From Actinomycetes bacterium (GTDB taxonomy: Bacteria > Actinomycetota > Thermoleophilia > Gaiellales > Gaiellaceae): a DNA stretch of 43,759 nt. This document shows, in pieces, positions 1 through 43,759 of the stretch. The position numbers and the translations under genes are program-made. The notes under the pieces are model-generated. The model saw only the letters and a program-made list of their open reading frames with translations. It did not search any database and was not told the DNA's origin. The stretch covers positions 1 through 43,759 of the forward strand of contig JAHEXT010000001.1 of NCBI GenBank assembly GCA_023251945.1, given 5' to 3'. Numbering within the stretch: position 1 is the first letter of the stretch; each line of letters opens with the position of its first letter.

Positions 1-1446
1 GTGCCACCCCTCGGCGCGCAGCTCAAGCGGCTCGGCAAGCACTCGGTGATCTACGGGCTCGGTGGACTCGTCCAGCGGATCCTCGCCGTCCTCCTGCTCC
101 CGGTCTATACGCGCTTCCTCTCGCCGTCCGACTACGGAATGGTCGAGACGCTCATCGCGTTGACGACCGTGCTCGTGATCGTTCTGCGGCTGGGGATCGC
201 GAACGCCTTCATCCGCTTCTACTTCGACTCGCCGGGGGACACGGCCCGCCGCCTACTCGTCCTGCGTACGTCGTTCTGGTTCACGATGGGAATGGCGACG
301 GTCGGTCTGGTCTGCGGGCTCGCACTCTCGGGCGAGATCTCGACGGCGCTCTTCGGCTCGTCGAGCGACGCCGAGCTCGTCGCTGCGGCGATGGTCTCGC
401 TGTGGGCCCAGATGAACTACGAGCAAGTTACCTCGCTCTTCCGGGTCGAGGAGCGGTCCGTGGCGTACGTGACGGCGAGCCTGGCGAACATCTTCCTGAC
501 GATCGGCGCCACGCTCCTGCTCGTCGTCCACTTCGAGGCCGGTCCACTCGGCGTGATCGTGGGTAACTTCACGGGCACGCTCGTCGTCTACGCGGCCCTC
601 ATCGGCTACCGGCGGGAGCAGCTCGGGCTGCAGTTCGACCGCAGCCTCCTGCGTCAGATGAACAGGTTCGGACTTCCGCTCGTCCCGAGTGCGCTCTTCC
701 TCTGGGTGACGGCCTTCAGCGACCGCTTCTTCCTCGTCAAGCTCGCGGACACCGAGGAGGTGGGGTTGTATTCGGTCGGCGTCCGGATCGCGTCGGCGCT
801 CGCGCTCCTCCTGACCGCGTTCCGAACCGCCTGGCCGGCTTTCGGCTACTCGATCGAGGACGACCGCGAGGCTCGGAGAACGTACGCGTTCGTGCTGACG
901 TACCTCGTGCTGATCATGAGCTGGGCGGCGACCGGCCTCGCCCTCCTGTCGCCCTGGCTCGTAGATTGGATCGCCGCGCCCTCGTTCTCGAGCGCCTCGA
1001 CCGTCGTCGGCCCGCTCGCGTTCGCGGTCGTGCCCTTCGCCGGGTTCGTCGTCATGTTCATCGGCATCGGTCGCGCACGGCGCACGCAGTTCAACTGGGT
1101 CATCACCGGAGCCGCGGCGGCCGTCAACGTCGGGCTGAACCTCACGCTCATTCCGAGGTACGGCATGATGGGGGCGGCGGTCGCCACCGTGGCCGCGTAC
1201 TCGACGATGTTCGCCGGAATGATCTGGTGGGCACAGCACGTCTTCCCCGTGCCGTACCAGTGGCGTCGCGTCGCCACCGCCGCGCTGACGGGTGTCGTGC
1301 TCGCCGTCGCGGGCAAGCTCGTCGGCGGCGGACTGCCGGTCGCCATCGTCCTCTCGCTCGTCTACCCGCTCGCACTTGCCCCGCTCGGCTTCTACCTTCC
1401 CGCCGAGCGGAAGGCGATCGGCACCCGACTTCGCCTCGCGCGCTAG
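1..1446 (+). CDS. Wzx/MOP-superfamily polysaccharide flippase (multi-pass membrane protein); begins at the window edge, so the 5' end may be incomplete
   Basis: 481-aa ORF with about 12-14 hydrophobic segments. The N-terminus LKRLGKHSVIYGLGGLVQRILAVLLLPVYTRFLSPSDYG is a typical Polysacc_synt/Wzx opening. The antisense and out-of-frame ORFs over it are Arg/Pro-rich shadows. Confidence 0.75.
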   Translation: MPPLGAQLKRLGKHSVIYGLGGLVQRILAVLLLPVYTRFLSPSDYGMVETLIALTTVLVIVLRLGIANAFIRFYFDSPGDTARRLLVLRTSFWFTMGMATVGLVCGLALSGEISTALFGSSSDAELVAAAMVSLWAQMNYEQVTSLFRVEERSVAYVTASLANIFLTIGATLLLVVHFEAGPLGVIVGNFTGTLVVYAALIGYRREQLGLQFDRSLLRQMNRFGLPLVPSALFLWVTAFSDRFFLVKLADTEEVGLYSVGVRIASALALLLTAFRTAWPAFGYSIEDDREARRTYAFVLTYLVLIMSWAATGLALLSPWLVDWIAAPSFSSASTVVGPLAFAVVPFAGFVVMFIGIGRARRTQFNWVITGAAAAVNVGLNLTLIPRYGMMGAAVATVAAYSTMFAGMIWWAQHVFPVPYQWRRVATAALTGVVLAVAGKLVGGGLPVAIVLSLVYPLALAPLGFYLPAERKAIGTRLRLAR

Positions 1447-1453
1447 TCGTCGC

Positions 1454-1921
1454 TCAGTCGGCGCAGACGTCCGCTACGCGGGCTCCCGTCAGGGACACGA
1501 GGTCGCCGACCGCCATCCGTACGGAGCGATCGTGGCTGCCTGCCTCGAACACGACCTGGTCGAGATCGGCGACTCTCCGGTCGACGACGACGACGTCCTC
1601 ACGGCCTCCAACCGGCGGAACCGCGCCGAGCTCGAACTCCGGGTACTCGCTCCCGAGCGCCTTCTCGGTCAGCAGGTGGAGCTCCTTGCCGGCGCCGAGG
1701 AGCTCTCGCAGCTTGTGCATGTCGATCCGCTCCGACGAGGGTAGGACGACGCGCAGATTCCCCTCTTGTGCCGTGACGACGACCGTCTTCGCCACCTCGT
1801 TCGGGCGGAGTCCGAGTGCAGTCGCTTCGTCTGCGGCGGAGTCGGTGGGCTTGTGCTCGAGAAGCTCGTACGCGACGCCTGCCCGATCGAGCGTCTCGGT
1901 CAGCGGGCTCGAGTACGCCAT
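1454..1921 (-). CDS. YbaK/EbsC-type aminoacyl-tRNA trans-editing deacylase-like protein
   Basis: 155 aa with family-like segments (YELLEHKPTDSAADEA, KTVVV, VPPVGG). An AAGGAGG Shine-Dalgarno lies just upstream of the ATG. Confidence 0.75.
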   Translation of the reverse strand: MAYSSPLTETLDRAGVAYELLEHKPTDSAADEATALGLRPNEVAKTVVVTAQEGNLRVVLPSSERIDMHKLRELLGAGKELHLLTEKALGSEYPEFELGAVPPVGGREDVVVVDRRVADLDQVVFEAGSHDRSVRMAVGDLVSLTGARVADVCAD

Positions 1922-2005
1922 CTCGTCCTCCTTTCGAGTTGCCCCGAGTATGCGCCACGAGAGCGCACGGCGCTAGCTCGCCCTGACGCGCCCGACGCTC
2001 GTGGG

Positions 2006-3172
2006 CTACGAGAGCCAGCTCTCGGTCTCTGTAGCGAGCTCGCCCGCCGACATGCAGACGCCGCCACGCTCGCTCACGGCCTCGAGCAGCCGGAAGTAAA
2101 GCTTGTCCCAGCCCTGCGAGGTGCCCGGATCGAACCGGTCCGTGTGCCAGAGGAGGGAGAACCCACCACCGTGCTCCGCCGCCCAGTCGAGCAGCCGGAT
2201 GAGCCGCGCCTCGGCAGCGCGCGCGGAGAGACCGAGGTAGCGCTCCTCGGCGAGCGTGACGTCCATCACCGCAAGGGGGATCTCGACCAGGTCGAGCGGC
2301 CGGTCGACCTCGACGTCCCAGGGACGAAACGGATGCGCGATCCCCGCGCGGAAACCGCATGCGTCCGGAAACCCGAGCGTCGCGTCGTACCGAAAGCCCA
2401 GCGCTGGAAGCTGTGCGAGATTCGCGTGCGGATCGACCCGGAGATAGTGGTAGCGCTGGCCCCGCACGCGTGCTCCGAGCTCGTCGAGCACGCTCGCCTC
2501 GTGCGCCAGCAGCTCCGGATCTCGGGCCGCGAGGTAGCTCCCGTGAAGCCCGATCTCACCGCCGAGCGCCGTGATCGTCTCGACGAGGCGCGGGCGCAGA
2601 CGGTCGTACGTCTCGGGCGTCGGACCGTCGTGCCGATCGTTGTGCCCGGCGAGAAGGAAGAACGTCGACGAGGCCGAGTGCGACCGCTCACCCTCGAGCA
2701 CGGCCTCGAAGCGCCAGTTCGGATCGGTTCGGCGAAGCTTGTGCACGGGCATCTCGATGAGTCCACGCGCCTCGCGGAGTGCCGCCTGCCCTCGGCCCGA
2801 GAGCACGCCCGACTTCAGGCGCGCAGCCGAGCCGCGGACACCGGTCCGCGTCCACCGCCAGGGGATGTCCACGTCGTGGGTCAGCGCGACGGCGAAACGC
2901 GCTCCGCGCCAGCGCGGCGGGTCGAGCCCCAGCCGCCCGCGAAGCTTCTCGAGTGGCGGGTCGAGAGGATCGAGAGAGGACGACACGGCAGCGAAGCGGC
3001 CGTGTACGTCATGCGGCCCGGCGAGCTCCTCGATCCGGGCGAGATGGAAGAAGGCATCCGCCAGGTCGTCGCCGCTCGGCCTCTCCCCCCGGTCCACTTG
3101 CGCCCAGGCCTCGGGGCGATAGGGCAGGTCGTCGCCGAAGCCGATTGCCCGGCCTCCGATCGCGTCCAGCAC
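2006..3172 (-). CDS. Polysaccharide deacetylase-family protein (NodB/CE4-like fold) with an extra N-terminal domain
   Basis: 388 aa. Segments ALTHDVDIPW, FFLLAGHND, IGLHGSY and RYHYLR resemble the metal/catalytic motifs of CE4-like deacetylases. Confidence 0.65.
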   Translation of the reverse strand: MLDAIGGRAIGFGDDLPYRPEAWAQVDRGERPSGDDLADAFFHLARIEELAGPHDVHGRFAAVSSSLDPLDPPLEKLRGRLGLDPPRWRGARFAVALTHDVDIPWRWTRTGVRGSAARLKSGVLSGRGQAALREARGLIEMPVHKLRRTDPNWRFEAVLEGERSHSASSTFFLLAGHNDRHDGPTPETYDRLRPRLVETITALGGEIGLHGSYLAARDPELLAHEASVLDELGARVRGQRYHYLRVDPHANLAQLPALGFRYDATLGFPDACGFRAGIAHPFRPWDVEVDRPLDLVEIPLAVMDVTLAEERYLGLSARAAEARLIRLLDWAAEHGGGFSLLWHTDRFDPGTSQGWDKLYFRLLEAVSERGGVCMSAGELATETESWLS

Positions 3173-3204
3173 CCAGCGGGCGCGACGCTCGACGCTCGCC
3201 GGGA

Positions 3205-4410
3205 TCAGCGGACGGAGCTCCGGACGACGCGGGCAGCGTATGCGAACGCAGGCCGCAGGTCGTCGTGTGCGAACACCGCATCGACGTACGGCAGGCGCTG
3301 AATCGCGGGCCCCTCACCGGCGAGAAAGGTGATGGCCCAGCGCTTGCCCATACCGTTCATCGACGCGCGCGGGAGCGGGAGGCCGAGGAGGTCGCAGTAC
3401 GCCAGGTAGGGCAGATCGACGCCACACGCGCCGGCGAGCCCGTGCCACTGCCAGAGTCTCGGGTTGATCTCCATCAGCTTGTAGCGTCCGTCGCGCGGAT
3501 CGCGCTTGAACTCCACCTGCGAGAGGCCGTTGTACCGGAACGCCGCCAGGAGACGGAGGGCGGAATCCACGACCTCCTGGACCCATACGGCCTCGCCGAC
3601 CCGGCACGTGCCGACGACCGGAGGCGTCTGCCTGAGCTTGCGCCCGCAAAAGACGCCCAGCGGCCTCCCCCTCGCATCGAGGTAGCTCCCGACGCTGTAG
3701 AGGGTGTCGTCACCGCCCGGGATCAGCTCCTGCACCATCGGCTCGAACGGCTCGGCGCGCGCGTAGGCGTCCTCCAACTCGTCCGGGGTCGCGCAGCGGA
3801 AGCCCTGGCGGCGGTGCCGGCGCTTGAAACCGCTCGAATCGGCGGGCTTGACCAGCACGGGGTATCCGAGCGCGTCCGCGATGGCCCGGGCTTCGGCGGC
3901 GGAGCCGGGATGGCCGGTGCCGGGGACGTGAACCCCTGTGGCCTGTGCGCTCTCGATCTGGAGGCGCTTGTTCTGGATCCCGGCGAGCCCTTCCCAGGGC
4001 GGAAACGGGTAGCGGAACCGGTCGCCCAGGTGCGCTCGGTGGCGGGCGACGGCGTTCAGAGCCTCGTCATGGGTCGGGAAGAGCGCCGCGGGTCGTCCGA
4101 GCGCGTCGCCGAGCGACGTCAGGAGCTCGACGAAGCCGTCCTCGTCTGCTCCCGGATCGGGAGACACGACTGCACGCGCGTAGCGGGACCGGAATCCGAG
4201 CGCCCAGGGTCGGTGGTCGACCGCGAGTACGGGCGCCTTCCTCCGCCCCAGCGAGCGTATCGCCGCCAGCCCGTTCACCCACCGTACGCCGATCACCACA
4301 GCCGGCGGCCGCGCACTCTGCCGCACATCCGCGACGGCTTCGGTCGGCGTGAGGAGGCCCTTCACAGGCCCGATTCTAGAATCGGCCCCGTGGACGCCCG
4401 AATCCTCCAC
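3205..4410 (-). CDS. ATP-grasp superfamily carboxylate-amine ligase; exact start uncertain
   Basis: GYPVLVKPADSSG, MVQELIPGGDD and SQVEFKRDPRDGRYKLMEINPRLW match ATP-grasp nucleotide and Mg-binding segments. Confidence 0.75.
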   Translation of the reverse strand: MEDSGVHGADSRIGPVKGLLTPTEAVADVRQSARPPAVVIGVRWVNGLAAIRSLGRRKAPVLAVDHRPWALGFRSRYARAVVSPDPGADEDGFVELLTSLGDALGRPAALFPTHDEALNAVARHRAHLGDRFRYPFPPWEGLAGIQNKRLQIESAQATGVHVPGTGHPGSAAEARAIADALGYPVLVKPADSSGFKRRHRRQGFRCATPDELEDAYARAEPFEPMVQELIPGGDDTLYSVGSYLDARGRPLGVFCGRKLRQTPPVVGTCRVGEAVWVQEVVDSALRLLAAFRYNGLSQVEFKRDPRDGRYKLMEINPRLWQWHGLAGACGVDLPYLAYCDLLGLPLPRASMNGMGKRWAITFLAGEGPAIQRLPYVDAVFAHDDLRPAFAYAARVVRSSVR

Positions 4411-4475
4411 TTGCTCACGGTGCGATGGACTGGAAGCAGTTGTCCCACGGATCCGTACCGAGGATCGCGCGAAGG

Positions 4476-5300
4476 TCAGCCTGGACGGACGAGCAGCACA
4501 CGGCTGATGCCGTCGCTCCAGCCCTCGCTGCCCCGAACGACAACCCGGACATGCTCTTGCGCTTCCGGTGTGTACGCGATCGTCGTGCGAGACGAGACGT
4601 CGAGGCGACCACGGGCGACGGTGACGAAGGTGAAGTGCTCACGATCGTACGCCTGGAGCGCGACCCGGCTTCCCGGCCTCGCGGGCACCGCGGCCACCAC
4701 GATCCCGGACGCACGCGACTCGATCCGGACGCGCGGGGCGACGTCGACACGCACGCGTGGGCTCGACGCGGAACCCGCCCGGACCCGATAGCCCCGGGGC
4801 TCGGGCGCACGGAGGCGGAACACGAATGTCCCGTCGGGGCCCGGAGTTGCACGGCCGACGGTCTCAGCAGGACCGGGTAGCACGCGTACGAGCTCGACCT
4901 CCGTGACACCGACGGGTGCGACACCGTCGAGCCGGGCCCTCCGCCCGGCACGGAGCGGCTCGGACGACCCGCGCAGGACGACGTCGAAGACGTGGACGGC
5001 GCCTCGCATGAACTTGTGGATCGTGCAGTAGTACGCGAACGCCCCACTCTTCCCGAATGTCATCGAGAACGTTGCCCCCGGGGGAATGGGGCCCGAGTCG
5101 AACGCGTCCTCGACCTCCGTGACAGTGTGGGTCGATCGATCGCTGTTACGCCACGTCACTGTGGTGCCCGTGATGACGACGAGATCGTGCGGGAGGAACA
5201 GCTTCGCCGGCATCGTCACCTCGGCTACCGGAGCCGCAGACCCGGCGGTTGCCGCGATCCCGGCGGCGACGAGCACCGCGATCGCGAGTCGCAGCTTCAT
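4476..5300 (-). CDS. Secreted type-1 copper cupredoxin (amicyanin/pseudoazurin-like) with a C-terminal beta-rich (Ig-like) extension
   Basis: Start refined to MKLRLAIAVLVAAGIAATAGSAA (signal peptide). It forms an ATGA overlap with the stop of the upstream oxidase gene. T1-Cu ligand pattern: STHTV ... YYCTIHKFM (His, Cys, His, Met). Confidence 0.75.
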   Translation of the reverse strand: MKLRLAIAVLVAAGIAATAGSAAPVAEVTMPAKLFLPHDLVVITGTTVTWRNSDRSTHTVTEVEDAFDSGPIPPGATFSMTFGKSGAFAYYCTIHKFMRGAVHVFDVVLRGSSEPLRAGRRARLDGVAPVGVTEVELVRVLPGPAETVGRATPGPDGTFVFRLRAPEPRGYRVRAGSASSPRVRVDVAPRVRIESRASGIVVAAVPARPGSRVALQAYDREHFTFVTVARGRLDVSSRTTIAYTPEAQEHVRVVVRGSEGWSDGISRVLLVRPG

Positions 5301-6253
5301 CGGGTCACGCGGTAGATCCCGATCATCCCGTTCATCATGTGCTCCTCGACGTGGCAGTGGTAGAGCCACGTCCCGCGCACGTCCTCACGCCAGCGGACGG
5401 TGAAGCTCTCCGCCGGTCCGATCGTCCGCGTGTCCTCGAAGCCGCCGGGAATGCGCCACCGATGCCCGTGCACATGAAACGTGTGGTGGTCGTTGCCGAT
5501 CGCGAGCACGTCCCACTGCACGACCTCGCCCACCTTCGCTCGGAGCACGGGTGTGTTGCCGACGAACGCTCGCCCGTTGATCGTCATGAAGTCGAGTGTC
5601 TGCGCGAAGAAGACGACAAACTCCCTATCCGGTGGCTCCTCGTTCCGGCCCAGGATCGAGATCGCGCCGTAGAGACCGCCGGCGATCGAGTCGGACATCG
5701 ACCTCGAGTGGTCGTGGTAGGGCCAGACCCCCGCCGAATCGGGACCCGCCTCCAGCCGGTACGTGTACTCGTCACCCGGCTTCACGTTTCCGCCTCTCGT
5801 CGAGAAGCCGGGGATGTACGCCCCGTCGGAGCCGAAGGGGCAATGCACGCCATGGAAGTGCATCGAGTGCGGGCGCTCGAACTCGTTGTCCAGGTTCTTG
5901 AAGTGGACGAGGATCGTGTCGCCGACGTTCGCCTTGATCAGCGGGCCGGGGATGCCGTCGTTGTCGGCGCTCGGCCCGGGCCGGTTCGGGATCGGCTTCT
6001 CCCAGTTCGGTGTATAGCGGCGGTAGACGATCGTCGTGAACGTCGTCTCGCTCTTGTCGAACGTCTCGTGCTCGATGGCGTTCCGCTCGTTGGGGACGAC
6101 ATTCCAACGCATCGGGACGGCCGCGATCCAGTACTCCTGGACGACACCATCGGGGGGACCGCCGCCTCCAGCCGACGGTACCCAGGAGGCGATGCCCGCG
6201 AGGGCCAGGAGCGCGACCAGCGCTCCCGACCCCCGACGGATGACGTTCCTCAC
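5297..6253 (-). CDS. Two-domain multicopper oxidase (small laccase/SLAC-like)
   Basis: All four MCO copper motifs are present in order: HFHGVH, WPYHDHS, HTFHVHGH, HCHVEEHMMNGM. 318 aa is two-domain size. N-terminal RRGSGALVALLALAG is a signal-like segment. GTG start in a GTGA overlap with the upstream gene. Confidence 0.9.
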   Translation of the reverse strand: MRNVIRRGSGALVALLALAGIASWVPSAGGGGPPDGVVQEYWIAAVPMRWNVVPNERNAIEHETFDKSETTFTTIVYRRYTPNWEKPIPNRPGPSADNDGIPGPLIKANVGDTILVHFKNLDNEFERPHSMHFHGVHCPFGSDGAYIPGFSTRGGNVKPGDEYTYRLEAGPDSAGVWPYHDHSRSMSDSIAGGLYGAISILGRNEEPPDREFVVFFAQTLDFMTINGRAFVGNTPVLRAKVGEVVQWDVLAIGNDHHTFHVHGHRWRIPGGFEDTRTIGPAESFTVRWREDVRGTWLYHCHVEEHMMNGMIGIYRVTR

Positions 6254-6660
6254 TTCGTGACGATGACGTTCGCGGCCATGTCGGGGCCGTGGATGAAGCA
6301 GATGAAGTGGTACTTCCCGGGCGACATGAACGTGATACGCGTCGTGTTGGGCAGCCCGCCGGACATACCGTCCGTGAGAGGCCCGGCGAAGAAGCCGTTA
6401 CCGTGGATTCCGGCCTCGTACGTGAGCGGCTTCGGGTCGCTGGCGTACACCAGGATCGGCGTCGTCTGGTTCTTCGAGTTCGGTCCCATCGGGAAGAGGT
6501 CCGTCTGCTTGCCGAACTTGTCGATGTACTTGAGCGGTCCGAAGGTGACGTTGTGCACCTCGCTCGACGAACGATTCACGAACGCAACGGTCGTGCCCGC
6601 CTTCACCCGTGTCACGGCGGGCAGGAAGTCGAGGATCGCGGTCTTGCCTCCGACCCCCAT
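6250..6660 (-). CDS. Cupredoxin (plastocyanin/azurin-like type-1 copper protein); no signal peptide in this frame
   Basis: C-terminal YHFICFIHGPDM plus EVHNV give a His/Cys/His/Met T1-Cu site. The only canonical in-frame start after the upstream small ORF is the ATG at 6660. The 230-aa track ORF is over-extended (Arg-rich shadow) upstream of that. Confidence 0.6.
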   Translation of the reverse strand: MGVGGKTAILDFLPAVTRVKAGTTVAFVNRSSSEVHNVTFGPLKYIDKFGKQTDLFPMGPNSKNQTTPILVYASDPKPLTYEAGIHGNGFFAGPLTDGMSGGLPNTTRITFMSPGKYHFICFIHGPDMAANVIVTK

Positions 6661-6715
6661 GAGGATCGAGTTGGCGGGAACCTTGCTCGCCGCGAGCGCA
6701 TCGAGATGAGGAACG

Positions 6716-6970
6716 CTATGTCCGGGCGAGCTTGGAGACGCACTTGCCGAACGCGTTCGCCTTGTTCTTGTTCGTCCCGTACTTGATCTTGAAGGCCACT
6801 GGATCCTTTGCCCGCTCGGCTTCACAAGCCTTGGCAGCGTTCTTCGTCGCGGCCTGGCTCGATTGAGGCTTGCCCTTGCCGACCGGTGGCGCCCCAAACC
6901 CCGTTGGAACCACGAGCGCGGCAAGAACAATAGCCGTGCCAACCGCGAGCTCAGCCCTTCGCTTCTTCAT
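6716..6970 (-). CDS. Small secreted Lys-rich protein with two Cys (hypothetical)
   Basis: 84 aa. N-terminal MKKRRAELAVGTAIVLAALVV signal/anchor. AAGGAG-type Shine-Dalgarno about 7 nt upstream of the ATG. Cys pair in KACEAERAKDP...AFGKCVSKLA. Confidence 0.6.
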   Translation of the reverse strand: MKKRRAELAVGTAIVLAALVVPTGFGAPPVGKGKPQSSQAATKNAAKACEAERAKDPVAFKIKYGTNKNKANAFGKCVSKLART

Positions 6971-7070
6971 CGTGTGCTCCTTTCAGTCCGTCGCTTCCTG
7001 TCACGCTAGGACGGGCAGGTGAGACAGCGATGAGAGTGCTCCCACTTCGTCTTGCGGCGGAGCGCAGGAA

Positions 7071-7718
7071 TCAGGCCACGATGCGGTAGACCTGGAAGCA
7101 CTCGGCGTACTCGCGGTTCACGTTCACGCCGTGGACGCGGGCGAGGTTCCAGACGTACTCGGGATCGGCGTAGCGACGATGCTGCTGCGATGCGTAGCGC
7201 GCGAGTGCCGCGACCTTGCGCTCGATGTGGCGCTTCTCGAGTGCAACGTACGCGCCGTAGGAGAAGTCAAAGTTGTTCCAGGGGATCTCGTAGCCGAGGA
7301 TCGTCGTCCGCTTGAAGGCGCGGAGACCCTCTTGGGCGATCGTCTGGTGATCCTGGTGGACGTCGTGGTGCGACGGCTGGAAGACGACATCGGGCTGCCA
7401 TTCCTCCCAGAGCGAGACGAGGAGCTCGAGGATGTCCTGGCGCCGCTCGGGGAAGGTGCGGACGTCGAAGTCATGTACCGTCAGGCAGTCCTCTGGGATG
7501 CCGAGCTCGGCGGTCGCCTCCCGGACCTCTCGGGCCAGCGTGTCCGGCTCGAAGCCGGAAGGGAGCGAGCGGGTCGCGATCGAGAAGGCGACGTATCGAA
7601 CCTCGCAGCCGCCCTCGACGAGGCGCGCCATCGCACCACCGCAGCCGAGCTCGCCGTCGTCCGTGTGCGGCGCCAAGACGAGCGCCTTTCTCCAGGCCTC
7701 GATCATCGCGCTATTCAA
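7071..7718 (-). CDS. PIG-L/LmbE-family N-acetylglucosaminyl deacetylase
   Basis: VLAPHTDDGELGCGGAM and HHDVHQDHQ are the PIG-L zinc-binding motifs. TTG start at 7718; an alternative ATG lies at 7706. Confidence 0.85.
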   Translation of the reverse strand: MNSAMIEAWRKALVLAPHTDDGELGCGGAMARLVEGGCEVRYVAFSIATRSLPSGFEPDTLAREVREATAELGIPEDCLTVHDFDVRTFPERRQDILELLVSLWEEWQPDVVFQPSHHDVHQDHQTIAQEGLRAFKRTTILGYEIPWNNFDFSYGAYVALEKRHIERKVAALARYASQQHRRYADPEYVWNLARVHGVNVNREYAECFQVYRIVA

Positions 7719-7721
7719 CCA

Positions 7722-7790
7722 TTAGAGCTCCCAACAGAATGGGCGACGATGCCGCGAGGCGACGGGCGGCCATCCTGTTGGAAGCTCTAA
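7722..7790. repeat. Long inverted repeat (about 21-nt arms, 19/21 complementary, about 27-nt spacer) in the divergent intergenic region
   Basis: TTAGAGCTCCCAACAGAATGG ... CCATCCTGTTGGAAGCTCTAA, read directly from the sequence. It lies between the PIG-L start (7718, minus) and the ligase-like gene start (7811, plus). Confidence 0.6.
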
Positions 7791-7810
7791 ACGCGTAACG
7801 TTCCGGCGCG

Positions 7811-9307
7811 GTGGAGCATGCGGACGCCGCCCAGGTCGCCGCGCTCATAGGAGCGCTCGGAGCGGTGCTCGTACTCCTTCCGCGCGGTCGCGCCCTGCCG
7901 CTGGCCGGCCTTGCGCTGCTCGGGCTCGCAACCGCGGGCCTCGGCCGCTCGCTGGTGGGAGACGGCGACGTCGATCTCCTCTTGACGGAGCCGACCGGAC
8001 TCGCGCTCGTCGGAGTCGGAACGGCCGCGGCCGTGCTCGGCGCCGTTCCCCTCGTCCGGTACCCGGCGGTCGTCCCGGTCGTGCTCCTCGCGGCGGCGCC
8101 GTTCCGGATCCCTGTCGAGCTGGGAGACCAGCAGGCCTTCTTGCTCGTCCCTCTCTACCTCGTCCTCACCGCATCGGTCCTCGCGCTCGGTTACCGGATC
8201 ATGCGTGGAGAGCATCCGGCCGCTCCGCCCTTCCTGCTCGCGCTCCCGCTCGCCGCCCTCGTCGCGTTCGCAGCGACCTCGTTCCTCTGGACGTGGGACG
8301 AGCGGCAAGGGGCGATCGTGCTTGCATTCTTCGTGTTCCCGTTCGTCTCAGGTTTCGGCGTGGTCGCGCGCGCCCCCGTCGCCGCGTGGCTCCCACGCGC
8401 TCTCCTCCTGACGCTCGTGGCGCTCGGCTCCCTCTTCGCTGCGATCGGGCTCTGGCAGGCCGAGACGCGGACGATCTTCTTCGCGCAGGACATCGAGGTC
8501 GCGAATGCGTACACGACGTTCTTCCGCGTGACTTCCCTGTTCAAGGATCCAAGCCTGTACGGGCGCTACCTGGTCGTTCCCATCGCGGTCCTGCTCGTCG
8601 CCCTCCTCGTCCGGCGAAGTCGGTGGGTCGAGTGGATCGCCCTCGCCGGGCTCGTCGCGCTTCTCTTCTGGGGCCTCTACTACTCGTACTCGCAGTCGAG
8701 CTTCGTCGCCCTGTTCGTGGTGACGTTCGCCGTCGCCCTCGTCGGAGCCGGGCGGCAGTTACGGATCGCGCTCCTCGTCTGCGCAGTGGTCGCCGCGCTC
8801 GCGGCGGCGGCCGTCGCGGCCGGAGCAGTCGAGGGACGATCGGCGAGAGACGTCACGAGCGGCCGCTCTCGCCTCGTCTCCGTCACTCTGGACGCCTTCG
8901 AGACGAGGCCGATTGCCGGAGTGGGAGTAGGCGGTCAGCCGCGGGCGAGCGCGGAGGCGGCGGGCAGGGGTTCCCCGAGCCGAAACGCCTCGCACACGAC
9001 CCCGCTCACCGTGCTCGCCGAACTCGGCGTCGTCGGCTTTGCGCTCTACCTCTGGACGCTCGCCGCCGCCGGATGGGCGCTTGTTCTCGTAGCGAGGCGG
9101 GAACCGCTTCTCGGCGCAGGTCTTGCGGCCGTGCTTCTCGTACTCATCGTTCACTCGCTGCTCTACGCAGGGTTCTTCGAGGATCCGCTGACTTGGGGCG
9201 TCCTCGGCGTCGCTGCGGCCGTACTCGCCTCTGCGCCGGCCCCTCGCGCTGTCGAGGTCGAAGCGGATGTGACGGCCCCGGACGCTCCGCAGCTGCTGGC
9301 ACACTGA
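7811..9307 (+). CDS. O-antigen ligase/polymerase-like (Wzy_C family) integral membrane protein
   Basis: 498 aa with at least 10 hydrophobic segments. NASHTTPLTVLAELGVVGFALYLW resembles the conserved His-containing O-antigen-ligase loop/helix. Confidence 0.8.
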   Translation: MEHADAAQVAALIGALGAVLVLLPRGRALPLAGLALLGLATAGLGRSLVGDGDVDLLLTEPTGLALVGVGTAAAVLGAVPLVRYPAVVPVVLLAAAPFRIPVELGDQQAFLLVPLYLVLTASVLALGYRIMRGEHPAAPPFLLALPLAALVAFAATSFLWTWDERQGAIVLAFFVFPFVSGFGVVARAPVAAWLPRALLLTLVALGSLFAAIGLWQAETRTIFFAQDIEVANAYTTFFRVTSLFKDPSLYGRYLVVPIAVLLVALLVRRSRWVEWIALAGLVALLFWGLYYSYSQSSFVALFVVTFAVALVGAGRQLRIALLVCAVVAALAAAAVAAGAVEGRSARDVTSGRSRLVSVTLDAFETRPIAGVGVGGQPRASAEAAGRGSPSRNASHTTPLTVLAELGVVGFALYLWTLAAAGWALVLVARREPLLGAGLAAVLLVLIVHSLLYAGFFEDPLTWGVLGVAAAVLASAPAPRAVEVEADVTAPDAPQLLAH

Positions 9308-9331
9308 CGACGGGCCGGGGCGACCGGCCTC

Positions 9332-10591
9332 GTGCTTATGCCCAGAGCCCTCAAGTGGATCCTCCCAGCGGTCGGCGTCCTCGTGATCGTGCTCGCCGGC
9401 CTCTCGGGTGCGCTCTGGCTCACGACCCGCGACCGTCCCCAGGGCGCCTTGGATACGGAGCTCGAGGGAGTGACCGTCTCGGAGGCGACGACCCCGGTGC
9501 CGACAGGTCGGCGTCCCGTGACGGGGGACAAGCGCTGCTGGCGGTTCTTCGGAGGCGACCCCCAGCGCTCGCTCGCACGTCCGTTCGCACGGTTGGGTCT
9601 ACCTGCTCGCACGTATGTGTGGACGCGAGGATTCGACGGCTACATCGAGTATCCCCCGAGCTACTGCGAGGGACGGCTCTACGTGAATACCTTCGCAGGA
9701 GACACCTTCGCGATCGACGCCGAGACCGGGAACGTGCTCTGGCGGCGTCGCGGAGCCCAGAAGCCCTCGACTCCTGCGATCGACGGCCCACGGCTGATCG
9801 TGAGCGCGAAAGACGGCACGGTCACCGCCCTCGACCGACGAACCGGCCGTTCACTGTGGCGCGTCCAGACGGCTGGGAAGGTCGAGTCGTCGCCGGTGGT
9901 CGTCGACGGCCTCGTCTACTTCGGCTCGACCGACGGGCGACTCTTCGCGGTGGACTCCGAGTCGGGGAGAGTGCGCTGGGCATACGACACCGGAGGACGG
10001 ATCAATGCGAGCCCGTCGTTGTTCGGGCAGCGCGTCTGTATCTCGACGTACGCGGGTTCCGTCGTCTGTCTGCGGAAGGACACCGGCGAGAAGCTCTGGG
10101 TTACGTACGTCAAGCGCGACGCCTTCCGCTACGAGAGCTTCTACGCCAGCCCGTCGACAGACGGCGAGCGGCTCTACGCAGTCTCACGCTCCGGCACGGT
10201 TGTGGCGCTCGCTGCGCAAACCGGTGAGATCGTGTGGAAGGGACATGTCGGTGGCTACGGATACACAACACCGGCGGTGGCCGAGGGCAAGGTCTTCGTC
10301 GGCGGGTTCGACGGGAAGCTGCGGGCGCTCAGGGCGGCGACGGGTGACGAGATCTGGCAGACGGAGGTTCCGGGACGGATCCTCGGCGCTCCCGTCGTCA
10401 TCGGGGACTTCGTCTTCTTCTCGACGCTGGAGAGGAAGACCTACGCTGCGCGTGTCTCCGACGGGAGGATCGTCTGGCACCTCCCCATGGGCCGGTACTC
10501 GCCGGGGATCGCCACGGAGCGGACGTACTTCTTCTCCCTCAACGGGCGGCTCATCGCGTTTCGCGGCCGTGACACCCTGCGCGCCTCGTAG
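9332..10591 (+). CDS. Membrane-anchored PQQ-like (BamB-like) beta-propeller repeat protein
   Basis: N-terminal TM segment (ILPAVGVLVIVLAGLSGALWL). Repeated blades: GTVTALDRRTGRSLW, GRLFAVDSESGRVRW, GSVVCLRKDTGEKLW, GTVVALAAQTGEIVW, GKLRALRAATGDEIW. Confidence 0.8.
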   Translation: MLMPRALKWILPAVGVLVIVLAGLSGALWLTTRDRPQGALDTELEGVTVSEATTPVPTGRRPVTGDKRCWRFFGGDPQRSLARPFARLGLPARTYVWTRGFDGYIEYPPSYCEGRLYVNTFAGDTFAIDAETGNVLWRRRGAQKPSTPAIDGPRLIVSAKDGTVTALDRRTGRSLWRVQTAGKVESSPVVVDGLVYFGSTDGRLFAVDSESGRVRWAYDTGGRINASPSLFGQRVCISTYAGSVVCLRKDTGEKLWVTYVKRDAFRYESFYASPSTDGERLYAVSRSGTVVALAAQTGEIVWKGHVGGYGYTTPAVAEGKVFVGGFDGKLRALRAATGDEIWQTEVPGRILGAPVVIGDFVFFSTLERKTYAARVSDGRIVWHLPMGRYSPGIATERTYFFSLNGRLIAFRGRDTLRAS

Positions 10592-10596
10592 CACCG

Positions 10597-11553
10597 TCAG
10601 ATCAGCCGCGGATGCCGTCGGCGCCAGAGTGGCGAGCGCTGGAGCGCGTACGCCGTGGCGTTGTACGCGCCGATGCGGGCGCGGTACCAGGCAAGCACTA
10701 TCCCGGCGTGGGCCCTGGGCCGTGCCGAGCCGCGGTCGAGGAGCTCGTAGCCGAGCTCGGCGAGAAGGTCGCCCGCGATCGACTCGAACGCGCTCGCGTC
10801 CTCGGGGCTCATCTGAGTACGCCAGTCGCGGACGCCCTTCGTGGGCGCCTGCAGGAGCCTCTGATGGTGGGGCTTCGCGGACACGTCGATCGAACCCGAG
10901 TACTCGAGCATCGCGGGCTCGAAACGAAGGCTCGCGAACTCGCAGATCGAGCGCACGACTCGCTCCGGCTCGGCGACGAGGTTCTCGTACCGCACCTCGA
11001 AGTAGCGCGACGTGCCGACCCGCCGCCCGAGATCGCGTGCGTCCCCGACCTCGACGCGCCACTCGCATGCGAACCCCGCCGCATCTCCGGGATGCGCCCA
11101 CGTCTTCGTGACGACATGTTCGGGCATGTCGAGGAAGGCCAGCGCCGCGTCGCGTCCGTCCCGGATCAGATGGACGTACTGGGCGTCGTGGAAGAGACGG
11201 TCGAGCAGCCCGAGGTGCCGCATGTACATCGGCGTCTTGTCACCCCAGCGCGGCTTGCCCCGGCTCGAGGCATAGGCATCGAAAACGGCTGAGATCGCTT
11301 CGCCGATCTCCATGTCCGGACGCAGACGGGAGGCGAAGGCATCCGCAGAGAGTCCCCACGCAGCGAGTCTCGGAAAGCGTCGGAGGTCATCGAGGAAGGA
11401 GTCCGAATCGACCATTCCACGATGCCTACGTGCGAGCTGGGGGACGAAGAACGTCTCGTCGGGAATCGCGATCCCGGGCGAGCGGTCGAGGATGACGCGG
11501 AGCAGCGTCGTCCCCGAGCGGCTCACCCCGAGCACGATCAGCGGCGCGCTCAC
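10597..11553 (-). CDS. PAPS-dependent sulfotransferase family protein
   Basis: 5'-PSB loop VLGVSRSGTTLL and 3'-PB-like LIRDGRDAALAF. GTG start in a GTGA overlap with the upstream gene. Confidence 0.85.
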   Translation of the reverse strand: MSAPLIVLGVSRSGTTLLRVILDRSPGIAIPDETFFVPQLARRHRGMVDSDSFLDDLRRFPRLAAWGLSADAFASRLRPDMEIGEAISAVFDAYASSRGKPRWGDKTPMYMRHLGLLDRLFHDAQYVHLIRDGRDAALAFLDMPEHVVTKTWAHPGDAAGFACEWRVEVGDARDLGRRVGTSRYFEVRYENLVAEPERVVRSICEFASLRFEPAMLEYSGSIDVSAKPHHQRLLQAPTKGVRDWRTQMSPEDASAFESIAGDLLAELGYELLDRGSARPRAHAGIVLAWYRARIGAYNATAYALQRSPLWRRRHPRLI

Positions 11554-12488
11554 GGAGCCTCGGACACGGAGACGGCGACCTCGGCCTTGTCCGCGCGCCC
11601 CCCGACCGAGACGTACAGCGTGTACGTGCCCGGCGTCTCAGGCGCGCGCAAAACGAGGACCTGCCTTCTCCCGGCTCCCCTCTCACCCGCGAAGAGCCAC
11701 CGGTACAGACGGGCGTCGGTGAAGACTCGCACCGAGAAGCGCTTCCCTGCGACGACCTCGATCCGATCGCGCGCCAGCTCCACGTACCGCACGCGCACGG
11801 GGACCTCCCGGGTCGAGCTCGACCTGTTCCCCGCCCGGTCGACCGCGCGCAGGCGAATCCCATACGTTCCCGGCCGCACGGATCGCTCCCCCACACGCCC
11901 GAACCACACGAGCCTGCCCTCGCGCGGGCGGAACCGGCTCAGGACCCTCCGCTTCCCGTCGACGAGCATCATCGCGCGGGCGAGCCCGTCGAGCTCGTAC
12001 CACGCGGTGACGCGATCCCGGCGACCGTCTCCGTCCGGCGAGAAGACGCGCGGGAAGAGGCGGACGAGCCTGATCCGCGGCCCGGTCGTATCGACCCGAA
12101 TCGGGTTCGGAAGGACGATCGTTCGGCCGTGCTCCTCGAGCTGGACGCGCGGGCGATACCGCCCCTCCGGAACGACGCGGCCGGCGTTGTCACGCCCGTC
12201 CCAGGTGTACGACACGCGCCCCGCCTCCTCGGCCAGGCCGCGGACGAGCGTCCGCACCGAGCGGCCGGCCGAGTCGAGGAGGTCGACCGTAAGCCTCCCC
12301 GGCTTGCGGAGCCGGAACGAGATCACCGCGACGTCGCGGGCGCACTCGCAAACCGGCGAGAACACCTTGTCCACCCGCGTTCCCGTGATCGGGCTGCGCT
12401 CGAGCTTGAGCCGCTCCGTGACCGCGAACGCCGCCGCGGTCGCACCGAGTAGTGCGACCACTAGCAGGACGTGTGGAAGCCGCGCCAA
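11550..12488 (-). CDS. Secreted or anchored protein with FlgD-Ig-like domains (hypothetical)
   Basis: Signal/anchor VLLVVALLGATAAAFAV. Motif YTWDGRDNAGRVVPEGRYRPRV is typical of FlgD-Ig-like modules. Confidence 0.6.
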   Translation of the reverse strand: MARLPHVLLVVALLGATAAAFAVTERLKLERSPITGTRVDKVFSPVCECARDVAVISFRLRKPGRLTVDLLDSAGRSVRTLVRGLAEEAGRVSYTWDGRDNAGRVVPEGRYRPRVQLEEHGRTIVLPNPIRVDTTGPRIRLVRLFPRVFSPDGDGRRDRVTAWYELDGLARAMMLVDGKRRVLSRFRPREGRLVWFGRVGERSVRPGTYGIRLRAVDRAGNRSSSTREVPVRVRYVELARDRIEVVAGKRFSVRVFTDARLYRWLFAGERGAGRRQVLVLRAPETPGTYTLYVSVGGRADKAEVAVSVSEAP

Positions 12489-12495
12489 ACGCGGC

Positions 12496-13167
12496 TCAGA
12501 TCGGGTCGAGCCCGCGCACGAGGACGAAGGGCTCCGCGTACTCGCACCCGCAGCTCGCCCCGTAGTACTCGGCCGCCGCCCGGATCGCCCGCTCGCTGCG
12601 CGGGTGTGGATACTCGCGGCGCTCGGTCTCGTAGCGCGCGAAGGCGGCGAGCTTCCTCTCGAGCGTCCCCGTGATGTCGACGAACCAGTTCGGGACGAAC
12701 CAGTTCACCGGCGCGGGCGTCCACTCCGTGCTCGAGGTCGGCGCGTACGTGAGGAGTCTGCGCACCCGCTGGCCGGGCGTGGGGCGCGTGGCCACCGCGA
12801 CCGAGTCGAAGAGCACCCGGTGGTCGCGGTTCACGTCCGGCTGGGCGGTGTAGACGACCTGCGGCGCGAGGTCCCGTACGTGTTCCTCGACGACCGTGTT
12901 CACGTCGACGTGCGCGAGCGTGTCCAGCCGCATGTCGGGGAGGTCGAGGTGGACATAGTCCGTCACGCCGAGCTCGGCTGCGGCACGCCGCGCTTCGTCC
13001 TCCTTTCGTGCCCGCGTCACGGTGTCGTCCGGGTACTGCGTCGAGCTCCCGTCCGTCACCACCACCACGCGAACGACGTCGCCACGGTCGGTGTGCGCGG
13101 CGATCGTGCCTCCCATGCCGAGCACCTCGTCGTCCGGGTGCGCGGCGATGACGAGCACGCGGGTCAT
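12496..13167 (-). CDS. PIG-L/LmbE-family deacetylase (second copy)
   Basis: Start refined to MTRVLVIAAHPDDEVLGMGGT (ATGA overlap with the upstream stop at 13164). PDVNRDHRV motif. The upstream 254 aa of the track ORF are an Arg-rich shadow. Confidence 0.85.
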   Translation of the reverse strand: MTRVLVIAAHPDDEVLGMGGTIAAHTDRGDVVRVVVVTDGSSTQYPDDTVTRARKEDEARRAAAELGVTDYVHLDLPDMRLDTLAHVDVNTVVEEHVRDLAPQVVYTAQPDVNRDHRVLFDSVAVATRPTPGQRVRRLLTYAPTSSTEWTPAPVNWFVPNWFVDITGTLERKLAAFARYETERREYPHPRSERAIRAAAEYYGASCGCEYAEPFVLVRGLDPI

Positions 13168-14846
13168 CCGAAACGCGCCCCCACGACGAGCGCGCCCGCA
13201 CCCGTATCGACCTCCTCGAGCAAGAGCCCACCCTCGCCGCAGGCCACGACCGGCCCCTCGGGCCGCTCGGCGACGATGGTCCCTGGGGGCGCGGCCGCGT
13301 CGAGCGCGACCGGCCGGGCACGCCAGATGACGACTTTCTCGTCTCCGAGGAACGTGAATGCGCCCGGGTACGGCCGCGTCTGCGCCCGCACCCAGTCGTG
13401 GAGGTACAGGGCGCGTGTCTCCCAGTCGATGATCCCGTCGGCGGGGGTCCGCCTCGGCCAGGAGCTGGCCCGGCGGGAATCCTGCGGGACGCGTGGTGCG
13501 CTCGTCGCGATGAGCTGAGGGACGACCTCTCGGATCAGCATGACGTGGGCCTCCGCGATGCGGTCGAAGAGGGTCGTCGCCGTGTCCTCGGGCGAGATGT
13601 CGATGATCGTTTGACCAACGATCGCCCCCGAGTCCGCGGTCGCGTCGACGATCTCGAAGAGCGTCACGCCCGTCCGCGCGAGCCCCGACAGGATCGCCCA
13701 CGGAATCGGAGCGCGTCCGCGGTGCCGAGGGAGGAGCGTAGGATGCATCCCGAAGACGCCCTCTTTCGCAAGCGCGATGAACGGATCGCGGACGAGCTGC
13801 GACCAGCCCACGACGAAGATCAGCTCCGGCTCGAGCACACGTATCGCCTCGAGCGTCGCGTCTGCGTTGACGTCCGTCGTCGTGACGAGCCGCGCGCCGT
13901 GCCGTTTCGCAACCGCGTCGAACGAGCACTGCCCCGAGCGGTTCGGGTCAATCGGCCCCGAGAGCGTGACGACACCCACGACGTCCGCGCCCACGTCCGC
14001 CGCCGCCTCCAGGCAGTCGCGGCCCACCGTGTCGAAGCTGACCCAGACCGTGCGCATCGCCGACGGGCGATGGTATCCGCTTAGCCGCGTGCGCCAACGC
14101 GCGGAGTTCGCGCGCAGGAAAGGCACGACGACGGCCAAGACGAGCTCGCTGTGGACGAACGCGCCAAGGTGTCCGAGGCCCGGGAGGACGACAGCCCGAC
14201 CGTCCGGAATCGCCGTAGCCGCTGCGGCGCAATGCTCAGCCTCGAGCTCCCCCGCGACGATCAGCGTCGGGGCCTCGATGCGCGGAAAGTGCGGCCATGG
14301 GCTCCAGCCAGCGAAGCATTCGAGCTCGCGCGCCACAACCTCTCGGTCCGTCTCGTCCGCGAGCTGCCGGATCAGCCACTCGGGTGCCGCTTCGCTGCCC
14401 AGGATCGCGCGAATCCCGCGCTCGCGCACGGCTCGTGCGGCCCTGCGCAACTCCTCCGGCTCTTCGTCGGGTGGGTCGACGCCCCCGGAGGCCACAAGCG
14501 CAGCAATGCGTTCTGGGTGTGCGGCGGCCATGGCGTATCCGACGTACGCACCATCGGAGTACCCCCAGAACGCGAAGCGCTCGATCCCGAGCTCGTCGAC
14601 GATCGCAGCAACATCGCCGGCGTAGTCGGCGACCGTGTAGCTGCTCCGGTCGGCAGGCGCGTCGCTCTGCCCATGACCGCGGTGGTCGAGGAGGACGACG
14701 ACGTGGAACTCGCTCAGCCCATCGACGTACCCCGCTTCGCGCCACATGCGCGAGTCGCCCGCGGCGCCCGTGTGCAACAGCAGCGGGAACCCGTCGCCCA
14801 CGACGTCGTAGGCAAGTCGCAAGCCTTGACGCTCGACGAACCTCAT
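13164..14846 (-). CDS. Fusion protein: N-terminal alpha/beta-hydrolase domain plus C-terminal formyltransferase-fold domain (Fmt/ArnA-N-like)
   Basis: One uninterrupted 560-aa frame. Hydrolase part: HRGHGQSD, GxSxG as WGYSDGA, GLGHLG. Transferase part: VVGWSQLV, GMHPTLLPRHRGRAPIPWA, ADSGAIVGQ, and a C-terminal Fmt-like beta-barrel segment (PYPGAFTF). Confidence 0.8.
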   Translation of the reverse strand: MRFVERQGLRLAYDVVGDGFPLLLHTGAAGDSRMWREAGYVDGLSEFHVVVLLDHRGHGQSDAPADRSSYTVADYAGDVAAIVDELGIERFAFWGYSDGAYVGYAMAAAHPERIAALVASGGVDPPDEEPEELRRAARAVRERGIRAILGSEAAPEWLIRQLADETDREVVARELECFAGWSPWPHFPRIEAPTLIVAGELEAEHCAAAATAIPDGRAVVLPGLGHLGAFVHSELVLAVVVPFLRANSARWRTRLSGYHRPSAMRTVWVSFDTVGRDCLEAAADVGADVVGVVTLSGPIDPNRSGQCSFDAVAKRHGARLVTTTDVNADATLEAIRVLEPELIFVVGWSQLVRDPFIALAKEGVFGMHPTLLPRHRGRAPIPWAILSGLARTGVTLFEIVDATADSGAIVGQTIIDISPEDTATTLFDRIAEAHVMLIREVVPQLIATSAPRVPQDSRRASSWPRRTPADGIIDWETRALYLHDWVRAQTRPYPGAFTFLGDEKVVIWRARPVALDAAAPPGTIVAERPEGPVVACGEGGLLLEEVDTGAGALVVGARFG

Positions 14847-14855
14847 CGAGCGCCT

Positions 14856-15758
14856 CTAGTCGACCGCGGAGGGAAGCCTGCCGTTCCGAGAGCGCTGGAA
14901 GCGAATCCAGCTGTGCCGGCCGATCCAGACGAGCAACGCGACCAGTCCGGCGGCGAGCGCGGCGACGACGATCGTTCCCGCACCTGGCACGTCGAGGAGC
15001 TTGATCCCTGCGAGGCCGAGCACGCCCGCAAGCAGGAGACGAAGTGCCTGCTCGGGAATCGAGAGCGTGAGACGACCGCCGATCAGGACGCCAGGGATGG
15101 AGCCGAGGAGGAGCCAGCCGAGGATGCCGAAGTCGACGTTCCCGGCCGCCCAGTGCGCAGCTCCCGCGACGTACAGGAGCACGGCGGCGTGGAAGATGTC
15201 GGTGCCGACGACCTTGTGGGCGCGCAGCGGAAAGACGACGAGGAGCGTCAGCCCGAAGAAGACGCCGCTCCCGACCGAAGTCAAGCCGACGATGAACCCG
15301 CCGAACACTCCGATCAGAACCGCGGCGACGCGATCTCGGTTCGTGAGCTTCCAGTCAGGATCGCCGATCGCACTCGTCCGGACGAGGCTCTTCGCCACCA
15401 ACCCGGCGGCGCCGAAGAGCAAGGCGGCGCCCAGCACCTGGCCCAGCACTGACTTGACGTCGTCGCCGTACCGCTCCGTCAGCTGCACGTTGACCCAGAC
15501 GCCGAGCAGCGACATCGGTATGGAGCCGATGAGCATCCACCCGGCGAGCCTCGCGCGCACGTTGCCCATGCGTCGGTGCTGAACCGCCCCGACCGTCTTG
15601 AAGGCTGCGCCGTGCGCGATGTCCGTGCCGATCGCCGTCGCAGGCGGAATGCCGAACAAGAAGACCAGGATCGGCGTCATCAGCGACCCGCCCCCCATGC
15701 CCGTCATTCCCACCAGGATGCCGGTCAGGAGACCTGCAAGGACGAACTCCCAGCTCAA
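14856..15758 (-). CDS. TauE/SafE (TSUP) family sulfite/organosulfonate anion exporter
   Basis: 300 aa with about 8 TM segments. GMTGMGGGSLMTPILV signature. TTG start preceded by GGAGG. Confidence 0.85.
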   Translation of the reverse strand: MSWEFVLAGLLTGILVGMTGMGGGSLMTPILVFLFGIPPATAIGTDIAHGAAFKTVGAVQHRRMGNVRARLAGWMLIGSIPMSLLGVWVNVQLTERYGDDVKSVLGQVLGAALLFGAAGLVAKSLVRTSAIGDPDWKLTNRDRVAAVLIGVFGGFIVGLTSVGSGVFFGLTLLVVFPLRAHKVVGTDIFHAAVLLYVAGAAHWAAGNVDFGILGWLLLGSIPGVLIGGRLTLSIPEQALRLLLAGVLGLAGIKLLDVPGAGTIVVAALAAGLVALLVWIGRHSWIRFQRSRNGRLPSAVD

Positions 15759-15816
15759 GCCCGCGACCTCCGGTCACGGCCTTGAGCTAGATGGCGGTGA
15801 GCTTGCCGCCGGCGAG

Positions 15817-16953
15817 TCATTTGCGATATGCGTGAATTAGAACTTGGGCTACTTCGGGACGCGTGAACTCCACCGGCGGGACGTCGCCTTCCCCGAGCAT
15901 CTCGCGCACCTTCGTTCCCGAGAGGTGGACGCGGTCCTCGGGCCCGTGGGGGCACGACTTCGTGCTCGCCATCGAACCGCACACGTTGCACCAGAACGTG
16001 TGCTCGAAGAACATCGGCTCGATGTCCAGCTCGTGCGGCTCGAACTCGTCGAAGATGAGCTGCGCGTCGTAGGTGCCGTAGTAGTCGCCGACACCTGCGT
16101 GGTCGCGGCCGACGATGAAGTGCGAGCAGCCGTAGTTCTTGCGGCAGATCGCGTGCCAGATCGCCTCGCGCGGGCCCGCGTAGCGCATCGCCGCCGGGAA
16201 CGCCGACAAGAGCACGCGGTCCTCCGGGTAGTACCCGTCGAGCAGCGTCCGGTAGCAGTCGACCCGGACGCCGACCGGCACGTCGTCCGCCTTCGTCTCG
16301 CCGACGAGCGGATGGACGAGGAGGCCGTCGACCGTCTCGAGCGCCACCTTGGTCAGGTACTCGTGCGCGCGGTGGATCGGATTCCGCGTCTGGAATCCGA
16401 CGACGCGCTTCCAGCCGCGCTCGGCGAAGATCCGGCGGGTCTCGGCCGGATCGAACGCGAGCTCGGCGAACGGCGGCTGCGGACGCTCGAAGACCGTGAA
16501 ACGGCCCGCGAGGTAGAGCTGCTTCTGGGCGTAGAGGCGGGCGACGCCGGGATGCGCGTCGTCAGTGGTCCGGAAGCAGAGCTCTGCCTCGCGCTCCTTG
16601 TCGTACTCGAACACCTCCTCGACCTCGAGTACTGCAAAGGTGCGGCCCTCCTGGTCGGTGAGCGTGACCCGCTCGCCTTTCGGCGCCTCCTCCACCGCGA
16701 GACACACGGGGAGCGCCCAGGGCAAGCCGTTCTCGAGGTGCATCTCCTCGATGACCCGCTCGTAGTCGGCGTGACTCATGAAGCCCTCGAGGGGGGAGAG
16801 CGCGCCGGAGGCGATCAGGTCGAGGTCGGAGAGCTCCCGCAAGGTCAGCGGGAAGCGCTCGAGTGCGTCGAGATCCTCGGGCCGCTCGCCCGTCCGGTCG
16901 ACGAGCGTGCCGCCGTGGGGCCGGATCAGCCGGTCGGTCGCGGCAACCGTCAC
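15817..16953 (-). CDS. sat: Sulfate adenylyltransferase (ATP sulfurylase)
   Basis: GFQTRNPIHRAHE and VGRDHAGVG motifs. GTG start refined to 16953 (GTGA overlap with the cysC stop). Confidence 0.9.
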   Translation of the reverse strand: MTVAATDRLIRPHGGTLVDRTGERPEDLDALERFPLTLRELSDLDLIASGALSPLEGFMSHADYERVIEEMHLENGLPWALPVCLAVEEAPKGERVTLTDQEGRTFAVLEVEEVFEYDKEREAELCFRTTDDAHPGVARLYAQKQLYLAGRFTVFERPQPPFAELAFDPAETRRIFAERGWKRVVGFQTRNPIHRAHEYLTKVALETVDGLLVHPLVGETKADDVPVGVRVDCYRTLLDGYYPEDRVLLSAFPAAMRYAGPREAIWHAICRKNYGCSHFIVGRDHAGVGDYYGTYDAQLIFDEFEPHELDIEPMFFEHTFWCNVCGSMASTKSCPHGPEDRVHLSGTKVREMLGEGDVPPVEFTRPEVAQVLIHAYRK

Positions 16954-17549
16954 GCCGCCACCTTCGCGGGCACGAGGCCCATCTCCTCGAGCTTGGCGAT
17001 CACCGCCGCTGCGGACTCCTCCGGCTCCACGCCCTCCGTGTCCACGACGATCTCGGGCGCCGGCGGCTCCTCGTAGGGATCGTCCACACCCGTGAACCCC
17101 TTGATCTCGCCCGCGAACGCCTTCGCGTAGAGGCCGTTGACGTCTCGCCGGGCACATTCCTCGACCGACGTCCTGACGTACACCTCGACGAACGGGCCGT
17201 GCTCCTCGACCAGCGCGCGTGCGTTCGCTCGCGCCTGCTCGTACGGGGAGATCGCCGCGACGATGACGGCGCCGCCGTGGCGCGTCACCCGCGAAGCGAC
17301 CCAGCCGAGGCGCTCGATGTGCGCGTCGCGGTCCTCCTTCGAGAAGCCGAGGCCCCTCGAGAGATGTGTCCGCACGGTGTCGCCGTCGAGGTACTCGACG
17401 ACGAGCCCGCGCCGGTCCAGCTCCGGGCCGACGTGATGCGCGATTGTCGTCTTCCCCGAGCCGGAAAGCCCCGTGAACCAGAGGGTGAAGCCGCCGCCGC
17501 GATCGGACTCCGATTCCGGATGCTCATGCGCGTAGATGTGCTGACTCAT
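16950..17549 (-). CDS. cysC: Adenylylsulfate (APS) kinase
   Basis: P-loop WFTGLSGSGKTTIA, LDGDTVR, FTGVDDPYE. Start refined to MSQHIYAH (ATGA overlap with the cysH stop). Confidence 0.9.
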   Translation of the reverse strand: MSQHIYAHEHPESESDRGGGFTLWFTGLSGSGKTTIAHHVGPELDRRGLVVEYLDGDTVRTHLSRGLGFSKEDRDAHIERLGWVASRVTRHGGAVIVAAISPYEQARANARALVEEHGPFVEVYVRTSVEECARRDVNGLYAKAFAGEIKGFTGVDDPYEEPPAPEIVVDTEGVEPEESAAAVIAKLEEMGLVPAKVAA

Positions 17550-18259
17550 GCCGTCCTTTCCAATGTCTTGTCTTCGTGGATGCCGCACTCCAGCTTGTCC
17601 GAGCCTGCCCAGCGCCCGGCCCGCTCCTCCTCGTCGGGGCTCGTGGGACGGGTGCACGGAATGCAGCCGATTGAACGGTAGCCAGCCTCGTGTAGCGGGT
17701 TGTAGGGGATCCCGTTGATCTCGATGTACGACCAAACGCGCTTCTCGTTCCAGTCGGCGAGCGGGTGGATCTTGAAGACCTGGTAGCGCTCCGACCACTG
17801 CAATTTTGGCGTTTTGGCGCGGCTCGGCGACTGGTCGCGGCGGATCCCCGAGATCCATGCGTCGTACGGTGCGAGCGCGCTCACGAGGGGCTCGACCTTG
17901 CGGATGTGGCAGCAGCGGTCGGGATCGCGCTCCCACAGATTCGGGCCCTCGGCGCGGTGCTGCTCGGCGATCGTCGGGATCTCCGGCCGGATCAGCTTCA
18001 GCGCGTAGCGCTCGACGAGGCGGTCGCGCGTCTCGTAGGACTCGCGGAAGAAGAGGTGCGTATCCAGCTCGACGGTGTCCATGCGCAGCCCGAGCTCCGC
18101 GACCATGTGAACGAGCACCGACGACTGCTTCTGCCAGGAGCAGGTGAGGCAGAGCCTCGGCCAGAAGAACCGGTGCGCCCAGGAGATGACCTCCTCGGCG
18201 CTCATGGCCTCGAAGTCGAGGTCAGGTAGCCGGGGAAGGCTCGACGCTCTGACGGCCAA
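17546..18259 (-). CDS. cysH: Assimilatory APS/PAPS reductase, Fe-S (APS-reductase) type
   Basis: RCCHIRKVEPL, SIGCIPCT and C-terminal ECGIH. The Cys-Cys...CxxC set is the [4Fe-4S] signature of APS-specific CysH. An alternative start lies at 18205. Confidence 0.85.
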   Translation of the reverse strand: MAVRASSLPRLPDLDFEAMSAEEVISWAHRFFWPRLCLTCSWQKQSSVLVHMVAELGLRMDTVELDTHLFFRESYETRDRLVERYALKLIRPEIPTIAEQHRAEGPNLWERDPDRCCHIRKVEPLVSALAPYDAWISGIRRDQSPSRAKTPKLQWSERYQVFKIHPLADWNEKRVWSYIEINGIPYNPLHEAGYRSIGCIPCTRPTSPDEEERAGRWAGSDKLECGIHEDKTLERTA

Positions 18260-19025
18260 GGAGCACCTCCTTCAACGTGTCGGCACGCAACCCGAGGCGA
18301 AGGGTCTCGAGCGCGATGACCTCGTCGGGCGGGATGTTCCCGAGGTTGACCTCCGGGCCGAAGTGCTTCACGAACCACGCCTGCGAATCCTTGGTCGGAG
18401 CCTCCCAGATCAGGTCGTGGAAGCTGATCGAGTGCTCGATCTCGTCCACGAGGCCCGTGCGGAGCTCCCCGGTCGGCCGGTAGATGCCCGCGGTGCCGCC
18501 CTCGCGGCCTTCGGCGATCACTTTCCAGGCCCCCGCAGCGAGCTCCTCGGTGATCCACTCGACCCACTGGTAGGGGGCGAAGACAACCTCCGCGTCCTTC
18601 GAGCCGACCTCGGAGAGGACGGCGAAGTCGCGGGCGAAATCGGCGATCAGCTCGAGCTTGCGCTCGCGCGGGATCTCGATCGTGCCGTCCGAGATCTCGA
18701 CGTGGGAGAAGCGGAAGTGCTCGAGCCAGCCCTTGAACTCGTCCACCTTGTCCTGGGCGTACACGGCCTCGAAAAGCGTCCCGCCGCACACGACCGGAGT
18801 CGCGAACGAGCGGTACAGCGCGATCTTCTTCTCCAGGTTGTTCGTAACGTAGCTCGTGCCCCAGCCGAGCTTGACGATGTCCACGTACTCGCCCGCGGTG
18901 TCGAAGAGGCCCTCGATCTCGCGCAGGTTGAGCCCCTTGTCGATGACGTGGGTGAGCCCGCGCGAGCGCGGCTTCCCCTCCCGGACGGGCACGTCGAGGA
19001 AGGAGTTCTGGTCAAAGGCGTGCAT
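18222..19025 (-). CDS. comA: (2R)-phospho-3-sulfolactate synthase
   Basis: Matches the ComA family from end to end as I recall it: RGLTHVIDKGL, DIVKLGWGTS, GGTLFE, VEISDG, VIAEGRE, EAP.K.Q, NLGNIPPDEVIALETLRLGLRADT. Start refined to MHAFDQ. Confidence 0.85.
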   Translation of the reverse strand: MHAFDQNSFLDVPVREGKPRSRGLTHVIDKGLNLREIEGLFDTAGEYVDIVKLGWGTSYVTNNLEKKIALYRSFATPVVCGGTLFEAVYAQDKVDEFKGWLEHFRFSHVEISDGTIEIPRERKLELIADFARDFAVLSEVGSKDAEVVFAPYQWVEWITEELAAGAWKVIAEGREGGTAGIYRPTGELRTGLVDEIEHSISFHDLIWEAPTKDSQAWFVKHFGPEVNLGNIPPDEVIALETLRLGLRADTLKEVLLGRQSVEPSPAT

Positions 19026-19599
19026 AGATGTCCTCCAGCTTCTTTCGGGCCCGCTCCTGAACATCGTGGTAGAGCGAGCTCCCGTGGGCGTCGATGCCGA
19101 CCGTGAGCGGGCCGAAGTCCTTCACGCGGAACTTCCAGAGGCACTCGGGCATGAGCTCCTCCCAGGCGACCTCCTCGATCTCCTCGATCTGGGTCGTCTC
19201 CAGCGCGGCCGCTCCGCCGACGATGGCGAAGTAGACCATCCCGAGACGCCGCATCGGCTCGATCGCCTCGTCCGGGAAGCCGCCCTTGCCGCAGATCGCC
19301 CGGACGCCGTACTTCGAGCCGAGCCCCTCCGTGAAGCGCACCATGCGGGCGCTCGTCGTCGTCCCGATGCAGATCTTCTCGTAGCGGCCCGGCCCGAGCT
19401 TGCGGACCCCGGGCGCGGTGTGGAGGAGGAAGGCGCCGCTGAGATCCATCGGCGGCTCAATCCCCTGGTCGAAGATCCGGATCTGCGTCCGGTCGCGGAT
19501 CCCGATGATGTGTCCCTGAACGACGACCTCGTCGCCCGCGCGCAGCTTCACGATCTCCGCAGGGTCCGTGATCGGGAACGTAACCTCGTGGGTCGCCAT
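19012..19599 (-). CDS. Fe-S type hydro-lyase beta subunit (class I fumarate hydratase/tartrate dehydratase beta, Fumerase_C)
   Basis: 195 aa starting MATHEVTFPI. Segments LHTAPG, IGTTTSARM, ICGKGG. Its ATG overlaps the alpha-subunit stop (TGATG). Confidence 0.85.
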   Translation of the reverse strand: MATHEVTFPITDPAEIVKLRAGDEVVVQGHIIGIRDRTQIRIFDQGIEPPMDLSGAFLLHTAPGVRKLGPGRYEKICIGTTTSARMVRFTEGLGSKYGVRAICGKGGFPDEAIEPMRRLGMVYFAIVGGAAALETTQIEEIEEVAWEELMPECLWKFRVKDFGPLTVGIDAHGSSLYHDVQERARKKLEDIYARL

Positions 19600-20495
19600 C
19601 ACGCGTCTCTCTCGTACTCGACGGTGCCGTCTGCCGCGACGTGAGCCGAGGCGCGGCGCGCAGCCCAGCACTGGTAGTTGACCGCGACCGGGTTCAGGGT
19701 CATGTGCGTGTCGGCGTGCTCGACGTGGACGGAGAGAACCGTGACGTCGCCGCCGAGCCCCATGGGCCCGACGCCGGTCTCGTTCAGGAGCTCGTAGAGC
19801 TCGTCCTCGAGCTGCGCCACCAGCGGATCGGGATTGCGCGTGGCGACCGGCCGTGCGATCGCCTCCTTCGCGAGGTGCATCGCGTAGTCGGCGCTCCCGC
19901 CAATGCCCACTCCGACGATCCCGGGCGGACACGGCTTCCCGCCCGCGCCGACGATCGACTCGAGGACGAACTTCTTGATCCCCGTGACGCCGTCGGCGGG
20001 AACGCACATCTTCAGGAAGCTCATGTTCTCGGAGCCCGAGCCTTTCGGCACGCACTTCACGTCGAGGCCGTCCCAGTCGGGCACGAAGTCCCAGTGGACG
20101 ATCGGGACGCGGAAGCCGACGTTCGGGCCCGTGTTCTCCCGGGTCAGCGTGTGGACCGTGTTCGAGCGCAGCGGGTGCTCGACGGTCGCGCGCTCGGTAC
20201 CCGCCTTCAGCGCTTCGTAGATACGCGCCGGGTGGAGCGGGAAGCCCTCCCCGACGCGGCAGTAGTAGACGGGGATCCCCGTGTCCTGGCAGACGAGGTT
20301 CCGCTCATCCTCCGCCACGTTCACGTTGCGGAGGATGGTCTGGAGAACACGCTGGCCGGTCACCGAGGTCTCCTTCTCTGCTGCGCCGGCGAGAGCGTCC
20401 CTCAAGTCCTGCGGGATGTCCTTCAGTGCCCAGACATAGAGATACGCGGCGGCGTCCTCGACAGAGACGGAGAGATCGGTCGCTATCGTGATCAC
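19599..20495 (-). CDS. Fe-S type hydro-lyase alpha subunit (class I fumarate hydratase/tartrate dehydratase alpha)
   Basis: The three cluster cysteines sit in family context: CQDTGIPVYY, KCVPKGSGSENMS, NYQCW. GTG start refined to 20495 (GTGA overlap with the upstream stop). Confidence 0.85.
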   Translation of the reverse strand: MITIATDLSVSVEDAAAYLYVWALKDIPQDLRDALAGAAEKETSVTGQRVLQTILRNVNVAEDERNLVCQDTGIPVYYCRVGEGFPLHPARIYEALKAGTERATVEHPLRSNTVHTLTRENTGPNVGFRVPIVHWDFVPDWDGLDVKCVPKGSGSENMSFLKMCVPADGVTGIKKFVLESIVGAGGKPCPPGIVGVGIGGSADYAMHLAKEAIARPVATRNPDPLVAQLEDELYELLNETGVGPMGLGGDVTVLSVHVEHADTHMTLNPVAVNYQCWAARRASAHVAADGTVEYERDA

Positions 20496-21742
20496 GTCGT
20501 CGCCCTCTCCGCCGCCGCCTTCCCTGCACGACGGCCGAACACGGTGCACTCCAACAGCGAATTGCCCATCATCCGGTTCCTACCGTGCGTCCCGCCCGCG
20601 ATCTCGCCGCAGGCGAAGACACCCTCGAGCGTCGTCTCCGCACGCTCGTCGATCACGAGCCCGCCGTTCTGGTAGTGGAGGACGGGGTACGTGAAGATCG
20701 GCTCGGCGAGCGGATCGATGCCGGCCCCGCGGTAGCGTCGCAGCATGTAGGGGAGCGAGATCTCGGCGTCCTCAGGGGAGATCCGGACCGTGTCGAGCCG
20801 GACCGCGGGGCGGCCGTCGGGCGTGAGGACGCCCTTCCCCTTGTCCACCTCGTCGAAGATCGCCTGCGAGACGGCGTCGCGCGGCCCGAGCGAGTCCGTG
20901 AACTCCTCGCCGTCGGCGTTGAGGAGCACGGCGCCGTAGGCGCGAGTCGTTTCGGGGATCGAGTAGCCCTGCATCGTGTCCGGCCACGCGCCTCCGTTCG
21001 GGTGGTACTGGAGCGCGTCGAGGTCCCGGGCCTCCGCGCCCGCCTCCAGTGCGATGCGGGTGACCTCGCCCGTCGCGTTCGGATGGTTCGTCGAGAGCTC
21101 GCCGCGTGTCTCCGCCTCCGCGTAGCAGCGCCCGCCGGCCGCCAGTACGATCGCCCGCGCGAAGACCTCGACCGCCTCCTCGTCCTTGCGACGGAACGTC
21201 GCGGTCCAGCCGGACTCCGCCGGGCGGAGCTCGACGAGAGCATGATGCGGGAGCTCCGTTCCCGGACCCGCCTCGTACGCATCGCGGAGCGCCTTCGTGA
21301 TGGCGTGCCCGGTGCGGTCGCCGACCTGGAGCAGTCGCTTCCGGCTCGCTCCGCCGCAGCGCGCGAGCCGATAGCCCCCATTCGACCGCGTGAACTCGAC
21401 GCCGAGCTCTTCCAGCCAGTGAATCGCGGACGGCGCCTCGCTCGTGAGCACCTCCGCGAGGCGCGGGTTGGCCGTGTCGTGCGAGCTCCGCATGACGTCC
21501 TCGGCATGGATCTCGGGCGAGTCGTCGTCGCCGAACGCCGCCTGGATGCCTCCCTGCGCCTTCGCGGAGTTGCACGCCTGCAGGGTCGTCTTCGTCGCCA
21601 GCCCGACCCGGGCTCCGGCCCGCTCGGCGGAGACGGCGGCAGCCAGGCCGGACGCGCCGCTGCCGATGACGAGCACGTCGAAGGAGACGCCCGTGCGCAC
21701 GGGCCGCATGCTAGCGGAATTCCTTATCTCTGTCATCATCAT
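20492..21742 (-). CDS. Short FAD-dependent oxidoreductase of the FrdA/SdhA/NadB flavoprotein family (FAD_binding_2), lacking the C-terminal helical domain
   Basis: DVLVIGSGASGLAAA (GxGxxG), AKAQGGIQA, YHPNG, GVFACGEIAGGTHGRNRMMGNSLLECTVFG. The start may instead be Met-12 (21709), which has an AAGGA upstream. Confidence 0.8.
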   Translation of the reverse strand: MMMTEIRNSASMRPVRTGVSFDVLVIGSGASGLAAAVSAERAGARVGLATKTTLQACNSAKAQGGIQAAFGDDDSPEIHAEDVMRSSHDTANPRLAEVLTSEAPSAIHWLEELGVEFTRSNGGYRLARCGGASRKRLLQVGDRTGHAITKALRDAYEAGPGTELPHHALVELRPAESGWTATFRRKDEEAVEVFARAIVLAAGGRCYAEAETRGELSTNHPNATGEVTRIALEAGAEARDLDALQYHPNGGAWPDTMQGYSIPETTRAYGAVLLNADGEEFTDSLGPRDAVSQAIFDEVDKGKGVLTPDGRPAVRLDTVRISPEDAEISLPYMLRRYRGAGIDPLAEPIFTYPVLHYQNGGLVIDERAETTLEGVFACGEIAGGTHGRNRMMGNSLLECTVFGRRAGKAAAERATT

Positions 21743-21796
21743 TCGTTATTCAAGGTCGCGGAGCGCGGTCGCGCAGGAGCGGCTAGACTCGGCCGC
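21710..21796. promoter_or_regulatory. Divergent promoter region with a locally AT-rich patch
   Basis: GAATTCCTTATCTCTGTCATCATCATTCGTTATTCAAGG stands out against the GC-rich background. It lies between the flavoprotein operon (minus) and the CBS gene (plus). No -10/-35 assignment attempted. Confidence 0.35.
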
Positions 21797-22186
21797 GTGG
21801 CCACTCTCGCCGAGATCGTCAAGCCGAACTTCATCACCGTCGCCCCGGAGGACACTCTCGGCGAAGTTGCGGAGAAGATGAACCAGCAGAACGTCGGCGC
21901 CGTGATCGTGAGGGACTACGGCCGGCTCATCGGGATCCTCACCGAGCGCGACATGCTCCGGGCCATGGCCTCCCGCGTGCACACGAGCGACGCCCGAGTG
22001 CGCCAGTGGATGACGGCCGACCCGATCACCGCGTCACCGGAGATGCCGCTCGACGACGCTGCGCAGGTGATGCTGGACCACGGTTTCCGACACCTTCCCG
22101 TGGTCGACGGCTCGACCGTGCTCGGCGTCGTCAGCCTCCGCCGCGTCCTCGGCGGCCGCCGCCAGCCGGCCCCCGAGGCGGCGTAA
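21797..22186 (+). CDS. Stand-alone CBS-pair (Bateman module) protein
   Basis: 129 aa from the GTG at 21797. Two CBS repeats (ITVAPEDTLGEVAEKMNQQNVGAVIV...GILTERD and ITASPEMPLDDAAQVMLDHGFRHLPVV...GVVSLRR). Confidence 0.8.
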   Translation: MATLAEIVKPNFITVAPEDTLGEVAEKMNQQNVGAVIVRDYGRLIGILTERDMLRAMASRVHTSDARVRQWMTADPITASPEMPLDDAAQVMLDHGFRHLPVVDGSTVLGVVSLRRVLGGRRQPAPEAA

Positions 22187-22239
22187 GAGACGCGCTCCCG
22201 TCGGCGCGGCAGAGCCGACCGGGGTCAGAGGTCGTCACC

Positions 22240-23160
22240 GTGCGCTGGCTCGCCAAAGCCGCACTCCAGAAGGGGCTCAGCGGTCTCCCGGCGGCCGAGA
22301 GCGTCAACTACGTCTTCCAGCGACGGGTCTACCGTTCGCTCCCTGCCTCCGAGGCCGCCTTCAGGCGCAAATTCGGCCGCGCGGTCAGCCATCTCGCTGC
22401 CTACGCCGAGCACGGCCCGAGCCGCGCCGTCGGCGAAGCCGTCTTCTACGAATTCGGAGCCGGCTGGGACCTCGCGATCCAACTCTCGTTCTGGTCGCTC
22501 GGCGTCGACAGGCAGATCCTCGTGGACATACGCCCAAATCTGCGCTACGAGCTCGTGAACGTCTCGATCGAGCGGCTGACCCGGCTCCGAGGCGATCTCG
22601 AAAGGGAGGCTGGAAGGAGGCTCCGGGAGCCTGGGATGTCCAGCGTCGGCTCTGCCGCAGAGCTCGAGGACAGGTTCGGGATCGCCTACCTCGCCCCGTG
22701 TGACGCCCGCGCCACAGGACTCGATGCCGGCTCCGTCGACTTCATCTCGAGCACGAACACGCTCGAGCACATCCCCGCAGACGACCTCGCCCCGATCCTC
22801 GCAGAGTGCCGGCGACTCCTGCGGCCCGACGGCGTGATGAGCTCCCGGATCGACCTTCGCGACCACTTCTGCGACGTCGACGCGCGCCTGTCGCCGTACA
22901 ACTTCCTCCGCTACTCCGACCGGACCTGGAGGCTCGTCAACTCCAAGCTCGGGTACCAGAACCGGCTGCGACGGCCCGATTACCTGAGTGCCTTCGCGGA
23001 GGCGGACCTCTCGATCGTCGCGGAGAACGCGACGCGGCCGGACGAGGGTCTGGGAGCGCTCCGCGCACTCGACCTGGATCCGCGCTTCCGCGCGTATCCG
23101 CTCGACGAGCTGGCCGTGCAGGCGCTCGTCGTCGTCGCGCGCCCGCCGCGCGCGGCGTAG
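22240..23160 (+). CDS. Class I SAM-dependent methyltransferase
   Basis: Motif I-like VFYEFGAGWD, post-I acidic residue, LRPDGVM. GTG start refined to 22240; the upstream part of the track ORF is a Pro/Arg-rich shadow overlapping the CBS gene. Confidence 0.7.
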   Translation: MRWLAKAALQKGLSGLPAAESVNYVFQRRVYRSLPASEAAFRRKFGRAVSHLAAYAEHGPSRAVGEAVFYEFGAGWDLAIQLSFWSLGVDRQILVDIRPNLRYELVNVSIERLTRLRGDLEREAGRRLREPGMSSVGSAAELEDRFGIAYLAPCDARATGLDAGSVDFISSTNTLEHIPADDLAPILAECRRLLRPDGVMSSRIDLRDHFCDVDARLSPYNFLRYSDRTWRLVNSKLGYQNRLRRPDYLSAFAEADLSIVAENATRPDEGLGALRALDLDPRFRAYPLDELAVQALVVVARPPRAA

Positions 23161-23163
23161 CTC

Positions 23164-23565
23164 TCAGCTGCAGGCCGACACGACGCCCTTGACGAGGGCC
23201 GCGGCCGCCGTGCGGGGCGGCACGCCGAGCTTCCGAAGCTGGGACCTGAGCTTGCGCTCGCCTCTGATCTCGCCCGTCGCCCGCTCCTCCGCCGTGCGGG
23301 GAGAGATGCGCGTCACGAGGCACGACGTCCGGTACTTCGTCCCGCTGATCCAGCCGGCCGCGTACAGGTAGCGGAGCACCGGCCTCTTGTACGGAGCGCG
23401 AGCGAAGGCCGCCTTCGCTCCACCGACCGGGACCTTCTGCGCCCGTGCTCCGGAGGTCACGAGCTTGATGGCCGCGGCGTTGGACGTTGGAAGAGCCGCG
23501 AGCTGACCCCCGAGGCTCAACGCGACGAGAGCGACCGCAGCGGTGACGGTGATGTACTCGACCAC
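23164..23565 (-). CDS. Small hypothetical protein with an N-terminal hydrophobic helix
   Basis: 133 aa. N-terminus (M)VEYITVTAAVALVALSLGG; basic C-terminal half. No family recognised. Confidence 0.4.
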   Translation of the reverse strand: MVEYITVTAAVALVALSLGGQLAALPTSNAAAIKLVTSGARAQKVPVGGAKAAFARAPYKRPVLRYLYAAGWISGTKYRTSCLVTRISPRTAEERATGEIRGERKLRSQLRKLGVPPRTAAAALVKGVVSACS

Positions 23566-23607
23566 AGAAACATCGTCCGCCCGGACAGTCGTTCCGTCAA
23601 CCCACAG

Positions 23608-24567
23608 TCACCAGATCGAGCGGAGCAGCTCCTCGGCATCCTCGGCTGTGACCGGCCGCGGATTTGCACGCGCGCCCGGGCGTACCTCCACCTCGGCTGC
23701 GAGGGACGGAAGGTCTTCCTCCGAGACCCCGAAATCGCGGAGACGCTCGAAGCCGCCGAGCCGGGCGAGCTCCACCACCCGCAGCGCTGGATCGTCCGTG
23801 TCGAGCGCCTCGCCGAGCCGCGCTATCGCCTCGGGAACGACGGGCTCGTTGAAGCGGAGCGCCGGCGGGAGGGTCAGGGCGTTCATGGCCCCGTGCGGAA
23901 GGCCGTACCGGCCGCCGAGGACCTGCGCCAGCGCGTGCGCGAGGTACAGGCCGCGGTCGGCGAGCGCCTTGCCTCCGTGCATGGCTCCCTCGAGTAGCCG
24001 AGTTCGCGCCTCCAAGTCGTGCCCGTCCGCGACCACCGCCGGCAGATTGCCTCCGATCAACCGCGCTCCGACGACCGCGTCCTCGCATTCGCCCGCGTAG
24101 AGGGCTTCGGCGCAGTGGGCGAGCGCATTGAGCGCTGTGCCCGCGCTCTCGCCCGGCGGAAGATCCAGCGTCAGGCGCGGCTCGTACACGATCGCGACCG
24201 TCCGGGCACCGGAGCCGCCGCTCTTCACCCGGCGCTCCTCGTCGCGGACGCCGAAGTAGGGCGTCCATTCGGCTCCCGCATACGTGGTCGGCACCACGAC
24301 GAGCGGGAGGCCCGTCGCCGCGGACACCGCCTTGGCCGTGTCGATCGCGCTGCCTCCCCCGAGGCCGACCAGTGAGTCGGCCTCCCGCGATGCAGCTACG
24401 GCCTCCGACACGGTCTCGAGAGGCGAGTGCCGTCTCACCCCTGAGAAGCGCGCGGCGACGGGGAGCTCGAGGTCACGGAATCGCTCGCTCGCCACGAGCA
24501 GCGGGCGCGCGCTCCCGAGCTCGGACAGGAGTCCTCGGAGCTCGCCGAGGCCCCAGCGGACGATCAC
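23608..24567 (-). CDS. Iron-containing alcohol dehydrogenase-family oxidoreductase (maleylacetate reductase-like)
   Basis: GLGGGSAIDTAK; His-rich metal site ALNALAHCAEAL and HALAQVLGGRYGLPHGAMNAL. GTG start at 24567 in a GTGA overlap with the lysR stop. Confidence 0.8.
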   Translation of the reverse strand: MIVRWGLGELRGLLSELGSARPLLVASERFRDLELPVAARFSGVRRHSPLETVSEAVAASREADSLVGLGGGSAIDTAKAVSAATGLPLVVVPTTYAGAEWTPYFGVRDEERRVKSGGSGARTVAIVYEPRLTLDLPPGESAGTALNALAHCAEALYAGECEDAVVGARLIGGNLPAVVADGHDLEARTRLLEGAMHGGKALADRGLYLAHALAQVLGGRYGLPHGAMNALTLPPALRFNEPVVPEAIARLGEALDTDDPALRVVELARLGGFERLRDFGVSEEDLPSLAAEVEVRPGARANPRPVTAEDAEELLRSIW

Positions 24568-25460
24568 GGCGTCAGCCGCTCGCGGGCGAACCCGACGAAT
24601 GCGTCCGCCACGCGCGTGCGCGCCCTTCCCGCGGCAGACGCGAGCGAGATCTCCCGAGTCGCCTCCAGCCCCTGGACACGGGCCTCGGCCAGCGTCCCGG
24701 CTTCCAGATCGGACTCGACCGCCGTCCGGGAGATGAACGTCACGCCGTACCCGGCCTCGACCGCGCGCCGGACGGACTCCTGGAGACCGAGCTCGAGGCG
24801 GACGTCGAGATCGCGCAGCCGCACTCCGCGGCGCCGGAGCGCGTCCTCGACGATCTGGCGCACGCCCGCTCCCTCCTGCATCAGAATCAGAGATTCCCCC
24901 CGCAGCTCGTCGAGGGTCACCGTGCGACCCGAGAACGGGTGGCCCGACGGGCACGCGAGAATGACCTCGTCGGAGAAGAACGGCTCGAAGCGGACACCTC
25001 TGTGCCGCCGAGACGCGCCGACGATCCCGAGCTCGAGCTCCCGCGCTGCGACCCGCTCGATGACGGTGTGCGTGTCCGACACCGTGAGGAAGACGCGAAC
25101 GCCCGCGTTCTCGCGCTGGAACTCGCCGAGGAGGACCGGGACGACGATCGCCGCTGGGCCCGTCGACGCGCCGAGCACGAGATCGCCGGCGAGCTCGCCC
25201 TCCCCGCTCAGCGCGACGTCCGAGACGATCTGATCCTCCAGGGCCAGGAGCCGCTGCGCGCCCCGGTAGAGACGCCAGCCGGACTCGGTGGGCTCGACTC
25301 GGCGGCCGGAGCGATCAAGAAGCTGCGTCCCGAGCCGCTTCTCGAGCGCGCGTACCTGGAGTGACACCGCCGGCTGCGTTACGCCGAGGCGCTCGGCCGC
25401 CTGCGAGAAGCTCCGGCGCTCGACAACGGCGCAGAAGGCGGCAAGTTGCCGCGTATCCAT
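24564..25460 (-). CDS. LysR-family transcriptional regulator
   Basis: N-terminal wHTH FSQAAERLGVTQPAVSLQVRALE followed by a LysR substrate-binding domain. Confidence 0.9.
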   Translation of the reverse strand: MDTRQLAAFCAVVERRSFSQAAERLGVTQPAVSLQVRALEKRLGTQLLDRSGRRVEPTESGWRLYRGAQRLLALEDQIVSDVALSGEGELAGDLVLGASTGPAAIVVPVLLGEFQRENAGVRVFLTVSDTHTVIERVAARELELGIVGASRRHRGVRFEPFFSDEVILACPSGHPFSGRTVTLDELRGESLILMQEGAGVRQIVEDALRRRGVRLRDLDVRLELGLQESVRRAVEAGYGVTFISRTAVESDLEAGTLAEARVQGLEATREISLASAAGRARTRVADAFVGFARERLTP

Positions 25461-25473
25461 AAGCGAAGCTTAT
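25459..25473. promoter_or_regulatory. Candidate LTTR box (T-N11-A dyad) at the lysR start
   Basis: ATAAGC-GAA-GCTTAT is a perfect 6-bp dyad containing T-N11-A. It overlaps the lysR ATG and lies about 28 nt upstream of the divergent DUF354 gene. Confidence 0.5.
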
Positions 25474-25500
25474 CCGTGGCACGGCGGCTAGGGTCAGGCT

Positions 25501-26514
25501 GTGCGCGTCTGGATCGACGTCTCGAACTCTCCGCAGGTCCCGTTCTTCCGGCCTCTGATCGCCCTGCTCGAGGCGCGCGGGCACGACGTCCAAGTCACGA
25601 CGCGAGACTACGCGCAGACCCTGGAACTGCTCCGCCTCCATGGGATCCGCCACGAGGCCGTCGGCCCACGCCACGGCGGACCCGGAGCGTTGAGGAAGGG
25701 GCGCGCGATGGCCGGACGGCTTCGGGCGCTCCGCCGCTTTGCCCGCAGCCGCGACTTCGACATCGCCCTCTCACACGCCTCCCACGAGCTGCCGCTCGTG
25801 GCGCGCTCTCTCGGCGTGCCGTCGGCATACGCCTTCGACTACGAGTTCGCCCGCGCGCAGCACGGCTTTGGGTGCCGGGCCGCACGGCGCGTCGTCGTCC
25901 CCGAGGCGATCCCGCTCGAGCGGCTCAGCCGGCTCGGAGCGCCGGCGCGAAAGGTGCGCCGGTACCCGGGGCTCAAGGAGGAGTACTACCTCGCGGGCTT
26001 CGAGCCGGATCCGGGAGCTCTCGACGCGCTCGGCCTCGACCGCGAGCGCGTACTTGTAGTCGTGCGCACCCCACCCGAGGTGTCGCTCTACCACCGGCAT
26101 GGCAACCCGCTCTTCTCCGACGTGCTCCGAAACCTTGGGTCGAACCCCGCCGTCCAGGCCGTCGTCCTTCCGCGAACGACCGAGCAACGAGCGGCGATCC
26201 GCGCCCTGCGGCTCCCCTCCCTCGTCGTTCCCGAGCAGGCCGTGGACGCACAGAGTCTCGTCTCCCTTGCCGACCTCGTCGTCTCGGCAGGCGGGACGAT
26301 GAACCGCGAGGCCGTCGCACTCGGGGTGCCCGTCTACACCGTCTTCGCAGAGCGGCTCGGCGCGGTGGACGAGGCCCTGATCCAGGAAGGCAGGCTTCGC
26401 CCGCTTCGGGCCGCGAGCGAGCTCGAGCTGGAGAAGCGGCCGACGACCGCACAGGCCGGCGGCCGCGATCCCGGACAGATGCTCGACCTCTTGCTCTCCG
26501 CGCTCGAGGGGTAG
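25501..26514 (+). CDS. DUF354-family protein (GT-B-like, surface-glycan associated)
   Basis: MRVWIDVSNSPQVPFFRPLIALLEARGHDV, TRDYAQTLELL and SAGGTMNREAVALGVP match the DUF354 pattern as I recall it. Confidence 0.7.
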   Translation: MRVWIDVSNSPQVPFFRPLIALLEARGHDVQVTTRDYAQTLELLRLHGIRHEAVGPRHGGPGALRKGRAMAGRLRALRRFARSRDFDIALSHASHELPLVARSLGVPSAYAFDYEFARAQHGFGCRAARRVVVPEAIPLERLSRLGAPARKVRRYPGLKEEYYLAGFEPDPGALDALGLDRERVLVVVRTPPEVSLYHRHGNPLFSDVLRNLGSNPAVQAVVLPRTTEQRAAIRALRLPSLVVPEQAVDAQSLVSLADLVVSAGGTMNREAVALGVPVYTVFAERLGAVDEALIQEGRLRPLRAASELELEKRPTTAQAGGRDPGQMLDLLLSALEG

Positions 26515-26545
26515 CGCGAGTGTCTCGAGGGCGCTTAGCTCGGCT

Positions 26546-28453
26546 TTAGACGGCCTCGGACGCTGGCGTCGCTTCGGCGGCGCCTGCTCCATCTCCGGCC
26601 GGCGCGCCGACGGGCCGCCGCTCCCCGACGATCGCGTTCAGCCGGCCGACGAGATCGAGCGTTTCCCCGTTATCGACGAGGCGCTCCAGCTCGTCGAGCT
26701 CCTCCTCGAGCCAGTGGGCGTCGATCGGAGGACGCGTGACGAGCAGGATCGCCTCGTGGTCCGAGGGCGTCACGGTCTCGGTCTTCGACCAGAGCTCCTC
26801 GTGGAGCTTCTCCCCCGGCCGTGCGCCGACGAACTCGACCTCGACGTCCGTGCCCGGCTCCTTCCCGGAAAGCCGAATCATCGTGTCCGCGAGATCGACG
26901 ATCTTCACCGGGTCACCCATGTCGAGCACGTAGACCTGGCCACGCCCGCCGATCGCGCCGGCCTGGATGACGAGTTGCACAGCCTCTGGGATGGTCATGA
27001 AGTAGCGCGTCATCTCCGGGTGCGTGACGGTGACCGGCCCGCCGCGGGCGATCTGCCGGCGGAAGATCGGGATCACGCTTCCCGAGGACCCGAGCACGTT
27101 TCCGAAGCGGACGCCGCAGAAGCGCGTCTCCGCGTCGTCGTGATGCCCCCACGCCTCGACGATCCACTCGCAGAGAGCCTTCGACTGCCCCATCACCGTC
27201 TTTGCGTTCACGGCCTTGTCCGTGGAAACGAGCACGAACCTCTTCGCTCCGAACTCGACTGCGACGTCGGCGACCGTACGCGTGACGAGTGTGTTGTTCC
27301 TCACCGCTTCCAAGGGGTTCGCTTCCATCAGCGGCACGTGCTTGTACGCGGCGGCGTGGAAGACGACTCCGGGCCGGTACTTCTCGAAGACCTGGCGCAT
27401 CTTGGTCGCGTTTCCCGCATCCGCCAGGACCGCTGCGGTCGCGTGGAACTCGCGCTCGTCGACCAGCTCGCGCTCGATCTCGAAGAGTCCCGGCTCGCCG
27501 TTGTCCACGAGGACGAGCCGTGTCGGAGTCACGCGCGCGATTTGCCTGCAGAGCTCCGATCCGATCGAGCCGCCCGCCCCCGTGACGAGGACGACCTCGC
27601 CCGTCAGGTAGCCGGCGATCGACTCGAGGTCGACTTCCACGGGCTCGCGCCCGAGGAGGTCCTCGACCTCGACCGGCCGGATCTGCCCGGCGAGGTTGGC
27701 TTCGATCAGCTCCGCGAGCCCCGGCAGCGTCTTGACGGGCACCCGCTCCGCGCGAGCGACCTCGACGATCCGCTCGCGCACGTCACCGGACGCGGAGGGG
27801 ATGGCGATGAGGAGCTCGTCGGGACGGCGGTCGCGGAGGAGATGTGGGAGCTCCGTGGTTGTCCCGAGCACGCGAATCCCGTGCAGGCGGAGGTTCTTCT
27901 TGCGCGGGTCGTCGTCGACGAGGCCGATCGGCGTGTAGCCGAGCGCGGGGCTCCGGAGCAGCTCACGCAGGATCAGCTGCGCAGCGTCCCCCGCTCCGAC
28001 GATGATCACCTCCTTGCCGCGGGCGACGATCGCGCCCGCCGCCGGCCGCTCGATCAGCGTCCGTGCGAGGAAGCGCGACCCGGTGACGAATGCGAGCAGG
28101 AGCAGCGTGTCGACGATCCAGATCCCGCGAGGCACCTTCGCCGGGTGGAAGTCGAGGAGAGTGAAGATGAGGAAGACCGCGATCACGGCCACGGTGACGC
28201 CCCGCACCGCGCCCCACATGTCCCGCGTCGACACGTATCGCCACCAGCGGTTGTAGAAGCCGAACGCGATGAAGACCGGGAGCGTGATGCCGACTACGAG
28301 GACGACGACGTCCCAATCCAGGTAGCGGTCGTAGTAAACGGGCCGGGTGTCGCCTTCGAAGCGCACGTACCAGGAGAGCACCCACGCGGCGGCGATCAGA
28401 GCCGCATCGACGACGAGCTGCCAGAGGCGGTGGTGATTGACCGGGGATCTCAT
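26546..28453 (-). CDS. Membrane-bound nucleotide-sugar 4,6-dehydratase/epimerase (CapD/PglF/WbpM family)
   Basis: Four N-terminal TM segments. Rossmann VLVTGAGGSIGSEL; STDKAVNAKTVMGQSKALCE. Start refined to MRSPVNHH (ATGA overlap with the degT stop). Confidence 0.9.
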   Translation of the reverse strand: MRSPVNHHRLWQLVVDAALIAAAWVLSWYVRFEGDTRPVYYDRYLDWDVVVLVVGITLPVFIAFGFYNRWWRYVSTRDMWGAVRGVTVAVIAVFLIFTLLDFHPAKVPRGIWIVDTLLLLAFVTGSRFLARTLIERPAAGAIVARGKEVIIVGAGDAAQLILRELLRSPALGYTPIGLVDDDPRKKNLRLHGIRVLGTTTELPHLLRDRRPDELLIAIPSASGDVRERIVEVARAERVPVKTLPGLAELIEANLAGQIRPVEVEDLLGREPVEVDLESIAGYLTGEVVLVTGAGGSIGSELCRQIARVTPTRLVLVDNGEPGLFEIERELVDEREFHATAAVLADAGNATKMRQVFEKYRPGVVFHAAAYKHVPLMEANPLEAVRNNTLVTRTVADVAVEFGAKRFVLVSTDKAVNAKTVMGQSKALCEWIVEAWGHHDDAETRFCGVRFGNVLGSSGSVIPIFRRQIARGGPVTVTHPEMTRYFMTIPEAVQLVIQAGAIGGRGQVYVLDMGDPVKIVDLADTMIRLSGKEPGTDVEVEFVGARPGEKLHEELWSKTETVTPSDHEAILLVTRPPIDAHWLEEELDELERLVDNGETLDLVGRLNAIVGERRPVGAPAGDGAGAAEATPASEAV

Positions 28454-29535
28454 ACGGGGACACCGAGGGCGGCGCGAACCGTCTCGACGACGCGCTCCTG
28501 CGCCTCGGCTCCAATCCCGCCCCACATCGGCAGCGCCAGGTTCTCGACAGCCGCGCGCTCTGCCTCGGGGAGCGAGCCCGGGCGGTAGCCGAGATGGCGC
28601 ATCGCAGGCTGTAGATGGAGCGGAACGGTGTAGTACGCGGCACTCGCGACGCCCGCCTCCCCTAGCTCATCGGCGACCTTGTCGCGGATGGGTGAGCGGA
28701 CGACGTACATGTGGTAGACGTGCCCGGACTCGTCGCGCGGCAGCTCGACGGCTTCGCCGAGACCGAGCTCCGCGTACCTCGCAGCCGCATCGCGCCGCGC
28801 CGCATTCCAGCCTGTGAGGTGCGGGAGGAAGACGCGTAACGCAGCAGCCTGGATCGCATCGAGGCGGGAGTTCGTTCCCACGAGCTCGAACGTCACCTTG
28901 TCACGCGAGCCGTGGAAGCGCAGCATGCGGACGCGCTCCGCGACGTCGTCGTCACGACAGGCCACGAGCCCGCCGTCGCCGAGCGCGAAGAGGTTCTTCG
29001 TGGGGAAGAAGCTGAAGGTCGAGCACACGCCGGTGCCTGCAACGCCGTCCGCTCCGAACGCCTGAGCCGCGTCCTCGACGAGCGGAAGGCCGAGCGCCTC
29101 GAGCGCGTCCAGCGGCGCGGGGCGACCGAACAGGTGGACGGCGACGATCGCCTTCGTCCGAGGGGTGACCCGCGACGCTACGTCGGCCGGGTCGAGGTTC
29201 AGCGTCGCCGGGTCGATGTCCGCGAACACCGGCGTCGCCCCGACACGGGCGATCGCCTCCGCGGTCGCATAGAACGTGAACGCGGGACAGATCACCTCGT
29301 CGCCGCGCCCGACCCCGAGGGCCTCCAGCGAGAGCACGAGCGCGTCCGTGCCGTTCGCTACGCCGATCGCGTGCGGGACGCCGAGAAACGCGGCCGCCTC
29401 CAGCTCGAAAGCCTCGACCTCCGGGCCGAAGATGAAGCGGCCCGACGCGAGGACGGCAGAGAAGCGCTCCTCGAGCTCCGGGATCAGCGGCGCGTACTGC
29501 GCCTTGACGTCCACGAGCGGGATCGTCTGACTCAC
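28450..29535 (-). CDS. DegT/DnrJ/EryC1/StrS-family PLP-dependent sugar aminotransferase
   Basis: GVANGTDALVLSL and FSFFPTKNLFALGDGG (PLP lysine context). Confidence 0.9.
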   Translation of the reverse strand: MSQTIPLVDVKAQYAPLIPELEERFSAVLASGRFIFGPEVEAFELEAAAFLGVPHAIGVANGTDALVLSLEALGVGRGDEVICPAFTFYATAEAIARVGATPVFADIDPATLNLDPADVASRVTPRTKAIVAVHLFGRPAPLDALEALGLPLVEDAAQAFGADGVAGTGVCSTFSFFPTKNLFALGDGGLVACRDDDVAERVRMLRFHGSRDKVTFELVGTNSRLDAIQAAALRVFLPHLTGWNAARRDAAARYAELGLGEAVELPRDESGHVYHMYVVRSPIRDKVADELGEAGVASAAYYTVPLHLQPAMRHLGYRPGSLPEAERAAVENLALPMWGGIGAEAQERVVETVRAALGVPV

Positions 29536-29570
29536 AGGCGGCGAGTGTAGCGAGGCCCCTTCGGGATGCC

Positions 29571-30257
29571 TCAGCCGGAGGACGACTCCTGGGCAACCCG
29601 CCTGCGGCGAAGGCGGCGGACGACGAGCCAGGCCGCGCCCGCGACGACGGCTGCGACGATCACGTAGTCGAGGTAGCTGAACGCGTCGTGGAGCTCATCC
29701 CAGCTCTCGCCCGCGGCATAGCCGAACCCCGCGAACGTGAAGCACCAGATCGCGGACCCCGCGAGCGTGAGCAGCGTGTAGCGGACGAAGGGCACCTCCA
29801 TCACTCCCGCAGGGATCGAGATGAAGGAGCGGACGACCGGGGTCAGCCGGCCGAGGAAGACCGCCCAGCTCTCCCAGCGCTCGAACCAGCGCTCCGCCCG
29901 GTCGAGCCTCTCGGCATCGAGGTGGAGCCAGCGCCCGTGGCGCTCGAGGTACGGCCGGCCGCCGTAGAGTCCAATCGCCCAGCCGACGATCGCGCCGAGC
30001 GTGTAGCCAAGGGTGCCGGCGAACACGACCGCCACGTACGCGGCGGGGCCGTCCTCGATCGTGTGGCCGAAGAGGACGACGTCCTGGCCGGCAAACGCGC
30101 CCGCAGCGAGCGCGCCCGCGTACATCATCACCACCTCGCTTGCGGCCGGGAACACCGCGTCCACGAACATGAGGGCGAACACCGCGTAGAGGCCGTGGTC
30201 TCCGATCGCGGAGGTGACGGCCTCCGTGACCCCGCTCACTATCGAGGCGACGGGCAC
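29571..30257 (-). CDS. DedA-family membrane protein
   Basis: FPAASEVVMMYAG and GRLTPVVRSFISIPAG signatures. Confidence 0.85.
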   Translation of the reverse strand: MPVASIVSGVTEAVTSAIGDHGLYAVFALMFVDAVFPAASEVVMMYAGALAAGAFAGQDVVLFGHTIEDGPAAYVAVVFAGTLGYTLGAIVGWAIGLYGGRPYLERHGRWLHLDAERLDRAERWFERWESWAVFLGRLTPVVRSFISIPAGVMEVPFVRYTLLTLAGSAIWCFTFAGFGYAAGESWDELHDAFSYLDYVIVAAVVAGAAWLVVRRLRRRRVAQESSSG

Positions 30258-30278
30258 CGGAGGAGTCTAGATAGCCGT

Positions 30279-32069
30279 CTACTTGGAGCCGGCGATCCGG
30301 CGGACCGTGAGCTGCTGCTCGAGCGCGACGGCACCGAGCTCGTTGCTCGCCTCGACGCGCACGGCGTATCGGCCGCCTGCGGCGAGCTTCCCATCGCGGA
30401 GCCGGCCGTCCCAGACCACGGCCTGGTCTCCCGACTCCAAGCGGCGGAGCTCGAGGATTCGGAGGACGACGCCGTCTACCGTCTCCAGCGTGACCTTGAC
30501 GCGCGCTGCCCTCGCCTGCGTCCAGCGGATCGTCGCGCTCCGCCCACCCGGCGGCAGGCGAAGGCGCACAGGCTCGAGCCGGAGGAAGCCGAGGGTCGAG
30601 TTCACGGAAAAGCGCCTGGCCGCCGCCGACGCGAAGCCCTGGTCGTCGGTCGCGGCGACGGTCAGCGTCCAGCGGCCCTCGGCGGGTGGAAGCGGCTCCG
30701 TTGGCTGGGGAGGCGCAGGCGCGCCCTCCGGCGGCGGAAGCGAAGGCGGAGGCGGCGGAGGGAAGGCCACGTCGTACGTGCCCGGCTCTCGCCCAGCCGT
30801 TTCCTGGAATGCAACGGTTGCGTCCGGTGCGGTGAGAGTGACGGTCACGCTCGATGTTCTGACGACCTTGAAGGCGAGAGCCTGCTCCTCGTCGACTCCG
30901 TCGCCGTTCGGGGAGTACACGGAAACCGTGGGCGGGGGGGCGTAGACGCCGAAGTACTGGAGCATGAGCGCCGTGGAGATGGGGCGCTCGCTCCCGTCCG
31001 ACGGGCGGTTCAGCACGGTGCCCTCGAAGGCGAGCGTCGTCGAGCCGCCGCTGTCGAGCGCCATCCCGCGTACCGCGCCGAGGCGCACGAGCGTCTGCGC
31101 CATCTCGAAGGTCGTCATGCCGACCGAGTACCCGGGCTGGCGACCGTCGACGGCGACCAGAAGGACCCGCCCGTCGGCAAGCTGCCCGACCGCCGTCCGG
31201 GGATGCCGAGGCGCAAGCTGATACGTCGTGAACGCCTCGTTCGCACGGAAGACGGGCCTTCCGTCGCGGACGAGTACGGGCCCGCCTCCGATGGCATCGG
31301 CGATCCCCTCCCAGCTGGGCTGGAGGATCAGCCGTGAGGTCACCGTCGTCCCGAGCGTCGCCTCGGACTGAAGCTTCGCGGCCGCGTTCCCGCGCGCGAC
31401 GAGCACGGCCGTTCCCGGGGAGAGACGGACCGGGCCGTCCAGGGCGACGTCCGTAACCGGCGCCGAGAGGTCGGCGTTCGGCAACGCCGCAGGGAAGGGG
31501 GAGAGAGTAACGGCGAACGAGCCGGCGAAGCGGGGTGTCGCCGCTCCCCAGTCGGACGTGAAGAGCGCGATCCCGTTCGGGCCAGGTTCCTCGTTGAACT
31601 CGTTCAGCGCCCTCCGCTGCCCGAGTCCCCTCCAGGTGCCGAAGAAACTGACGCGGCGGACGTCGAGCGTACCGTCGAGCGTGATCCCGGCACTCGAGCG
31701 GCCCGCGTTCGGCGGGCTGACGAGAACCCCGTCCCGGAGCAGCATCCCAGTCGGCTTCCCGTCGGCAATGCGCGAGAAGTCGCCGTTTACTCCAACCATG
31801 GTGGCCTGCCCGGCGAGCCTACGCTGCATCGAGGAGACCGTCTCCCTTCCGAGCACGGACTCGTTCGAGAGCGTTGGCCGAAGGCGGTAGAGACCGACGG
31901 GCCGTGGCCCGCGCACGACGCGGATCGCGACCGGCCCGTGCGGGGTGAACTGGACCCCGCTCTCATAGCTCACGCCAGGGAACAGTGACGTCGTCTGCGC
32001 AGAGGCCTGAGGCGCGCCGAGGACGACGACGAGGGCGGCGAGCGCGGAGACGACAACGAGGCGAAGCAC
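30279..32069 (-). CDS. Secreted phosphodiester glycosidase-family protein (NAGPA/DUF2233-like) with a Pro-rich linker and C-terminal FlgD-Ig-like domains
   Basis: Signal peptide VVSALAALVVVLGAPQASA. VNGDFSRIADGKPTGMLLRDG; VAVDGRQPGYSVGMTTFEMAQTLVRLGAVRGMALDSGGSTTL. C-terminal VVWDGRLRDGKLAAGGRYAVRV. Confidence 0.75.
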   Translation of the reverse strand: MLRLVVVSALAALVVVLGAPQASAQTTSLFPGVSYESGVQFTPHGPVAIRVVRGPRPVGLYRLRPTLSNESVLGRETVSSMQRRLAGQATMVGVNGDFSRIADGKPTGMLLRDGVLVSPPNAGRSSAGITLDGTLDVRRVSFFGTWRGLGQRRALNEFNEEPGPNGIALFTSDWGAATPRFAGSFAVTLSPFPAALPNADLSAPVTDVALDGPVRLSPGTAVLVARGNAAAKLQSEATLGTTVTSRLILQPSWEGIADAIGGGPVLVRDGRPVFRANEAFTTYQLAPRHPRTAVGQLADGRVLLVAVDGRQPGYSVGMTTFEMAQTLVRLGAVRGMALDSGGSTTLAFEGTVLNRPSDGSERPISTALMLQYFGVYAPPPTVSVYSPNGDGVDEEQALAFKVVRTSSVTVTLTAPDATVAFQETAGREPGTYDVAFPPPPPPSLPPPEGAPAPPQPTEPLPPAEGRWTLTVAATDDQGFASAAARRFSVNSTLGFLRLEPVRLRLPPGGRSATIRWTQARAARVKVTLETVDGVVLRILELRRLESGDQAVVWDGRLRDGKLAAGGRYAVRVEASNELGAVALEQQLTVRRIAGSK

Positions 32070-32141
32070 GGCCCAGCCGAGGGTACCCGAACCCGAAGCC
32101 TCGATTTGCAGGCTCTTACAGGATTCGTACAGCCCGTAGGG

Positions 32142-33251
32142 TTAGTTCCAGACGCGGACCTCTCGGTACAGCGTGTCGCGCTGCACCGGGATCTTCCCCA
32201 GTGCTTTGATCAGGTGGACGAGCTCCTCGGTCGTCGTGCGGTGGGTCGTGCCGGCGGCGGAGACGACGTTCTCCTCGATCATCACGGAGCCCATGTCGTC
32301 CGCGCCGAAGCCGAGCGCGACCTGGCCGACCTTCATCCCCTGCGTCACCCAGGAGGACTGGATGTGCGGGACGTTGTCGAGGTAGATGCGGGAGACGGCC
32401 TGTGTGAGCAGGTAGTCGAACGAGGTCGGCCGGTCCTCCTCGCGCACGACGTCGTCGAGGCGGTTCCCGTCCCGCTGGAAGGTCCAGGAGATGAACGCCC
32501 GGAAACCTCGGGTCTCGTCCTGGAGCTCGCGGATCCGATGCATGTGCTCGACGCGTTCCTCGAGCGTCTCGACGTGGCCGTACATCATCGTCGCCGTCGT
32601 CGACATCCCCAGGCGATGCGCCTGGCGCATGACGTCGAGCCATTCGTCCGTCTTCGTCTTCTTCGGCGCGATGATCTTGCGGACTCGATCCACGAGAATC
32701 TCTGCGCCGCCGCCGGGTAGCGAGTCGAGACCGGAGTCGCGAAGCCGCGAGAGCGTCTCCGGGATGGTGAGCTTCGAGCGCCGCGCGATGTGCTGCACCT
32801 CGGAGGGGGAGAGCGCGTGCAGGTGGATCTTGTAGCGCGCCTTGATGGAGCGGAAGAGATCCTCGTAGTAGTCGATCCCGAGATCGGGATGGTGGCCGCC
32901 CTGCATGAGCAGCCCCGTGCCGCCGATCGCGAGCGTCTCCTCGATCTTCTTGTAGATCACCGGCTTCGGGAGGAGGTAGCCCTCTCGCTGGTCCCCCGGG
33001 CGGCGATAGAAGGCGCAGAAGTCGCAGTCCGTGACGCAGACGTTCGTGTAGTTGAGGTTCCGGTCGACGATGAACGTGACCCGCGTGGAGTCGTTCAGGC
33101 GGTTGCGAACCTCGTTCGCTACCCGGCCCACGGCGACGAGGTCGCGCGAGCGGAGCAGCGCGACGGCGTCCTCGTCGGAGAGCCGCTCGCCGTCGAGCGC
33201 CTTCTCGAGAGCGTCCTCGACGGACGGCCCCGCCGGAGCGAGCGTCGTCAC
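32142..33251 (-). CDS. mqnC: Cyclic dehypoxanthinyl futalosine synthase (radical SAM)
   Basis: NLNYTNVCVTDCDFCAFYR (CxxxCxxC), MQGGHHPDLGIDYYE, FRAFISW, GADDMGSVMIEENVVSAAG. This resembles Streptomyces MqnC as I recall it. GTG start refined to 33251 (GTGA overlap). Confidence 0.8.
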   Translation of the reverse strand: MTTLAPAGPSVEDALEKALDGERLSDEDAVALLRSRDLVAVGRVANEVRNRLNDSTRVTFIVDRNLNYTNVCVTDCDFCAFYRRPGDQREGYLLPKPVIYKKIEETLAIGGTGLLMQGGHHPDLGIDYYEDLFRSIKARYKIHLHALSPSEVQHIARRSKLTIPETLSRLRDSGLDSLPGGGAEILVDRVRKIIAPKKTKTDEWLDVMRQAHRLGMSTTATMMYGHVETLEERVEHMHRIRELQDETRGFRAFISWTFQRDGNRLDDVVREEDRPTSFDYLLTQAVSRIYLDNVPHIQSSWVTQGMKVGQVALGFGADDMGSVMIEENVVSAAGTTHRTTTEELVHLIKALGKIPVQRDTLYREVRVWN

Positions 33252-34009
33252 ACCTTCGCCTCCTCCCGCACGAAACGGAGCTCGGGCACGTGCGCGAGCT
33301 CGCCGGCATCGCGGGCCATCTCGAGGAACGTGTAGAGGCCCGCGCGCTCCCGGGGTCCGAAGCTGTAGCGGAGCTTTTCGAAGTAGCGCGCGAGGAAGCC
33401 CGGCGGGTAGCCGTAGGTCTCGCTCGCCTGCTTTGCCAGAAGCTCGGGCTCCGAACGCGCGAGCCGCACCGAGGCGACGAGCGCGTGCTCGAGCTCGATC
33501 AGCCCCTCGGCGACGGGCTCCGGCGCCGCCCAGACCGCGAACACCATCGGCAGCCCCGTCCGGTCGAGCCACAGGCGGCCAAGGTCGAAGTGCGGCGTCG
33601 GGTCCTCGAACGCGCTGCGGAGCGCGGCGTCCCCGATCAACAGGGTCGCGTCCGCATCGATCCCGAGCGGCAGGATCTCGGCCTTTGGCAAGAGAATGCG
33701 GACGAGGACGACCGAGGTCGCGCTCTCCGGGGTCACCGCAACGGAGCGCACCTGGCCGAACGGCATCCGCGTCACGAGCTGGATCGAGTCCACGGCGCCC
33801 TCGGAGGACACGCACATTCGGGGCAGGATGCGGAGCCGGTCGGCGTTTCGTGCGTACTCGATCGACGGGATCGGCGCGACATCGAGCTCGCCGTCGAGGA
33901 GCATCCGGTTGAGCTCGGTGGGGACGCCGGCGACCTCCTCGACGTCGGCCTCCAGCCCGTAGAAGACAGGCGCCATGTTGACGTAGGAGATCCGCCCCAG
34001 TCTGATCAT
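33248..34009 (-). CDS. mqnA: Chorismate dehydratase (futalosine pathway)
   Basis: MIRLGRISYVNMAPVFYGL..., IPSIEY, periplasmic-binding-like fold family. Start refined to 34009 (ATGA overlap with the upstream small gene). Confidence 0.85.
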   Translation of the reverse strand: MIRLGRISYVNMAPVFYGLEADVEEVAGVPTELNRMLLDGELDVAPIPSIEYARNADRLRILPRMCVSSEGAVDSIQLVTRMPFGQVRSVAVTPESATSVVLVRILLPKAEILPLGIDADATLLIGDAALRSAFEDPTPHFDLGRLWLDRTGLPMVFAVWAAPEPVAEGLIELEHALVASVRLARSEPELLAKQASETYGYPPGFLARYFEKLRYSFGPRERAGLYTFLEMARDAGELAHVPELRFVREEAKV

Positions 34010-34239
34010 CGGCGCTCCTGACGTCGCCGCCGAAGCCACGTGGCAACGGCGAGGACGATGAGGCCTCCCCAGACGACGACGGCGGGTGTGGAGACGTTCC
34101 ACGAGATCCCGACCTCGTCGCCCGAGGCGAAGTAGGCGCCCGCGGTGAAGAGAACCGAGACGAGAAAGACCGCGACCGCGAGGAGACCGAGGGCGTAGAT
34201 CACCGACACGTACACGGGCCGAGGGCGCTGGCTTACCAT
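34006..34239 (-). CDS. Small two-TM membrane protein (hypothetical) embedded in the mqn operon
   Basis: 77 aa: MVSQRPRPVYVSVIYALGLLAVAVFLVSVLFTAGAYF...VVVWGGLIVLAVATWLRRRRQERR. Its ATG overlaps the mqnE stop by 7 nt, and its stop overlaps the mqnA ATG (ATGA). Confidence 0.5.
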   Translation of the reverse strand: MVSQRPRPVYVSVIYALGLLAVAVFLVSVLFTAGAYFASGDEVGISWNVSTPAVVVWGGLIVLAVATWLRRRRQERR

Positions 34240-35291
34240 CGCCTCAGCTCGTTGTAGAGCGTGTCGCGCTGGACGGGGATGCGGCCCGCCTCGCGGACGA
34301 AGTGAACGAGCTCCTCGACCTTCTGCTCCGTTTCCGTGCGAGCCCCGGCCGCGTGGAAGATCTCCTCGCGCACGACCGTCCCCTGCACGTCGTTCGCCCC
34401 GAAGTGAAGGGCGACGGCCGCGAGCGGCATCCCCATCATGATCCAGTAGGCCTTGATGTTCGGGATGTTGTCGAGCATCAGGCGCGAGATGGCGAGCATC
34501 TTCAGGTCGTCCGCGCCGGTCGTGTGGCGCCAGCCGCGCCGCTCGAAGACGGTGTTCTCCGGATGGAAGGCGAGCGGGATGAAGGCGAGGAAGCCGCCCG
34601 TGCGGTCCTGCTGCTCGCGAAGCCGGATCAGGTGGTCGACGCGCTCCTCGTACGTCTCGACATGGCCGTACAGGATCGTGCAGTGGGTCGGGATTCCGAG
34701 CCTGTGGGCGGTGTCGTGGACGTGGAACCAGATGTCCGGATGCTCCTTCCCGGGCGCGACGAGTCTGCGGACACGTTCGGCGAACACTTCCGCTCCGCCG
34801 CCGGGGAGGGACCCGAGCCCGCGGTCCCTGAGCTCGCGCAGCACCTCCTCGTGCGTGAGCCCGGAGAGCGTCGTCATGTGGTGGATCTCGGACGCCGTGT
34901 AGCACTTCAAGTGCACGTCGGGGAGCGCCTCGTGGAGGGCCGTGATCGTGTCGCGGTAGAAGGCGAAGTCCACATGCGGGCTCTCGCCGTTGACCATGTG
35001 GAGCTCGGTGAACCCCGTCACCTCACGCTGGCGGAGCACGTCCTCGACGAGCTCCTCGGCGGTGAAGGTGTACGCGTGCGGCTGCCTCTGCGTCGCCGCG
35101 AAGGCGCAGAACTTGCACTTCACGCGGCAGACGTTCGTCTGGTTCACGTACAAGTTCTGGACGAAATAGACCTCGTCCGTTCCCCCGCGCACGCGCCGAG
35201 CGAGGTCGGCGAGCTCGCCGAGCGCGAGCAGGTCGTCGGACTCGAGGATCGCAAGGCCGTCCTCGAAGTCCATCCGCTCGCCGGCTTCCAC
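34233..35291 (-). CDS. mqnE: Aminofutalosine synthase (radical SAM); the true start may lie upstream of 35291
   Basis: KVEAGERMDFEDGL, NQTNVCRVKCKFCAF (CxxxCxxC), TELHMVNGESP, YTASEIHH, GFLAFIPLAF. This resembles Streptomyces MqnE as I recall it. Confidence 0.8.
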   Translation of the reverse strand: MEAGERMDFEDGLAILESDDLLALGELADLARRVRGGTDEVYFVQNLYVNQTNVCRVKCKFCAFAATQRQPHAYTFTAEELVEDVLRQREVTGFTELHMVNGESPHVDFAFYRDTITALHEALPDVHLKCYTASEIHHMTTLSGLTHEEVLRELRDRGLGSLPGGGAEVFAERVRRLVAPGKEHPDIWFHVHDTAHRLGIPTHCTILYGHVETYEERVDHLIRLREQQDRTGGFLAFIPLAFHPENTVFERRGWRHTTGADDLKMLAISRLMLDNIPNIKAYWIMMGMPLAAVALHFGANDVQGTVVREEIFHAAGARTETEQKVEELVHFVREAGRIPVQRDTLYNELRRW

Positions 35292-35335
35292 TTTCTCCCG
35301 GATCGGCTCCAGCGTCTTCTGGGCGAGAACGGCGA

Positions 35336-36238
35336 TCAGAAGCTCCTTTCCACCACAGCCTCGGCCAGAGCCTCGAGCTCCTCGCGCCGCTCGGCGCCGT
35401 CGAGGCAGGCCTGCGCTCTGGAAGCGTAGTCGCGCGCGACTTCGCGAGACCGTTCGAGCGCACCCGTCGCGGCGACCCGTACGAGCGCTCCGTCGAGCGC
35501 GCCGCCGGCGAGCGCCGCCCGGACGACGGAGTCATCTTGTGCGGCAAGGAGAAGCGGAAGCGTCGGCGTCCCGTCCCGCAGATCGGTCCCGGGAACCTTT
35601 CCCGTCTCGATGGTCTCCCCGGCACAGTCGAGGACGTCGTCAGCGATCTGGAACGCGATCCCGAGCAAGCGGCCGTACTCTCCGTGGGCGCCTCCGAGCA
35701 CGCACGCCGCCGCGAACAGTGCTCCCGTCTTGAGCGCGCAGCGCTCCAGGTAGTCGTCGAGCCGGGTGTCCGGGTCGTGCCTCTGCCGCCGTTGCATCGC
35801 CTCGCCGCGAGCGAGGGAGAGCGCAGCCGACGCGAGGACGGAGACGGCGCCTGGATCTCCTTCCGCCGCGAGAACCGAGAACGCCCGGGCGAAGAGGAAG
35901 TCGCCCGCCGCTTTCGCCGCGTCCTCGCCGTGCTCGCTCCAGGCCGAGGCGTGTCCGCGACGGACCGTAGCCCCGTCGATCAGATCGTCGTGCACGAGCG
36001 TCGCCATGTGGACGAGCTCGACGGCCGCACCGGCCGCGACCGCTGGCGCCGCGTCGAGCGGCGAGGAGAGGAACGCGAGGGCCGGGCGGAGTCGTTTGCC
36101 TCCCGCGGCGAGCGCGGCCCCGCCGATGCGCGCCACGAGGCCGGGGTAGGCAGAGACGGTCTCGGAGAGCCGCCGCTCGACCTCGTCGAGGTACTCGTCG
36201 AGGCCGGGTGCCGCCCGAACCGTCTCGAGCGCGCTCAC
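35336..36238 (-). CDS. Trans-polyprenyl diphosphate synthase (menaquinone side-chain synthase)
   Basis: FARM LVHDDLID and SARM IADDVLD. GTG start refined to 36238 (GTGA overlap with the ubiE stop). Confidence 0.9.
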   Translation of the reverse strand: MSALETVRAAPGLDEYLDEVERRLSETVSAYPGLVARIGGAALAAGGKRLRPALAFLSSPLDAAPAVAAGAAVELVHMATLVHDDLIDGATVRRGHASAWSEHGEDAAKAAGDFLFARAFSVLAAEGDPGAVSVLASAALSLARGEAMQRRQRHDPDTRLDDYLERCALKTGALFAAACVLGGAHGEYGRLLGIAFQIADDVLDCAGETIETGKVPGTDLRDGTPTLPLLLAAQDDSVVRAALAGGALDGALVRVAATGALERSREVARDYASRAQACLDGAERREELEALAEAVVERSF

Positions 36239-36918
36239 GGCCGGACCGCCGTGTGCAGGGCGACGCTGCCGCCGCCGAGGAGCTTGAAGCGCACGTCCTG
36301 GAAGCCGGCCTCTTCGAGGAGCGCCGAGAGATCCTCCGGCCCGGGGAAGCGCCGAACGCTCGCCGGGAGGTACGTATAGGCCTTCCCGCCCGGGAGGACT
36401 CGACCTGCGAGTGGGACGAGCACGTCGAGCCAGAGCCGGAAGAAGGGCCGCAGGAGTCCCCGAGGCCGCGTAATCTCGAGCACCGCAATGCCCCCTCCGG
36501 GCCGGAGAACGCGGCCGAGCTCCCGCAGGCCCAGCTCGAGATCCTCGAGGTTCCGGACGCCGAATCCGACCGTGGCGGCGTCGAACTCGCCGTCCGCGAA
36601 CGGCAGGGAGAGCGCGTCGCCCTGCACCCACTCGATCGTCCCCGACTTGGACCTGGCCCGCTCGAGCATCCGCTCCGAGAAGTCGAGCCCGACGACCCTT
36701 CCACCGCGCCGTTCGGCCTCGATCGCGAGATCGCCGGTGCCGCAGCAGGCATCGAGGACGCGATCTCCCGGCCAGACCACCTCGCGCACGGCGAGGCGCC
36801 GCCAGCGACGGTCGAGCCCGGCGGTCATCACTCGGTTCATCACGTCGTAGACGGGAGCGATGCGGTCGAACATGCCGCGGACTTCGTCCGCGGCTAGTCG
36901 TCCGGCCTGGTAGCTCAT
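36235..36918 (-). CDS. ubiE: Demethylmenaquinone methyltransferase (UbiE/MenG)
   Basis: FDRIAPVYDVMNRVMTAGLDRRWRR, LDACCGTGDL, FGVRN. ATG at 36918 in an ATGA overlap with the ubiX stop. Confidence 0.9.
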   Translation of the reverse strand: MSYQAGRLAADEVRGMFDRIAPVYDVMNRVMTAGLDRRWRRLAVREVVWPGDRVLDACCGTGDLAIEAERRGGRVVGLDFSERMLERARSKSGTIEWVQGDALSLPFADGEFDAATVGFGVRNLEDLELGLRELGRVLRPGGGIAVLEITRPRGLLRPFFRLWLDVLVPLAGRVLPGGKAYTYLPASVRRFPGPEDLSALLEEAGFQDVRFKLLGGGSVALHTAVRP

Positions 36919-37502
36919 TGTCCCCATCGGGGCACGAGCACGTTGTCGATCCCGATCTGGTCGAGGCAGCGCGCGACGACGAAGTCGACGAGGTCGTCGA
37001 TCGTCTCCGGGCCGTGGTAGAAGCCCGGCGCGGCGAAGAGGATGACCGCGCCGGCTTCGTGCAGCGTCGCCAGCCCCCGAAGATGGATGGAGGAGAGCGG
37101 CGTCTCGCGCGGCACGAGCACGAGTCGGCGCCGCTCCTTGAGCGCCACCGACGCGGCGCGATGGATGAGGTTCTGCATCGACCCGGACGCGAGCGTCCCG
37201 ACCGTGGCCATCGAACAGGGGCAGATCACGTAGGCGTCCACCTTCGCCGATCCGCTCGCATACGGGCTTCGGTAGTCGTCCTCCGCGTACACGGTCACCT
37301 GCGGGGCGGTAGTGCCGATGAACCGTTCAAGCACCTCCTCGCGCGGCAGGGAGGGATCGCCGTAGAGCTCCGTCGCGAGCACCTCGATTCCCGAGCGGGA
37401 CGCCGCGAGCCCGACCTCGCAGTCCACCGCGGCCAGAGCGCGGAGGAGGCGCTCGGCATAGGGAGCGCCCGAGGCGCCGGTCACGCCCAGGAAGACGCGC
37501 AC
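36915..37502 (-). CDS. ubiX: UbiX-family flavin prenyltransferase
   Basis: GVTGASGAPYAERLL and ICPCSMATVG; GTG start. Confidence 0.9.
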   Translation of the reverse strand: MRVFLGVTGASGAPYAERLLRALAAVDCEVGLAASRSGIEVLATELYGDPSLPREEVLERFIGTTAPQVTVYAEDDYRSPYASGSAKVDAYVICPCSMATVGTLASGSMQNLIHRAASVALKERRRLVLVPRETPLSSIHLRGLATLHEAGAVILFAAPGFYHGPETIDDLVDFVVARCLDQIGIDNVLVPRWGQ

Positions 37503-37517
37503 GGATGAAGGCTACGT

Positions 37518-37615
37518 GGGGTCAGGTCTTGCATGTTGCACCGACGGTGCAACATGCATCGCGGGGTCAGGTCTCGTTTGTTGCAACCTGGGTGCAACAA
37601 ACGAGACCTGACCCC
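37518..37615. repeat. Compound palindromic element: two GGGGTCAGGTCT direct repeats, each followed by a hairpin (13-bp and 23-bp perfect stems)
   Basis: GGGGTCAGGTCT-TGCATGTTGCACC-GAC-GGTGCAACATGCA-TCGC-GGGGTCAGGTCTCGTTTGTTGCA-ACCTGGG-TGCAACAAACGAGACCTGACCCC. It abuts the qcrC stop codon and ends about 16 nt from the ubiX start. Confidence 0.65.
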
Positions 37616-38424
37616 TAGCCGCCCTTCGAGGCGGCGAGGAAGGCGCCCAGGGCGTCGAGGTTCTCCTGCCCGAGGTAGGCGTACGAGCCCATCACCGTGT
37701 TGCCGAACGCAGCCGGGTTCGTGAGGTAGCGGACGAAGTAGGTCGCCTCGTTCGTCTGCCCGATCGAAGACAGGTCGGGCGCACCGAGGTTGCCGGCCCC
37801 CTGCCCCAGGTATGTGTGGCAGTTGAGACAGCCGGACTGGGCGAAGAGCTCCGCCCCCTTCACGGCCTGGGGATCGTCCGCGAAGCCCTGCTCCTGGGCC
37901 CACTCGGGGACGAAGGCGACGAGCTCCGAGCCGAGCGCCTCCTTCGCCGTCGCACCCTTCCACGTCAGGACCGCCATCGACAGGACCGTGAGGACGGCCG
38001 CGACCATGGCCACCGGCCGCCGCGACGGCCGCCGCTCGCGGCGGCGGTCGTAGAAGGGCAGCCCGATGAGGAGGATCAGCGCGATCGTCGGAATGCCGAC
38101 CGTCGCGATGAAGACGGTCTCCGGCCACTTGAAGATCCGGAGGAGGTAGAAGAGGAAGTAGAAGTACCAGTCAGGACGAGGAACGAAGCTCGTCGTGGCC
38201 GGGTCAGCCGGCTCCGTGTACCAGGGGCCGAGAATTCCCGACTTCACGCCGTCGGCGTCGAAGTACCAGATGGCCGCCAGCGCCACGATGACGCAGACGA
38301 CCACGAGCGACATGACCGTGTCGTGGAACAGCGCCCGCGGGAAGAATGACTTGCCCTCCTTCTTGACGTCGTCCTTGTAGCGGGCGAAGTCCTCGCGGTT
38401 CAGCTCGCCGAGATCCCGCGCCAT
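37615..38424 (-). CDS. qcrC: Menaquinol:cytochrome c reductase cytochrome b/c subunit (subunit-IV-like domain fused to monoheme cytochrome c)
   Basis: PRPDWYFYFLFYLLR (cytochrome b C-terminal/subunit IV motif), three TM segments, and a C-terminal single CLNCH heme c site. Confidence 0.85.
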   Translation of the reverse strand: MARDLGELNREDFARYKDDVKKEGKSFFPRALFHDTVMSLVVVCVIVALAAIWYFDADGVKSGILGPWYTEPADPATTSFVPRPDWYFYFLFYLLRIFKWPETVFIATVGIPTIALILLIGLPFYDRRRERRPSRRPVAMVAAVLTVLSMAVLTWKGATAKEALGSELVAFVPEWAQEQGFADDPQAVKGAELFAQSGCLNCHTYLGQGAGNLGAPDLSSIGQTNEATYFVRYLTNPAAFGNTVMGSYAYLGQENLDALGAFLAASKGG

Positions 38425-39233
38425 TACTTCCCGCCCCCCGACGTACCGCCTCGGACGAGTCCGGCGCGAGCGCCCGTGGGCGCCGCCTCCGCCCGCTCAC
38501 GCCCCGCCCTCTCGCCCGACCACGGCGGCGACACGACGCCGAGGCGCGTGACGAGGTAGATGTGGACGCCGATCAGCCCGATGATCGCGCCGGGCAGCAC
38601 GAGCATGTGCAGCGAGTACCACTTGGCCAGGGTTTCCGACCCGATCTCCGGCCCGGTCGCGAGAAACTGGGCGAGCCAGGGGCCGAGGAAGGGAGCAGTC
38701 CCGTTCAGGTTGATCCCCACGACGGTCGCCCAGTACGCGGTCTGGTCCCACGGGAGGAGGTAGCCCGTGAAGCCGAGCAGCATGCCCGTCACGAGGATGA
38801 ACACGCCGGTGATCCAGGTCAGCTCGCGGGGGTACTTGTACGCGCCGAAGAGGAAGACACGGCCCATGTGCAGGAAGAGCAGGATGATGAAGACGCTCGC
38901 GCCCCAGCGGTGCATGCCGCGCACGAGCCAGCCGAGCGTCAGGTCGTTCGTGATCGCCTCGATCGACGAGTAGGCGACAGGTTTCCCGGTGGTCGGGTTG
39001 ATCGAGCTCGAAGGCTCGTAGTACATAGCCAGGATCACGCCGGTGAGCGTCTGGACGATGAACGCGGTCAGCGTCGCCGACCCGAGCGTCTGCGCCCAGC
39101 TGATGTCCCGCGGGACGTTCCGAAACAGGAACCACTTCGTCCCTCGGACCGCGGCCGTCCGCTCGTCGACCCAGTCGAGCGGCGCGAGCACCGCCGTCTC
39201 GACCAGCGTGCCTCGCTTCGATTTCTTGGCCAT
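38424..39233 (-). CDS. qcrB: Cytochrome b6-type subunit of the menaquinol:cytochrome c reductase
   Basis: Heme-ligand His pairs in RGMHRWGASVFIILLFLHMGR and WYSLHMLVLPGAIIGLIGVHIY; PWDQ motif (LLPWDQTAYW). Confidence 0.9.
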   Translation of the reverse strand: MAKKSKRGTLVETAVLAPLDWVDERTAAVRGTKWFLFRNVPRDISWAQTLGSATLTAFIVQTLTGVILAMYYEPSSSINPTTGKPVAYSSIEAITNDLTLGWLVRGMHRWGASVFIILLFLHMGRVFLFGAYKYPRELTWITGVFILVTGMLLGFTGYLLPWDQTAYWATVVGINLNGTAPFLGPWLAQFLATGPEIGSETLAKWYSLHMLVLPGAIIGLIGVHIYLVTRLGVVSPPWSGERAGRERAEAAPTGARAGLVRGGTSGGGK

Positions 39234-40181
39234 CTACCCGGTCACCTGAGTCGGCACGATCGGGTAGAGCCACGCCTCGATCCCATCCACATGCGTCCCC
39301 GGCGTCGACCACGGGTACCTCGAGATCATCGCGTTGGCGCCCGTTCCGGAGACGTTCCCGACCGCGTAGACCGGCCCGAGGATGAGCCGGCCGTGCTTGA
39401 TCGAGTATTCGGCGCGATCCATCGACCGGACGGGCGGCCCAGCCCGGCGGTTGCCCTCGGCGTCGTACAGGCCGCCGTGACAGGGGCAGCCGAACGACTG
39501 GGCGAGGACGGGCCGCAGCTCCACGCCGTTGACATTCTTCTTCGCGGCCTCGTCGATCGGGCCGTTCGGCTGCACGGGGCAGCCGAGGTGGACGCAGCGG
39601 CTGTAGAGGATCGTGAAGCTCGGCTCCTGCCTCCCCTGGTTCGCCGGATTCTCGACGAGCCCGTTGTAGCGGACGAAGACCGTCCGCCTGCTGACTTCGC
39701 CGCCCCCTGGGAGGGCGAAGTACGACGCGATGACGTACTTCCCCTCGGGGAAGTTCTCGAGCGGGCCGAGGTCCGCCTCCTGCTCCTCGAGGTTCGTGAA
39801 CGAGGGGAGCACCATGAAGCCGAGGACGGGAAGGGTGACGACGGCGCCGATCGCGGCGCTGATCCCGAGCGTCGACGCTTCGAGGAAGCGAGAACGTGTG
39901 TAGGTCGGAAGGGGAGCGGCGGCCGGAGGCCCGGCAGGTGCCGCGGCCTCGTCGGCCACAGCGCGGGTCTCCGGCTCGATCTCGGGGACCTCGCCCCGTA
40001 CCTCACGCGTGACGTCGCGCGCCCAGAGCAGGCCGAACACGACCGCCAGCACGGCACCGATCGCCGCGATGATCCAGCTCAGGACGAGACCGAGGAGGAG
40101 GCACGCGACCCCGATCGCGAAGCCGATCGGCCACAGGCTCGGCCCGGGGGCGTGCGGGTTGTCGTGACTCGCGTCGCTCAA
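39234..40181 (-). CDS. qcrA: Rieske [2Fe-2S] subunit of the menaquinol:cytochrome c reductase
   Basis: CVHLGCPV and CPCHGGLY Rieske boxes; N-terminal TM segments. Confidence 0.9.
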   Translation of the reverse strand: MSDASHDNPHAPGPSLWPIGFAIGVACLLLGLVLSWIIAAIGAVLAVVFGLLWARDVTREVRGEVPEIEPETRAVADEAAAPAGPPAAAPLPTYTRSRFLEASTLGISAAIGAVVTLPVLGFMVLPSFTNLEEQEADLGPLENFPEGKYVIASYFALPGGGEVSRRTVFVRYNGLVENPANQGRQEPSFTILYSRCVHLGCPVQPNGPIDEAAKKNVNGVELRPVLAQSFGCPCHGGLYDAEGNRRAGPPVRSMDRAEYSIKHGRLILGPVYAVGNVSGTGANAMISRYPWSTPGTHVDGIEAWLYPIVPTQVTG

Positions 40182-40281
40182 CGTGGACCTTGGGGGGATT
40201 CAATCGCTCGGCCGTTGCGCCTGTCAACGACGTGACGACTGTCGCGACGCGGGGGATTCTGCACTTTGCGGAGGACGCGTG

Positions 40282-41724
40282 CTACGGGAGGCCGTACTCG
40301 GACCAGCGGCGTGTGACGAGCTCCCGAACATCGTCGCTCATCACGATCTCCTCGGGCCAGGGGCGAGCGTCCTCTTCCGGGAGCTTGTGCGTCGCGTCGA
40401 TGCCGAGCTTCCCGCCGTAGAACTGTCGCCCGGGCGCATGGTCGAGGTGGTCGAGCGGGCCCTCGCTGATCAGGACGTCGCGCTTCGGATCCACGTTCGC
40501 GGTCACGCGGAAGAAGACGTCCGCGTAGTCGTGCACGTTCACGTGCTCATCGACGACGACGATCGACTTCGAGAGCGAGAGCAGCCCGAGCCCCCAGAGC
40601 GCGTGCATCACCTTCTGCGCATGGCCGGGGAACGCTTTGCGGATCGAGACGATCACGCAGTTGTGGAACGCGCCGGCGACGGGGAGGTCGTAGTCCACGA
40701 TCTCGGGAAGGGTCATCCGGATAGCGGGCAGGAAGATCCTCTCCGTCGCTTTTCCGAGCCAGGCGTCCTCGGCGGGCGGCTTGCCGACGACGATCGAGGC
40801 GTAGATCGCGTCACGCCGCATCGTCAGCGCCGAGATGCGGAAGATCGGGAACTCCTCGGCGTGCGAGTAGTAGCCCGTGTGGTCGCCGAACGGGCCTTCG
40901 ATGCCGACGTCGTCGCGTGAAACCGTTCCTTCGAGGACGATCTCCGCGCTCGCGGGCACCTCCAGGTCGACGGTCTTGCAGCGGACGAGCTCGACCGGCT
41001 CGCCGCGGAGGAAGCCGGCGAGCATGAGCTCATCGAGGTGGTGCGGCAGAGGCGCGCTCGCGGAATACGCCGTGACGGGATCGAGCCCGATTGCAGCGGC
41101 GACCGGGATGCGGCCGTCCTCGGCGGCGAGAAAGTCCGCCCGGCCGTCCTTGTGCATCTGCCAGTGCATGAAGGTCGAGCGGCCGTCGATCACCTGCATC
41201 CGGTACATGCCGAGGTTGCGGACACCCGACTTCGGGTCCTTCGTGATCACGGCCGGCAGGGTGATGAACGGCGCTGGGTCGCCGGGCCAGCAGCGCTGGA
41301 TCGGGAAAAGGCCCAGGTCGATGTCGTCTCCCTCAAGCACGATCTCCTGGCACGGCCCCTTCGATACGGTCTTCGGGAGCGAGTCCGCGACCGACTTCAG
41401 CTTCAGGAGACCCTTCACCTTCTCGACGAGCCCGTACGGCGGCTGCATGTCGAGCACGTCGCCGAGCTTCGCAGCCGCGTCGTCGAGCCTCTCGACCCCG
41501 AGCGCAAGGCACATGCGCCGCTCGGTGCCGAACTGGTTGATGAGGAGCGGGTGCTTCGATCCCTTTGGGTTCTCGAAGAGGAGCGCCGGCCCGCCCGACT
41601 TGACGACGCGATCCGTGATCTCGGTGATCTCGAGGTCCGGGTCGACCTCCGCCGAGACGCGGCGCAGCTCGCCCTCGCGCTCGAGGAGCGCGATCCACTC
41701 GCGGAGGTCTCTAGGGACGGCCAA
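40282..41724 (-). CDS. UbiD-family (prenyl-FMN dependent) decarboxylase, menaquinone/futalosine-pathway type
   Basis: 480 aa. GGPALLFENPKG, HWQMHKDG and other UbiD-family segments. Pairs with ubiX in the same cluster. Confidence 0.9.
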   Translation of the reverse strand: MAVPRDLREWIALLEREGELRRVSAEVDPDLEITEITDRVVKSGGPALLFENPKGSKHPLLINQFGTERRMCLALGVERLDDAAAKLGDVLDMQPPYGLVEKVKGLLKLKSVADSLPKTVSKGPCQEIVLEGDDIDLGLFPIQRCWPGDPAPFITLPAVITKDPKSGVRNLGMYRMQVIDGRSTFMHWQMHKDGRADFLAAEDGRIPVAAAIGLDPVTAYSASAPLPHHLDELMLAGFLRGEPVELVRCKTVDLEVPASAEIVLEGTVSRDDVGIEGPFGDHTGYYSHAEEFPIFRISALTMRRDAIYASIVVGKPPAEDAWLGKATERIFLPAIRMTLPEIVDYDLPVAGAFHNCVIVSIRKAFPGHAQKVMHALWGLGLLSLSKSIVVVDEHVNVHDYADVFFRVTANVDPKRDVLISEGPLDHLDHAPGRQFYGGKLGIDATHKLPEEDARPWPEEIVMSDDVRELVTRRWSEYGLP

Positions 41725-41732
41725 GGCCCGGG

Positions 41733-43759
41733 TCAGTCTAGGGAGTCGAGAGCGAGCGCGATCGCGTCGTCGAGGGACAGTGACCGCCCTTGCTCCCAGG
41801 CCTCGGCATAGGCCGCATCATCGAGCTGCTCGTGGATGATCGCGAGTGTCCCCTCATTCACGTCCGTCATGTACATGCGTGGAGTCGCGCCACGCTCCTC
41901 ATGTAGCGATGCTGCAGCGGACAGAAGCCGCGTAGCGACCTCTGAGTGTCCCTCCACCGTCAGGGCTCGCGCGAAGCTGCAGACGTTCAGCACAACCTCG
42001 TCCCACACTTCGCCGACCTTGCGCCAGAGACGAGTGCTCTCGACCAGCAGCGAGATCGCGTCCTGAACGCGGCCGTCCTCGACTGCATACAAACCGAGCG
42101 CGCCGAGCGCCGTGGCCTCCATCTCCAGGTTGCGCGTGGCGCGCGCCGCGACCAGGTTGTGTGCGGCCAGCTCTTCGGCACGATCTCGCTGCCCGAGCTT
42201 GAAGCACGCCAACGCGAGGAGATCCGTTGCCCGCAGCGTGCCCTCCACGTCGTCCAACTCGCGAAATGCCCGGAGGCTGTCCTCGAAGCGCCGCTGCGCC
42301 GTCGTCCAGTCGGATGCGTCGGCGGCCGCGTGCCCCAACCCAAAGGTGCAGTAGGCGACACCCCAGGCGTCGCCGAGCTGGCGGTAAAGCGCAAGCGCCT
42401 CTTTGTCCCGTTGCTCCCCGGTCGCGAGCTCCCCGCGCGTGAGCGCTATCATGGCCGCTCCGTGGAGGGCCCTGGCACGGGCCGCCGTCGGCGTCTCGTC
42501 CGCTCGGAGCACGCCGTCGAGACGATGCCAGGCCTCGATCACGTGTCCCCTCTCGTACCAGAATCGCGAGAGGGTTCCTGCCAGCCGGAGGGCGAGCTGG
42601 CTCTCACCCGCAGCCTCGAACTCGTCGAGCGCCGCACGGAGGTTGTCGTGCTCCGCCTCCATCTCGTCGAGCCATTCGCGCGATACCGGGACGTCTCGGG
42701 GTACCGACTCCGCGAGCGCCAGGAACCGCTCCGCATGCCGTCGCCGCAGCTCCGTGGCCTCGCCCGACTCGTCGAGCCGCTCTGCCGCATACTCGCGAAT
42801 CGTCTCCAGCATCCAGTACCGCTCGCCCGAGTACCGAACGAGGCTCTTCTCGACCAGCGACGGCAGGATTTCGAGGTCGGCGTCCGCGACCTCCTCAGCA
42901 GCCTCGAGCGTGCAGCCGCCGGCGAAGACGGAGATGCGCGCGAAGAGCTGCTGCTCCTCGGGTGAGAGGAGGTCGTAGCTCCACTCGATCGTCGCTCGCA
43001 GCGTCTGCTGGCGCGGATCGGAGTCGCGGCCGCCCTTGAGCAGGTCGAGCCTGCCTGCCAGGCGCTCGAGGATCTGGGCGGGGGAAAGCGCCTTCGTGCG
43101 AGCCGCGGCGAGCTCGACGGCGAGCGGGAGCGAGTCGAGCCGCGCGCACAGCTCGGCGATCTCGTCGGAGGGCCCGAGCTGTGAGCGCTCGCAAAAGAGG
43201 CTGACGGCCTCCGGCTCGGCGAGCGGAGGGACGGGGTACTCGACCTCGCCCTGCACGCGCAAGAGCTCGCGGCTCGTGACGAGCAGGGTCAGGTTGGGGC
43301 AGGCGCTGAGGAGACTCGAGAGCTCGCGCGCACACTCGATCACCTGCTCGAGGTTGTCGAGGAGCAGGAGCAGCTCGCGCTCGCCGATGTGCTCTGCTAG
43401 GCCGTCCTTGGCGCCGAGCGTCTGGGCGATCGTCTCGGTGACGAGGGCAGGATCGCGAAGCGAGGCGAGACCGACCCAGAAGACGCCTGCCTTATAGGCC
43501 GGGACGAGAGTGGTTGCTGCCTCGAGCGCGAGCCGGGTCTTGCCCGTGCCCCCGGGCCCGGTGAGGGTGAGAAGGCGCGCTCCTTGCTGGATCTTCGAGA
43601 GCACGTCTTCGAGCTCTGTCTCGCGGCCCAGGAAAGAGCTCGCCGGCCGCGGGAGGTTCGTGTTCGAGATCGTCTTGAGCGGCGGGAAGGAGGCGTCGCC
43701 GAGTTGGAAGATCGAGACCGGCTCGGCGAAGTCCTTCAAGCGATGCTCACCCAGATCGG
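41733..43759 (-). CDS. STAND-type P-loop NTPase with C-terminal TPR repeats; the N-terminal (probably class III cyclase-like) part runs off the window
   Basis: The frame stays open to the window end (DLGEHRLKDFAEPVSIFQL is the usual junction after a cyclase-type domain). Walker A LTGPGGTGKTRLAL, Walker B LLLLDNLEQ, then long TPR-like helical repeats. Confidence 0.75.
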   Translation of the reverse strand, partial: DLGEHRLKDFAEPVSIFQLGDASFPPLKTISNTNLPRPASSFLGRETELEDVLSKIQQGARLLTLTGPGGTGKTRLALEAATTLVPAYKAGVFWVGLASLRDPALVTETIAQTLGAKDGLAEHIGERELLLLLDNLEQVIECARELSSLLSACPNLTLLVTSRELLRVQGEVEYPVPPLAEPEAVSLFCERSQLGPSDEIAELCARLDSLPLAVELAAARTKALSPAQILERLAGRLDLLKGGRDSDPRQQTLRATIEWSYDLLSPEEQQLFARISVFAGGCTLEAAEEVADADLEILPSLVEKSLVRYSGERYWMLETIREYAAERLDESGEATELRRRHAERFLALAESVPRDVPVSREWLDEMEAEHDNLRAALDEFEAAGESQLALRLAGTLSRFWYERGHVIEAWHRLDGVLRADETPTAARARALHGAAMIALTRGELATGEQRDKEALALYRQLGDAWGVAYCTFGLGHAAADASDWTTAQRRFEDSLRAFRELDDVEGTLRATDLLALACFKLGQRDRAEELAAHNLVAARATRNLEMEATALGALGLYAVEDGRVQDAISLLVESTRLWRKVGEVWDEVVLNVCSFARALTVEGHSEVATRLLSAAASLHEERGATPRMYMTDVNEGTLAIIHEQLDDAAYAEAWEQGRSLSLDDAIALALDSLD

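Follow-up and report, generated by a model that had tools for sequence, protein, structure and literature searches.

We propose that eight co-directional genes of a Gaiellaceae soil actinobacterium are the central part of a larger, conserved system of the Gaiellales for the synthesis of a C3 sulfonic acid, and that this acid is most likely installed on a cell-surface glycan, a reading that we favour with moderate confidence. In the proposed system, a dedicated set of sulfate-activating and sulfate-reducing enzymes feeds a phosphosulfolactate synthase of the YitD type, after which an Fe-S hydro-lyase and a short flavoprotein would carry the product through sulfoacrylate, the likely intermediate, to 3-sulfopropanoate, the likely end product. 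The steps through the synthase ComA are supported by family assignment and by gene context, and we infer the chemistry throughout.

Organization of the locus

The window, i.e., the whole stretch of 43,759 nucleotides that was analysed, carries the eight genes on the minus strand. Their families, assigned with Pfam and NCBIfam, are as follows, in the order of transcription.

20492-21742, minus strand: short (~400 aa) fumarate-reductase-like flavoprotein, 416 aa; FAD_binding_2 only (PF00890, 223 bits)
19599-20495, minus strand: class I (Fe-S) hydro-lyase alpha subunit, FumA/TtdA type; Fumerase (PF05681, 305 bits), NF004885 (308 bits, cutoff 276)
19012-19599, minus strand: class I hydro-lyase beta subunit (FumB); Fumerase_C (PF05683, 92 bits)
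18222-19025, minus strand: phosphosulfolactate synthase, ComA/YitD type; ComA (PF02679, 287 bits)
17546-18259, minus strand: CysH, thioredoxin-type (P)APS reductase with the Fe-S cysteine signature; PAPS_reduct (PF01507), NF002537 (245 bits, cutoff 154)
16950-17549, minus strand: CysC, APS kinase (PAPS-making); PF01583, TIGR00455 (199 bits, cutoff 139)
15817-16953, minus strand: Sat, homo-oligomeric ATP sulfurylase; PUA_2 and ATP-sulfurylase, NF003166 (530 bits, cutoff 387)
14856-15758, minus strand: TauE/SafE (TSUP) family anion permease; PF01925 (151 bits)

The order and the start/stop overlaps reported by the first-pass annotation are all present, as confirmed by these assignments and by direct reading of the junctions. 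The flavoprotein gene joins fumA by GTGA at 20495-20492, and fumA joins fumB by TGATG/GTGATG at 19602-19597. The ATG of comA at 19025 is preceded by GGAGG and overlaps the fumB stop by 14 nt, while the TTG of cysH at 18259 is preceded by AAGGAGG and overlaps comA by 38 nt (an alternative start is ATG 18205). CysH is coupled to CysC by ATGA at 17549-17546 and CysC to Sat by GTGA at 16953-16950. A 58-nt spacer carrying GGAGG then leads to the TTG start of tauE at 15758. The start of the flavoprotein is uncertain: 21742, 21739 and 21736 (all ATG) are candidates, with ATG 21709 or GTG 21700 fitting the homologue alignments better.

The annotated extent of eight genes did not hold, since the tightly packed co-directional run comprises 12 genes, from 21742 to 10597, and continues past tauE with the following four.

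13164-14846, minus strand: alpha/beta-hydrolase fused to an ArnA/Fmt-like formyltransferase; Abhydrolase_1 and Formyl_trans_N/C; in 30 of 61 loci
12496-13167, minus strand: PIG-L family de-N-acetylase, copy 1; PF02585 (95 bits)
11550-12461, minus strand: FlgD_ig-domain protein, probably a surface protein; PF13860; in 58 of 61 loci
10597-11553, minus strand: PAPS-dependent sulfotransferase, last gene of the run; Sulfotransfer_3/1; in 32 of 61 loci

The fusion gene, predicted to be co-transcribed with tauE, follows the tauE stop after a 9-nt gap and overlaps the PIG-L gene by ATGA; the FlgD_ig gene comes next and overlaps the sulfotransferase gene by GTGA. On the upstream side lie two further genes.

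23608-24567, minus strand: short iron-containing alcohol dehydrogenase (Fe-ADH), maleylacetate-reductase-like; ADH_Fe_C and Fe-ADH
24564-25460, minus strand: LysR-type regulator, overlapping the Fe-ADH start; HTH_1 and LysR_substrate; in 59 of 61 loci

Conservation among Gaiellales

The gene order is conserved in relatives. Sufficient flanking sequence was available for 71 Gaiellales loci at species level (65 or 61 loci being the denominator for some genes), and in 59 of the 71 the flavoprotein, FumA and FumB genes lie directly upstream of comA. The co-occurrence of comA with a split hydro-lyase and a flavoprotein, for which the annotation had suggested a search, is thus found in most of these loci and, in one locus (L085), outside the Gaiellales. 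CysH is retained in 61, CysC in 64 and TauE in 63 of 65 loci. The flavoprotein and FumAB genes are missing at the comA site in nine of the 71 species, where ComA, CysH and CysC are kept. The best solved relatives of Fe-ADH are 3jzd, 3iv7, 3w5s and 3hl0. Its gene immediately precedes that of the flavoprotein in L001 and comA itself in L084, and in the remaining eight loci without the flavoprotein and FumAB it is the closest gene on the same strand ahead of comA; we predict it to be a lineage-specific accessory enzyme. It is noted that the glycan neighbourhood, described below, is conserved within one family, which could be plain synteny.

Sulfate activation and the ComA reaction

There is good support for Sat, CysC and CysH as a front end that supplies a YitD-type ComA. 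Sat, or CysDN in some relatives, would convert sulfate to APS, and the (P)APS reductase CysH would release the sulfite that ComA adds to PEP to give (2R)-phosphosulfolactate. The annotation had CysC serving this same purpose, and this part of its claim probably needs to be changed while the dedicated set beside a genuine comA-family gene stands. The window CysH has the CC and CxxC Fe-S signature of APS-type reductases, as does that of L061, whereas L001 and L073 have another type of CysH, found alongside CysDN, without these motifs (CysD and CysN take the slot of Sat in L001, L002 and L061). Because the window CysH carries the APS-type signature and because cysC stands immediately 5' of a sulfotransferase gene in L053 and L054, CysC is probably more than a feeder of CysH. 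Its PAPS would serve the operon's own sulfotransferase (10597-11553), which likely consumes it, and sulfite formation in those relatives that have a PAPS-type CysH.

Among solved structures the window ComA comes nearest to B. subtilis YitD (1u83, E 5e-63), with M. jannaschii ComA (1qwg, E 1e-44) in second place, and the protein is 41% identical to XcbB of pXAUT01. It shares the fold family and the first reaction with the archaeal ComA-ComB-ComC-ComDE pathway to coenzyme M, while scoring below the cutoff of the archaeal equivalog TIGR03849 (246.5 against 280). One of the closest known arrangements is that of B. subtilis, where paralogues of Sat, CysC and CysH together with ComA and ComB (yitBA-yisZ/yitCD) lead to spore sulfolactate (PMC517825). 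In both cases a dedicated ATP sulfurylase, APS kinase and (P)APS reductase are clustered with a phosphosulfolactate synthase. B. subtilis, however, has ComB (YitC) and ends at sulfolactate, with its genes in a sporulation regulon, whereas the window, with no ComB found, adds the Fe-S hydro-lyase, the short flavoprotein, the LysR regulator, Fe-ADH and the TSUP permease, and has its genes in a glycan locus.

The hydro-lyase and the flavoprotein

FumA is about 50% identical to the alpha subunit of M. jannaschii fumarate hydratase (7xky_A), with the cysteines of CQDTG, KPCPP and QCWA conserved. FumB retains the catalytic motifs TTSARM and GKGG but falls far under the beta-subunit equivalog cutoffs of fumarase (147 against 269) and tartrate dehydratase (139 against 264). 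It carries the signature changes RDxAH to RD(R/A)T(Q/L) and YHxGP to LHTAP, which are common to the distant L085 copy, and its median identity among Gaiellales is 91%; by its sequence it is a distinct, ComA-linked beta subfamily. We propose that FumA is the large subunit of an (R)-sulfolactate dehydratase, FumAB dehydrating (R)-sulfolactate to sulfoacrylate. It should be noted that the catalytic residues of FumAB are identical to those of true fumarases, and sequence alone is therefore no proof of a sulfonate substrate.

The short flavoprotein is far under the cutoff of all NadB, Sdh and Frd equivalogs of NCBIfam. It conserves the equivalents of FrdA His232, Arg287, His355, Arg390 and Glu245, with Asn at the position of His44, so that the covalent-FAD histidine is missing and FAD is assigned as non-covalent, and with Cys at the position of NadB Glu121. 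No Fe-S partner gene and no evident electron donor were found for it. We propose that it is a sulfoacrylate reductase, yielding 3-sulfopropanoate. By established stereochemistry, (R)-sulfolactate, sulfoacrylate and 3-sulfopropanoate may be regarded as isosteric sulfonate counterparts of L-malate, fumarate and succinate, so that the two steps would make up a sulfo-analogue of the malate-fumarate-succinate sequence. The window enzymes belong to the same families as the class I two-subunit fumarase and the soluble Frd/TfrA-type fumarate reductase, with the same catalytic residues. They differ from these in the C-terminal domain that the flavoprotein lacks, along with the covalent-FAD histidine and the Fe-S partner, in the separate subfamily of the beta subunit, and in the genomic tie of both enzymes to ComA rather than to TCA-cycle genes.

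It is an improbable reading of the same genes that they are an ordinary assimilatory sulfate-reduction operon in which ComA is a passenger and whose neighbours are the housekeeping fumarase and a shortened NadB/Frd gene. It would account for FumA scoring above the NCBIfam fumarate hydratase cutoff with all catalytic motifs intact and for nadB being the best NCBIfam match of the flavoprotein. It does not agree with the low scores of the flavoprotein and FumB noted above, with the loss of the NadB Glu121 equivalent and the C-terminal domain, with the FumB signature held in common with a ComA-linked copy elsewhere, with the conservation of the fumB-comA overlap among Gaiellales loci, or with an operon lacking sulfite reductase. 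It is also inconsistent with the flavoprotein-lyase-ComA triad, described next, which recurs at 35-41% identity even though its lyase is not homologous to the FumAB that it replaces.

ComA modules in distant lineages

The cross-phylum sample is small, consisting of nine look-ups picked from cluster representatives. Eight homologues of the short flavoprotein at 35-41% identity, with GC of 32-54% where measured, were looked up, and six of these eight adjoin comA (L085, L089, L090, L093, L094 and L095), so that the hydro-lyase and the flavoprotein, named by the annotation as downstream partners of ComA, are borne out as such. L085 has the flavoprotein, FumAB, a His_Phos_1 phosphatase and ComA, and L095 has the flavoprotein with ComA alone in view. 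In the other four a Lyase_1 protein replaces FumAB, and a seventh locus (L088) has the flavoprotein with Lyase_1 and no ComA in view. Compared with XcbC of pXAUT01, the Lyase_1 proteins of L088-L090 show 30-38% identity (E 1e-74 to 1e-89), a better match than to true ArgH, and they have no match to XcbD; those of L093 and L094 are assigned by Pfam family only. Experiments have established that XcbC turns phosphosulfolactate into sulfoacrylate (PMC9457059). The swap of an XcbC-like lyase for FumAB thus points to sulfoacrylate as the intermediate and to 3-sulfopropanoate as the likely product. In these lineages the phosphate-eliminating lyase would give sulfoacrylate directly, while in the FumAB lineages phosphosulfolactate would be dephosphorylated before the dehydration. 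A candidate for this step is the phosphatase beside comA in L085; neither the window nor any Gaiellales locus yielded a phosphosulfolactate phosphatase.

Another close parallel is XcbABCDE of Xanthobacter autotrophicus (PMC9457059), which likewise begins with ComA/XcbB and whose intermediate sulfoacrylate is the likely one in the window too. The annotation stated that the known ComA partners are absent from the window, and this was upheld: no ComB, ComC, ComDE or Xcb homologue was found there with Pfam on the called ORFs, one further ORF being inspected by eye, and tblastn gave no match to XcbA, XcbC, XcbD or XcbE. In contrast to Xanthobacter, where a lyase of the aspartase/fumarase superfamily acts, sulfoacrylate would arise in the window through a phosphatase and an Fe-S dehydratase, and would be reduced by the flavoprotein with no addition of cysteine, so that the product would not be coenzyme M. 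A cryptic third route from ComA through other downstream enzymes to 2-mercaptoethanesulfonate seems to us the least probable of the readings considered. It is true that both PEP-dependent coenzyme M routes known so far begin with ComA, and that the XcbC-like lyases of the distant modules stand closest to a coenzyme M enzyme, but homologues of XcbA, XcbD and XcbE are missing from the window and from every fetched locus, the ComB, ComC and ComDE families from the window ORFs. The module contains no PLP enzyme or decarboxylase, no genes of alkene or methane metabolism are in view, and the surroundings are those of glycan assembly.

Fate of the product

The glycan-related genes of the window outside the packed run are the following.

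1-1446, plus strand: Wzx-type polysaccharide flippase, cut at the window edge; Polysacc_synt and Polysacc_synt_3
2006-3172, minus strand: DUF7033/polysaccharide-deacetylase-family protein; weak PF23019 match
3205-4410, minus strand: ATP-grasp carboxylate-amine ligase; CPSase_L_D2 and ATPgrasp_Ter
7071-7706, minus strand: PIG-L de-N-acetylase, copy 2; PF02585
7865-9307, plus strand: Wzy_C-domain protein (O-antigen polymerase/ligase type); PF04932
25501-26514, plus strand: DUF354 glycosyltransferase, amino-sugar gene
26546-28453, minus strand: PglF-like 4,6-dehydratase, amino-sugar gene
28450-29535, minus strand: DegT aminotransferase, amino-sugar gene

Several of these recur beside the distant modules. 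The window ATP-grasp protein is 28-30% identical to those flanking the flavoprotein-lyase-ComA module in L089 and L090; ATP-grasp genes also flank it in L085, L088 and L093, and ATP-grasp or AMP-binding ligases do so in all seven distant loci. PIG-L copy 2 is the orthologue (55% identity) of the PIG-L at 12125-12778 of L085, which follows ComA and His_Phos_1 there; in the inspected Gaiellales loci it is 81-90% identical and is followed by an ATP-grasp gene in L004, L050, L055 and L059. The DUF7033 protein, close relatives of which are named PgdA/CDA1-family or polysaccharide deacetylase in the sources, shares 28% identity over 332 aa with the one encoded directly after comA in L089. Wzy_C genes are neighbours of the module in L085, L089 and L090, and PglF-like or DegT genes in L085, L088, L090 and L093, deacetylases and Wzx/Wzy/PglF/DegT genes being found around it in several of the seven. 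In the window itself about 15 kb, with copper-protein genes among the intervening ones, separates comA from the ATP-grasp and DUF7033 genes; in L063 an ATP-grasp gene follows tauE inside the operon.

Since ComA modules stand in Wzx/Wzy loci beside de-N-acetylases and ATP-grasp ligases, the sulfo-acid is probably ligated to an amino sugar of a surface glycan and not exported. We propose that the ATP-grasp ligase (3205-4410) would activate its carboxylate and join it to an amino sugar freed by PIG-L or CE4-type de-N-acetylases, the acceptor lying within a Wzx/Wzy-assembled glycan. In mycothiol and bacillithiol synthesis, PIG-L de-N-acetylation by MshB/BshB is followed by ATP-dependent re-acylation of the amino sugar, and ATP-grasp amidoligases act in capsule biosynthesis. 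The window resembles this logic in having PIG-L and CE4-type deacetylases beside an ATP-grasp ligase, together with an acid-forming module. It differs in that the ligase is no MshC/BshC homologue, a sulfonic acid would take the part of the acyl group, and the setting is a Wzx/Wzy polymer instead of a small thiol.

By contrast, the annotation took TauE to be the exporter of the product, which is not supported, because TauE keeps company with the sulfate-activation genes, does not occur in the distant ComA modules, and in L078 has its slot occupied by DUF4395, two Sbp, CysT, CysW and CysA, i.e., a sulfate ABC importer. It is more likely that TauE supplies sulfate or sulfite, with LysR as the regulator of the system.

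The main competitor, possible though we consider it distinctly less probable than glycan attachment, is that sulfolactate, sulfoacrylate or 3-sulfopropanoate is made as a free, soluble C3 sulfonate, which either stays in the cytoplasm as an anionic solute or is exported by TauE, with the glycan genes as mere neighbours. Sulfolactate reaches 5% of dry weight in B. subtilis spores by the same Sat/CysC/CysH/ComA logic, the Pfam name of the TauE/SafE family designates its members sulfite or sulfoacetate exporters, TauE stays beside ComA in L053, L060 and L070, which lack CysH and Sat, and an MFS or MMPL transporter lies between Fe-ADH and the flavoprotein in L078 and L061. The distribution of TauE and the association of carboxylate-activating ligases with every distant module, and within the operon in L063, argue against it.

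If the operon instead ran in reverse as a catabolic one, from 3-sulfopropanoate through sulfoacrylate, sulfolactate and phosphosulfolactate to PEP and sulfite, TauE would export the sulfite, in accordance with its Pfam name, and a LysR regulator would be typical; every proposed reaction is chemically reversible. We nevertheless regard this as very unlikely, a little more so than the housekeeping fumarase, because Sat, CysC and the thioredoxin-type CysH are assimilatory, sulfite-producing and translationally coupled to ComA, no kinase to re-phosphorylate sulfolactate is present, and the distant modules stand in biosynthetic glycan loci with ligases.

Conclusion

No published description of the gene set was found in the searched literature, in agreement with the annotation, which had also held the whole route from sulfate and PEP to a C3 sulfonate to be undescribed. 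The novelty applies to the downstream branch, since Sat/CysC/CysH with ComA has its precedent in B. subtilis. If our reading is true, the Gaiellales system would represent ComA-based sulfonate biosynthesis with an undescribed downstream branch.

Operon layout and gene assignments

All eight gene assignments of the first-pass annotation were borne out by Pfam and NCBIfam, with the following domains.

Core genes of the operon and the domains found by Pfam/NCBIfam
20492-21742, minus strand: short fumarate-reductase-like flavoprotein (FAD), 416 aa; FAD_binding_2 as sole domain
19599-20495, minus strand: FumA of the split class I hydro-lyase FumAB; Fumerase domain
19012-19599, minus strand: FumB of FumAB; Fumerase_C domain
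18222-19025, minus strand: ComA
17546-18259, minus strand: CysH; PAPS_reduct domain
16950-17549, minus strand: CysC; APS_kinase domain
15817-16953, minus strand: Sat; PUA_2 and ATP-sulfurylase domains
14856-15758, minus strand: TauE

Every start/stop junction listed in that annotation is present in the sequence of the window, which has a GC content of about 69%. The flavoprotein and FumA genes meet in GTGA (20495-20492) and FumA and FumB in GTGATG (19602-19597), FumB and ComA overlap by 14 nt with a GGAGG ahead of the ComA ATG, ComA and CysH overlap by 38 nt provided that CysH starts at a TTG preceded by AAGGAGG, CysH and CysC meet in ATGA (17549-17546) and CysC and Sat in GTGA (16953-16950), with tauE being preceded by 58 nt that contain GGAGG. 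The observation of a tightly packed operon thus stands, while the limit set at tauE does not, because the packed run continues past this gene: 9 nt after tauE begins an alpha/beta-hydrolase-formyltransferase fusion, which runs by an ATGA overlap into a PIG-L deacetylase gene (copy 1, 12496-13167), and this is followed by a FlgD_ig protein with a GTGA overlap into a sulfotransferase that ends at 10597. In the promoter/terminator scan of the window no signal exceeded the level expected from shuffling, and 21742-10597 was free of terminator-like sites; scans for Rfam families and for tRNAs gave none in the window. It is noted that the fusion (13164-14846) holds an alpha/beta-hydrolase domain and an ArnA/Fmt-like N-formyltransferase in a single ORF, and that about half of the related loci carry it, in each case directly 3' of TauE.

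Upstream of the core genes the following two genes lie on the operon strand.

Upstream genes
23608-24567, operon strand: short Fe-ADH
24564-25460, operon strand: LysR regulator

The identity of Fe-ADH as a glycerol-1-phosphate dehydrogenase was rejected, its nearest relatives being of the maleylacetate-reductase type. A gene with two CBS domains (21797-22186; in 44 of 61 loci) is divergent from the flavoprotein gene at a distance of 55 nt, and an ORF of 133 aa (23164-23565) without family match is also conserved (34/61 loci).

Conservation in Gaiellales

A scan for ComA with one genome per GTDB species gave 540 relatives, and the best 80 of these loci, all of them Gaiellales-type, were compared. 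The counts below are from tblastn of the window proteins against those 80 loci, the denominators being the loci with enough flank.

Occurrence of the window genes in the Gaiellales ComA loci
FAD-FumA-FumB, all three directly upstream of ComA: 59/71
FAD-FumA-FumB, partial matches: 3/71
FAD-FumA-FumB, none of the three: 9/71
CysH: 61/65
CysC: 64/65
Sat: 43/65
TauE: 63/65
LysR: 59/61
Fe-ADH: 43/61

The FumB/ComA overlap is conserved across these loci. FumAB genes are kept in all loci that are devoid of Fe-ADH, and in all of the nine loci without FAD-FumAB the nearest same-strand gene ahead of ComA is Fe-ADH. The order LysR-FeADH-ComA-CysH-CysC-...-TauE is kept in these nine species (L068, L072-L074, L076, L077, L082-L084), the flavoprotein and FumAB genes being absent from the site.

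In some loci CysD and CysN stand in for Sat, with a CysH that, except in locus L061, has no Fe-S cysteines; therefore, the sulfate-activation function is what is selected at that position. CysH and Sat are absent in L053, L054 and L060, and in L053 and L054 CysC lies directly before a sulfotransferase gene, from which it follows that CysC also serves PAPS-dependent sulfation. We also note that two CysH types, about 43% identical to each other, occupy the same operon position in Gaiellales, one with the CC/CxxC Fe-S signature (17546-18259 in the window, with Sat; 10764-11435 in L061, with CysDN) and one without it (10764-11435 in L001, with CysD and CysN; 10776-11390 in L073). L061, which has CysDN together with the Fe-S-signature CysH, shows that CysH type and Sat or CysDN are not strictly paired.

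ComA and its sulfite supply

ComA scores 287.1 bits against PF02679 (cutoff 25.2), matching profile positions 3-243 of 243. It is similar end to end to B. subtilis YitD (1u83, E 5e-63), its closest solved structure, and to M. jannaschii ComA (1qwg, E 1e-44), and is 41% identical to XcbB of the Xanthobacter CoM plasmid pXAUT01. From these similarities it is a predicted phosphosulfolactate synthase, acting on sulfite and PEP. Homologues with more than 80% identity number in the hundreds, the named ones being from Gaiellaceae or Thermoleophilia MAGs of soil origin, which places the source of the window among the Gaiellales.

In B. subtilis, yitCD encode ComB and ComA and yitBA-yisZ encode paralogues of CysH, Sat and CysC, with both operons being assigned to phosphosulfolactate synthesis and sulfolactate making up 5% of the spore dry weight (PMC517825). 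Thus, a dedicated supply of sulfite from sulfate for ComA is a known design, and the front end of the window system is alike, with dedicated Sat, CysC and CysH clustered with ComA; the window system differs from the yit system by the missing ComB and by the added enzymes.

TauE matches PF01925 with 151 bits (cutoff 32.6). In L078 the TauE slot is filled by DUF4395, two sulfate-binding proteins, CysT, CysW and CysA, which suggests a role of the slot in supplying sulfate. The first-pass annotation put forward a novel route, and this idea is upheld below, while its assignment of TauE as exporter of the product is weakened by this CysPTWA replacement and by the absence of TauE from the distant ComA modules. 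The DUF4395 membrane protein occurs repeatedly with sulfate-activation or sulfate-transport genes, ahead of TauE or of the sulfate ABC transporter (L078 13145-13627; L001 14155-14634; L053 12311-12736, minus strand), and is absent from the window. In L078 (6031-7278) and L061 (4798-7011) an operon-strand gene for an MFS or MMPL transporter lies between Fe-ADH and the flavoprotein, and it is possible that this transporter exports the product or a glycolipid.

The flavoprotein and the hydro-lyase

Residues matching E. coli FrdA His232, Glu245, Arg287, His355 and Arg390 are found both in the flavoprotein and in its ComA-linked relatives, and the His44 that binds FAD covalently is missing from all of them, its position being Asn in the flavoprotein. 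Like these relatives the flavoprotein has no C-terminal helical domain, its sequence ending where FrdA has residue 417, and the window has no gene for an Fe-S subunit next to it. L-aspartate oxidase (NadB) was considered as its identity and rejected: the flavoprotein is below all cutoffs, with a score of 254.8 against TIGR00551 (cutoff 452.75), and at the position of E. coli NadB Glu121, which binds the substrate amino group, it has Cys, the relatives having Gly, Ala, Cys or Val. A predicted soluble enoate (fumarate-type) reductase, and not an aspartate oxidase, describes the flavoprotein and its ComA-linked relatives.

FumAB has the domain pair Fumerase/Fumerase_C, with FumA keeping the CQDTG motif and the three cluster cysteines and FumB keeping the motifs TTSxRM and GKGG. 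FumA passes the NCBIfam fumarate hydratase equivalog (308, cutoff 276), and FumB fails both this equivalog (146.6, cutoff 269) and that of TtdB (139, cutoff 264). The signature substitutions and indels of FumB are common to the copy in the distant locus L085 and are not found in archaeal fumarases. The sequence of FumB fits a distinct orthologous group, which is no proof of a new substrate; the genomic link with ComA speaks for FumAB having a sulfonate analogue, rather than malate or fumarate, as its probable substrate.

The module in distant lineages

The flavoprotein was searched against 1.84 billion cluster representatives, and the genomic context was taken for eight short homologues (396-415 aa, 35-41% identity) and one 545-aa form. 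In this small cross-lineage sample six of the eight short homologues adjoin ComA, and a seventh (L088) lies with a lyase gene, ComA not being in view.

Distant loci reached through flavoprotein homologues
L085: PglF - Wzy_C - FAD - Fumerase - Fumerase_C - ComA - His_Phos_1 - PIG-L - ATP-grasp
L088: CysH, ATP-grasp - FAD - Lyase_1, sulfotransferase; ComA not within 17 kb
L089: ATP-grasp - FAD - Lyase_1 - ComA - DUF7033; in a Wza/Wzx/Wzy locus
L090: deacetylase-like - FAD - Lyase_1 - ComA - ATP-grasp-like - Wzy_C - sulfotransferase
L093: Lyase_1 - ATP-grasp - FAD - ComA - GT2 - DegT
L094: FAD - Lyase_1 - ComA; AMP-binding ligase nearby
L095: AMP-binding ligase, FAD, ComA

The GC contents of L085, L088, L089 and L090 are 32-54%, so these are distant lineages. 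The association with ComA is missing only in the archaeal homologue (P0154) and the 545-aa gammaproteobacterial form (P0278, with Fer4 and NADH-binding partners), both set aside as other subfamilies unlinked to ComA. The 545-aa relative, from marine Gammaproteobacteria MAGs, has an N-terminal extension, and in its locus (L091 9366-12891) it is flanked by ferredoxin-like and Complex1_51K NADH-binding genes, forming a separate three-gene reductase without ComA.

Among themselves the Lyase_1 proteins of L088-L090 share about 40% identity, and with XcbC (Xaut_5053; E 1e-74 to 1e-89) they share 30-38%. They also match the XcbC counterparts that Nocardioides JS614 and Mycolicibacterium chubuense carry on their CoM plasmids. 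These XcbC-type matches outscore those to true argininosuccinate lyases, and there is no match to XcbD. It has been shown experimentally that XcbC eliminates phosphate from phosphosulfolactate to give sulfoacrylic acid (PMC9457059). The slot between flavoprotein and ComA therefore holds either an XcbC-like lyase or a fumarase-class Fe-S dehydratase, the latter being accompanied by a phosphatase (His_Phos_1) in L085, the sole distant case. Of all the evidence, this alternation of two enzymes in one slot speaks most strongly for FumAB acting on what ComA produces, and for sulfoacrylate as the intermediate in both versions. The His_Phos_1 phosphatase, which is not homologous to ComB, follows ComA only in L085, with no homologue in the Gaiellales loci searched, and a phosphosulfolactate phosphatase was not found in those loci.

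The glycan locus and the proposed fate of the product

The operon sits in a cell-surface glycan locus, with the following genes around it.

Glycan-locus genes of the window
1-1446: Wzx flippase
2006-3172: DUF7033 / polysaccharide deacetylase family
3205-4410: ATP-grasp ligase
7071-7706: PIG-L copy 2
7865-9307: Wzy_C
25501-26514: DUF354 glycosyltransferase
26546-28453: PglF-like dehydratase
28450-29535: DegT aminotransferase
30279-32069: NAGPA

A carboxylate-activating ligase lies alongside the module in all seven of the distant loci (ATP-grasp in five, AMP-binding in two), and de-N-acetylases (PIG-L, DUF7033/CE4-like or a weak Polysacc_deac_1 match) do so in three of the seven. The window ATP-grasp is homologous to those of L089 and L090, the DUF7033 protein to that of L089 and PIG-L copy 2 to that of L085. 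In the Gaiellales loci L004, L050, L055 and L059 PIG-L copy 2 is directly followed by the ATP-grasp gene, and in L063 the ATP-grasp gene is inside the operon, after TauE. By sequence search, the DUF7033 protein, whose relatives are annotated as polysaccharide deacetylases in the source records, has no solved-structure match, and the ATP-grasp protein has only remote matches of the biotin-carboxylase type.

With these neighbours we tentatively propose, at rather less than even confidence, that an unrecognised and widespread pathway puts C-S bonded sulfonate decorations on bacterial surface glycans. An XcbC-like lyase, or else a phosphatase together with an Fe-S FumAB-like dehydratase, would turn the phosphosulfolactate made by ComA into sulfoacrylate, which the short fumarate-reductase-like flavoprotein would reduce to 3-sulfopropanoate. 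Sterically (2R)-sulfolactate corresponds to L-malate, with the CIP priorities alone differing, and sulfolactate, sulfoacrylate and 3-sulfopropanoate would therefore be the sulfonate counterparts of malate, fumarate and succinate. Within a Wzx/Wzy-assembled glycan an amino sugar would be de-N-acetylated, the ATP-grasp enzyme would re-acylate it with the sulfo-acid (3-sulfopropanoate), and the sulfotransferase would add an O-sulfate from PAPS provided by CysC. The main rival is that the product stays a free solute, as in Bacillus spores. De-N-acetylation, re-acylation with the sulfo-acid and O-sulfation would be the simplest reading.

Some further features of the window are noted here. PIG-L copy 2 and the ATP-grasp gene are separated by a copper-protein block (4476-6660), with a multicopper oxidase (5297-6253), a small cupredoxin (6250-6660) and, between the ATP-grasp and copper-oxidase genes, an ORF of 297 aa (4476-5369) that is cupredoxin-like as read by eye; the block looks like an insertion because PIG-L copy 2 and ATP-grasp adjoin in L004, L050, L055 and L059. 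In 32142-41724, futalosine-route menaquinone genes (MqnA-like VitK2_biosynth, two CofH/MqnC-type radical SAM, UbiD/UbiX-like, UbiE and polyprenyl synthase) flank a Rieske / split cytochrome b / cytochrome c set, and at the window edge (41733-43739) there is a STAND-type NTPase (NB-ARC/NACHT-like) with TPR repeats.

Discussion

Besides the yit system, two known systems are to be compared. The middle of the window system resembles the Xanthobacter Xcb pathway in its first two steps, with XcbA, XcbD and XcbE missing here: tblastn with the pXAUT01 proteins gave no match to these three in the window or in any fetched locus, and found XcbC-like genes only in the distant loci L088-L090. ComB, ComC and ComDE were not found in the window by Pfam and NCBIfam on the called ORFs, with one further ORF read by eye, nor was a Lyase_1 family member by Pfam on the called ORFs. 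The CoM pathways were rejected on the ground that homologues of XcbA, XcbD, XcbE, ComB, ComC and ComDE were not found in the window. The fumarase/fumarate-reductase pair is chemically like the window system, from which it is set apart in that FumB and the flavoprotein fail the curated cutoffs. The window system belongs to none of the three. In full-text literature, from which most subscription journals are excluded, we found no description of the gene set and no link of ComA or phosphosulfolactate to fumarate hydratase or to Gaiellales, and, among the ranked full-text matches under the same exclusion, none to polysaccharide or ATP-grasp.

To our knowledge, coenzyme M and the sulfolactate of Bacillus spores are the only fates of ComA-derived phosphosulfolactate, and the window system points to a third. 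Two activities would be added, in that the Fe-S fumarase class would gain a sulfolactate dehydratase and the fumarate-reductase class a sulfoacrylate reductase, and FumAB with a phosphatase versus an XcbC-like lyase would give a clear case of non-homologous replacement.

Finally, we note that Gaiellales are among the most abundant uncultured soil actinobacteria, and that the core module is also present in low-GC lineages, in every case beside surface-polysaccharide genes. If the product is glycan-bound, the soil organosulfur cycle would gain a new sink in sulfonated envelope polymers, which would also be a new type of anionic wall polymer, one made without phosphate. If the proposal is true, the Gaiellales would have an envelope polymer that is both sulfonated and sulfated, anionic and phosphate-free.

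Follow-up and report, generated by a model that had tools for sequence, protein, structure and literature searches.

A pair of adjacent genes in a 43,759-nt stretch of DNA (the window) from a soil-dwelling actinobacterium of the Gaiellaceae probably encodes the alpha and beta subunits of a sulfolactate dehydratase/sulfoacrylate hydratase with a [4Fe-4S] class-I fumarase fold. The predicted reaction is (2R)-3-sulfolactate <-> 3-sulfoacrylate + H2O, the two organic substrates being sulfonate isosteres of malate and fumarate. A sulfolactate/sulfoacrylate hydro-lyase had already been put forward in a preliminary description of the window, and comparative evidence now supports it: a conserved locus with ComA, orthologs in a SuyAB context, and a clade separate from reference fumarases.

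Gene organization

The pair lies on the minus strand between a flavoprotein gene and comA, followed by sulfate-activation genes and a predicted exporter:

24564..25460, minus strand: LysR-family regulator; upstream position conserved
23608..24567, minus strand: Fe-dependent alcohol dehydrogenase; translationally coupled to lysR in relatives
20492..21742, minus strand: truncated FrdA/NadB-like flavoprotein, 416 aa (Pfam FAD_binding_2, 9.9e-66)
19599..20495, minus strand: fumA, alpha subunit of split class-I Fe-S hydro-lyase, 298 aa (Pfam Fumerase, 4.8e-91)
19012..19599, minus strand: fumB, beta subunit, 195 aa (Pfam Fumerase_C, 8e-26)
18222..19025, minus strand: comA, ComA-family phosphosulfolactate synthase, 267 aa (Pfam ComA, 1.4e-85)
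17546..18259, minus strand: cysH, CysH-type (P)APS reductase (NF002537, 244.9 against a cut-off of 154)
16950..17549, minus strand: cysC, APS kinase (Pfam APS_kinase, 6.6e-59; TIGR00455, 198 against 138.7)
15817..16956, minus strand: sat, ATP sulfurylase (NF003166, 529 against a cut-off of 387)
14856..15758, minus strand: tauE, predicted TauE/SafE-family anion exporter (Pfam TauE, 4.1e-44)

Both subunits are whole ORFs, in agreement with the preliminary description, and its placement of a fumarate-reductase-like flavoprotein and ComA on either side holds in family matches and coordinates alike. The fumA start is a GTG within a GTGA overlap on the flavoprotein stop, the fumB ATG and the fumA stop have one base in common (TGATG), and comA begins with an ATG at 19025 while the fumB stop codon runs to 19012, which bears out the 14-nt overlap first reported. 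All three overlaps recur in relatives, where that between fumB and comA spans 14–17 nt. A promoter/terminator scan found no terminator-like site inside the operon and nothing above chance expectation. The start of sat is uncertain; its longest ORF extends to 17157, and orthologs have 378–380 aa.

Conservation among Gaiellaceae

We sampled 80 species-level Gaiellaceae relatives and restricted counts to informative loci. The comA gene directly follows fumB in 72 of 74 species loci, and in 74 of 76 the gene directly ahead of fumA encodes the truncated flavoprotein; two loci alone, L061 and L073, depart from these linkages. The core of flavoprotein, fumA, fumB, and comA is kept even in loci that lack sat, cysC, and cysH, and tauE, the final conserved gene of the unit, then comes directly after comA. 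Across species, identity is 82–92% for alpha, the least variable product of the operon, and about 80–94% for beta. Linkage of comA to fumAB was seen in Gaiellaceae only.

Orthologs beside sulfolactate sulfo-lyase genes

In the two exceptional loci and in a third Gaiellaceae genome (L170), an ortholog with 81–86% identity in alpha and 85–90% in beta occupies a cluster ordered SdhB-SdhA-SdhC/D-x-SuyA-SuyB-Aldedh-FumA-FumB(-TauE). Nearby are TauE, a SorA-like sulfite dehydrogenase, and a PF03601 transporter, of the family that PGAP labels a putative sulfate exporter beside suyAB in Paracoccus versutus; L061 also carries a 73%-identical copy of the LysR regulator beside the cluster. The suyAB genes consist of a 93–95 aa SAF ORF overlapping a 382–384 aa GD_AH ORF (L061, L073, L170, L171, and L175), a split form unique to SuyAB within its superfamily (PMC6336799). 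The SuyB-like protein is 58% identical to suyB of P. versutus, which has a suyA-suyB-sulfate-exporter layout, and no more than 42% identical to other UxaA-family proteins; JGI annotates its homologs as (2R)-sulfolactate sulfo-lyase beta, and the copy in Rubrobacter xylanophilus (76% identity) adjoins GH31/PfkB genes. Judged by ORF architecture and identity, this neighbor is a true SuyB and a predicted sulfolactate sulfo-lyase.

With alpha as query, direct scans of proteins and genomes were filled by Gaiellaceae matches (at least 82% identity); outgroups came from a search of 50% representatives and from a metagenome scan with representative P0127 as its seed. SuyAB, TauE, a complex-II-like enzyme, and FumAB occur together in Actinomadura welshii and on Methylobacterium radiotolerans plasmid pMRAD01, along with a 2-hydroxyacid dehydrogenase, GntR, and an Ldh_2 protein whose best match is L-sulfolactate dehydrogenase. 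Because the enzyme is plasmid-borne in Methylobacterium and Rhodococcus, it is not a housekeeping fumarase there. TPP enzymes beside the clusters of L172 and L175 were considered as sulfonate markers and set aside, as their scores are far below the Xsc cut-off.

Other members adjoin a complex-II-like operon, and their flanks contain no sulfonate marker (L173, L093/L095, and Rhodococcus RHA1 plasmid pRHL1, which has a SuyB homolog ~22 kb away). The L173 member has SdhBACD neighbors in housekeeping-gene surroundings, and that of L093 has SdhBACD with respiratory genes. The clade may, ancestrally or generally, be one of true fumarases.

Neighbor-joining trees of alpha, beta, and the concatenated subunits place the window enzyme in a clade apart from the MjFH/AfFH type. 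The anchors were two reference fumarases only, the characterized MjFH (Methanocaldococcus jannaschii) and AfFH (A. fulgidus, a PDB entry named fumarase); with these two, the tight clustering with fumarases that in the preliminary description would point to an ordinary enzyme was not seen. The SuyAB-context enzymes of Gaiellaceae, Actinomadura, and Methylobacterium fall in the same single clade as the window enzyme, and within it Gaiellaceae sequences from ComA and SuyAB contexts are intermixed.

Family profiles and active site

Both subunits belong to the class-I Fe-S hydro-lyases. Alpha scores 305 bits with PF05681 (cut-off 25), spanning 266 of 270 profile positions, and 315.8 with TIGR00722 (cut-off 100.65); beta scores 91 bits with PF05683 (cut-off 22.2) and 147.1 with TIGR00723, barely above the cut-off of 145.15. 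Only alpha passes a curated fumarate hydratase equivalog (NF004885, 308.4 against 276). Beta clears TIGR00723 alone and falls below every equivalog cut-off for fumarase or tartrate dehydratase (NF004708, 145.2 against 269; NF006253, 108.6 against 244; NF005310, 93.4 against 238), so that the two subunits do not jointly qualify as a curated fumarate hydratase. The TtdA and TtdB equivalogs were missed as well (NF006084, 214 against 365; NF006082, 135 against 264). The pair matches only PF05681/PF05683 and not the Lyase_1 (class-II fumarase) fold of XcbC; no Lyase_1 gene was found in the operon or in the relatives' loci, and tblastn with an E. coli FumC query found no class-II fumarase in the window and 175 loci, a result uninformative for the genomes as a whole.

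The preliminary description had assigned the three cluster cysteines to CQDTG, KCVPKG, and YQCW. All three strings are present and the first and last do hold ligands; the second ligand, however, is the Cys of GGKPCPPG, the counterpart of Cys182 in MjFH and Cys252 in LmFH (L. major fumarase), and not that of KCVPKG, where MjFH has Ala-Phe. The ligands in CQDTG, KPCPP, and YQCW thus align with MjFH Cys60/182/269 and LmFH Cys133/252/346. The KGSGS that follows KCVP (PKGSGSENMS in the window) is the proximal loop KGXGS of S-malate-specific fumarases, the L-tartrate dehydratases having AGGGC.

In MjFH numbering, the equivalents of Cys60/Gln61/Asp62/Arg102/Gly147/Cys182/His257/Cys269 in alpha and of Arg32/Thr80/Thr81/Arg84/Lys104 in beta are conserved, the latter including the catalytic Thr and the Arg/Lys clamps. 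In this alignment the Asp62–His257 and Thr80 acid/base residues and all substrate clamps are kept, and the ten S-malate-contacting residues of LmFH/MjFH are all identical in the window enzyme. The active-site comparison suggested in the preliminary description therefore confirmed conservation of the contact residues and, as all of them equal those of MjFH/LmFH, did not discriminate between substrates; by sequence, no first-shell residue calls for a sulfonate. According to cited work, active-site residues are the same even between fumarase and L-tartrate dehydratase.

The clade has a signature in beta, GIRDRTQ/LHTAP/GTTTS with a one-residue deletion ahead of MPECLW. Its eight clade-specific positions (T30G, A35T, C61T, G62A, P79T, L146E, G150 lost, and L158F) lie around Arg32, which clamps the C4-carboxylate, and around the catalytic Thr80; the C61T position is Ala in MjFH itself.

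Proposed pathway

The window ComA belongs to its family by PF02679 (287 bits) and, among the ComA proteins compared, is closest to B. subtilis YitD (1U83, 216 bits; M. jannaschii ComA 1QWG, 156 bits); its TIGR03849 score of 246.5 is below the 280 cut-off. A ComB-type phosphatase had been described as unaccounted for, and it stayed so: no PF04029 protein was found among scanned window proteins or among called genes within +-10 kb in L001–L004. A 180-aa ORF lies between the flavoprotein gene and fumA in some relatives' loci. It was considered as the missing phosphatase and rejected, since it gave only a sub-threshold ankyrin hint and no family match and is absent from the window.

The flavoprotein (orthologs, 413–417 aa) has no Succ_DH_flav_C domain in Pfam and is far under the cut-off of all NCBIfam equivalogs. 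Aligned with FrdA, it keeps His232/Arg287/His355/Arg390 and has Pro for Thr244 and Asn for His44; the His for covalent FAD is absent. We regard it, from these sequence features, as a candidate sulfoacrylate reductase. The covalent-FAD His is also missing from the complex-II-like SdhA in SuyAB clusters, and the mode of FAD binding was dropped as an argument for pathway direction.

In the scheme that we propose, Sat, CysC, and CysH, identified at family level, would reduce sulfate to sulfite, and ComA, likewise assigned by family, would join sulfite and PEP to phosphosulfolactate. Some phosphatase, the gene for which is missing from the operon, would release (R)-sulfolactate, and the hydro-lyase would dehydrate this to sulfoacrylate as fumarase does L-malate. 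The C2-OH would sit on the unique Fe, with Asp/His as acid and the beta-subunit Thr as base, and the sulfonate would take the place of the C4-carboxylate, held by alpha-Arg, beta-Arg, and alpha-Gln. Since CIP priorities swap, (R)-sulfolactate and L-(S)-malate have equal spatial configuration, and a fumarase-type, S-malate-specific KGXGS site therefore fits the ComA product. The truncated flavoprotein, with FAD bound noncovalently, would reduce sulfoacrylate to 3-sulfopropionate, and TauE would export the product. The window hydro-lyase may retain fumarase activity.

The SuyAB contexts would run the reverse route, from 3-sulfopropionate through sulfoacrylate and sulfolactate to pyruvate and sulfite; a minority of Gaiellaceae and some other bacteria pair enzymes of this clade with a complex-II-like enzyme and SuyAB, which is consistent with this. 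A broader proposal, which we make tentatively and which may well not hold, is a bacterial sulfo-analogue of the succinate–fumarate–malate segment, formed by hydro-lyases of this clade and flavoproteins of the fumarate reductase family. In most Gaiellaceae it would be biosynthetic (sulfate + PEP -> phosphosulfolactate -> sulfolactate -> sulfoacrylate -> 3-sulfopropionate -> export), and it would be catabolic where clade members lie in SuyAB clusters (Gaiellaceae, Actinomadura, and Methylobacterium plasmids). Sulfoacrylate is a real bacterial metabolite made from phosphosulfolactate (PMC9457059), and conversion of 3-sulfopropionate through sulfoacrylate to sulfolactate has been proposed, with no genes attached (PMC11489063). 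The searchable literature yielded no gene assignment for sulfoacrylate hydration or the sulfolactate–sulfoacrylate step.

Alternative explanations

In the main rival reading, the enzyme is an ordinary fumarate hydratase of the TCA cycle or a reductive branch that came by chance to lie in a sulfolactate transcription unit; its flavoprotein neighbor would then serve as soluble fumarate reductase or as aspartate oxidase, and comA, the cys genes, and tauE would form an unrelated module. The MjFH/LmFH-like first shell and KGXGS loop, the fumarate hydratase equivalog passed by alpha, the high cross-species identity with alpha varying least in the operon, and clade relatives beside SdhBACD among housekeeping (L173) or respiratory (L093) genes all agree with this, and a fumarase and a fumarate reductase flavoprotein are a natural pair in fumarate metabolism. 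We nevertheless think it unlikely. Across the 80 species, comA or SuyAB, both rare sulfolactate enzymes, adjoins the ortholog in all informative loci; clade members are plasmid-borne in Rhodococcus and, with SuyAB/TauE, in Methylobacterium; the clade stands apart from MjFH/AfFH, and beta is under every equivalog cut-off. A LysR-controlled operon with sulfate activation would also be an odd home for a housekeeping TCA enzyme.

Direct conversion of (2R)-phospho-3-sulfolactate to sulfoacrylate with loss of phosphate, by a nonhomologous analogue of Xanthobacter XcbC, would account for the absence of ComB within +-10 kb and would suit the translational coupling of fumB to comA; XcbC shows that such a conversion exists (PMC9457059). 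We hold this to be quite improbable, because Asp and the Gly of KGXGS, which keep a free C2-OH against the cluster, are unchanged with no hint of a phosphate pocket, the ortholog also neighbors SuyAB, which acts on unphosphorylated sulfolactate, and expelling phosphate needs no Lewis-acid Fe-S cluster. Dehydration of another 2-hydroxy acid with no sulfonate tie, such as tartrate, citramalate/mesaconate, or another substituted malate, would be compatible with the acceptance of S,S-tartrate and mesaconate by class-I fumarases (Kronen et al., as summarized in citing work), with active-site sequences that cannot tell fumarase from L-tartrate dehydratase, and with canonical-type plasmid matches annotated ttdB. 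It appears highly improbable, given a KGSGS loop of fumarase type rather than AGGGC, only 39% identity to E. coli ttdB, and conserved neighbors that give no pointer to tartrate or mesaconate metabolism.

Comparison with known systems

MjFH (PDB 7XKY; EC 4.2.1.2) shares fold and subunit split with the sulfolactate dehydratase proposed here (alpha, 257 bits to 7XKY_A; beta, 104 bits), which differs in its separate clade, its beta substitutions, and its setting, which is a sulfonate operon and not central metabolism. E. coli TtdAB (EC 4.2.1.32) has the same family, split architecture, and active-site residues, but TtdA carries the AGGGC loop where the window has KGSGS, and beta is about 39% identical to the E. 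coli protein. XcbC, from coenzyme M synthesis in Xanthobacter autotrophicus, also acts after a ComA-type synthase and also yields sulfoacrylate (PMC9457059). In this case, too, a fumarase-like enzyme has come to act on a sulfonate isostere, and the resemblance is functional only: its fold is unrelated (class-II/Lyase_1, aspartase/fumarase superfamily), it has no Fe-S cluster, and it eliminates phosphate, not water. The window locus has nothing equivalent to XcbD and XcbE, which carry out the later steps (cysteine addition, PLP chemistry).

In B. subtilis (yitCD/yitBA-yisZ), a ComA homolog has dedicated sat/cysC/cysH paralogs feeding sulfite, as in the window. Bacillus, however, has ComB (YitC) and ends at sulfolactate, whereas the window has no ComB and adds an Fe-S hydro-lyase, a truncated flavoprotein, and TauE. 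The route proposed for Roseovarius nubinhibens (J. Mayer thesis, cited in PMC11489063) ends at SuyAB, and the clusters of SdhBACD-like enzyme, FumAB, SuyAB, and TauE would supply the enzyme types that it needs; we found no genes assigned to its steps before SuyAB in the searchable literature. Compared with this route, the hydratase step in the window operon would be reversed and would serve biosynthesis, starting from ComA.

Metabolism of sulfoquinovose/DHPS and of homotaurine yields 3-sulfopropionate, and a 2024 paper and a 2026 review describe its degradation route as unresolved. If our reading of the hydro-lyase is right, there are gene candidates in cultivable strains for this gap in the organosulfur cycle, phosphosulfolactate synthase feeds a new pathway in Gaiellaceae, which are abundant among soil-metagenome matches, and a fumarase has been recruited to a sulfonate isostere a second, independent time after XcbC. 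Should the sulfo-analogue hold as well, it would be a third fate of the ComA product, besides ComB/ComC and XcbC, and the SuyAB clusters would provide the missing 3-sulfopropionate degradation genes. The current labels of these genes are "fumarate hydratase" and "succinate dehydrogenase", and TCA counts in metabolic reconstructions may be wrong.

Organization of the operon

Eight consecutive genes occupy the minus strand of the window (G+C about 69%) from 21742 down to 14856, joined by overlaps or tiny gaps, and were identified by family match. The closest relatives of the window are metagenome-assembled Gaiellaceae genomes (Thermoleophilia, Actinomycetota).

Genes of the unit (coordinates, strand, family match)
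20492-21742, minus, fumarate-reductase / L-aspartate-oxidase family flavoprotein, 416 aa
19599-20495, minus, class-I Fe-S hydro-lyase alpha subunit (fumA)
19012-19599, minus, class-I Fe-S hydro-lyase beta subunit (fumB)
18222-19025, minus, ComA-family phosphosulfolactate synthase
17546-18259, minus, CysH
16950-17549, minus, CysC
15817-~16956, minus, Sat (upper coordinate approximate)
14856-15758, minus, TauE/SafE-type exporter

The flavoprotein and alpha genes overlap in GTGA, the alpha and beta genes overlap in TGATG, and the junction of beta and comA has the 14-nt overlap claimed in the preliminary description. A sequence scan of low power found no terminator-like sites within the unit. Divergent from the operon is a CBS-domain gene (21820-22186, plus strand), which tblastn detects in about 20 loci and for which L001-L004 among the relatives also have a gene call upstream. 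Upstream of the operon lie lysR and an Fe-alcohol dehydrogenase gene (23608-25460, minus strand), which are translationally coupled and kept in most Gaiellaceae loci. These genes may serve regulation or aldehyde/alcohol sulfonate chemistry. A cell-envelope glycan biosynthesis region adjoins the operon. At 13164-14846 (minus strand) lies an ORF of 560 aa in which an alpha/beta-hydrolase domain is joined to an ArnA-like formyltransferase; relatives have, after tauE, a stand-alone formyltransferase of 296-297 aa and then a PIG-L deacetylase.

Conservation of the neighborhood in Gaiellaceae

We scanned for relatives with one genome per species, which returned 276, and examined the best 80. Alpha in these 80 is 82-92% identical to that of the window, and the genomes are labelled almost all Gaiellaceae, Gaiellales, Thermoleophilia or unclassified Actinomycetes (one bin is Vicinamibacterales). 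Among loci with enough flank in these best 80 of 276 species, comA is directly 3′ of fumB in 72 of 74, and the truncated flavoprotein is 5′ of fumA in 74 of 76. The truncation is real, since flavoprotein length is consistently 413-417 aa in relatives. Eleven loci lack sat/cysC/cysH, and tauE then directly follows comA in 10 of them, so that the stable core is flavoprotein-fumA-fumB-comA-tauE. Gaiellaceae assemblies that have the operon and are complete or nearly so include OY970285.1 (2.40 Mb), CAWFIP010000002.1 (2.27 Mb) and CAVQXR010000001.1 (2.57 Mb). The Vicinamibacterales contig (L024, CAWIBS010000009.1) has this Gaiellaceae operon, its FumA being 92% identical, and is probably mis-binned; its comA and flavoprotein fall below the 50%-coverage filter, possibly because of fragmentation by assembly indels. 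Some Gaiellaceae operons have an extra ORF of ~180 aa between flavoprotein and fumA (L003 6081-6623; equivalent gap in L004, L006, L007, L010, L011, L023 and L045), which is absent from the window and gave no family match, a sub-threshold ankyrin hint alone.

The ComA of the window most resembles B. subtilis YitD, whose operons include dedicated sat/cysC/cysH paralogs and produce the sulfolactate found in Bacillus spores. No ComB (2-phosphosulfolactate phosphatase), the step that the preliminary description had noted as unaccounted for, was called within ±10 kb in relatives L001-L004. Linkage to comA was seen in Gaiellaceae alone, comA being absent from all 87 non-Gaiellaceae loci scanned.

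Association with sulfolactate sulfo-lyase

The most informative loci are two exceptions, L061 and L073 (CAVUTE010000001.1), which alone among the best 80 of 276 species have neither comA nor the truncated flavoprotein. Their ortholog is 83-86% (alpha) and 85-90% (beta) identical to that of the window, in the order GntR / SdhB-SdhA-SdhC(-SdhD)-x-SuyA-SuyB-aldehyde dehydrogenase-FumA-FumB, followed in L061 by TauE and LysR. L170, a third genome from Gaiellaceae, repeats this order, and near its cluster are TauE, a 2-hydroxyacid dehydrogenase, a SorA-like sulfite dehydrogenase and a transporter of PF03601, the family that PGAP labels putative sulfate exporter beside suyAB in Paracoccus versutus.

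The SuyB-like protein has the sequence characteristics expected of a genuine sulfolactate sulfo-lyase. SuyA and SuyB in these loci have the split small/large-subunit architecture that is unique to SuyAB within the UxaA/GarD superfamily (PMC6336799), and JGI labels SuyB homologs (2R)-sulfolactate sulfo-lyase beta. Plasmid-borne SuyB homologs are separated by a sharp gap into one group at least 58% identical and all others at most 42%; the former includes P. versutus, where suyA-suyB and then a sulfate exporter form the classical suyABZ layout. SuyB and SdhA occur together on at least 15 further contigs among the matches common to both searches.

A recurrent cluster, SdhB-SdhA-SdhC/D-(ORF of ~125-140 aa)-SuyA-SuyB-(aldehyde dehydrogenase)-FumA-FumB-TauE, accompanied by GntR and Ldh_2/2-hydroxyacid dehydrogenases, is a candidate pathway from 3-sulfopropionate through sulfolactate to pyruvate and sulfite.

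Loci with the recurrent Sdh-SuyAB-FumAB cluster
L061, Gaiellaceae, 3159-12213
L073, Gaiellaceae, 3344-11495
L170, Gaiellaceae, 9301-17567
L171, Actinomadura welshii, 5847-18589
L175, Methylobacterium radiotolerans plasmid pMRAD01, 8354-24552 (NC_010510.1 about 229-246 kb)

In A. welshii the order is SuyA-SuyB-2-hydroxyacid dehydrogenase-Ldh_2-SdhB-SdhA-SdhC-x-ABC transporter (NMT1 type)-GntR, with TauE-FumB-FumA on the opposite strand; on pMRAD01 it is binding protein-SdhB-SdhC-SdhD-FumA-FumB-SdhA-TPP enzyme-binding protein-TauE-SuyA-SuyB-DctA-oxidoreductase-Ldh-GntR. The top NCBIfam match of the Ldh_2 proteins is L-sulfolactate dehydrogenase, below its cut-off.

The flavoproteins of both settings lack the His for covalent FAD. 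That of the window has Asn instead (ACNSAKAQGG), with Pro at FrdA Thr244, and retains the two His/Arg pairs that bind dicarboxylate. The complex-II-like SdhA (RSGCTRMVQGG; L073 4062-5783, L061 3931-5649, L101 5182-7059) also lacks it, which is unusual in a membrane-anchored complex II.

Phylogeny and active site

Alpha, beta and concatenated trees all unite the Gaiellaceae, Actinomadura and Methylobacterium enzymes in one clade. The phylogeny, which the preliminary description had called for, leaves outside it the MjFH/AfFH-type enzymes (the Methanocaldococcus jannaschii fumarase and an Archaeoglobus fulgidus protein, our two reference anchors). Within Gaiellaceae, sequences from the ComA and SuyAB contexts interleave in the trees, so one ortholog serves both settings. 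Two positions in alpha and eight in beta are diagnostic of the clade (MjFH numbering). In beta, T30G and A35T flank Arg32, which clamps the C4 carboxylate, the place that the sulfonate group of sulfolactate would occupy; P79T adjoins catalytic Thr80, and the others are C61T, G62A, L146E, loss of Gly150 and L158F.

Three cluster ligands are present, as described earlier from CQDTG, KCVPKG and YQCW, of which the first and last are right. The Cys of KCVPKG is not a ligand, its Lys-Cys aligning with Ala-Phe in MjFH; the second ligand is the Cys of GGKPCPPG, aligned with MjFH Cys182 and Cys252 of the Leishmania major fumarase, and the ligands thus sit in CQDTG, KPCPP and YQCW. By alignment, all S-malate contacts of the fumarases from L. 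major and M. jannaschii are kept in alpha (Gln61, Asp62, Arg102, Gly147, His257) and in beta (Arg32, Thr80, Thr81, Arg84, Lys104). The proposed active-site comparison therefore gave no discrimination, all first-shell residues being identical to fumarase: they indicate a fumarase-fold enzyme for a malate-like 2-hydroxy acid, nothing finer. Cited work on the family assigns fumarase and tartrate dehydratase identical active sites and opposite stereospecificities.

By every sequence criterion the enzyme belongs to the class-I Fe-S hydro-lyases, and its proximal loop, KGSGS of fumarase type rather than the AGGGC of L-tartrate dehydratases, indicates that it is not a tartrate dehydratase. Alpha scores above the NCBIfam fumarate-hydratase equivalog cut-off (308 vs 276); beta is below every equivalog cut-off (145 vs 269 and lower) and barely reaches the generic domain model TIGR00723 (147.1 vs 145.15). 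Assignment to fumarate hydratase proper is consequently mixed, the alpha equivalog and loop motif agreeing with it and the beta equivalog and clustering relative to the MjFH/AfFH references disagreeing. (2R)-3-Sulfolactate has the spatial arrangement of L-(S)-malate, since CH2SO3 ranks above COOH under the CIP rules, and a fumarase-type site therefore fits the product of ComA.

Proposed role and alternatives

The ortholog is beside ComA or SuyAB in every one of the 80 species sampled (comA scored in 74 loci). ComA builds the sulfolactate skeleton and SuyAB cleaves it, two rare and mechanistically unrelated sulfolactate enzymes, and beyond Gaiellaceae the clade is again found with SuyAB/TauE in two lineages, one plasmid-borne. 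The simplest account, because of these associations, and one we consider probable, is that the hydro-lyase would interconvert sulfolactate and sulfoacrylate, as proposed in the preliminary description, and that partner flavoproteins would interconvert sulfoacrylate and 3-sulfopropionate. An ordinary fumarase is unlikely, even though a fumarase with a fumarate-reductase-family flavoprotein is exactly what genuine fumarate metabolism looks like, and some clade members have Sdh neighbors and no sulfonate marker nearby. In L173 (3.3-Mb contig), FumA-FumB-SdhBACD lies among dnaN, recF, folD and dnaE and resembles a housekeeping module; in L093/L095, FumAB is accompanied by an Sdh and HdrD-like genes; and Rhodococcus jostii pRHL1 has transporter-SdhBACD-FumAB, with a SuyB homolog ~22 kb off on the same plasmid. 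Because of such members, true fumarase activity, alongside a complex II without the covalent-FAD His, may be the ancestral function of the clade, which some members may retain, alone or as one of two activities; a plasmid-borne FumAB copy cannot be the housekeeping fumarase.

Biological sulfoacrylate is known from Xanthobacter XcbC, an enzyme of bacterial coenzyme M synthesis that removes phosphate from phosphosulfolactate (PMC9457059) and has a class-II fold, in contrast to the class-I Fe-S fold here. Direct phosphate elimination from phosphosulfolactate by the hydro-lyase seems quite improbable, and another hydroxy-acid substrate is more improbable still.

In the sulfolactate/sulfoacrylate reading, sulfate would be converted to sulfite, and sulfite and PEP to phosphosulfolactate; a putative phosphatase would yield (R)-sulfolactate, which the hydro-lyase would convert to sulfoacrylate and the flavoprotein then to 3-sulfopropionate for export. 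Substrates, direction, product and the exporter's cargo are what we infer here, beside the observed gene families, operon structure, conservation, alternative contexts and separate clade. Degradation of 3-sulfopropionate through sulfoacrylate and sulfolactate is a thesis proposal, as cited in PMC11489063, and a 2026 review still calls this degradation unclear; our searches of the searchable full-text literature turned up no gene to which sulfoacrylate hydration is assigned. Practical interest is high, the hypothesis being directly testable because cultivable strains (M. radiotolerans JCM 2831, A. welshii, R. jostii RHA1) carry related clusters.

Other SuyAB loci

Three further Gaiellaceae loci carry SuyAB without FumAB. 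L169 (9271-17195) has SdhBACD-x-SuyAB, then gamma-glutamyltranspeptidase and an AcnX-family Fe-S hydratase, a possible non-orthologous stand-in for the hydratase step. L087 and L088 (8600-15400), with 2-hydroxyacid dehydrogenase, SuyAB, an NMT1/SsuA-type ABC transporter, OsmC and rhodanese, look like a separate sulfolactate-uptake/desulfonation cluster. In Rubrobacter xylanophilus DSM 9941 (L085 5929-16694; CP000386.1 about 2.60-2.62 Mb), SuyB is 76% identical to Gaiellaceae SuyB and SuyAB neighbors a GH31 glycosidase, two PfkB kinases, PFK and GntR, a sulfoglycolysis-like setting that looks like an undescribed sulfoquinovose-degradation cluster.
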